The position numbers and the translations under genes were made by a program. The notes beneath the pieces were generated by a model. The model was not told the DNA's origin and ran no database searches. It saw only the letters and a list, made by a program, of their open reading frames with translations. Shown here in pieces: positions 1 through 32,000 of a stretch of 32,000 bases of DNA (the first letter of the stretch is position 1; each line of letters starts with the position of its first letter). The stretch spans positions 229,193 to 261,192 of the forward strand of contig NZ_PGUW01000024.1 in the NCBI RefSeq assembly GCF_002863565.1, read 5' to 3'. Origin of the DNA: Bacillus sp. V5-8f (GTDB lineage Bacteria > Bacillota > Bacilli > Bacillales > DSM-1321).

Positions 1-1
1 G

Positions 2-793
2 ATCGAAACCGTTACAAGACTCGCCGATAAATATGAATTTGGTGAAGTCGGCCGGATCCTTTACAACTTTATCTGGGATGATTTCTGTGATTGGTACATT
101 GAAATGGCGAAGCTTCCGTTATATGGAGAAGATGAGGCTGCCAAGAAAACGACCCGTTCAATCCTAGCATATGTCCTGGATAATACGATGAGATTGCTGC
201 ATCCTTTCATGCCGTTCATTACCGAGGAAATTTGGCAGAACCTGCCTCATAAAGGTGAATCCATCACAACAGCAGCTTGGCCGGAAGTGAATCCTGAGCT
301 AACTGATGCGGAAGCGGCTGAAGAGATGAAGCTCCTTGTTGAAATTATCCGTTCTGTCAGGAACATCCGCGCAGAGGTAAACACACCAATGAGCAAAAAA
401 ATCAAGCTGATTCTGAAAGCAAAGGATGAAGCCACATTAAGCAAGCTTCAGAAAAACAGTGCTTATATTGAGCGCTTCTGTAACCCTGAGGAATTGACAA
501 TCGGCACAGATGTTGAGGAACCAGGCCAGGCGATGACAGCCGTGGTTACAGGGGTGGAATTAATTCTTCCCCTTCAAGGCTTGATCAATATTGAGGAAGA
601 AATCAGCCGTCTAGAAAAGGAACTCGAAAAATTAAACAAAGAAGTAGAGCGCGTCCAAAAGAAATTAAACAACGAAGGCTTTGTAAAGAAAGCACCTGAA
701 AAGGTTATTGAAGAAGAACGTGCGAAGGAAAAAGATTACAGTGAAAAACGCGACACAGTCATCAGCAGAATAAACGAATTGAAACAGCTTTAA
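2..793 (+). CDS. valS: valine--tRNA ligase, C-terminal part (5' end outside the window)
   Basis: The frame of ORF 104..793 stays open back to nt 2 ([37 protein letters not shown]...). It has the C-terminal coiled coil typical of ValRS ([43 protein letters not shown]). A strong terminator follows, and the valS-folC neighbourhood matches B. subtilis. Confidence 0.9.
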
Positions 794-797
794 TTGT

Positions 798-835
798 AAG
801 AGGATGAACCTTGATGCGGTTCATCCTCTTTTTTC
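798..835 (+). terminator. Rho-independent terminator of valS
   Basis: Perfect 13-bp stem AAGAGGATGAACC (798-810) / GGTTCATCCTCTT (818-830), 7-nt loop, T-run through 834. Confidence 0.85.
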
Positions 836-877
836 ATGATCGGGTAAAATAATTGTGTCGAGAGGGGGGATAACCTT

Positions 878-1069
878 TTATCAGCGGAAAAAACGAGATA
901 TAAGCGAACATTTAAATATATGAGCGAAAATCCCAATATATAAGTGAAAATTAAACTATATAAGCGGAAATCCATATATATGAGCGAAGCATTATATGAG
1001 AAAACTGAAGTTCCATCAAATTCCAAATATATAGCAGAATTTCAATTACATAAGCAAAAATATTAATCT
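878..1069. repeat. Degenerate tandem array, about 9-10 units with a 20-bp period (consensus about ATATAAGCGAAAATNNAAAT)
   Basis: Units start exactly 20 bp apart at 878, 898, 918, 938, 958 and 978 (ATATAAGCGAACATTTAAAT / ATATGAGCGAAAATCCCAAT / ATATAAGTGAAAATTAAACT / ATATAAGCGGAAATCCATAT / ATATGAGCGAAGCATT...). Looser copies continue to about 1069. Confidence 0.7.
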
Positions 1070-1079
1070 ATTAAGAAAA

Positions 1080-1934
1080 TTACTGTACTAATTCTCCCTT
1101 AATATACCGCAGATACTCCCTAACAATGTTTATATCTGTCAGCACACTTAGCGTCCGGCTCCCGACAACATCTTCAATCTCATTCAACAAAAAGCTGCCA
1201 TCTTCGGAAAAAACAAAATCGACGCCCACCATGCCAAAATCCACAGTGTGAATGATCGTTTCTACAAGGCCTTTTTGTTTATTGGATAGTTCATAAAGTG
1301 AGGCATTGCCGCCTAAGCTGAAATTTGATTTAAAATCAGTATCCGATTCTCTCAGTACAGACGCAATGATTTTCCTGCCGACCACAAATACGCGTACATC
1401 CTTGCCGTAAACGGCAGGTTTTTGGAATATCCATTTGCCAGGCGATCCTTGTAACAAGTGCTCGTCATTTTGATTTTCAATTAGGTACACCTGTTTTCCG
1501 CCCCGGCCAGAAACTTCTTTAGCTACATAAGGATATGGAAGCAGTACTTCTTCCCGGCGGAAGTGGTCATAGCTGCCATATAGCGTATCAGCCATTGGAA
1601 TTCCAAGCCCGGCCATAAATTGATGTGTTTTCGCTTTGTTATTGCATATTTCTGAGACACATGAAGAATTAAAGCATCTTACACCGAGAAGCTCTAGTTG
1701 CCTTGTAAAAAAAGGATCAATTGTCCTTACGATTGCAAATGATGGAAGGGGGACATCTTTCCTTTGATGGAATAAGACCAGCTTTGAGTTAGCATGTCCC
1801 AATGTGAAATCTTCCCGGAAAAACAGGAAAAGCTTTATATTCATTTGGCTGGCTTCTTTAATCATCCAGTCAATATAAGACTTATTTCGCGAGGCATCTT
1901 GCTTTGAATAAATTAGCCATCCCTCTTCAGTCAT
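1080..1934 (-). CDS. RimK-family ATP-grasp ligase, divergent paralog
   Basis: 284-aa ORF with ATP-grasp blocks VAKEVSGRGGKQVYLIE, DVRVFVVGRKIIASVLRESDTDFKSNFSLGG and GMVGVDFVFSEDGSFLLNEIEDV. Its ATG overlaps the stop of the upstream paralog (ATGA at 1931-1934), implying translational coupling. Confidence 0.8.
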   Translation of the reverse strand: MTEEGWLIYSKQDASRNKSYIDWMIKEASQMNIKLFLFFREDFTLGHANSKLVLFHQRKDVPLPSFAIVRTIDPFFTRQLELLGVRCFNSSCVSEICNNKAKTHQFMAGLGIPMADTLYGSYDHFRREEVLLPYPYVAKEVSGRGGKQVYLIENQNDEHLLQGSPGKWIFQKPAVYGKDVRVFVVGRKIIASVLRESDTDFKSNFSLGGNASLYELSNKQKGLVETIIHTVDFGMVGVDFVFSEDGSFLLNEIEDVVGSRTLSVLTDINIVREYLRYIKGELVQ

Positions 1935-2842
1935 TGTGTTTTTTCCTTCTCTTTCTGCAAGATATAATCCATCATATAATCTGCTATATTTACTCCTGTT
2001 GCATGGTAGATATTTAACAAATGGGAATTTGAGTTCACTTCACATAGCAGTGGTCCATTTTCGCCAAACAACAGGTCTATACCTGCAAAATCGACACCAA
2101 GTATATCTGCGCACCTTATTGCCAGTTCGGCTTCTTCTGTAGTCGGGGAATATGGCAAGGTTTTTCCCCCGTTCGAAACATTAGCACGAAAATCATTTTC
2201 GGACACACGGAGCATCGAAGCGACAACCCTGCCCCCGACAACGTTCAATCGAATGTCCCTGCCCCTGCTGCTTTGGACAAACTCTTGGAGGATGAAAGGT
2301 GAATGGGCAATTTCTCTTACTTTTTCAATCAATGTCCTTTCGTTTTCAATAAGGTATACTTGTTGGCCAAATGAGCCGTACGCTTCTTTTATCACCAGAG
2401 GGTATCCAAGATATGAACCAATATTTCGGAAAGCCTTAAAATCATTCCGGGATATCCCTTCATATGTAAAAGGAGGAAAAATGGTTTTAGGCATTGGTAT
2501 ACCGTGGTTTGCGAGGGCATGGTGGGTCTTGGCTTTACTATCGCAAATATCAATGGCTTCGCTGCTATTATAAACGCTTAGCCCCATCAATTCTAAATGG
2601 CGGGCTAAAGGGATATCTTTATCCATATAAACGACAAAGTCGGGAAGTTTTTCTGCCTGTTCGCCCTTTAACCTGGCTACGCCATTATCTAGAACCGGCA
2701 TCAATTCTGTATTTCTGACGATAGCCGTTTTAACATTCTTTCTCTCCGCCGCATCCTTTATAAAAATTGCTAGTTCGGAAAATTTCTCTTGCTGCAAATA
2801 ACCGTTTACAATGATCCAACAGCTTTTTTGCGAATTGTCCAT
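1931..2842 (-). CDS. RimK-family ATP-grasp ligase (alpha-L-glutamate ligase-like)
   Basis: 303-aa ORF that matches the E. coli RimK signature blocks as I recall them: YPLVIKEAYGSFGQQVYLIE, DIRLNVVGGRVVASMLRVSENDFRANVSNGG, GVDFAGIDLLFGENGPLLCEVNSNS. An AAAGGAAG RBS lies upstream. Confidence 0.85.
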   Translation of the reverse strand: MDNSQKSCWIIVNGYLQQEKFSELAIFIKDAAERKNVKTAIVRNTELMPVLDNGVARLKGEQAEKLPDFVVYMDKDIPLARHLELMGLSVYNSSEAIDICDSKAKTHHALANHGIPMPKTIFPPFTYEGISRNDFKAFRNIGSYLGYPLVIKEAYGSFGQQVYLIENERTLIEKVREIAHSPFILQEFVQSSRGRDIRLNVVGGRVVASMLRVSENDFRANVSNGGKTLPYSPTTEEAELAIRCADILGVDFAGIDLLFGENGPLLCEVNSNSHLLNIYHATGVNIADYMMDYILQKEKEKTQ

Positions 2843-2941
2843 CTATGCTGCACTTCCTTTAGATAGTTACTTATTGTTAAAACTATTGTAAAATAAATCT
2901 TTACAGAAAGTAAGAAGTAGTGCAAGATTGGAGGCTTTCAC

Positions 2942-4258
2942 ATGAACAGAACCACGATGGCTGAAATAGAACAATACCTGATACAGAGGCAGATGAAGCT
3001 AGGAATGGATTTTGGCTTGTCCCGGATGGAAAAGCTTCTCGATTATCTTGGCAATCCCCATCTTAACCTTAAATTTATTCATATAGCGGGCTCGAATGGC
3101 AAAGGCTCAACATTGAATTTTATCAGAGAGATACTAATTGAGGCCGGTGTATCCGTAGGTGCCTTTACTTCCCCATATTTAGAAAGCATCAATGAACAAT
3201 TTATGATAAATAAAGAAATGATACATGATCGGGAATTTATTTCAATTTTTAATCAAATTGAAGAGGTTGTTGAGTTGATGGACAAGGAATCAAACGGGCC
3301 GACACAGTTTGAAATTTTGACAGCCATCGCTTTTATCTTTTTTAAAAGGAACGATGTTGACCTTGCCTTAATTGAAGCGGGACTTGGGGGCAGGCTTGAT
3401 TCGACGAACGTTGTTACCCCCATTTTGTCCATCATTACATCTATTTCCCTTGAGCATACCAATATCCTGGGAAATTCCATCGAAATGATTGCGCGGGAAA
3501 AAGCCGGCATAGTCAAGAAAGGAGTGACGATTATCAGCGGTGTGAACAACTCGCAGGCAGAACAAGTTATCCGACTGAAGGCTGAATCAGAGAATGCCCC
3601 TCTATTTCAACTTGGTAGGGAGTTTGCCGTAGAGGCTAGGAAAAACGAGGACACCTCACAGGCCTTCTTGTTTCGAATGGGCGAATATGTTCTGGAAAAT
3701 GTCCGGCTAGCAATGCTAGGAAAGCACCAGGCGGAAAATGCTTCATGCGCGTTAACGGCAATTAGGCTGATAAATGAACGCGACGACTTTTCCATTAATG
3801 AAGAAAGCATGCGAAAAGGGCTGTGCAGGGCAGCATGGAGGGCCCGTTTTGAACTCTTATCCAGAAGTCCGTTGATCATATTGGACGGTGCACATAACCC
3901 AGCGGGAATTTCCGTTTTAACGGAGACACTTCATTCCGCCTTTCCCGAAAAAAAATATCGCTTTCTTTTTACGGCGCTAAACGATAAAAACTATCAAGAG
4001 ATGATACAGCTCCTGGATCAAAATGCCGAAGAGGTTATCTTTACAGAAATTCCCCATGCCCGCGCTGCAAAAGCCGAGGAGCTTTATGAATGGAGTAAAA
4101 GCCGCCATAAAAAATGGATGAAAAACTGGCAAATGGCCATCGAAGAAGCCATGAAAAACCTGTCGGAAAGCGAAGCTCTTATTATTACGGGCTCCTTATA
4201 TTTTTTGGCGCTTGCAAGGCCTTATGCACAGGCTGTGCTTGAGGGAAAATTCAAATGA
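2942..4258 (+). CDS. folC: bifunctional folylpolyglutamate synthase / dihydrofolate synthase
   Basis: 438 aa with the Mur-ligase P-loop HIAGSNGKGST and LIILDGAHNPAGI. RBS TGGAGG lies upstream. The position after valS matches B. subtilis. Confidence 0.9.
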   Translation: MNRTTMAEIEQYLIQRQMKLGMDFGLSRMEKLLDYLGNPHLNLKFIHIAGSNGKGSTLNFIREILIEAGVSVGAFTSPYLESINEQFMINKEMIHDREFISIFNQIEEVVELMDKESNGPTQFEILTAIAFIFFKRNDVDLALIEAGLGGRLDSTNVVTPILSIITSISLEHTNILGNSIEMIAREKAGIVKKGVTIISGVNNSQAEQVIRLKAESENAPLFQLGREFAVEARKNEDTSQAFLFRMGEYVLENVRLAMLGKHQAENASCALTAIRLINERDDFSINEESMRKGLCRAAWRARFELLSRSPLIILDGAHNPAGISVLTETLHSAFPEKKYRFLFTALNDKNYQEMIQLLDQNAEEVIFTEIPHARAAKAEELYEWSKSRHKKWMKNWQMAIEEAMKNLSESEALIITGSLYFLALARPYAQAVLEGKFK

Positions 4259-4416
4259 AAAAGGAACAATGATTATCTCTCAAATGAAAAAGGGTTTCAA
4301 CCGCTCGTCTGCCAATCGACAAGTTCATAGATTCTACTTTATTGTTCATTTCTTGTGTTTAAAATTAGTATATTATTGAACTAGTATATTTCATAAATTA
4401 TGGTGGGGGTAATGGT

Positions 4417-5409
4417 TTGGTTTTAATCATCACAACAGGAATTGCTGTTGCTCTTGTTTCTTTTCTTGTACTACTCGTTCCAATCGGCCTGACGGGTGCT
4501 GGAAAAATGCTAGTCATAATTACGTGCACAATCGTAAGTTTAATTGGAATACTTGGCAGAAGCGTGTTTTCTTTATCGCAGCTCGCTTTATTTCAACTCG
4601 TTTTGGCTTTATTATTCACATACATTTTCTATAAAAGATTCCAATTGTTTCGTTTGGAAGAGGATACTGTTGATTTTGATTCCCAAGATAGGATGAAACC
4701 GTTTTATTCTCTTAAAGAACTTGAGGAAAAAGCAAAGTCTTCTACAACAATTGATGAATATTATTCCGTTCCAAAGAGGATAAAGTCAGATCCTTTGTAT
4801 GTGGAAGAATTAACGTCCACTATGTCTTCAATGGGCGATAATGAAACAGAAATTTATGAGGAAACAATGAATGAGCGCACCGGTATGGAAAAGAAAGACT
4901 ATCAAGATATGAATATTGGTGAAAAGCGAGAAAAAATGGTAGAAATACATAGTTCAAACCAAGATGCTTGTAATCTTAATCTGGAACATATCTATGAGAT
5001 CACAGATGTATTTGACATGGATAGCAGATTATCTGCATTAAACAAGCCGATTGACGCTGAGAACTTAGTAGAGCCAAACCCATATTATAGTGCGCATATA
5101 TTAGAGACAGCTAGTTCATTGGAAGATGGTGATTTAGATTTATTAATCGAGTCGAGGAGGATGGTTTCTCATAACATTGACGACTTCACAATCCTTGAGA
5201 GCTTTCAGGAAAATCAGAAGACGTTTTCATCAGCAGACGAAGCCAACGAACAACAAAATGAGGCCTTTCATGATACCGGAATGGATTTAAAGGATTTACA
5301 GTCCAATCTAACAAAAACACACAATAAATATTCGAATGAAGAAATAAACAGTATTTTTGAAGATTTAGAAGAACTTTATCTACGGAATAAAAGGAAAAAG
5401 AATGAGTAG
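4417..5409 (+). CDS. hypothetical membrane protein with a long acidic C-terminal region
   Basis: TTG start 7 nt after GGTGGGGG. The first ~75 aa form about three hydrophobic helices. The remaining ~250 aa are D/E-rich and low in complexity, with no domain I recognise. Confidence 0.55.
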   Translation: MVLIITTGIAVALVSFLVLLVPIGLTGAGKMLVIITCTIVSLIGILGRSVFSLSQLALFQLVLALLFTYIFYKRFQLFRLEEDTVDFDSQDRMKPFYSLKELEEKAKSSTTIDEYYSVPKRIKSDPLYVEELTSTMSSMGDNETEIYEETMNERTGMEKKDYQDMNIGEKREKMVEIHSSNQDACNLNLEHIYEITDVFDMDSRLSALNKPIDAENLVEPNPYYSAHILETASSLEDGDLDLLIESRRMVSHNIDDFTILESFQENQKTFSSADEANEQQNEAFHDTGMDLKDLQSNLTKTHNKYSNEEINSIFEDLEELYLRNKRKKNE

Positions 5410-5422
5410 GAGCACTCGATAA

Positions 5423-6757
5423 ATGAAGAATACAACTTCTTCCTATTTTAAATTCCTTCTTTTAATTTTAGCAGGAACGTTTTTTATCAGCCTTTTTTCT
5501 AAATTTGGAACCGAGGCCCAAAATGCCGTATTTCAATCTAATCAAAAGTTTGCTGACAAAACTTACATAGGTTCGGTAAATGTTGAAAATCTTACAAAAA
5601 AAGAGGCAAAAGAAAAAATAGAAAAAGCGGCTGCTGATTGGAGAAACAATGCAGATATAGCCTTCACGTTTGCCGATACAAAACTTAAGGTTCCTAACAA
5701 TCAAATTTCGTTTTTAATTGATGATTCAGTTTTTTCTGCAGCAAGCGGGATGGAAAATCCCCTTTTTGTTTCTGTTAACGAAAAGTTGATCGATGATCAA
5801 ATTAAAAAGCATACAAGCCAAACGTTGGTAACCAATATTGACATCAAGAAGTTGAAAAGGGAAATAAAGAGGCGAACCGGTACCTTGCCGAAAGAAAAGA
5901 TAGAGATTAGATTACTAGACTTTTTAAAAAAGGACTCACATTTAAAACAAGAAGTCCTTTCAAGTTCGATGATAAAAGTGGATGATCATGAGTACCTTGA
6001 TGCCTGGTTACAGGAGTCCAAGGAAATCAAAATCAAGGAAAATTCTAATTTCTCTTTTTTGGAATATTTAAGAAATGCTAAATTGGATTTTTCTGATGAG
6101 TTTCTGACATTGTCAGCTTCCTCTCTATATAAGGCAATATTAAATACGAATTTGCAAATCATAGAGAGGAATATAAGCAGGGAGCTTCCTGAAGGCATGG
6201 AACCTGGTTTTGAAGCAAAGATCAAACAGAATAGCATGGATCTGATTTTATATAATCCAAACGATTATGACCTGACTGTCAATTTTAGCTCTGATAAGAA
6301 AGGCTTTCTAAAAACAGATATTATTGGTTATAAAACGCCCACAACATATAACATTCGCCTGCAAAATAAAAAATACTTTAAACCAAAGCAAATCATTCAA
6401 TATGTTCCGGACATTACTCTTGTTAGTAAACCGGCCAATCATCCGGGTAAGCAAGGTGTCTCTGTCTCTATCTACCGGGAAATAACGGATTCAAATGGCG
6501 TAAACAAGGATTCTGTTTTTGTCTCTAACGATATTTACCTTCCGGTGAACGAAGTGGTTGTAAAGGAGATTCCTGCTTTGGCGGAACCACCGGATGCGGA
6601 ACCTGAGGATGCTGCCGCTACAAATGAAAATGGTGGAAATGCCATTGAAGATACCACTGGGACGAATGAGTCGGAAAAGTCACAAGCGGACGATATCGCT
6701 GATTCTAACGATAGGAGTGAAAACGAAAGTAATCTTTCTGAAAAATCCGGAGAATAA
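5423..6757 (+). CDS. VanW-like (YoaR-like) cell-wall-associated protein with an acidic tail
   Basis: N-terminal signal anchor (FKFLLLILAGTFFISLF). The block YIGSVNVENLTKKEAKEKIEKAA is typical of the region preceding VanW domains. The VanW-like core is divergent (NFSFLEY...SASSLYKAILNTNLQIIERNISRELPEGMEPGFEAKI...DLILYNPNDYDLTVNF). The last ~60 aa are D/E/S-rich. Confidence 0.55.
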   Translation: MKNTTSSYFKFLLLILAGTFFISLFSKFGTEAQNAVFQSNQKFADKTYIGSVNVENLTKKEAKEKIEKAAADWRNNADIAFTFADTKLKVPNNQISFLIDDSVFSAASGMENPLFVSVNEKLIDDQIKKHTSQTLVTNIDIKKLKREIKRRTGTLPKEKIEIRLLDFLKKDSHLKQEVLSSSMIKVDDHEYLDAWLQESKEIKIKENSNFSFLEYLRNAKLDFSDEFLTLSASSLYKAILNTNLQIIERNISRELPEGMEPGFEAKIKQNSMDLILYNPNDYDLTVNFSSDKKGFLKTDIIGYKTPTTYNIRLQNKKYFKPKQIIQYVPDITLVSKPANHPGKQGVSVSIYREITDSNGVNKDSVFVSNDIYLPVNEVVVKEIPALAEPPDAEPEDAAATNENGGNAIEDTTGTNESEKSQADDIADSNDRSENESNLSEKSGE

Positions 6758-6758
6758 A

Positions 6759-6798
6759 GCAGCAACAGGCTGACAATCAAATGTCAGCCTGTTGCTGC
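6759..6798. terminator. Hairpin between convergent genes (possible bidirectional terminator)
   Basis: Perfect 17-bp stem GCAGCAACAGGCTGACA (6759-6775) / TGTCAGCCTGTTGCTGC (6782-6798) with a 6-nt loop. It has no clean T-run on either side. Confidence 0.55.
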
Positions 6799-6800
6799 TA

Positions 6801-7745
6801 CTAATCTAAAGAGGTTGAACCGATAATCTCCCAGTAGGAATTACCATCTCCATTTGAATTCTTATTTAGTTCCCACACACCCTCACCTAAATGCTTACAG
6901 GAGGTTTCACTAGTTTTTTCCACGGTTAAAGGGAATAAATTTTCCGGCTTATGAATTTTTCCGTGAACACAGATCGACGCTCCATTTTTTATGCTGTTTC
7001 CTTGAAGCGAAACAGTTTCAAAAAGTGCATCACCGGCAATTTCAAGTCTTGATTCCTGGTTTAAAAATAAATCCCCACCTCTATAATAGAAATGGCCGTT
7101 TACTTTAAAAAGACCGTTGCTTGGCATATAGAGGCCTTGGTTAGCAACAATGTTTCCATTAATCACCAAATTTACAGTGGGGTTGATTCTAACTTCTGAT
7201 AGGAAATTAACATTTTTGTTATATGATGTATCGTCTAGATAATGGCTTTTATTCCAGTCTATTTGTTGATAAGAAGCACCTTTTGGATTTATATTTCCAA
7301 AGTCAAAACTCCCGGATCCATTCTTGCTAAGCGTAATCTTTTCGCTTTTCTCCATCCTATAGTCGCTTACAAATCCAATGCTACGATAAATAATCTCTAT
7401 TTTCTTATTCCCAATTTTTTTTATATTCGCCGTTTCGATTTTGTAATAATAAGTGGGATTTCTTGTAGACGGCGAATCCATATTTGGTAGTTCTTGATGC
7501 AAAAGCGCTATCGCTTCATCTGTATCAGATGGTAATGTGGGAACAATACTTTCGACAAGAGTCCTGTAATATATAGTGCCCATTTCAGTCAGGTTCGTTA
7601 ATTGAATCTTTTCCTCGGTTTTTCTATTCTGTACAGAGCTGTTTAAAACATTCGTTAGCAAAGTAACTGAGAAAACCCCTATTAGTGTGATGGTAAGTAG
7701 TACTATAATTAAGGTATATCCTTTTTCATTATTATTCCATTTCAT
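6801..7745 (-). CDS. PilX-like minor pilin / putative pilus-tip protein
   Basis: 314 aa. The N-terminus MKWNNNEKGYTLIIVLLTITLIGVFSVTLL is a prepilin-like hydrophobic helix without Glu5, as in PilX/ComGG-type minor pilins. RBS GGGAG lies 7 nt upstream. It is co-oriented with and 18 nt downstream of another pilin gene. Confidence 0.6.
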   Translation of the reverse strand: MKWNNNEKGYTLIIVLLTITLIGVFSVTLLTNVLNSSVQNRKTEEKIQLTNLTEMGTIYYRTLVESIVPTLPSDTDEAIALLHQELPNMDSPSTRNPTYYYKIETANIKKIGNKKIEIIYRSIGFVSDYRMEKSEKITLSKNGSGSFDFGNINPKGASYQQIDWNKSHYLDDTSYNKNVNFLSEVRINPTVNLVINGNIVANQGLYMPSNGLFKVNGHFYYRGGDLFLNQESRLEIAGDALFETVSLQGNSIKNGASICVHGKIHKPENLFPLTVEKTSETSCKHLGEGVWELNKNSNGDGNSYWEIIGSTSLD

Positions 7746-7763
7746 GTTTATGCTCCCAATGAA

Positions 7764-8246
7764 CTATTCATTGCTCCCTGCTTTCAAGTACCCATATACT
7801 TCCGTGATTTTTTTGGGGGGTTCCTCTGTTCCCTCAAACATTAAAATTTCCACCTTAACCTTAAATAGATTTAAGTTTCTCTCCTTAAATGACTGGCTAA
7901 CAGAAATGTCTGGGTAATAGCTTTTGTTATTTATTTCATAGGAGTAATAATTCGGATGGTCAGGGTCTTCTGGCAGTCCCAAAAATCGCTCTATACCTGT
8001 AAAAGATTGGTTTGTATTATGTACTAGATAATTAATGACAGACTCATTATTTGTAGTATTATAGAGGATTCTTTCCGCAATATTAACTGCCGAAAATTTA
8101 TCCTCCGTTTTAGTAGAAAAAGTGACCGAATTGGAGAAAACGGCAGAAAAAATTGTTATGACTATTCCTAAAATAGTAATCGAAACAAGGATCTCTATAA
8201 GAGTAAACCCCGTGTTCGACAGTCGTGATTTTGAATAATTCACCAA
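7764..8246 (-). CDS. prepilin-type N-terminal cleavage/methylation domain protein (minor pilin)
   Basis: Canonical class III signal: ...SNTG|FTLIEILVSITILGIVITIF. RBS AAGGTGA upstream. The TTG at 8246 or the GTG at 8243 could be the start. Confidence 0.8.
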   Translation of the reverse strand: MVNYSKSRLSNTGFTLIEILVSITILGIVITIFSAVFSNSVTFSTKTEDKFSAVNIAERILYNTTNNESVINYLVHNTNQSFTGIERFLGLPEDPDHPNYYSYEINNKSYYPDISVSQSFKERNLNLFKVKVEILMFEGTEEPPKKITEVYGYLKAGSNE

Positions 8247-8333
8247 ATTGTATCACCTTTTTAGCTTTTTATTCATTATAGTACATAATATAATTAGTCT
8301 AGGAAAAAAATTGAAGAAATTTGGGGAATAAGA

Positions 8334-9146
8334 ATGAAATGGAAGCGAATATGTGACGAAAAAGGACTAACCCTGATTGAACTGTTGGCAACTCTCACAA
8401 TTTCAAGTCTACTTATTGGCATTTCCTGGGGGATACTATCTGCTAGTTTTAATCAAAACAATAAAGCCCAATCCCATAATCTGTTACGGCAGGAAGCAAA
8501 TATAGCCATAACACAAATCAGGCAGCTTCATCATTTACAAAATTATTCGTTATGCTATGAAAATGATGAAATGATTTACCTAGACCTAAATAAATCCAGT
8601 CCATTAACCAGTGAGGGCTACAAATTTGCCAATATTTCATTTGAGAACGATCATAAGATTTTAACAAATACTAATTCATGTTTACATATTAATATCTCAA
8701 GTCCTCTAACAGTTGATTTTACTTTGATAGACAATCATAGTAATAGATTTGATCTGCAAACTACTATTGATAACATTGGAAACTACGGTAATACACCAAG
8801 CCCCGGGAAAGGAGAGAGCGAAACCCCCGATCCAGTTGAACAGCCAAACCAGCCGCCCATTCCTGGTGATGGTGATGAAGAACGTGAAGATGAAGACAAT
8901 GATAGAGATCGTGAAAATGAAGAGAATGATAGAGATCGTGATAATGAAGATAACCAGGAAGACCGTGATGATAGAGGCGATAAAGACGAACGTGAAGATG
9001 AAGATGAAACCGAAGGTAGAGACGATGATGGAGAGTATAAAGATAAAGATGATGATAAACAAAATGAACACGATCACGGTTGGGAACGGAATGATGAAGA
9101 TGGAATAGATTTTTTCCAAGATGGTGATAGGGAAGATGATGAGTAA
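8334..9146 (+). CDS. prepilin-type minor pilin with a hyper-acidic C-terminal tail
   Basis: DEKG|LTLIELLATLTISSLLIGISWGIL prepilin signal, a small globular part, then a Pro-rich linker and a D/E/R/N tail of about 115 aa. It is divergent from the two minus-strand pilin genes and leads into pilB. Confidence 0.75.
   Translation: MKWKRICDEKGLTLIELLATLTISSLLIGISWGILSASFNQNNKAQSHNLLRQEANIAITQIRQLHHLQNYSLCYENDEMIYLDLNKSSPLTSEGYKFANISFENDHKILTNTNSCLHINISSPLTVDFTLIDNHSNRFDLQTTIDNIGNYGNTPSPGKGESETPDPVEQPNQPPIPGDGDEEREDEDNDRDRENEENDRDRDNEDNQEDRDDRGDKDEREDEDETEGRDDDGEYKDKDDDKQNEHDHGWERNDEDGIDFFQDGDREDDE
8898..8951 (+). repeat. 27-bp in-frame tandem duplication inside the acidic tail
   Basis: AATGATAGAGATCGTGAAAATGAAGAG (8898-8924) / AATGATAGAGATCGTGATAATGAAGAT (8925-8951), encoding NDRDRENEE / NDRDRDNED. 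Confidence 0.85.
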
Positions 9147-9202
9147 GATGATTAAAGCTCAAGATTCGAAGATAAATATTATGAAGTACACAGGTGAAAA
9201 CT

Positions 9203-10849
9203 ATGTCGATTAAACGAAAACTCCTTGGAGATTTACTTGTTGATGCAGGAATTATTTCGGAAAGCCAGCTTCAGGATTCTTTAAGGCTGAAAAAAGATGG
9301 GCAAAAGCTTGGCGACGCACTCCTCGAGAGGGGATTAATCAACGAACGGCAGCTGGTAAAAGTGTTAGAATTCCAACTTGGAATCCCCCAGATCAACTTA
9401 TACAGGTATCCTGTGGATACGAATTTATTGGACTTAATTCCTAAAGAGTTTGCCTTTCGCAATGTGTTAATGCCGATTAAAAGAGATGGCAATCACCTTG
9501 TGGTTGCCATGTATGATCCGATGGATTATATCGCTCTTGATGATATGCGTTTATCAACAGGGTTGCAAATTTCTCCTGTTATTGCGACAAAGGACGAAAT
9601 TTTGTCTGCTTTACATAGACACTATAGTATGGCTGAAACGTTTGAAGAAATTGAAGAAGATTCGTTGAATGATGCTGATCTGGATAGTGAAGAAGCACCT
9701 GCTGTAAGGCTTGTGAACCAGATACTGGCGATGGGGATACAGTTGAAGGCCAGTGATATTCACATTGATCCACAAGAGGCGAGAATCCTTGTTCGCTATC
9801 GAGTGGATGGAATTTTGCGGACCGAGCGGATCCTTTCCAAGAATATATATAGCTTGCTCATCGCCCGGATCAAGATTATGGCAAACATGAATATTACTGA
9901 ATCCCGGCTTCCACAGGATGGACGGATAAAGCTTGATATAAACTCGATACCGGTAGATCTACGAATCTCATTATTGCCGACCGTGTATGGAGAGAAAGCA
10001 GTTATTCGTATCCTGGATTTATCAAACGTCTTGTTACATCTCACACAGCTTGGATTTAATAAAGTGAATCTGCAAACATTTTTCGGGTTGATTGAAAGGC
10101 CATCAGGAATGGTTTTAATTACAGGACCCACCGGATCAGGAAAGACATCCACACTCTATGGCGCACTAAATCATTTAAATAAGGAACAAGTGAACATCAT
10201 AACGGTGGAAGACCCTGTGGAATATCAACTGAAAGGAATAAATCAAGTTCAGGTGAACCCCTCCATCGGTTTAACATTTGCCAGCGGGCTACGCTCAATC
10301 CTAAGACAAGATCCCAACATTGTAATGATTGGCGAAATCCGTGATAAGGAAACGGCAGAAATCGCTGTACGCGCATCCCTCACAGGGCATTTCGTGTTTA
10401 GCACTCTTCACACAAACAGCGCACTGACAACGATTCCAAGATTGCTAGATATGGAGGTTGAGCCCTATTTGGTCGTTTCTGCTTTATCAGGAGTGGTGGC
10501 ACAAAGATTGATAAGAAAAGTATGTAAAGACTGCATGGTTGAATATACACCATCAGAAATGGAGAAAAACCTATTTCAAAAGCGTGGTATAAAGGTCGAT
10601 ATACTTTACAGAGGATCTGGATGCCCAAGCTGCCAAAATACCGGTTACAGAGGCAGAATGGCCATACACGAAGTATTAAATATAGATGAAAAAATCCAAT
10701 CGATGATGATGAATAATAAGTCGATTCAGGAAATAAAGCAATATACTATGCGAAATGGCATGATTTTTTTGCTTGATGATGGTTTGTTAAAGGCTAAAAA
10801 CGGCATGACCACAGTTGAAGAAGTTTTAAGGGTAGCGATACAGGATTAG
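9203..10849 (+). CDS. pilB: type IV pilus assembly (extension) ATPase PilB, GspE family
   Basis: Walker A GPTGSGKTS and the tetracysteine motif CKDC...CPSC. The N-terminal GspII/MshEN-like region has LGDLLVDAGIISESQL and KLGDALLERGLINERQL. ATG 9203 lies 6 nt after AGGTG; the ORF is open from GTG 9194. Confidence 0.9.
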   Translation: MSIKRKLLGDLLVDAGIISESQLQDSLRLKKDGQKLGDALLERGLINERQLVKVLEFQLGIPQINLYRYPVDTNLLDLIPKEFAFRNVLMPIKRDGNHLVVAMYDPMDYIALDDMRLSTGLQISPVIATKDEILSALHRHYSMAETFEEIEEDSLNDADLDSEEAPAVRLVNQILAMGIQLKASDIHIDPQEARILVRYRVDGILRTERILSKNIYSLLIARIKIMANMNITESRLPQDGRIKLDINSIPVDLRISLLPTVYGEKAVIRILDLSNVLLHLTQLGFNKVNLQTFFGLIERPSGMVLITGPTGSGKTSTLYGALNHLNKEQVNIITVEDPVEYQLKGINQVQVNPSIGLTFASGLRSILRQDPNIVMIGEIRDKETAEIAVRASLTGHFVFSTLHTNSALTTIPRLLDMEVEPYLVVSALSGVVAQRLIRKVCKDCMVEYTPSEMEKNLFQKRGIKVDILYRGSGCPSCQNTGYRGRMAIHEVLNIDEKIQSMMMNNKSIQEIKQYTMRNGMIFLLDDGLLKAKNGMTTVEEVLRVAIQD

Positions 10850-10860
10850 GAGGAACTCTT

Positions 10861-11901
10861 TTGAAGGATAGACTCGATTATATTTTGACAGCGGCATTTG
10901 AATTGGGAACTTCCGATATCCATTTAACTGTTGGTGTGCCGCCGATAATGAGATTACATGGTGAGTTAAAACATTATGGCAAGGAAAGTTTAAAGCCGGA
11001 AGATACCGAAGCAATGGCAAGGGCCATTATTCCGGACAACTTATGGCAGACATTTAAAGAAAAAGGGGAACTGGACTTTTCTTACGGAATACCAAGTGTC
11101 TCACGGTTCAGAGTAAATGCTTACCACCAAAGATCGTGTGTTAGTCTTGCAATAAGGGTTGTACCGACAGAAATCCCCACTTTGGAGCGGCTTAATCTGC
11201 CGGACATTCTAAAACACATTTCCGAGAAACCACAAGGCCTGGTCTTGGTCACAGGCCCCACCGGGAGCGGGAAATCTACAACACTAGCAGCCATGCTCGA
11301 TTATATTAATAAAAACATGAAACGGCATATCATTACCTTGGAAGATCCGATTGAATATCTGCATAAACACAGGTTAAGCGTGATAGATCAACGTGAAGTC
11401 GGGTTTGATACGCAAAATTTTGCAAACGGTTTACGGGCATGCCTTCGCCAGGATCCGGATATCATCCTGGTTGGCGAAATGCGTGATTTAGAAACGATTT
11501 CAACGGCAATCACAGCCGCTGAAACCGGGCATCTCGTGTTGGGTACCCTGCATACAACCGATGCGCCTTCCACCATTGATCGGATTATTGATGTATTTCC
11601 GGCGAATCAGCAGCCGCAGGTACGGGTCCAGCTCGCTTCCGTATTAACTTCAATTATTTCACAGCGGCTTTTTCCCACCACCGCTAAAAATGGCCGCGCG
11701 GCAGCAATTGAAATTATGATAAACAATTCAGCAATCCGGAATTTAATACGAAATGAAAAAATTCATCAGATACATAGTGTGATGCAGACAAGTAAGTCAA
11801 TGGGCATGCAGACGTTAGAAATGTCTATCAGGGATTTGGTAGATTCAAATATAATCGACCAGCAGGTTGCAGCATCATATCTTCAGGAAGGTGTTAGGTA
11901 A
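10861..11901 (+). CDS. pilT: type IV pilus retraction ATPase PilT
   Basis: 346 aa with Walker A GPTGSGKST and the PilT signature AIRNLIRNEKIHQI. TTG start lies 7 nt after AGGAGG. Confidence 0.9.
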   Translation: MKDRLDYILTAAFELGTSDIHLTVGVPPIMRLHGELKHYGKESLKPEDTEAMARAIIPDNLWQTFKEKGELDFSYGIPSVSRFRVNAYHQRSCVSLAIRVVPTEIPTLERLNLPDILKHISEKPQGLVLVTGPTGSGKSTTLAAMLDYINKNMKRHIITLEDPIEYLHKHRLSVIDQREVGFDTQNFANGLRACLRQDPDIILVGEMRDLETISTAITAAETGHLVLGTLHTTDAPSTIDRIIDVFPANQQPQVRVQLASVLTSIISQRLFPTTAKNGRAAAIEIMINNSAIRNLIRNEKIHQIHSVMQTSKSMGMQTLEMSIRDLVDSNIIDQQVAASYLQEGVR

Positions 11902-13109
11902 TGCCTGTTTTTCAATACCAGGGAAGGAATAAGACAGGTAAAAGAAAAAGTGGTAAAGTTATGGCTGAAAACCGCAAAGAAGCAGTACTGAGACTACGGG
12001 AATCAGGTGTTTCAGTCATATCCATCAATGAACTCAACGGAATTTTATATAAAGAAATTTCATTGGGTGGAAAAAAGGTTAAAAATAAAGACTTCATCAT
12101 CTATCTTCGCCAATTTTCCACACTATTGAAAGCTGGGGTTCCTATTGTGGAGGCCACGAAAATATTGGCACAGCAAACCTCCAGCAAGGTGCTCAAAAAA
12201 ACTTTGGCAGCAGTAGTGCAGAATCTTGAAGAAGGAAAACCTTACTCTGATGCAGCGGAAGAACAAAACGGTGCTTTCCCGCCGTTATTCACTAATATGG
12301 TACGTGCCGGTGAAGCAGGCGGAAACCTGGATGAAATTTTGGAACGAATGGCCGTCTACTTTGAAAAACAATATCGAACAAGACAAAAAGTAAAGTCTGC
12401 GATGATGTATCCTGCCACGGTGGGCATCATTTCTATCGTTATCGTAATTTTTCTGCTCTCGACCGTTGTGCCGGCATTTGCCGGCATGTTCGCCACTTTT
12501 GGAGGCGAGCTGCCATTAATCACTAGAATCGTAATGAGTCTTGGAAGCTTTTTCGGTTCCTATTGGTGGGTATTCCTATTATTAGCGATAGCTGTGTACA
12601 TCGGCGTTTATCTGCTAATATCAAACCGCAAAACCAAATATTTTTTAGACTATGTACTTTTAAAGTTACCATTGTTCGGCAGCCTGCTTCAAAAGGCTCA
12701 AATTGCACGGATGACCAGAACCCTCAGTTCCCTTTTTTCTAGTTCTGTGCCAATTTTACAGTCAATTATGATTGTAGAAAGGATATTAGGGAACGAAGTG
12801 CTGTCGAAAGTCTTAAGGGAAGCAAGAACTTCCATTGAAAAAGGCCAGTCAATGGCAGTTCCCATGGAAATTCACTGGGCGTTTCCTCCCATGGTCACCC
12901 AAATGATCGCAATCGGGGAAAAATCAGGGACGTTGGACTCTATGCTTGATAGAGTGGCGGACTTTTATGAAATGGAGGTAGACAATTCAACGGACCAAAT
13001 AAAATCTTTGATAGAGCCAATGATGATTGTCTTCCTTGCTTTTGTTGTCGGTGGTATAGTGGGAGCCATTGCTGTACCGATGTTTAGCATATTTGAAACA
13101 ATTAACTAA
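11901..13109 (+). CDS. pilC: type IV pilus platform protein PilC, GspF family
   Basis: 402 aa with duplicated GspF domains, three TM segments and an N-terminus (MPVFQYQGRNKTGKRKSG) typical of PilC. Its ATG overlaps the pilT stop by 1 nt. Confidence 0.9.
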   Translation: MPVFQYQGRNKTGKRKSGKVMAENRKEAVLRLRESGVSVISINELNGILYKEISLGGKKVKNKDFIIYLRQFSTLLKAGVPIVEATKILAQQTSSKVLKKTLAAVVQNLEEGKPYSDAAEEQNGAFPPLFTNMVRAGEAGGNLDEILERMAVYFEKQYRTRQKVKSAMMYPATVGIISIVIVIFLLSTVVPAFAGMFATFGGELPLITRIVMSLGSFFGSYWWVFLLLAIAVYIGVYLLISNRKTKYFLDYVLLKLPLFGSLLQKAQIARMTRTLSSLFSSSVPILQSIMIVERILGNEVLSKVLREARTSIEKGQSMAVPMEIHWAFPPMVTQMIAIGEKSGTLDSMLDRVADFYEMEVDNSTDQIKSLIEPMMIVFLAFVVGGIVGAIAVPMFSIFETIN

Positions 13110-13180
13110 TAGTAAAATATTCACATAAATTACATGGTAAAATTAACATTTCTCTATTACAATAGCAACATAATATACAT

Positions 13181-13254
13181 AATTGGAAACGATGATAGGT
13201 CATTTGTATCTGGGCACTTGAATGACCAGGAGTTAGTAGTGCAACCCGCCAATT
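13181..13254 (+). promoter_or_regulatory. c-di-GMP-II (class II) riboswitch aptamer
   Basis: AATTGGAAACGATGATAGGTCATTTGTATCTGGGCACTTGAATGACCAGGAGTTAGTAGTGCAACCCGCCAATT. It contains the conserved blocks GGAAAC.ATGAT, TGGGCACTTGA and GAGTTAGTAGTGCAACC, as I recall them from the crystallised C. acetobutylicum aptamer. Supporting helices: AATTGG/CCAATT (13181-86/13249-54), GGTCATT/AATGACC (13198-204/13221-27), GGGCAC/GTGC..CCC (13212-17/13239-47). Confidence 0.75.
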
Positions 13255-13303
13255 TTTATGTTTAAGTCAGCCTAGACTTTAAATGTGAAATTTGGCGTTT
13301 TTT
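13247..13303 (+). terminator. Riboswitch expression platform: intrinsic terminator
   Basis: The outer stem CGCCAATTTT (13247-56) / AAATTTGGCG (13288-97) has one mismatch. Inner pairings include AAGTC (13264-68) / GACTT (13275-79). TTTTTT follows at 13298-13303. The 5' arm reuses the 3' strand of aptamer P1. Confidence 0.7.
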
Positions 13304-13399
13304 ATGTCAACTGGTTTCGATCCTAGAATACTAGACGGTTAGAAAAGCACTTATTTTGTTTGTTAAAGTGACACATAAAAGACGCGAGGAGAGAATTTG

Positions 13400-13891
13400 A
13401 TGAAACGTTTTAAAGAAATTCTTAAGAATCAAAGGGGATTGACCCTGGTTGAGCTGCTTGCAGTAATAGTTATTTTGGGCATTATTGCAGCGATTGCTGT
13501 TCCTAGTATTGGGAAAATTATTGATAATAGCAAGAAGGATGCGCATATTGCGAATGCGGAGCAATTGGTTGCAGCTGCACGATTAGCTCAAGCAGATCAA
13601 CTTAATCAGTCCACTGTGTTTGAAGGCAGTCAAGCTACCGTTAATAATGCTTCAATATCACCTAAAAACGGTTATAACTTCGAACAATTAGTTGAAGGGG
13701 GATATCTAGAAAGTTTAATCGATCCTGACTCTTCAAATAAGGCAGCTTATACGGATGGCTATGTCGAAGTTGTAAAGGATACAAACAATAGGATTACATA
13801 TAAAGTTTTTTTAGACGGAGCGAAATATGATATAGGGTCAAACTCTAATCCTGTTCTATATACGGAAATTACAAGAGAAGATGTAAAATAA
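13400..13891 (+). CDS. pilA: major type IV pilin
   Basis: MKRFKEILKNQRG|LTLVELLAVIVILGIIAAIAVPSIG is a class III signal with Glu5. ATG 13400 lies 8 nt after AGGAG; the ORF track begins at TTG 13397. It sits between its own leader and a terminator. Confidence 0.85.
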   Translation: MKRFKEILKNQRGLTLVELLAVIVILGIIAAIAVPSIGKIIDNSKKDAHIANAEQLVAAARLAQADQLNQSTVFEGSQATVNNASISPKNGYNFEQLVEGGYLESLIDPDSSNKAAYTDGYVEVVKDTNNRITYKVFLDGAKYDIGSNSNPVLYTEITREDVK

Positions 13892-13918
13892 TAGAAAATA
13901 ACATCAACGACAATCAAT

Positions 13919-13945
13919 ACTCCTTACTGAAGGAGTTCTTTTTTT
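13919..13945 (+). terminator. Rho-independent terminator of pilA
   Basis: ACTCCTT (13919-25) / AAGGAGT (13930-36), 4-nt loop, then TCTTTTTTT. Confidence 0.7.
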
Positions 13946-13952
13946 ATCTATA

Positions 13953-13980
13953 TTCAACCTCCCTACAAGTCTTGTATACT
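13953..13980 (+). promoter_or_regulatory. candidate sigma-A promoter for pilD-pilMNO
   Basis: TTCAAC (13953-58), a 16-nt spacer, then TATACT (13975-80), about 30 nt upstream of the pilD ATG. This is a pattern match only. Confidence 0.3.
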
Positions 13981-14012
13981 ATGTTTAATAGAACGAAAAG
14001 GAACCTGCTGAT

Positions 14013-14768
14013 ATGGTTTATATATATACATACCTGTTTATTCTCGGAGCTGTTCTTGGCTCGTTTTATAATGTGGTGGGATTACGGGTGCCGGAAAATG
14101 TGTCGATAGTCCGCCCGCGTTCCCACTGCGCCACTTGTCACAGGACTTTAGGTGCGGTGGATTTGATTCCTGTTCTTTCATATTTGTTGCTTCGGGGGAA
14201 ATCCAGGTGCTGTGGCAATAAAATATCAATGATTTACCCGATAGTAGAATTAGTGACAGGACTACTGTTTTTACATGCGTTCTACTGGTTCGGGCTGACG
14301 GGTGAATTGGCAGTAGCGTTAACATTTATTTCGCTTTTGGTCATTATTTTTGTTTCAGATATTGTCTATATGATTATCCCTGATAAGGTGCTTTTGTTTT
14401 TTATCCCTGTCATCCTGGTCGAGAGGATGTTGGTTCCATTGAATCCGTGGTGGGATATGTTTGCCGGCGCTTTCATTGGCTTTGGGCTTCTTTATCTAAT
14501 TGCTATTTTAAGCAAGGGAGGCATGGGTGGCGGTGACATCAAGCTGTTTTTTGTGATTGGCCTGGTATTAGGGTTAAAGCTGACCATCCTGGCGTTTTTT
14601 ATTTCTACGTTGATTGGTGCTTTGTACGGCATACTGGGTATGGGTCTAGGAAAACTGCGGAGAAGCCAGCCAATTCCGTTTGGGCCGTTTATTGCTATAG
14701 GGGCACTTGTGTCCTACTTTTACGGTAATTTCATCATGATTTTCTATTTTGATGTGTTTAATTTTTAG
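14013..14768 (+). CDS. pilD: prepilin peptidase / N-methyltransferase (A24 family; ortholog position of B. subtilis comC)
   Basis: 251 aa, polytopic. The N-terminal Cys pairs are CATCHRTL...CCGNKIS. The two Asp-containing active-site regions include GMGGGDIKLF. It sits between folC and spoIIB, as comC does in B. subtilis. Confidence 0.9.
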   Translation: MVYIYTYLFILGAVLGSFYNVVGLRVPENVSIVRPRSHCATCHRTLGAVDLIPVLSYLLLRGKSRCCGNKISMIYPIVELVTGLLFLHAFYWFGLTGELAVALTFISLLVIIFVSDIVYMIIPDKVLLFFIPVILVERMLVPLNPWWDMFAGAFIGFGLLYLIAILSKGGMGGGDIKLFFVIGLVLGLKLTILAFFISTLIGALYGILGMGLGKLRRSQPIPFGPFIAIGALVSYFYGNFIMIFYFDVFNF

Positions 14769-14781
14769 GTGGTGCAATTGA

Positions 14782-15750
14782 ATGTTTAAAAGCAGTAAAC
14801 GCCAGTTACACATTGTCATGAAAGATCGATATATTCACTTTTTAGAAAGTGGGAAAGACCGTTCATTTCTTGCTTATGGGCAAAGGTGCCTGCCCAAGGG
14901 TGTGGTTGAAGATGGGCAAATAAAAGAACATGAAACTCTCACAATGATTCTTGAAGAAATAGTGGATCAGCATAAGCTGAAAGGATGTAAAATTTCTTTT
15001 TGTGTCCCTGATTCGTTTGTCATCATAAGAAAGGTGGAGGTTCCACTAGAACTATTGGATGAAGAAATTACCGGTTATTTGTATATGGAACTTGGCGAAA
15101 GCATTCATTTGCCTTTTGAAGACCCAATTATTGAGGGGGTACCGTTAAGGGAAAACGGTGAGCGGAAGGAAGTTCTTCTAATTGCTTCAAAGGAATCAAT
15201 AGTGAAAGAATTTTCTAGCCTATTTAAAGAAGTATCCCTAAAACCGGTTGTTGCAGATTTGTCGTTATTATCTCTATATCGAACTTACTATCATTTAAAT
15301 GTGGCACAGGAAGACGAACACTTGCTAATGATTCAAATTGGGCTGAATTCGATGCTTCTATCCGTCTTCCACAAATATAAGCCAATCATACTTCATCAAT
15401 TTAGTCTTTCATTTACAGATCAAGAGTATGAAACGGAAAAAAACAGAAGCGGTTCGGAGTATTTTACCTGGAAAGGTGAGTTTGATCGCTTAATGGGTGA
15501 AGCCAGTGATATTACGACAGAAATTGAGCGTTTTATAAACTATTATAATTTCAACATCACGAAGGGAAAGCATCAAGTTACCAAGATTTTATTATCAGGT
15601 GACCATCCTTGCATGGAATTATTTCATGAACGCATTGATGCTGCGTTTCAGATCGACATTCAACCTTTGCTCAAGCCTTTGTTCCAAACCAAAAAAGGAA
15701 TCAACATACCTGCTGTGTACGCAGAATGTATTGGACTAGCATTAAAGTAG
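14782..15750 (+). CDS. pilM: type IV pilus assembly protein PilM (actin-like ATPase fold)
   Basis: 322 aa. Both the length and the position immediately before PilN/PilO-like genes fit PilM. The N-terminal pattern (LPKGVVEDGQIKEHETL) is characteristic of PilM. Confidence 0.8.
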   Translation: MFKSSKRQLHIVMKDRYIHFLESGKDRSFLAYGQRCLPKGVVEDGQIKEHETLTMILEEIVDQHKLKGCKISFCVPDSFVIIRKVEVPLELLDEEITGYLYMELGESIHLPFEDPIIEGVPLRENGERKEVLLIASKESIVKEFSSLFKEVSLKPVVADLSLLSLYRTYYHLNVAQEDEHLLMIQIGLNSMLLSVFHKYKPIILHQFSLSFTDQEYETEKNRSGSEYFTWKGEFDRLMGEASDITTEIERFINYYNFNITKGKHQVTKILLSGDHPCMELFHERIDAAFQIDIQPLLKPLFQTKKGINIPAVYAECIGLALK

Positions 15751-15759
15751 GTGCCAAAA

Positions 15760-16356
15760 ATGCATGTAGATATCAACTTATTGCCTGAAAAAGAAAAAAG
15801 AAAATTACCATTGATATTAATCATCTCGCTTTTATTAGTTGTCCTTTTTGCTTTTGGCGCTTACGCATGGAGTATCTACGAACAGAAGATACAAGAAAAA
15901 GATAATTTGGAAAAACATCTAGCTTATTCAAAAAAACTAAGAGAAATACAGCAAACTAAATCAGCGGAAAATAACAGCTCCCATGTAGTAGATGAGCTTG
16001 AAACAGCTATTAAGTGGGCTGAAGAAAGTTCTGTTTCTACTTTTTTATTAGTTAGAAGCATTACTTCTATGCTCCCGGAAAGAGGGTTTATTTTAACGTT
16101 TTCTTTTACAGACAACGGTGAAGTGCAGCTTTCTGTCCAGTTTGATTCCTCCAGGCAGGCAGCTTATTTTTTAAAAAGCCTTTCAGATTCTAATTTGATC
16201 AATCAAGCTACACTGCTGGACATTAAAACAGAGACACTTGAGGAAACGGAAGCTAAAACTGAGAATGTCCTGCCCAGGTATATCGCCCAGTATAGCCTGA
16301 TTATTGATAAAAAAGCGTTAAAAAAAGGGGAACTTGAAGGGAAGGTGACACAATGA
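15760..16356 (+). CDS. pilN: type IV pilus assembly protein PilN
   Basis: MHVDINLLPEKEKRK followed by a single TM, which is the hallmark PilN N-terminus. ATG 15760 lies 6 nt after AGGTG; the ORF is open from GTG 15751. Confidence 0.75.
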   Translation: MHVDINLLPEKEKRKLPLILIISLLLVVLFAFGAYAWSIYEQKIQEKDNLEKHLAYSKKLREIQQTKSAENNSSHVVDELETAIKWAEESSVSTFLLVRSITSMLPERGFILTFSFTDNGEVQLSVQFDSSRQAAYFLKSLSDSNLINQATLLDIKTETLEETEAKTENVLPRYIAQYSLIIDKKALKKGELEGKVTQ

Positions 16357-17381
16357 TGCCTACCCGAAAATTAACGATTATATTTGTGTTATCTTTGTGT
16401 TTTCTTGTGGCAGTTGGCGGAGGGTACTTTTACATGTATAATATAAAGCCGCTTAATGAGAACATTGAAACGCTGCAAACTTCTATTGTTAATGAAGAAG
16501 AACTAATAAATCAATCATCAAGTGCCACAGATTCTGGTAGCGAGGATATAGTTAAGAAATCTGCGGAACTTCAAAAAAGATTGCCCGTAAGCTCATTGGT
16601 TGATCAGTTCCTTTTGCATTTGGAATCAGCGGAAGCCGCCTCTGGAAGCTTGATCAGAAGTATTTCTTTTAGTGAAAACGATGGATCTAAGTCAGGTACG
16701 GAAGGAGAAACAGGAGATAATCCTGCATCCAAGTCCAGCTCTATGGAAAATACTAGAACTCTAAGTGACAGCACGAAAACAGGTGCAATATACGATAATA
16801 CAGAAGCAATTACTGATGCAAAACTGCCTCCTGGAATCAAAAAAGTGACTGCTACAATGGTTGTCGAAGCTTCGGATTATTTTCAATTAGAGGCATTTAT
16901 AAAGGCGGTTGAAGAACTCCCTAGGATAACCAAGGTGGAAAGTATTGCGTTTTCAGGCAATAGGGAATTGAGACAGGTGTCAGAACCACCTGATAATCTC
17001 CTCTACAATATGACAGTCTCTACTTTTTACTATCCTAGGCTTGATGACTTGAAAAAGCAGCTCCCTAAATATGACGTTCCGGAACCAAGTAAAAAATTGA
17101 ATCCATTTTATCATTCAGAGGCCTCCATTCCATCGCTGGAAGATCAACAAGACAATGCGGCTGTTAATAGTAAAGAAGAAAGCCGGATCGTTGAGAAAAA
17201 CAATAAAAAATATAAAGTGTATATATATGAGGTTATTCCAGGCGATACACTCTTTAAGCTATCTGTAGAATATTACAACAACCGTAAAGGGGAAACTTTG
17301 ATTAAGACGTGGAATAATTTGGACTCGCTTCAATCTGGAATGCAAATTGAAATACCTGTACCTGTCGACGGCAAATTTTGA
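16353..17381 (+). CDS. pilO: PilO-like pilus assembly protein fused to a C-terminal LysM domain
   Basis: Single N-terminal TM then a coiled coil (PLNENIETLQTSIVNEEELI), in PilO order after PilM/N. The C-terminal YKVYIYEVIPGDTLFKLSVEYYNNRKGETLIKTWNNLDSLQSGMQIEIPV matches the LysM pattern. The start overlaps the pilN stop (ATGATG). Confidence 0.7.
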   Translation: MMPTRKLTIIFVLSLCFLVAVGGGYFYMYNIKPLNENIETLQTSIVNEEELINQSSSATDSGSEDIVKKSAELQKRLPVSSLVDQFLLHLESAEAASGSLIRSISFSENDGSKSGTEGETGDNPASKSSSMENTRTLSDSTKTGAIYDNTEAITDAKLPPGIKKVTATMVVEASDYFQLEAFIKAVEELPRITKVESIAFSGNRELRQVSEPPDNLLYNMTVSTFYYPRLDDLKKQLPKYDVPEPSKKLNPFYHSEASIPSLEDQQDNAAVNSKEESRIVEKNNKKYKVYIYEVIPGDTLFKLSVEYYNNRKGETLIKTWNNLDSLQSGMQIEIPVPVDGKF

Positions 17382-17393
17382 CGAAACCTATTG

Positions 17394-17427
17394 ATAACAG
17401 GACGACAAAAGTCTTGTTATTTTTTTT
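17394..17427 (+). terminator. Rho-independent terminator ending the pilD-pilMNO unit
   Basis: ATAACAGGAC (17394-403) / GTCTTGTTAT (17411-20) forms a 10-bp stem with one G-U pair, a 7-nt loop and TTTTTTT at 17421-27. Confidence 0.85.
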
Positions 17428-17475
17428 GGCCTGTATGATAGGATGGGGAAAATGATGGTGAAGGGAGTCTGTGAG

Positions 17476-18489
17476 ATGGACAAGTCCGGTAACCGGAAGA
17501 AGATCACAATCAAAATCAACGGACAGGAGAAGTCGTTTGAAGAACTGGAGAGCGACAGGCCGCTTCCGGAGAACCAAATCGCTGCGGCAGCAGAAAAGCC
17601 GGAAGAAGAAAGCTTTGATTGGGTTCTGCCTGATACAAAAGACGAATATCATATTGAGGAATTTAATGCAGCTGCTTTCAACAAGAAAGGGAAAGCAGAT
17701 ATATATACGTTTGGCGGGAAGCAGAAAAGCAAAGCTGAAACAAAGATCCATGCATTAAAAATGCCTATTATTGCAATACTTTGTGCAATCCTGATAGGGA
17801 CATGCCTTGGTTTCATCATACTAAAGACCATCACAGCAAGTGAAGGAAATACCGTGCCGAGACAGACTGCTCCCATATCGGCTGCACCAGCTAATAAACC
17901 CTCGGCTCCTGAAGAGAAAAAGGAAAAATCCATCCCTTCCCCCCTTACGGCATTTTTAGTACAGGGGGGTGTGTTTAGTACAGAAGTTAGTGCCAAACAG
18001 CTGCAGTTAAGCATCAAGCAAAAAGGGATTCCAGCGGAAATTTTTCAACTAAACGGTAAGTTTTATATTTTCTCAGGAACGGCAGGAAGTTTGGAGGACA
18101 GTAAAGCGTTAGCATCCTTTTATAAACAAAAACAGCTAGCTTTTTTTTGGAAGGAAGTATCATTTTCCCCTTCGATTAATGAAGGGCAAAATGAAACAAT
18201 AAAGGAACTTTCTTCCCTTTATAGTTTCTTATCTCAGACCACCTCAGGACTTTTGAACAGTCCGCAATTCCGCGTCGACCAAAAAAAGCTCCAGGAACAA
18301 TTGTCGGCTGTTGATGAAAAAACAAAGGGAAAATCATCCCGAAATATTTCAACCATGAAAAAACAGCTAACGGCAGCGGCAGAATTGCTTAGCGATGGCC
18401 AGACTTCAAAAGATCAAGAAAAACTACTTTCAGCCCAGGAGCAGCTGCTGGCTTTTTTGAAAAGTTATCAGATGATAAAAAGTGAGTAA
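17476..18489 (+). CDS. spoIIB: SpoIIB-like sporulation septum protein (SPOR-type domain)
   Basis: It occupies the B. subtilis spoIIB slot between comC and maf. It has a charged N-terminus and one TM (MPIIAILCAILIGTCLGFIIL). A SPOR-like segment follows (FLVQGGVFSTEVSAKQLQLSIKQKGIPAEIFQLNGKFYIFSGTAGSLEDSKALASFYKQ). ATG 17476 lies 8 nt after AAGGGAG; the ORF is open from 17443. Confidence 0.6.
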   Translation: MDKSGNRKKITIKINGQEKSFEELESDRPLPENQIAAAAEKPEEESFDWVLPDTKDEYHIEEFNAAAFNKKGKADIYTFGGKQKSKAETKIHALKMPIIAILCAILIGTCLGFIILKTITASEGNTVPRQTAPISAAPANKPSAPEEKKEKSIPSPLTAFLVQGGVFSTEVSAKQLQLSIKQKGIPAEIFQLNGKFYIFSGTAGSLEDSKALASFYKQKQLAFFWKEVSFSPSINEGQNETIKELSSLYSFLSQTTSGLLNSPQFRVDQKKLQEQLSAVDEKTKGKSSRNISTMKKQLTAAAELLSDGQTSKDQEKLLSAQEQLLAFLKSYQMIKSE

Positions 18490-18780
18490 ACTGTCAGTTG
18501 CTGTCCTATTTTCCGGGAAATAACCTCGACCATCGTCGGATAAAGGAATATGAATGAGCATGTAATGAGGCATTTTTGCTTATCATAACTATGTGGAATT
18601 CATACTCCTTTTTAATTGTGGAAAAGATGTTTTTAGATAGAAAGTATGGATTTTTTCATTCTGTAAGCCCTATCAGGGTTACCCATTCGTTTTCTTTATG
18701 AATGATTGTTAGTTGTCCTATAATCTGTTACGATAGAAATGGTATCTCCCAAACTGCTTTTAGTAAGGTAAGGTGAACGT

Positions 18781-19428
18781 ATGAAATCTTTGATATTAGC
18801 TTCTTCATCACCACGGCGTAAAGAACTTCTCCAATTTCTCCAGATTCCTTTTGAAACAATCCATACGAATACGGATGAAAGTATTGATCCACAGCTGGAT
18901 GCCGAAAAGGCGGTTAAAGAACTGGCTGAGCGAAAGGCTATGGCAGCTGCCTTAACATATCCTGGCGATTGCGTGATTGGTGCGGATACAGTTGTAGCTG
19001 TTGAAGGCAGGATTTTAGGAAAACCTGTCGACAGGGAAGATGCGAAAAAAATGCTGCGGATTCTATCAGGAAGGACACATCATGTATACACTGGTGTTGC
19101 GATTATCCAGGGTGAAGGGCGAAAAGTTTTTGCTCAAAAGACGGAAGTAACCTTTTGGGAGCTGTCTGAGGAAGAGATTGAAGCCTACCTCGACACAGGC
19201 GAACCATTTGACAAGGCGGGCAGCTATGGAATCCAGGGATACGGGTCCCTGCTTGTGAAAGGGATTTCAGGCGATTACTTTTCGGTGGTAGGTCTTCCGG
19301 TATCCAGGCTGGCGCGTGAATTAAAAGCCTTCAAAAATTCAAATGTTGTAAGAGAGTATGCCATCTTTCCTAAGGTCATTCTTCCCATAATTAAAGTAAG
19401 AGAGGAAGGATGCAACTATGAGCAGTAA
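18781..19428 (+). CDS. maf: Maf-family nucleoside triphosphate pyrophosphatase (septum formation protein Maf)
   Basis: LILASSSPRRKELL...IGADTVV...DKAGSYGIQG...GDYFSVVGLP closely tracks B. subtilis Maf. It is about 25 aa longer at the C-terminus and overlaps radC by 11 nt. Confidence 0.9.
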   Translation: MKSLILASSSPRRKELLQFLQIPFETIHTNTDESIDPQLDAEKAVKELAERKAMAAALTYPGDCVIGADTVVAVEGRILGKPVDREDAKKMLRILSGRTHHVYTGVAIIQGEGRKVFAQKTEVTFWELSEEEIEAYLDTGEPFDKAGSYGIQGYGSLLVKGISGDYFSVVGLPVSRLARELKAFKNSNVVREYAIFPKVILPIIKVREEGCNYEQ

Positions 19429-20104
19429 AATGTTAATTCGTGATTTCCCTAAAGAGGAAAGGCCAAGGGAACGCTTTTTACAGGATGGACCAAAGAGCCT
19501 TTCTACCCAGGAGCTTCTGGCGCTGCTGCTGCGGACAGGTACGAAGGATGAATCTGTAATTCAACTGGCAAACAGACTAATCAGGGCATTTGAGGGATTG
19601 AGGCTGTTAAAGGACGCCTCCATTGAAGAAATAACAGCAATCAAGGGAATAGGAGAAGCTAAGGCAATCCAGATCCTTGCATCTGTCGAGCTTGGCAGAC
19701 GGATTAGCAGTCTGAGCTACAACGACCGGTATGTCATTCGTTCCCCCGAAGATTGTGCGAACTATTGCATGGATGAAATGCGCTTTTTGTCACAAGAGCA
19801 TTTTGTTTGCATTTACTTAAATACAAAAAATCAAGTGCTTCATAAACAGACTATATTTATCGGCAGTTTGAATGCCTCCATCGTTCATCCCCGGGAAGTA
19901 TTTAAAGAAGCCTTCCGCCGGTCGGCTGCCTCTATAATATGTCTTCATAACCACCCCTCCGGTGACCCTACTCCAAGCAGAGAAGATATCGAAGTAACAA
20001 AAAGATTGGCTGAATGCGGAAAAATAATCGGAATAGATCTTTTGGACCATGTTATTATCGGTGAGCAAAAGTATGTGAGCCTAAAGGAAAAAGGTTATCT
20101 CTAG
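19418..20104 (+). CDS. radC: RadC-family JAB/MPN domain protein
   Basis: N-terminal helix-hairpin-helix region (ITAIKGIGEAKAIQILA) and JAMM motif HNHPSGDPTPSREDI. The maf-radC-mreB synteny is conserved. Confidence 0.9.
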   Translation: MSSKMLIRDFPKEERPRERFLQDGPKSLSTQELLALLLRTGTKDESVIQLANRLIRAFEGLRLLKDASIEEITAIKGIGEAKAIQILASVELGRRISSLSYNDRYVIRSPEDCANYCMDEMRFLSQEHFVCIYLNTKNQVLHKQTIFIGSLNASIVHPREVFKEAFRRSAASIICLHNHPSGDPTPSREDIEVTKRLAECGKIIGIDLLDHVIIGEQKYVSLKEKGYL

Positions 20105-20249
20105 ACTATCAAAATCTTTGACGATACGATATAATATTGTTTATGATTTTTGAGGGGAAATGTTTAATAACCTTCTTTTTGTTAAAATCACTAAACCTTT
20201 AAATTGAATCCTTACTATAAAGCAATTGTGGATGAAAGGGAGATACCTA

Positions 20250-21269
20250 ATGTTAGGAATTGGTACAAGAGATGTTGGAATAGATTTAGGAACAGCTAAT
20301 ACGCTCGTTTATGTAAAAGGGAAAGGCATTGCAGTAAGGGAACCTTCTGTAGTAGCCTACCAGACTGATACGAAAAGCATTGTCGCTGTAGGCAATGACG
20401 CAAAGAATATGATCGGTCGTACACCTGGTAATGTAGTGGCGCTACGCCCGATGAAAGATGGAGTCATCGCCGATTACGATACAACCGCAACTATGATGAA
20501 ATACTATATGAAACAAGCGCAGAATAAAGGTGTTTTCGCCCGTAAACCGTATGTGATGGTTTGTGTGCCATCCGGGATCACGGCTGTTGAAGAGCGTGCT
20601 GTTATCGATGCGACAAGGCAAGCTGGAGCCCGCGATGCTTACACGATTGAAGAACCATTTGCCGCGGCAATCGGTGCCAACCTGCCAGTTTGGGAGCCTA
20701 CAGGAAGCATGGTAGTTGATATCGGCGGCGGAACAACAGAAGTGGCGATCATCTCCCTCGGAGGAATTGTGACAAGCCAATCCATTCGCATCGCCGGTGA
20801 TGAAATGGATGATGCGATCATCAGCTATATCCGCAAGAATTATAATCTGATGATTGGCGACCGAACAGCAGAAAATATTAAGGTCGAGATCGGTTCAGCC
20901 GGGGACCCTGAAGGCATCGATAATATGGAAATCCGCGGACGTGATCTTTTGACAGGGCTACCGAAAACAATTGAAATCACGGCAGAAGAAATTGCTAAAG
21001 CGCTGCATGATACTGTCTATGCAATAGTAGACTCAGTCAAGAATACATTGGAAAAAACTCCGCCAGAACTTGCTGCGGATATCATGGACAGGGGAATCGT
21101 GCTGACAGGCGGCGGTGCTTTGCTGCGCAATTTGGACAAGGTGATTAGCGAAGAAACGAAAATGCCTGTCCTTATCGCGGAAAATCCGCTTGATTGTGTT
21201 GCCATTGGTACAGGCAAAGCCCTGGAGCATATCCATTTATTCAAGAACAAAGCAAGGCACATGAGATAA
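20250..21269 (+). CDS. mreB: rod-shape-determining actin homolog MreB
   Basis: Near-identical to B. subtilis MreB from [26 protein letters not shown] onward. ATG 20250 lies 7 nt after AAAGGGAG. The extension in the ORF track (from 20226) is unlikely to be real. Confidence 0.95.
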
Positions 21270-21434
21270 AAACTTTGAAAAAGAAAAAAGCCGTGCTCTA
21301 ACCTAAAACGGGACTCCTTTGGGTGTTAATGATTCCATCAAAGGGGCATTCCCGTTTATCTGTGTGTTCAATTTTTTTTCTGAAAATGCGGGTTGGTTCG
21401 ATTCGGCAAGTCCGGAATAATAGAGGTGTAAACC

Positions 21435-22319
21435 ATGCCACAGTTTTTAAATAAAAGATTAATATTATTGCTGGCAAGTATTATCGTTCTCGTGGCATTG
21501 ATTGGATTTTCGTTAAGAGAGAGGGAACAGCTGTCATGGCCTGAACAATTTTTAAAGGATACGGCAGGGTGGTTCCAAAATGTTTTCCATAAACCGGTTT
21601 CAACCGTAACGGGGTTTGCCCGTAATCTTAGCGATCTTCAGCATACATATGAGGAGAATAAGAAATTGAAATCCCGGCTGGATGAATACGTGAAATTAAA
21701 AACGGAGGTTCAGGATCTGAAGAAGGAAAATGAGGATATGCGCAAAATCCTCGGAAAAGAAAATGATAACCTCAGAAAATCTTCCCACATCCAGGCGACT
21801 GTAATTGGGCGTAATCCATCCCGTTGGCATGAAGTGATCACTATCAACAAGGGAACCCTGCACGGTGTCAAGCCAAACATGGCGGTCGAAACATCCGGTG
21901 GCCTTATTGGTAAAGTCAAGAGTAGCAATAAATTCACATCCTCCGTCCAGCTGTTAAGCTCGATGGATCCGAAGAACCGCATTTCGGCGATCATTCAGGG
22001 AAATGAAGATGCGTATGGTGTGATCGAAGGTTATGATCAGAAGACGCAGCTAATCCTTTTAAAACGCATTCCTTTTGATAAAAAAGTCCAAAAGAATTCA
22101 AATGTCATTACATCCGGATATGGCGGTATCTTTCCAAGAGGGCTTGTCGTTGGGAAGGTTGTGGATGTGAAAATAGACCAGTATGGCTTAAATCAAACAG
22201 CTTATATCAAGCCTGCAACAGATTTTTATGATATTAGAAACGTGATGGTCGTTAAGCGTGACATCCAGGCTGCTGACGAAGAACAGTCTGCGGGGCAGGA
22301 GGGGGATGAAGGTCAGTGA
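21435..22319 (+). CDS. mreC: rod-shape-determining protein MreC
   Basis: N-terminal TM, a coiled coil (ENKKLKSRLDEYVKLKTEVQDLKKENEDMRK) and MreC beta-domains (SSVQLLSSMDPKNRISA...ITSGYGGIFPRGLVVGKV). Confidence 0.9.
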   Translation: MPQFLNKRLILLLASIIVLVALIGFSLREREQLSWPEQFLKDTAGWFQNVFHKPVSTVTGFARNLSDLQHTYEENKKLKSRLDEYVKLKTEVQDLKKENEDMRKILGKENDNLRKSSHIQATVIGRNPSRWHEVITINKGTLHGVKPNMAVETSGGLIGKVKSSNKFTSSVQLLSSMDPKNRISAIIQGNEDAYGVIEGYDQKTQLILLKRIPFDKKVQKNSNVITSGYGGIFPRGLVVGKVVDVKIDQYGLNQTAYIKPATDFYDIRNVMVVKRDIQAADEEQSAGQEGDEGQ

Positions 22320-22834
22320 GCCGCTTCATTCTTCCTGTTACTGCTTTGCTTTTCTTTATCTTTGAAAGCATTTTTGCCAATTTATTTTCCGGCGGGCTGT
22401 TCGGCGGCGACCACATTTATGTCCCCCGTTTTATTATGGTATTTATTACATTCCTGACCATATATGGTTCAAAGAGGACGGGTGTTTTATATGCCTTAGT
22501 ACTAGGGATTTGTTATGATGTAGTCTATACGGAAATTTTAGGAATCTATACATTCTTGCTTCCGACGCTTGCCTATCTTCTTTCAAAAACGATGAAGGTG
22601 CTGCAGTCCAATTTACTCGTTACAATCTTTGTTGCTACTTTATTCGTCGGTCTCTTGGAAGTGGCTGATTTTCAGATAAATGTCCTTATTCATTTCGCTG
22701 ATATGGAATATCCAGAGTTTGCTAAAATCAGGCTGTTACCAACCCTGTTGCTTAATTTCTCCTTCATTATCCTCTGTGCGTTCCCTTTGAGACAGCTGGT
22801 GGAGAAATACGAAACAAAGATGGATTCTATTTAA
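22316..22834 (+). CDS. mreD: rod-shape-determining protein MreD
   Basis: 172-aa polytopic membrane protein. Its GTG start overlaps the mreC stop (GTGA). The position is conserved. Confidence 0.8.
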   Translation: MSRFILPVTALLFFIFESIFANLFSGGLFGGDHIYVPRFIMVFITFLTIYGSKRTGVLYALVLGICYDVVYTEILGIYTFLLPTLAYLLSKTMKVLQSNLLVTIFVATLFVGLLEVADFQINVLIHFADMEYPEFAKIRLLPTLLLNFSFIILCAFPLRQLVEKYETKMDSI

Positions 22835-22931
22835 CAGTTGGTACAAACAGCTTCTCTTTTTCGAGCATGAGAAAAAGGAAATTTGTTAGGCAATGTCGAA
22901 TTATATTATCACCAGAGGTGAATCAGTCGTC

Positions 22932-23615
22932 ATGAATAAAAAATCACAACAGAATATAATGATTAAGGGCACAAAAGACGGGCTAACATTGCATCTCGAC
23001 GACTCATGCTCCTTTTTCGAATTGTTGAATGAGCTGGATACAAAGCTTTCTGCCAACTACCGATTTCAAGAGAACGATCCTTTAATCGCGGTTAAAGTAC
23101 ATACAGGAAACCGATATTTATCAGAGGAACAAAAAGAAAAGATCAGAGATGTTATCCGCCAAAAAAAGAAATTGGTTGTCGACGAGATACATTCTAATGT
23201 CGTGACTAAAGAAGAAGCAAGGCAATGGATCGAAGAAAACCAGATGGCAACAGTCGCTAAAATGGTCAGATCTGGCCAGGTTTTGGAGGTTCCAGGCGAT
23301 TTGTTGCTCATAGGAGATGTTAATCCTGGTGGCACTGTCATCGCGGGAGGCAATATCTACGTGATGGGTATTTTAAAAGGGATTGCCCACGCAGGTACAG
23401 GGGGCAATGAAGAATCGATCATTGCCGCATCGGTGATGAAGCCTGCCCAATTAAGGATCTGTGGAATCGTGAGCCGGGCCCCAGATGGCTACGCAGAGGA
23501 AGGGCATGATATGGAATGTGCCTACATTGATGATAACGGGCATGTCGTTATTGATAAATTGCAAGTATTAAAGAAACATAGACCTAATTTGAATAGATTA
23601 GAAGGGGGACTCTAA
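22932..23615 (+). CDS. minC: septum site-determining protein MinC
   Basis: From MNKKSQQNIMIKGTKDGLTLHLDD it is colinear with B. subtilis MinC (MKTKKQQYVTIKGTKNGLTLHLDD...), and the C-terminal LLLIGDVNPGGTVIAGGNIYVMGILKGIAHAG is conserved. The ORF track start (22893) adds 13 unsupported residues. Confidence 0.9.
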   Translation: MNKKSQQNIMIKGTKDGLTLHLDDSCSFFELLNELDTKLSANYRFQENDPLIAVKVHTGNRYLSEEQKEKIRDVIRQKKKLVVDEIHSNVVTKEEARQWIEENQMATVAKMVRSGQVLEVPGDLLLIGDVNPGGTVIAGGNIYVMGILKGIAHAGTGGNEESIIAASVMKPAQLRICGIVSRAPDGYAEEGHDMECAYIDDNGHVVIDKLQVLKKHRPNLNRLEGGL

Positions 23616-23617
23616 TC

Positions 23618-24421
23618 GTGGGAGAAGCAATTGTTATTACATCCGGCAAGGGCGGAGTAGGAAAGACGACTACTTCTGCCAATTTGGGAACATCATTAGC
23701 CCTTCTCGGTAAAAAGGTATGCTTAGTTGATACAGATATCGGCCTGAGAAATTTAGACGTAGTGATGGGCCTGGAAAACCGAATCATTTATGACTTGGTT
23801 GACGTAGTGGAGGGACGCTGCAAAATCCACCAGGCCCTTGTGAAAGACAAAAGGTTCGATGGCTTGTTATACTTGCTTCCCGCGGCCCAAACAAGCGATA
23901 AATCCGCTGTTAATCCAGAGCAGATGAAGAAGTTGGTTGAGGAATTAAAACAGGATTATGACTATGTAATCATTGATTGTCCCGCTGGCATTGAACAAGG
24001 CTACAAAAATGCAGTGGCTGGTGCCAACAAAGCGATCGTGGTAACTACTCCGGAAACATCCGCAGTCAGGGATGCGGACCGGATCATCGGTCTGCTTGAA
24101 AAAGAGGAAAACATCGAGCCGCCAATGCTGGTCATTAACCGGATCCGGAACCACATGTTGAAAAGTGGGGAAATGCTTGATATCGATGAAATCACGGCCC
24201 ACCTTTCTGTTGACCTAATTGGCATCGTTGCCGATGATGACCAGGTTATCAAGGCTTCCAACCAGGGGGAACCCATAGCGCTTGATCCAAATAACCGAGC
24301 GTCCATCGCATACCGGAACATCGCCCGCAGAATTTTGGGAGAATCTGTGCCGCTCCAGCCTTTAGAGGAGCAGCCAAAAGGTTTTGTAGCAAAAATAAAG
24401 GCGCTGTTTGGCTCCAGATAA
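23618..24421 (+). CDS. minD: septum site-determining ATPase MinD
   Basis: GTG start. (M)GEAIVITSGKGGVGKTTTSANLG carries the deviant Walker A motif. It is near-identical to B. subtilis MinD, including the C-terminal amphipathic helix (FVAKIKALFG). Confidence 0.95.
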   Translation: MGEAIVITSGKGGVGKTTTSANLGTSLALLGKKVCLVDTDIGLRNLDVVMGLENRIIYDLVDVVEGRCKIHQALVKDKRFDGLLYLLPAAQTSDKSAVNPEQMKKLVEELKQDYDYVIIDCPAGIEQGYKNAVAGANKAIVVTTPETSAVRDADRIIGLLEKEENIEPPMLVINRIRNHMLKSGEMLDIDEITAHLSVDLIGIVADDDQVIKASNQGEPIALDPNNRASIAYRNIARRILGESVPLQPLEEQPKGFVAKIKALFGSR

Positions 24422-24430
24422 TTTTTACTT

Positions 24431-24460
24431 GAGTGGATCCGTTGGGATGCACTCTTTTTT
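24431..24460 (+). terminator. Rho-independent terminator after minD
   Basis: GAGTGGATC (24431-39) / GATGCACTC (24446-54) forms a 9-bp stem with one mismatch, followed by TTTTTT at 24455-60. Confidence 0.75.
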
Positions 24461-24545
24461 AGTTACGAAAAAAGAATGTTGATTGCGGCATTGTTGCAAA
24501 AAAGAGGATTTGGTTGCGAAAGCGGAGATTTGACGAAAAAAGTTG
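24461..24545. repeat. Degenerate 19-21-bp repeat array, GTTGCGAAA orientation
   Basis: AGTTACGAAAAAAGAATGTTG / ATTGCGGCATTG / TTGCAAAAAAGAGGATTTG / GTTGCGAAAGCGGAGATTT / GACGAAAAAAGTTGAAAAA. The core is the reverse complement of the core in array 24885..25028. Confidence 0.5.
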
Positions 24546-24612
24546 AAAAATAAAGGATATTACTGAAGCTTGTAGAACTTCAATTTTTATATAAAAGGGG
24601 AGTGAGGAATTA

Positions 24613-24846
24613 TTGATTTCGCAGTTTAGAACAATCCCATTAAGTATTCTAAGCGACGAAGCATTATTACGAAGGCTGCCGATAAATCGTTCGAAACGCA
24701 GTGAAGTTGAGGAAGATTTAATGGAGAATATCTTGGCATTTCCTCAAAGTATACAGTTACACGACTACTTCAATCATTAAATTTTTCATCTACCGGAAAT
24801 GGGAACCATCTACTCGATTGGTCTTGACGCACTTCAAAAAGGATAA
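24613..24846 (+). pseudogene. Decayed remnant of a NERD (nuclease-related domain) family gene
   Basis: RBS AAAGGGGAG plus TTG 24613 opens a 55-codon ORF: LISQFRTIPLSILSDEALLRRLPINRSKRSEVEEDLMENILAFPQSIQLHDYFNH*. The block ...L.ALLRRLP..H.KR..IEEDL... resembles the N-terminus of Bacillus NERD proteins as I remember them. After an in-frame TAA (24778) the frame continues as IFHLPEMGTIYSIGLDALQKG*, which loosely resembles the NERD core (IFH.L.L....FQID.L). Confidence 0.4.
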
Positions 24847-24884
24847 CACCTGATAAAGAGTTATAAATTTTAGCTCTAAGTTAA

Positions 24885-25028
24885 GACTTCGCAACAAAGA
24901 CCAGAAATTTCACTACAAAATCAAAAAAACGCAACAAAGCCTATAAATTTCGCAACGAAAGGTTGTAGTTTCTCAACAAAATGTAAAATATCGCAACAAA
25001 GTTAAAAATCACACCAAATTACAAAGCC
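24885..25028. repeat. Degenerate array of about 20-bp repeats, TTTCGCAACAAAG orientation (7 units)
   Basis: Cores CGCAACAAAG 24890, CACTACAAAA 24911, CGCAACAAAG 24929, CGCAACGAAA 24951, CTCAACAAAA 24972, CGCAACAAAG 24992 and CACACCAAAT 25010, spaced 18-22 bp apart. Confidence 0.65.
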
Positions 25029-25144
25029 TAGGGATTTAGAAACTATATTCCAGCTCCCAATCACCTAGCAACCGCACACCGACTTCTAAAGTTCCTCTCC
25101 AAAGCAATCCATGGAAAAGTTCCCTACCCGATTCATTGCCAGTC

Positions 25145-25171
25145 ATAGTTCGGACAAGGCCTTCATATCTT
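25145..25171 (+). promoter_or_regulatory. candidate sigma-E promoter of spoIVFA-spoIVFB
   Basis: gtcATAgt (ATA at 25145-47), a 16-nt spacer, then CATATCTT (25164-71). This fits the sigma-E consensus ATA-16/18-CATACAnT. The B. subtilis spoIVF operon is sigma-E dependent. This is a pattern match only. Confidence 0.35.
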
Positions 25172-25212
25172 TTACAAAGCGCTGTGAAAGAAAGCAGGGG
25201 GTAGATTTCTCT

Positions 25213-25971
25213 ATGAAGGACCGAAGGAAAGAAATTCAAAACCGGATTGCCAAACGACGAAAACAGAACAATAAACGGATGAATGATCCATGGATGCTGG
25301 TTGAGAATGAAGAACGTTATGGCTTTGAATCCACTGCGTATGAAGGTACCTCAGAAAAGGATCATCCGTTGTTTAAAAAAGAATATTTTTATTTTAAAGC
25401 GATGGCTGCCTTATGCTTATTTTTGTTGATAGCTGTCATGTTTAAACACCCATCTCCAAAGTTGGATAAAGCAAGGAGCTACGTAGAGGACGCTATGACT
25501 ACGGAATTCCAGTTTGCATCAGTTTCTAATTGGTATGAAGAAAAGTTCGGAAAGCCTATTGCTTTTTTGCCAGAGGACACAATACCGCAAGGCGCTGACG
25601 AAGAGCTGGACATTGAATATGCATTGCCTGCTACTGCAAAAATCACCGAAAGCTTTGAAAGCAACGGGGAAGGCATTATTCTTGAAACAGGAGCTGAGGC
25701 CAAAGTGGAAGCAATGAATCAAGGTGTTGTCATTTTCGCCGGAAGCAAGGAGGGCCTCGGCAAAACTATTGTAATACAGCATGGAGATAAGAGTGAGTCA
25801 TGGTATGGGCAGCTTGCGTCAGTTGATGTGAAACTATATCAATCAGTTACTAAAGGCAGGGAAATTGGAAAAGTGAAAAAGAGTGAAGATGGAACAAAAG
25901 GAACGTTCTACCTAGCGATAAAAAAAGGTGATTCATTTATCGACCCAAAAAAGGTGATACCATTTGAGTGA
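25213..25971 (+). CDS. spoIVFA: stage IV sporulation protein FA (regulator of the SpoIVFB protease; degenerate LytM/M23 domain)
   Basis: From MKDRRKEIQNRIAKRRKQ it is colinear with B. subtilis SpoIVFA (MSHRADEIRKRLEKRRKQ...). Conserved blocks are TEFQFASVSNWYEEKFGKPIAFL, ESFESNGEGI and FIDPKKVIPFE. The ORF track start at 25111 adds 34 unsupported aa. Confidence 0.85.
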   Translation: MKDRRKEIQNRIAKRRKQNNKRMNDPWMLVENEERYGFESTAYEGTSEKDHPLFKKEYFYFKAMAALCLFLLIAVMFKHPSPKLDKARSYVEDAMTTEFQFASVSNWYEEKFGKPIAFLPEDTIPQGADEELDIEYALPATAKITESFESNGEGIILETGAEAKVEAMNQGVVIFAGSKEGLGKTIVIQHGDKSESWYGQLASVDVKLYQSVTKGREIGKVKKSEDGTKGTFYLAIKKGDSFIDPKKVIPFE

Positions 25972-26830
25972 ATATCTCCAGCTTTTTATGAAAATTCGCA
26001 TGCATCCCACGCTTTGGATTGTGATAGGATTAGCCGTCCTTACTGCTCATTTTATGGCTGTGCTGATGTTGATTTTCACCGTTCTTATTCATGAGCTGGG
26101 CCATGCGGTTGCCGCACATTATTTTAAATGGAGAATAAAGTCGATTTCACTCCTGCCTTTTGGGGGAACGGTGGAAACGGAGGAATATGGCAACAAGTCG
26201 CTAAGGGAGGATTTCCTGGTCATTCTCGCCGGACCGATCCAGCATCTTTGGCTCATTGGCCTGGCCTACGTACTATTTTCGTTATCATATGTTCCATCTG
26301 AATTGTACCAACAGTTTCTCTATTTAAATTTAGCTGTACTAGGCTTTAATTTGCTGCCAATTTGGCCGCTTGATGGCGGTAAATTATTATTTCTTGGTTT
26401 TTCCTTATTTCGGTCCTTTATCGACGCACACCGTTTGACATTATTATTATCAACTGCTTTTGCCCTGATGTTTCTGGCAATGATAAACATGATCCAGCCA
26501 TACAACCTGAACCTGTGGATTATCTCGGGTTTTATAGCTTTTTCCCTTGGAATTGAGTGGAAACAGCGTTATTATGCGTTTATTCGATTTTTGCTCGAAC
26601 GGCACTATGGAAGGAATAGTGATTTATCGGTTCTTAAGCCTATAAGGGTGGAGGAAAGCGAGCAAATCCATAAAGTGCTCGAAAAATTTCAGCGGGGCTG
26701 CAAACACCCTGTCATTATTCTTAAAGACGGAAAGGAACGCGGTTCTCTTGATGAGAATGAGGTTCTACACGCGTATTTCTCAGATAAAATGACCAATGTT
26801 AAAATTGGCGACCTATTATATTCTTATTAA
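25964..26830 (+). CDS. spoIVFB: stage IV sporulation intramembrane metalloprotease SpoIVFB (site-2 protease, pro-sigma-K processing)
   Basis: HELGH motif (VLIHELGHAVAA), LLPIWPLDGGKLLF (NPDG-type motif), and a C-terminal CBS-like region ending DENEVLHAYFSDK. It is colinear with B. subtilis SpoIVFB. The TTG start lies 7 nt after AAGGTGA and overlaps the spoIVFA stop. Confidence 0.9.
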   Translation: MSEYLQLFMKIRMHPTLWIVIGLAVLTAHFMAVLMLIFTVLIHELGHAVAAHYFKWRIKSISLLPFGGTVETEEYGNKSLREDFLVILAGPIQHLWLIGLAYVLFSLSYVPSELYQQFLYLNLAVLGFNLLPIWPLDGGKLLFLGFSLFRSFIDAHRLTLLLSTAFALMFLAMINMIQPYNLNLWIISGFIAFSLGIEWKQRYYAFIRFLLERHYGRNSDLSVLKPIRVEESEQIHKVLEKFQRGCKHPVIILKDGKERGSLDENEVLHAYFSDKMTNVKIGDLLYSY

Positions 26831-26925
26831 GTATGTTATCCTTTCTTCAAACAAAGGCTTTTGAAACTGGCCTGGTTCAAGAAGGGATTTTTTATTTAGC
26901 AAGAGAAGTAAGTGCAGGTGATTGT

Positions 26926-28401
26926 ATGAAAAAAATAATTGTCAACACGACATCAAGGGAAAAAAGGTTTGCCGTCATTGAAAATAATAAATTGGTCAAG
27001 CTTGAAGTGGTGCCTCCCAGCCAGCAAAGCCTTGTTGGAAATATATATTTTGGAAAGGTAACGAAGGTGCTGCCTGGCATGGACGCTGTGTTCATCGATT
27101 TTGGAGAGGAGAAAAACGGGTTTCTTCACCGTGACCATCTTCCATCCTTTCAGTTAAGCAATCACGCTGAAGCGGGTCCGATTGGAAAGTATGTCCGCCA
27201 GGGAGAAAAGCTCCTGGTGCAGGTGACCCGGGATGAGACCGCCGGCAAGGGTGCCAAGTTGACAGGATTAATTGAACTATCCACGGAGTGTCTTGTATAC
27301 ATACACGGAATCGATTATGTCGGTATATCTAAGAAGTTCAAAGACCCTCATTCACAACAAAAATGGCGAGAGGCTGCGTTCCAGCACAAAAGAGTGGACG
27401 AAGGATTAATTATCCGAACCTCTATGGAGGATCAAGGGCTTGAAATATTCGAAAAGCATTTAACTCAATTGAGGGAAACATATGAGGACCTACGTCGAAG
27501 GTCAACAGCATTAAAATCTCCCGCCCTTATTCACTCCCAGGATAGTTTTATCGAACGTGTTCAAAATGAGATAGGCCAAGAGCAAATTGGAGAGGTAATT
27601 ATTGATGACTTTGCGGCATATAAAAAGCTGGAGGAGTGGCTATCCTTGCAGCATACCCCGTGGAGAGCAGTTTATTATAAAGGAAAAGAAAATATCTTTT
27701 CCGAAGAAAATATTCAGCACCAGCTGGACAAGCTTTTTAAAAAAATAGTTTGGCTTGAAAATGGCGGTTATCTGATAATAGACCAGACAGAAGCGCTGAC
27801 TGTAATCGATGTGAACACCGGAAAATACACAGGTAAAACTGAAAAAGAACAGACGATGCTGCAAACCAATTTACAGGCGGCAAAAGCTGCCGCAAATCAA
27901 ATTCGGCTCCGGAACATTGCTGGGATCATTTTGATTGATTTTATCAACACGAAGGACAGCCAACATAAAAAGGCTATTATTAACGTGTTAAAAGAAGAAG
28001 CCAAACAGGATGAGAAGAGAACAACGGTCGTCGGTTTTACCGAGCTTGGAATTCTGCAATTGACAAGGAAAAGGACGTCTCAATCCTTAAGCGAAAAGCT
28101 TCTGAAAACGTGCCCCTGCTGCAATGGAACAGGCAGGATTGATAGCCCGGAAACAATTGCTTTCAGGCTGGAACGGGAATTGATGGAGCACCGAAACCGC
28201 GATGAGGAGGCGGTCTGGATTGAAACAAGTCCTATCACAGCTGAAGTGCTCCTGGGTGAAGGAGAAGCATACCGCCCTACACTTGAAGCAGCAATTGGAA
28301 TGAAAATATTTGTTTCTAATACCGATGGCCTGCATCATTCCTACACGATAAAACGGTTCGGAAGTAGTGAAGAGATCTCCATGGCATTGCGTAGCAGCTG
28401 A
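26926..28401 (+). CDS. rng: Rne/Rng-family ribonuclease (RNase G-like)
   Basis: S1 domain (VGNIYFGKVTKVLPGMDAVFIDFGEEKNGFLH), catalytic-core block LTVIDVNTGKYTG, and CPCCNGTG near the C-terminus. ATG 26926 follows AGGTG; the ORF track start at 26833 adds 31 aa without support. Confidence 0.85.
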   Translation: MKKIIVNTTSREKRFAVIENNKLVKLEVVPPSQQSLVGNIYFGKVTKVLPGMDAVFIDFGEEKNGFLHRDHLPSFQLSNHAEAGPIGKYVRQGEKLLVQVTRDETAGKGAKLTGLIELSTECLVYIHGIDYVGISKKFKDPHSQQKWREAAFQHKRVDEGLIIRTSMEDQGLEIFEKHLTQLRETYEDLRRRSTALKSPALIHSQDSFIERVQNEIGQEQIGEVIIDDFAAYKKLEEWLSLQHTPWRAVYYKGKENIFSEENIQHQLDKLFKKIVWLENGGYLIIDQTEALTVIDVNTGKYTGKTEKEQTMLQTNLQAAKAAANQIRLRNIAGIILIDFINTKDSQHKKAIINVLKEEAKQDEKRTTVVGFTELGILQLTRKRTSQSLSEKLLKTCPCCNGTGRIDSPETIAFRLERELMEHRNRDEEAVWIETSPITAEVLLGEGEAYRPTLEAAIGMKIFVSNTDGLHHSYTIKRFGSSEEISMALRSS

Positions 28402-28436
28402 ATGGTTTGTCTAAAAAATGATTTGATATAAACGTA

Positions 28437-28466
28437 TTGACATAGGTTTTGGTTTTATGATACTAT
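28437..28466 (+). promoter_or_regulatory. sigma-A promoter of the rplU-prp-rpmA operon
   Basis: TTGACA (28437-42), an 18-nt spacer, then TACTAT (28461-66) with an extended -10 TG at 28458-59. Confidence 0.6.
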
Positions 28467-28469
28467 TTT

Positions 28470-28586
28470 ACTGTTATGTTTGTAGCATCCGTGCTACAAC
28501 CGCGCAGATCAGGCTTTAAAGATTTTGCTTTAAGGGCAAGGGCGCCTGTGATTGGCGAGTCTTAGTTATTATGAGGAGGTGCAGGG
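28470..28586 (+). promoter_or_regulatory. structured 5' leader of rplU (L21-leader-type ribosomal protein leader)
   Basis: The roughly 115-nt UTR has hairpins GTAGCA-TCCG-TGCTAC (28492-28507) and CTTTAAAG...CTTTAAGG, followed by RBS GAGGAGG. Firmicutes carry a conserved L21 leader in this position. I could not verify the match base by base. Confidence 0.45.
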
Positions 28587-28895
28587 ATGTACGCAATTAT
28601 CGAAACAGGCGGTAAGCAAGTGAAAGTAGCAGCAGGCGATGTAGTTTACGTTGAAAAATTGGACGTAGAAGCTGGCGAAACTGTTACATTTGACAAGGTT
28701 TTATTCGTTGGTGGCGAAAACGTGAAGGTAGGTGCTCCTTTAGTGGAAGGCGCTACTGTAACTGGTAAGGTTGAAAAGCACGGCCGCCAGAAGAAAATCA
28801 TCGTTTTCAAATACAAAGCGAAGAAAAATAACCGTAAAAAACAAGGTCACCGTCAGCCATACACAAAAGTTGTCATTGATACAATCAATGGCTAA
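28587..28895 (+). CDS. rplU: 50S ribosomal protein L21
   Basis: [25 protein letters not shown]...[15 protein letters not shown] is the canonical L21 sequence. Confidence 0.95.
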
Positions 28896-28904
28896 GGCTT
28901 AACG

Positions 28905-29240
28905 ATGATAAAAGTAACAATCGATTATGATCCGCCGGAACGTATTCGTTCATTTACTTTAAGCGGACATGCTGATTTTGCTAAAAAAGGTTCGGATATC
29001 GTTTGTGCAGGCGTATCAGCGGTTTCATTCGGGGCAGTCAATTCCATCATGGCATTGACTGGCGTTGAGCCTGAGATTGAGCAAGGCGGCGAGGGCGGCT
29101 ACCTCCGCTGTGTGATTCCAGAAGAGATATCGCAGGACACACAAGAGAAGATTCAGCTGCTTTTGGACGGCATGCTAATATCACTTCAAACGATTGAACG
29201 TGATTATGGTAGATATATAAAAATAATCCTTAATAAATAG
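28905..29240 (+). CDS. prp: ribosomal-processing cysteine protease Prp (YsxB)
   Basis: 111 aa located between rplU and rpmA. The catalytic His/Cys context is SGHADFAKKGSDIVCAGVSAV. Confidence 0.9.
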   Translation: MIKVTIDYDPPERIRSFTLSGHADFAKKGSDIVCAGVSAVSFGAVNSIMALTGVEPEIEQGGEGGYLRCVIPEEISQDTQEKIQLLLDGMLISLQTIERDYGRYIKIILNK

Positions 29241-29543
<303 letters not shown>

Positions 29544-29823
29544 TAGCATCTTTTGAATAGAGACTGGCTCAACAAGGGTCCGGCTCCTTCTCTTGAACAC
29601 AATATACCTGCGTAAGCTGTATATCGTGATGAAGGCGTCGGCCCTTTATTTATGGGCGGGTCCTTTTCTTTTACATAAAATTTAGGTAAGGACAACTGCT
29701 CTGCCATCGTCCAAACTTTTTGAGTGTATCCCGAAGATTTTGGACGGGGGCTTTCATGTGGGACCACTAGCAATGCAAGCATGATAGAGCTATGTAATTT
29801 ACCTATTGGTAGGAGCTTTTTAA

Positions 29824-30372
29824 ATGAATAAAGATTGGAAAACAGTTGAGGTTTTACAGCATTCAAGACATGATTGGCTAAATAGGCTGCAGCTGATTAA
29901 GGCCAACATTGATTTAAACAGAATTGACCATGTTAAAGCGATCATCGAAGATATCATCATTGAAACCCAGAATGAATCCAAGCTTTCTAACCTGAACATG
30001 CCGGAATTTGTAGAAACGCTGCTGACAGCAAATTGGAGGTCGTTCCTTTTTCGGGTTGAATTTGAAGTAATATCCCTAAAACCTGATTGCGGTCCACTGG
30101 ATGATTTTATGGCGTCATGGATTGAAAACCTCTTTGACTGTCTTTCACAAACATTAGGTGGCTATGGGGAAAATGTTCTTTTTGTTGCAATAGATGAAAA
30201 TAAACAACAAAACCTCCGTTTGTCCTTTGAATTGCAGGGTACGATAGAAAATGAAAGTACTTTGTTCGATTTTTTACATGAGTCCCATGAGAAGACCATT
30301 TCTACGGAAGTCACATATTTTAGTAATGATGAGGTTCACTTTTATATGGAGATCATTGAAAACGAAAAGTAA
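29824..30372 (+). CDS. spo0B: sporulation initiation phosphotransferase Spo0B
   Basis: The phospho-accepting His context LQHSRHDWLNRLQLIKANIDL matches B. subtilis LGHSRHDWMNKLQLIKGNLSL. ESKLSNL is conserved. RBS TAGGAG upstream. Its position before obg is conserved. Confidence 0.85.
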   Translation: MNKDWKTVEVLQHSRHDWLNRLQLIKANIDLNRIDHVKAIIEDIIIETQNESKLSNLNMPEFVETLLTANWRSFLFRVEFEVISLKPDCGPLDDFMASWIENLFDCLSQTLGGYGENVLFVAIDENKQQNLRLSFELQGTIENESTLFDFLHESHEKTISTEVTYFSNDEVHFYMEIIENEK

Positions 30373-30424
30373 ATAAGCTGGTATGCTAACTCATCTAAAG
30401 AATACATACAGAGGAAGTGAAGAC

Positions 30425-31717
30425 ATGTTTGTCGATCAGGTTAAGATATATGTAAAAGGCGGCGACGGCGGAAATGGAATTGTCGCGTATCGTAGGGAAA
30501 AATACGTTCCAAAAGGCGGACCTGCCGGCGGTGATGGCGGAAACGGGGCAAATGTTGTCTTTGAAGTCGAGGAAGGCTTAAGGACACTTATGGATTTTCG
30601 GTATCAACGCCACTTTAAAGCACCTCGTGGTGAGCATGGCATGTCGAAAAATATGCACGGGAAAAATTCGCCCGACATGGTTGTTAAGGTTCCGCCTGGC
30701 ACGGTTGTTATCGATGATGAGACGAAGGAAGTCATCGCTGATCTAGTTGAGCACGGCCAACGGGCAGTGATCGCAAAAGGTGGACGGGGCGGAAGAGGAA
30801 ATTCCAGATTTGCGACTCCGGCAAACCCTGCTCCTGAAATTGCAGAAAATGGGGAGCCCGGACAGGAACGAGACGTTATACTTGAGTTGAAATTGTTAGC
30901 TGATGTAGGTCTAGTCGGATTCCCAAGTGTCGGTAAATCGACGCTCCTATCGGTAGTATCAGCAGCGAAACCAAAGATTGCGGAATACCACTTTACAACG
31001 ATTGTGCCAAATCTTGGTGTTGTTGAAACAGAAGATGGGCGCAGTTTTGTCATGGCTGATCTTCCGGGATTAATTGAAGGTGCATCCGAAGGAGTGGGGC
31101 TTGGCCATCAATTTTTACGGCATATAGAAAGGACACGTGTCATTGTCCACGTCATTGACATTTCGGCCGTTGAGGGGCGTGATCCGTATGAGGATTACAT
31201 GACAATCAACAAAGAATTGAACGAATACAACTTAAGGTTGACGGAGCGTCCGCAAATAATCGTTGCCAATAAAATGGATATGCCTGGTGCGGAAGATAAT
31301 TTGGCAGCATTTAAAGAAAAGCTGACGGAAGATTTTCCGATTTTCCCGATTTCGGCTGTGACGAGGGAAGGGCTTCGTGAGCTGTTGTTTGCGATTGCAG
31401 ACAAGATTGAGGAAACACCGGAGTTTCCGTTGGAGCATATGGAAGAAAATGAGTCTGACGTAAACCGTGTGCTCTACAAGCACGAGTCGGCAAAGGATGA
31501 ATTTACGATTACACGCGATCCAGATGGCAGCTTTGTTGTGTCCGGTTTCAAGGTAGAAAGGCTATTTAAAATGACGGACTTTACGCGTGAAGAATCCATA
31601 AGAAGATTTGCAAGGCAGCTGCGTTCCTTTGGCGTCGATGATGCTCTCCGGGAAAAGGGTGCAAAAGATGGAGATATTGTCCGCCTTCTGGAATATGAAT
31701 TCGAGTTTGTCGATTAA
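30425..31717 (+). CDS. obg: GTPase Obg/CgtA
   Basis: [18 protein letters not shown] marks the Obg fold. G1 is [10 protein letters not shown]3 is DLPGLIEGA and G4 is NKMD. The C-terminal OCT domain is present ([28 protein letters not shown]). The ORF track start at 30383 adds 14 aa. Confidence 0.95.
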
Positions 31718-31818
31718 GCACGTAAAACATGCGAGACCTGGGGCTTCTCTTGCCCTTTGTCTTCGCGCCTGTACATATTTTCGCTCTATTCGAGAGTGGC
31801 AAAAGAGGTGCGCGGATA

Positions 31819-32000
31819 TTGAACAAAACCGATAAGAAGTTTTATTTGGTCCGTGAAGATGTCCTCCCTGAAGCAATGAAAAAGACGCTCGATGCAAAAG
31901 AGCTGATTGAGCGCGGAAAGGCAGAATCGGTCTTTGAAGCTGTCGGGCGGGTTGATTTAAGCAGGAGCGCTTTTTATAAATACAGGGATACAGTCTTCCC
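31819..32000 (+). CDS. pheB: ACT-domain protein PheB (3' end outside the window)
   Basis: The TTG start lies 8 nt after AAGAGGTG. (M)[59 protein letters not shown] parallels B. subtilis PheB ([20 protein letters not shown]...[16 protein letters not shown]). Confidence 0.8.

Follow-up and report, generated by a model that had tools for sequence, protein, structure and literature searches.

The valS–folC junction of Bacillus sp. V5-8f holds two genes for RimK-like ATP-grasp ligases, and their place beside folC raises the question of what the two enzymes ligate and whether the acceptor is folate. In the window, by which we mean the whole 32,000-nucleotide stretch of DNA analysed here, the 3′ end of valS (2..793, forward strand), which is also the neighbour in relatives, is followed by an intrinsic-terminator-like stem of 13 pairs with a T tail (798..830, forward strand) that separates valS from folC. 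Gene B (1080..1934, reverse strand) encodes a RimK-like ATP-grasp ligase of 284 amino acids, as judged from its open reading frame, profile matches, motif, structural model and clade, and gene A (1931..2842, reverse strand) encodes a RimK-family ATP-grasp ligase of 303 amino acids, as judged from its open reading frame, profile matches, motif and clade. The open reading frame coordinates agree with the preliminary description, which had placed two RimK-like genes between valS and a divergent folC, and the ATGA overlap of A and B at 1931–1934 is confirmed in the frames. The folC gene (2942..4258, forward strand) encodes a protein of 438 amino acids that is assigned by TIGR01499 (403.8 bits, cut-off 162.65), the P-loop, and the metal and dihydropteroate-loop residues. 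A and folC start divergently, 99 bp apart (2843..2941), with ribosome-binding sequences visible on both strands. This interval had been called a shared control region; a consensus promoter scan of 2843–2941 finds zero promoter-like sites, and we describe it simply as a gap.

A and B are the sole RimK-like genes, and the window folC the sole FolC gene, found by searches of this genome. The nearest named relatives of A and B are Peribacillus proteins, and the genome is Peribacillus-like. A phage origin of the pair was considered and rejected, as a search of viral contigs returned zero relatives. An imperfect tandem repeat with a 20-bp unit in about 4.6 copies lies at 898–994, in the interval that separates the valS terminator from the end of gene B, and a similar 21-bp repeat array is present at 24888–25007. 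The region after folC (4417–13109) encodes a membrane-anchored acidic protein without assignment, then a VanW-like protein (weak Pfam match), and contains a series of genes for proteins that begin with prepilin-type N-termini; one of these (8334–9146) has an Asp/Glu-rich repeat tail.

A and B share 33% identity over 230 amino acids. A scores above the TIGR00768 cut-off (206.6 vs 143.4 bits) and matches PF08443 with 137.9 bits (cut-off 21), and B is under the TIGR00768 cut-off (120.7 bits) and over that of PF08443 (67.8 bits). Both proteins miss the equivalog cut-offs of RimK (NF007764, 331 bits; A 104.5, B 51.2), MptN (NF040720, 350 bits; A 119.3, B 61.4), LysX/ArgX (TIGR02144, 275.6 bits; A 150.1, B 71) and CofF (TIGR04443, 300 bits; A 70.1, B no match). 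In the tree, A and B each form one well-supported clade that spans Bacilli and Clostridia and stands apart from LysX-, MptN- and MyfB-like and other RimK-like proteins. B-type genes are present in 44 of 251 Bacillales genomes and in 17 of 331 Clostridia genomes sampled; searches phylum-wide and in small classes return mostly LysX, MptN-like or other RimK subtypes. A–B fusions occur in some relatives (P0121, P0122, P0130 and P0182). In some Clostridia, A carries a fused N-terminal domain of about 250 amino acids (L347, L348, L349; P0273–P0276), and long A homologues with PF00075 (RNase H) suggest that some A fusions may be incidental.

The motifs quoted earlier for A and for B are each present in the respective sequence. 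A has the canonical E-x-N metal/acceptor motif and a DKD motif at residues 74–76. B has E-x-E in place of E-x-N, which is kept in more than 90% of 120 relatives, and the subfamily motif NEIEDVVGxR is conserved in hundreds of relatives. The view that B is altered at its catalytic blocks therefore stands for the Asn-to-Glu change in NEIED, which is the sole consistent one, because the Lys of DFKSN is atypical and most B relatives carry Arg there. K100, K139, D179, R181, R195, N204, D239 and E252, as well as R70, are conserved in B and are invariant or nearly so in its relatives. The predicted structure of B (pLDDT 96) shows a confident RimK/ArgX fold, with ArgX and RimK as top structural matches (TM about 0.8). 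B occurs without A in 6 of 251 Bacillales genomes, and in 9 of 251 A is present but a strong B match is not; three of these nine have a short, divergent B-like neighbour. The conserved catalytic residues, the occurrence without A and the confident fold model led us to reject the idea of B as a decayed or non-catalytic copy, and the proposal of a non-catalytic partner is not supported, since E-x-E marks a conserved subfamily able to stand alone. In Pseudomonas RimK, N262, the position of which is taken by Glu in B, contacts the terminal glutamate (PMC10092738), and therefore a different acceptor geometry of B is more likely than lost activity.

The linkage to folC that had been noted for the pair is conserved. 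About 70 of the 80 closest loci, in many Bacillaceae genera, have the pair at the valS–folC junction, mostly divergent from folC and at times in line with it. In Terribacillus-type loci, folC and the pair stay together several genes away from valS. Linkage alone could reflect one old insertion. Other folate genes are neighbours farther afield: purU precedes the pair in Paenibacillus thermotolerans (L071), two fused clostridial genes lie upstream of fhs (L113, L138), and the pair faces fmt in another locus (L117). A folate gene near the pair is absent in many loci outside Bacillaceae, including most clostridial loci. In several genera an FGase-like hydrolase and a protein of about 620 amino acids join the pair (L099:3558-6099, L071, L187, L190, L192, L198, L305, L307, L346 and L210), and in one genome (G586) an FGase-like hydrolase gene lies ahead of folC without the pair; the hydrolase is possibly a tail-trimming partner.

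The FolC protein itself is altered at one position. Codon 86 of the window folC (3197..3199, forward strand) is CAA and encodes Gln. FolC proteins usually carry the omega-loop ERI Arg at this alignment position, and so do the two solved structures that were aligned, 1o5z and 1fgs. The window FolC retains the P-loop, E145, D153, H172, K187 and the M22–R28 dihydropteroate loop. Arg-less FolCs as a group keep the P-loop, these four residues, the residues of the C-terminal glutamate site and the G-L-x-R loop; constraint is relaxed at W12, the aromatic residue at 79, E85, W299 and Y420. The kept loop aligns with residues 28–32 of E. coli FolC, which have been described as a dihydropteroate-binding region (PMC13408713). 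In the literature searched, no statement was found on the role of the ERI arginine. We take F75, R82 and Y414 to line the folate site of L. casei FPGS and place Arg86 of FolC there; yeast Fol3, presumably a DHFS-only enzyme, likewise presumably lacks the ERI Arg.

Loss of this arginine goes together with the ligases. In named loci, none of the 70 FolCs encoded next to the pair has Arg, and the residues that take its place vary widely. Arg is absent in 38 and kept in 5 of the 43 Bacillales genomes with A and/or B. Of the 89 that have a single FolC and no RimK-type gene, 1 lacks Arg and 88 keep it; among non-carriers that do possess a second FolC, Arg is absent in 3 and kept in 10. When exceptions were sought among non-carriers by picking the lowest-scoring FolCs, the apparent ones proved to hold A alone or an Arg-bearing second FolC. 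Arg is lost as well where the pair is unlinked to folC (G533, G574, G638, G601, G632 and G713), and congeners with no A/B match retain it (G015, G018, G630, G582 and G614). The relation is one-way: Arg loss is almost always accompanied by A, B or a second FolC, and carriers may keep Arg. Since carriers with intact Arg exist (5 in Bacillales, 3 in Clostridia and 7 of 9 in other Bacillota), the pair does not force the FolC change. An exception that counts against the relation is G583, which has an Arg-less FolC (L309, 9878–11158) but in which neither a RimK-type gene nor another FolC was found; this genome is 97% complete in 170 contigs. In some Alkalihalobacterium, a second Arg-less FolC-like gene takes A's usual place upstream of B (L298:6954-8228 and L299:6716-7981, from G656 and G683; also L050).

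The independence of this co-change depends on the tree used. The ValS tree shows 14 changes of Arg state, and its roughly 9 independent pairs, every one in line with RimK presence, give a sign-test p of about 0.004; these pairs could overstate independence because the Arg-less folC and the ligase pair may have moved together in Bacillales. On a FolC tree that includes Clostridia and leaves the trait columns out, there are 12 changes, 8 of them forced by strong branches, and about 5 pairs run in the same direction with 0 opposite (p about 0.06). A Bacillales-only FolC tree gives 3 pairs (p 0.25), which are too few contrasts.

A further pattern concerns folC2, a divergent FolC paralogue with a GSKGKGS-type P-loop and an intact ERI motif but without the GLxR and TxFE motifs. 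In genus g339, at the same site beside an Arg-less FolC, B (G578, G538, G668 and G695) alternates with an Arg-bearing folC2 (G641 and G610). The motif pattern makes folC2 a candidate FPGS-only enzyme. Genus g12 retains FolC, folC2 and both ligases, and the genome of the window has no folC2 match. Loci with folC2 include L029:6115-7467, L072, L099, L207, L209, L155, L156 and L224, and some genomes without a RimK-type gene carry folC2 in addition to a normal FolC.

Clostridia were sampled through 16 of the 17 B carriers found in the 331 genomes, together with 14 non-carrier controls; here folC is not near the pair. Seven carriers have no folC match, six have an Arg-less FolC and three keep Arg, and all 14 controls have an Arg-bearing FolC (Fisher test p 5e-6, which ignores kinship and is not relied on). 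A search at E 0.001 in five of the folC-less carriers returned only Mur-ligase matches. No folP match was obtained in any of the 8 folC-less genomes tested, and folP is present in all 7 tested Bacillales genomes with an Arg-less FolC. The folC-less genomes, having no folP match either, would therefore need tail extension and not a dihydrofolate synthase. The six clostridial carriers with an Arg-less FolC likewise gave no folP match, so that a pure dihydrofolate synthase fails to explain their FolC unless pteroate is salvaged. One genome (G778) has two folC copies, of which the one sharing an operon with folP lacks Arg and the one that follows valS has it (L362:5402-8128 and L363:5266-9284), a natural case of such a split. 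A CofE-like (PF01996) protein is encoded in 4 of 5 folC-less clostridial genomes tested, a count that covers folC-less genomes alone, and this protein could be the actual FolC substitute there; one genome (G776) has the pair with neither a folC nor a CofE-like match. CofE-like proteins of about 400 amino acids are found at L359:795-1982, L360:6642-7853 and L361:6275-7471. Clostridial FolC open frames of about 670–690 amino acids (L331, L337 and L340) suggest a C-terminal fusion to another enzyme.

On the pattern of residues and gene content, we consider it somewhat probable that A and B are active ligases that build the folate tail in place of the FPGS activity of FolC. FolC would be reduced mainly to a dihydrofolate synthase, which adds the first glutamate onto dihydropteroate, and its FPGS activity would be lost or weakened; A and B would then add glutamates to the (tetrahydro)folate tail. 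Each ligase would convert a carboxylate of the terminal glutamate to an acyl phosphate, which would then react with the amino group of the incoming glutamate, the presumed donor, by the route of RimK, MptN, CofF and MyfB. A and B probably differ in the carboxylate (alpha or gamma) or the chain length that they accept, and either can occur alone. A literature search, with most subscription journals outside its scope, found no paper on the pair, on RimK-like folate ligases or on the FolC co-change.

The preliminary description had suggested that the pair extends or caps the gamma-linked tail with alpha-linked residues. The link to folate glutamylation has good comparative-genomic support in the conserved linkage, the FolC co-change and the alternation with folC2. 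Replacement suits these data better than an alpha cap placed on a normal gamma tail from FolC, since the FolC that goes with the pair has changed or yields no match. A broader form, in which FolC, a CofE-like enzyme or folC2 makes a short gamma primer that A and B extend or cap with alpha-linked glutamates or another amino acid, so that Arg loss merely shortens the primer, is rather unlikely. The many carriers with an intact FolC, the full set of four genes in genus g12 and the CofE-like genes of folC-less carriers are consistent with a primer, but the genome with the pair and neither a folC nor a CofE-like match does not fit one, and an add-on cap predicts neither the loss of the FolC residue, nor the loss of folC, nor the alternation of B and folC2 at one site. 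The chemistry itself has precedent: the glutamates attached by characterised RimK, MptN and CofF are alpha-linked (PMC8141765, PMC4741518; for CofF, according to its NCBIfam name), and alpha links in the distal E. coli folate tail are cited in PMC1971073. With replacement and primer extension taken together, it is quite probable that the folate tail is the substrate of A and B.

A non-folate acceptor, such as S6, a small carrier peptide, free poly-alpha-glutamate or a cell-envelope precursor, would make the folC link an old insertion passed on, by descent or by transfer, along with a folC allele that drifts. The arginine is lost, or folC is missing, in genomes where the pair is unlinked, and Arg is retained in non-carriers (88/89 in Bacillales, 14/14 in Clostridia), all of which this explanation leaves unaccounted for; moreover, the RimK, LysX, MptN and CofF cut-offs are missed by wide margins. 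The family does act on protein C-termini, with RimK and LysX/ArgX as the nearest structures, folate genes are missing from the neighbourhood in many loci outside Bacillaceae, and the FGase-like hydrolase and the large uncharacterised protein stand beside the pair in some loci. The S6 protein of this genome ends in EEE, which neither shows nor excludes S6 glutamylation, and a search of the genome for LysW-type carriers, as open reading frames ending in E[DE]WGE, found none, which speaks against a carrier of that type. We regard a non-folate acceptor as distinctly unlikely. It is highly improbable that the altered FolC and the pair make another glutamylated small molecule (e.g. a pterin or aminobenzoyl-glutamate derivative) in cells that run on monoglutamyl folates, since the only FolC of folP-positive Bacillales must supply dihydrofolate synthase and B alternates with a folC2 whose ERI motif is intact, even if an Arg-less FolC is retained in clostridial carriers without a folP match and the module of several genera includes a hydrolase gene.

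If they replace the FPGS activity of FolC, A and B would form a class of RimK-like coenzyme polyglutamylases acting on folate. They resemble RimK, the S6 alpha-L-glutamate ligase (PDB 5zct, 4iwx, 7qyr), in the ATP-grasp fold and in the catalytic Lys, Asp, Arg and Glu, and the family alignment suggests that B keeps the Arg matching R64; unlike RimK, they are two paralogues linked to folC, far under the equivalog cut-off, and B has Glu at the N262 position. The RimK-like MptN and MyfB glutamylate C1 coenzymes, and MyfB elongates a long chain (PMC8141765). As RimK-like enzymes that add glutamate to a coenzyme tail, MptN (H4MPT), CofF (F420-2) and MyfB (methylofuran) are close parallels, but A and B score under their cut-offs, lie in clades separate from the MptN/MyfB-like proteins and have folate as the proposed acceptor. 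LysX/ArgX shares ligation to a glutamate carboxyl and provides the best structural match of B (3vpb), whereas A and B form separate clades under its cut-off and have no LysW-like carrier in the genome searched. A non-homologous substitute for FolC is already represented by Chlamydia FolC2 (CT611, CofE-like, COG1478) (PMC1971073). That enzyme likewise takes FolC's role but has a CofE-type fold and stands in for FolC entirely, while in the present case FolC, though altered, would stay for the first step; a search of the window's genome found neither a homologue of it nor any other CofE-like partner. The two FolC activities also reside on separate proteins in split systems (the FPGS-only FolC-like enzyme of L. 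casei, and separate enzymes in eukaryotes), but the elongating enzyme here would be an ATP-grasp and not a Mur-type ligase.

Taken across Bacilli and Clostridia, there is about an even chance that RimK-like ligases repeatedly took over from FolC in a widespread ATP-grasp route to folate polyglutamates, with tails that are possibly alpha-linked or mixed and with the ERI Arg marking FPGS-competent as opposed to DHFS-only FolC. A comparative study was unable to derive a motif separating mono- from bifunctional FolC (PMC1971073), and the ERI Arg would, if this is true, provide such a motif. The same route would fill the pathway hole in folC-less Clostridia and would offer candidates for the type of enzyme behind the alpha-linked tails described in chemical work on E. 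coli folates. An FolC/FPGS-type or, rarely, a CofE-type enzyme is held to be required for folate polyglutamylation, and ATP-grasp ligases would be a third solution.

Follow-up and report, generated by a model that had tools for sequence, protein, structure and literature searches.

The closest described system to the locus analyzed here is Cdi-2-4 (Cdi2_4) of Clostridioides difficile, located upstream of pilA1, where transcription terminates without c-di-GMP and reads through in its presence (PMC6366702). All four class II switches of C. difficile are ON switches (PMC6366702), and the PilB ATPase of this organism also contains an MshEN domain (PMC9765702). In other bacteria, c-di-GMP promotes type IV pilus assembly through such MshEN ATPases of the MshE/PilB type (PMC9765702). 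Nearer in taxonomy stands Bc2 of Bacillus thuringiensis, a c-di-GMP ON switch that promotes transcriptional read-through into the cap adhesin gene (PMC6366702; PMC4933901). Our literature search for class II riboswitches at the pilus loci of Bacillales or Bacillaceae, with the original class II papers lying outside its scope, retrieved no report; the motif is unmentioned in Weinberg 2010, and the text of McCown 2017 offered no usable distribution of the class.

The sequence under study, hereafter called the window, is a stretch of 32,000 nucleotides of Bacillus sp. V5-8f in which a type IV pilus gene cluster is encoded on the plus strand. Pili and c-di-GMP signalling have, to our knowledge, been little studied in spore-forming Bacillaceae. 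Upstream of the pilin gene pilA, a full-length match (model positions 1-84 of 84) to the Rfam covariance model of the c-di-GMP-II riboswitch, RF01786, was found at 13176-13259 of the plus strand, with 73.4 bits against a gathering threshold of 53.5 (E = 6.1e-15). RF01786 was the best-scoring member of clan CL00127 at this position, and the Rfam scan returned no riboswitch match besides it in the whole window. An earlier note on this DNA had assigned the element to the c-di-GMP-II class and proposed a covariance-model search, and the above-threshold match bears out this assignment; the 74-nt aptamer string that it quoted is indeed present, letter for letter, at 13181-13254. We therefore regard the element at 13176-13259 as almost certainly a class II aptamer. 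The coordinates of this and the other features discussed below are collected in Table 1.

Table 1. Positions of the riboswitch elements and pilus genes in the 32 kb window
Feature	Position	Strand	Basis or remark
pilB	9194-10849	+	Pfam T2SSE, MshEN; NCBIfam
pilT	10861-11901	+	Pfam/NCBIfam
pilC	11901-13109	+	Pfam T2SSF
Putative sigma-A-type promoter	13134-13163	+	-35 ATGGTA/TGGTAA 13134-13140; spacer 17-18 nt; -10 TACAAT 13158-13163
Aptamer P1	13181-13186/13249-13254, plus pair A13179-U13256	+	RF01786 pair list
Aptamer P2	13188-13190/13232-13234	+	RF01786 pair list
Aptamer P3	13198-13204/13221-13227	+	RF01786 pair list
Aptamer pseudoknot	13212-13217 with 13239-13242 and 13245-13246	+	RF01786 pair list
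Unusual nucleotide	13247	+	C at Rfam model position 72; first terminator pair C13247-G13297
Intrinsic terminator	hairpin 13247-13297, U6 13298-13303	+	Folding; long bulged stem, base helix CGCCAA/UUGGCG
pilA	Shine-Dalgarno GAGGAGAG 13386-13393; CDS 13400-13891, 163 aa	+	Pfam N_methyl 2.4e-08; TIGR02532
Terminator-like hairpin after pilA	13919-13946 (hairpin 13919-13936, U-rich tail)	+	Terminator scan
pilD prepilin peptidase	14013-14768	+	Pfam Peptidase_A24
pilM	14782-15750	+	Pfam PilM_2
pilN-like ORF	15751-16356	+	Position only
pilO-LysM	16353-17381	+	Pfam PilO, LysM

In its architecture the window aptamer shares with RF01786 and with the Clostridium acetobutylicum aptamer (PDB 3Q3Z) the helices, the predicted pseudoknot and, apart from position 72, the conserved core (GA..C..UGA, UGGGCAC.U, GAG..AGU.GUGCAACC). 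It differs from them in the linker that follows CAACC, which is CG here, while G plus a purine is found in 93 of 95 surveyed aptamers; the linker of the crystallized C. acetobutylicum RNA is presumably GA. All highly conserved positions of the RF01786 consensus are matched in the window with the exception of model position 72, occupied by C13247. The P3 loop (GGGCAC) is able to form all six pseudoknot pairs with the 3' GUGC..CC. Among the helices that had been named in the earlier note, P1 and P3 are upheld and the pseudoknot is compatible with the model, but the third C that was placed in the pseudoknot is not part of it, since 13247 belongs to the linker and only two of the three Cs pair with GGG.

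Comparison with the published systems reveals both likeness and difference. As at Cdi-2-4, a class II aptamer lies on the same strand as, and directly upstream of, a pilin gene, and is paired with a mutually exclusive intrinsic terminator, by which the window leader would respond to its ligand in the same manner; the earlier statement that the same logic operates at C. difficile pilA1 agrees with the published ON behavior of Cdi-2-4 (PMC6366702). In C. difficile, some read-through continues past pilA1 into the downstream pilB operon (PMC6366702), whereas the window switch is not upstream of pilB; it is instead located inside the cluster, preceded by pilB-pilT-pilC and followed by pilA and possibly pilD-pilMNO as its targets, so that it is the wiring that differs and not the mechanism. 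The window switch further differs from Cdi-2-4 in having a putative promoter of its own, in residing in a member of the Bacillaceae rather than a clostridium, and in carrying C instead of the usual G at position 72. Bc2 resembles it as a c-di-GMP ON switch for a surface-adhesion gene in a host of the Bacillus group, but it is a class I (GEMM-I) riboswitch of unrelated fold that controls a collagen adhesin, in contrast to the class II element and pilin gene of the window. Taken by itself, the pilA leader adds a further case to a riboswitch class and a mechanism that are both known. Automatic annotation with Rfam models has probably been applied to the public genomes of these species, and RF01786 matches at these loci may already be present in databases.

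The genes that surround the switch form a recognizable pilus locus, as the earlier note had supposed. Within pilB-pilT-pilC, the NCBIfam models TIGR02538 and TIGR01420 were matched, and residues 11-61 of PilB (nt 9224-9376) matched NF053729, the model of the MshE-type c-di-GMP-binding motif, scoring 52.7 bits where the cutoff is 38. Binding of c-di-GMP by this PilB is a prediction from the motif model, and in our own reading each 24-residue motif has its leading arginine off the canonical place. It is to be noted that MshEN ATPases are protein receptors that act post-translationally and are separate from the RNA element. The presence of this motif in PilB suggests that c-di-GMP probably controls pilus production in two ways, through the supply of pilin and through the assembly ATPase. 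The product of pilA is a type IV prepilin with its cleavage site between MKRFKEILKNQRG and LTLVELL, in keeping with the earlier identification of the downstream gene as a type IV pilin gene, for which the G/LTLVE cleavage motif and the N_methyl domain (2.4e-08) are the evidence. Among solved chains, the pilin PilE1 of Streptococcus sanguinis (8pfb, E = 1.6e-07, residues 15-132) comes nearest to PilA, which is probably the major pilin, judging from the position of its gene and its size. The pilC-pilA spacer had been given as 287 nt, which holds for the distance between the pilC stop (13109) and the TTG at 13397; the ATG at 13400 is the likelier start. Downstream of pilA, the terminator-like hairpin listed in Table 1 probably limits read-through into pilD-pilMNO.

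The remainder of the window contains valS, two RimK-like genes and a folC-like gene, then maf, radC, mreBCD and minCD, as well as M23 and M50 peptidases in the position of spoIVFA/B, an RNase G-like gene, the L21 leader and rplU. The Bacillaceae backbone proposed earlier is supported by this valS-folC...maf-radC-mreBCD-minCD-spoIVFA/B-like-rplU synteny, which is that of a spore former, and by PilC, at most 74% identical to Peribacillus sequences; the closest matches, at 74% identity, were those of Peribacillus saganii and P. alkalitolerans.

The second half of the proposed switch is the terminator. The 51-nt hairpin at 13247-13297 folded with -21.5 kcal/mol (z = -5.47), and not one of 200 dinucleotide shuffles was equally stable. 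Its base helix consists of six pairs, 13247-13252 with 13292-13297. The P1 3' strand contributes its first four nucleotides to this helix and its remainder to the rest of the 5' arm; altogether, nucleotides 13247-13254 are common to the terminator 5' arm on the one hand and to the aptamer linker and P1 3' strand on the other. Folding therefore confirmed the earlier observation that the P1 3' strand lies within the 5' arm of a long hairpin followed by TTTTTT. The output of a generic terminator scan did not include this terminator (13247-13303), which was found by folding; a stem so long and bulged probably falls outside the rules of the scan. The possibility that the hairpin instead serves as a terminator for the minus strand was rejected as unlikely, as the minus strand shows no T-run beyond the hairpin and carries in this region a single ORF, which overlaps pilA.

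Since the P1 3' strand is situated inside the terminator 5' arm, closure of the aptamer and formation of the terminator are mutually exclusive. This exclusion, also claimed earlier, is borne out by the shared nucleotides and by stepwise folding of the growing transcript. When the transcript ended at 13259, the P1-closed aptamer was the minimum-energy structure; at an end of 13290 it was present alongside the upper part of the hairpin, and P1 was lost only once 13292-13297 had been added. When P1 was enforced in the fold, the leftover hairpin stopped about 6 nt short of the U-tract, and an intrinsic terminator hairpin at such a distance from its U-tract should not terminate. By computation, the terminator state exceeds the P1-closed state in stability by 15.7 kcal/mol, a value that leaves out the energies of the pseudoknot and the ligand, and the switch would accordingly have to act kinetically or through very tight binding. 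The binding energy derived from the published affinity range of class II aptamers for c-di-GMP (Kd 200 pM to 2 nM) is of about the same order as this computed gap (PMC7583470), which makes kinetic, co-transcriptional switching of the pilA leader plausible. Because the P1 3' strand itself overlaps the terminator, with no intermediate antiterminator helix, the polarity indicated is ON.

A putative promoter precedes the aptamer, and a dedicated transcription start is predicted near 13170. Its -10 box is conserved in position within the 70-100 nt that separate pilC from the aptamer. The -35 element in the window is weak. Across 11 aligned loci, the T-A-x-A-x-T columns of the -10 box were invariant or nearly so, and a TATAAT-like box was found upstream of P1 in all of 17 leaders, matching 4-6 of the six positions and mostly 5-6. 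Its distance to P1 was 13-29 nt, and 48 nt in the leader designated L013; a TTGnnn was usually found 17-18 nt upstream of the box. In the window, L012 and L014, another promoter candidate outranks the conserved box. A generic promoter scan of the window put 13093-13121, 13120-13149 and 13156-13183 at the top, none of which is the box conserved in position, and 13156-13183 was rejected because the start would then fall inside the aptamer.

Conservation of the arrangement was examined by a PilC-based scan with one genome per species, which yielded 31 loci. Each of the 16 Bacillaceae loci had an RF01786 match (58.6-81.1 bits) located 30-100 nt downstream of pilC, and in each the aptamer was followed by a prepilin gene. 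These loci belonged to Peribacillus (5), Virgibacillus (5), Cytobacillus (2), Heyndrickxia, Terribacillus, Gracilibacillus, 'Paenibacillus sp. FJAT-29882' and one Bacillaceae MAG. RF01786 was absent from all 15 other type IV pilus loci of the scan, which were from Verrucomicrobia, Methylococcaceae, Acidobacteria, and other or unclassified MAGs. When the 16 orthologous aptamers were aligned, 86.8% of the cells were paired, and changes on both sides were seen in 19 of 28 pairs, distributed as 8/8 in P3, 9/11 in P1 and 2/3 in P2. In the controls, none of 500 shuffles reached the observed score, and slid partners were only 29-42% paired, so that covariation strongly supports P1, P2 and P3. The pseudoknot cells were 99% paired across the orthologues, with columns that are almost invariant; they are thus compatible with the model and uninformative on covariation.

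Control of pilin by a class II aptamer is therefore, as far as sequence comparison can tell, a consistent feature of Bacillaceae pilus loci. It is nonetheless a minority use of the class, since in a metagenome sample of 111 core-pattern matches that had 300 nt or more of sequence downstream, a crude motif test detected a following prepilin gene in only two. Considering that public assemblies show the arrangement in six or more Bacillaceae genera and that it is not peculiar to the window genome, it is less surprising than the earlier note had held. These loci provide sequence-level evidence that the circuit of c-di-GMP, class II riboswitch and major pilin is not confined to the Clostridia: its experimental characterization has so far come from C. 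difficile, and here it is conserved at the type IV pilus loci of spore-forming Bacillaceae belonging to six or more genera. The prediction that follows is two-level control of piliation by c-di-GMP, with transcription of the pilin governed by the RNA and assembly by the MshEN domain of PilB, and Bacillaceae relatives would offer tractable models for such control.

The leaders of the relatives fall into two groups by their expression platform. A hairpin overlapping P1 and followed by a U-tract was found in 10 leaders (the window, L001, L003-L009 and L014). In these, the hairpin measures 50-60 nt, starts 0-4 nt past the pseudoknot CC and leads into U5-7, with energies of -16.8 to -27.4 kcal/mol and z between -4 and -7.7. 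The upper stems are unrelated in sequence and unalignable between genera; because the MAFFT alignment of the terminators was too poor in this region, they were judged by per-locus folds and not by column-wise covariation. A change of the linker in L014 from CCCGCC to CCACCC is accompanied by a change of the 3' arm from GGCG to GGUGG. Conservation of the shape of the hairpin, with its sequence diverged and its overlap with the aptamer 3' strand always retained, suggests antitermination and is the strongest support for it that these comparisons provide. No such terminator was found in the other seven leaders (L002, L010-L013, L016 and L019), which shows the terminator mechanism to be specific to one clade. 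In several of these, the C-rich 3' strand of the aptamer is able to pair with the Shine-Dalgarno sequence, as CCCC with GGGG in L002 and as CCG.CC with GG.CGG in L011 and L012, which suggests, as a lead only, translational ON control in the terminator-less lineages.

These observations can be united in a single model, in which the pilA leader probably operates as a promoter-proximal, c-di-GMP-responsive transcriptional ON switch, its direction of response being deduced from the predicted folds. Transcription would begin at the dedicated promoter between pilC and pilA, and the nascent RNA (13181-13254) would fold into the class II aptamer. With c-di-GMP bound, P1 and the pseudoknot would hold nucleotides 13245-13254, the base of the terminator (13247-13252/13292-13297) would be blocked, and the upper hairpin alone, some 6 nt before the U-tract, would let the polymerase read through into pilA. 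Without ligand, the 3' arm UUGGCG would displace P1, the full hairpin would abut the U6 tract, and transcription would stop. The switch would thereby gate pilA, and perhaps also pilD-pilMNO beyond the terminator-like site, with pilBTC expressed independently. The analysis shows that the element belongs to the family, that its structure is conserved, that the two folds overlap and that the linkage to pilA is conserved. All parts of the earlier interpretation that could be checked were upheld. The comparative data on the Bacillaceae loci strengthen the ON-switch reading, in which the response to c-di-GMP is presumed from the class.

Other readings of the leader were weighed against this ON switch. 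If the aptamer were a decaying relic, the hairpin and U-tract might act as a constitutive attenuator or as the terminator of the pilBTC transcript, and pilA would be expressed independently of ligand. The far greater stability of the terminator state in silico would fit such a view, as would a conserved motif and possible further signals between the terminator and pilA; however, the 23 invariant core columns and the compensatory changes accumulated over six genera argue against decay, and so does the fact that the aptamer always lies between the conserved -10 box and the terminator, which in turn always overlaps the aptamer 3' strand despite the drift of its sequence. This explanation is consequently considered very improbable. 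It is similarly hard to credit, and in our estimate highly unlikely, that the switch acts mainly on the translation or mRNA stability of pilA or is an OFF switch. Ligand-bound c-di-GMP-II riboswitches that turn on translation are described in a review (PMC7583470), and the seven orthologous leaders that lack the terminator include short spacers that permit pairing of the aptamer 3' strand with the Shine-Dalgarno sequence. The Shine-Dalgarno of the window, on the other hand, is located 83 nt past the U-tract and is unpaired with the aptamer in the predicted folds. As to an OFF switch, overlap of P1 with the terminator in the absence of an antiterminator helix gives ON polarity, and the alternative platforms of the relatives likewise predict ON, leaving transcriptional ON control as the preferred reading.

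A different question is raised by C13247, that is, whether the same fold and circuit might have an altered ligand response, the clade-specific change of G to C lowering the affinity for c-di-GMP or shifting selectivity toward another cyclic or linear dinucleotide, as a sub-class of class II. Model position 72 is the nucleotide after CAACC, and by our own mapping it corresponds to G73 in the numbering of PDB 3Q3Z. A review lists G73 among the ligand-contacting nucleotides (PMC7288161), and our literature search on the role of G73 retrieved this contact list only. Being at a listed contact position, C13247 could make affinity or selectivity differ, and it is mainly for this reason that c-di-GMP is named as the presumed rather than the certain ligand of the pilA leader aptamer. 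Metagenome contigs were scanned for the exact core GGGCACTT...AGTNGTGCAACC, and 95 aptamers among the matches were confirmed by a covariance model derived from the Bacillaceae aptamers. In these independent aptamers position 72 was G in 93, C in one and U in one; other non-G matches to the core pattern were mostly not aptamers. The single metagenomic aptamer with C, L044, also has a terminator overlapping P1. Among the Bacillaceae leaders, C is fixed in ten (the window and L001-L009) and an eleventh, L014, has A, while G is found in L010-L013, L016 and L019.

The rarity of C, its fixation in this clade and the listed contact are what an altered response would have in its favor. Nevertheless, the remaining highly conserved core matches the Rfam consensus with RF01786 the best model in its clan, pilA is also the controlled gene in those Bacillaceae orthologues that carry the canonical G, and a simpler reason for the change is at hand, as C13247 makes the first G-C pair of the terminator, with G13297, which may explain it. 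We know of no validated specificity variant of class II, and an altered ligand response is judged quite unlikely, with c-di-GMP retained as the presumed ligand. A broader proposal, unlikely as well and offered as speculation, is that the Peribacillus/Cytobacillus/Heyndrickxia pilA leaders form a distinct sub-class in which C-72 retunes affinity or selectivity, together with a swap of platform between termination in this clade and sequestration of the Shine-Dalgarno sequence in Virgibacillus and others. If true, the sub-class and the swap would constitute a natural series for the evolution of platforms around a fixed aptamer and target gene. The rare G-to-C change beside the pocket and the differing platforms on the same gene are, in any case, modest but concrete leads.

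The nucleotide immediately 3' of CAACC, position 72 of the Rfam model, which by our own mapping was equated with G73 of the crystallised Clostridium acetobutylicum aptamer (3Q3Z), was compared across the class II aptamers. It is C in the window (13247) and in nine relatives (L001-L009), and A in L014, another of the orthologous Bacillaceae pilA leaders. Each of the ten leaders of the terminator type thus has one of these two bases; C is also found at this position in L002, which lacks the terminator. Among the 95 metagenomic aptamers confirmed by the covariance model, 93 have G here, and a single one (L044) has C.

The terminator is in fact absent from the orthologous pilA leaders of Virgibacillus, Terribacillus, Gracilibacillus and Peribacillus asahii. 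In several of these leaders, the Shine-Dalgarno sequence can pair with the 3' strand of the aptamer, which suggests that the switch may there act on translation instead. In several genera, the stretch from the terminator to the Shine-Dalgarno sequence of pilA contains a recurrent short motif, (A)GAC(T)ACATAAAA, and a CCTAG..TA(A/C)TAGAC block is common to the window and Cytobacillus; these elements might serve as a second promoter, as a processing site or as a binding site for a regulator. Between riboswitch terminator and pilA, two loci additionally contain some 170 nt of G+C-rich sequence, which is missing from the remaining loci compared.

A second c-di-GMP input to the same pilus, acting at the protein level, is implied by the PilB sequence, since this ATPase matches NF053729, the curated MshE-related c-di-GMP-binding motif, with a score of 52.7 bits (cutoff 38). 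It is to be noted that neither of the 24-residue motifs of PilB has its leading arginine in the usual place, this residue being shifted or substituted (RKLLG, QKLG). Just 5' of pilB lie two more prepilin-like genes, divergent to each other and outside riboswitch control, which probably encode minor pilins.

Features of the window and of the compared loci
Feature	Location	Detail
Pilus cluster	window 2942-19428	
Prepilin-like genes	window 7764-8246 (-); 8334-9146 (+)	160 aa; 270 aa; N_methyl motif
Predicted c-di-GMP-binding motif of PilB	window 9224-9376	residues 11-61
CCTAG..TA(A/C)TAGAC block	window 13322-13336	
(A)GAC(T)ACATAAAA motif	window 13370-13381; L003-L005, L007, L008	5' of pilA
pilD	window 14013-14768	
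L21 leader	window 28488-28572	RF00559, 54.9 bits vs 36
G+C-rich extra segment	L003 5408-5650; L004 5408-5650	Peribacillus loiseleuriae and FJAT-29882
Terminator-less leader segments	L002 5373-5480; L011 5302-5360; L012 5303-5370; also L010, L013, L016, L019	
Paired class II aptamers	L108 6540-6620 + 6690-6773; L054 4394-4477 + 4528-4611	same strand

The entire pilus cluster is located between a folC-like gene and maf-radC-mreBCD, a location at which Bacillus subtilis presumably carries no pilus gene other than comC, which encodes the prepilin peptidase; pilD occupies the corresponding place here. If this holds, comC may be a remnant of such a cluster. The L21 ribosomal-protein leader 5' of rplU is an ordinary feature.

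In the soil and sediment metagenome sample (L032-L151), many class II aptamers have 58-67% G+C, which indicates that the class is common well outside the low-GC Firmicutes. A prepilin gene lies 3' of the aptamer in only two of these loci, L074 and L144, and the N-terminus of the L144 pilin is very close to that of the window pilin. Paired aptamers about 50-70 nt apart were seen on two contigs (L108, L054), and four hits on another (L038).
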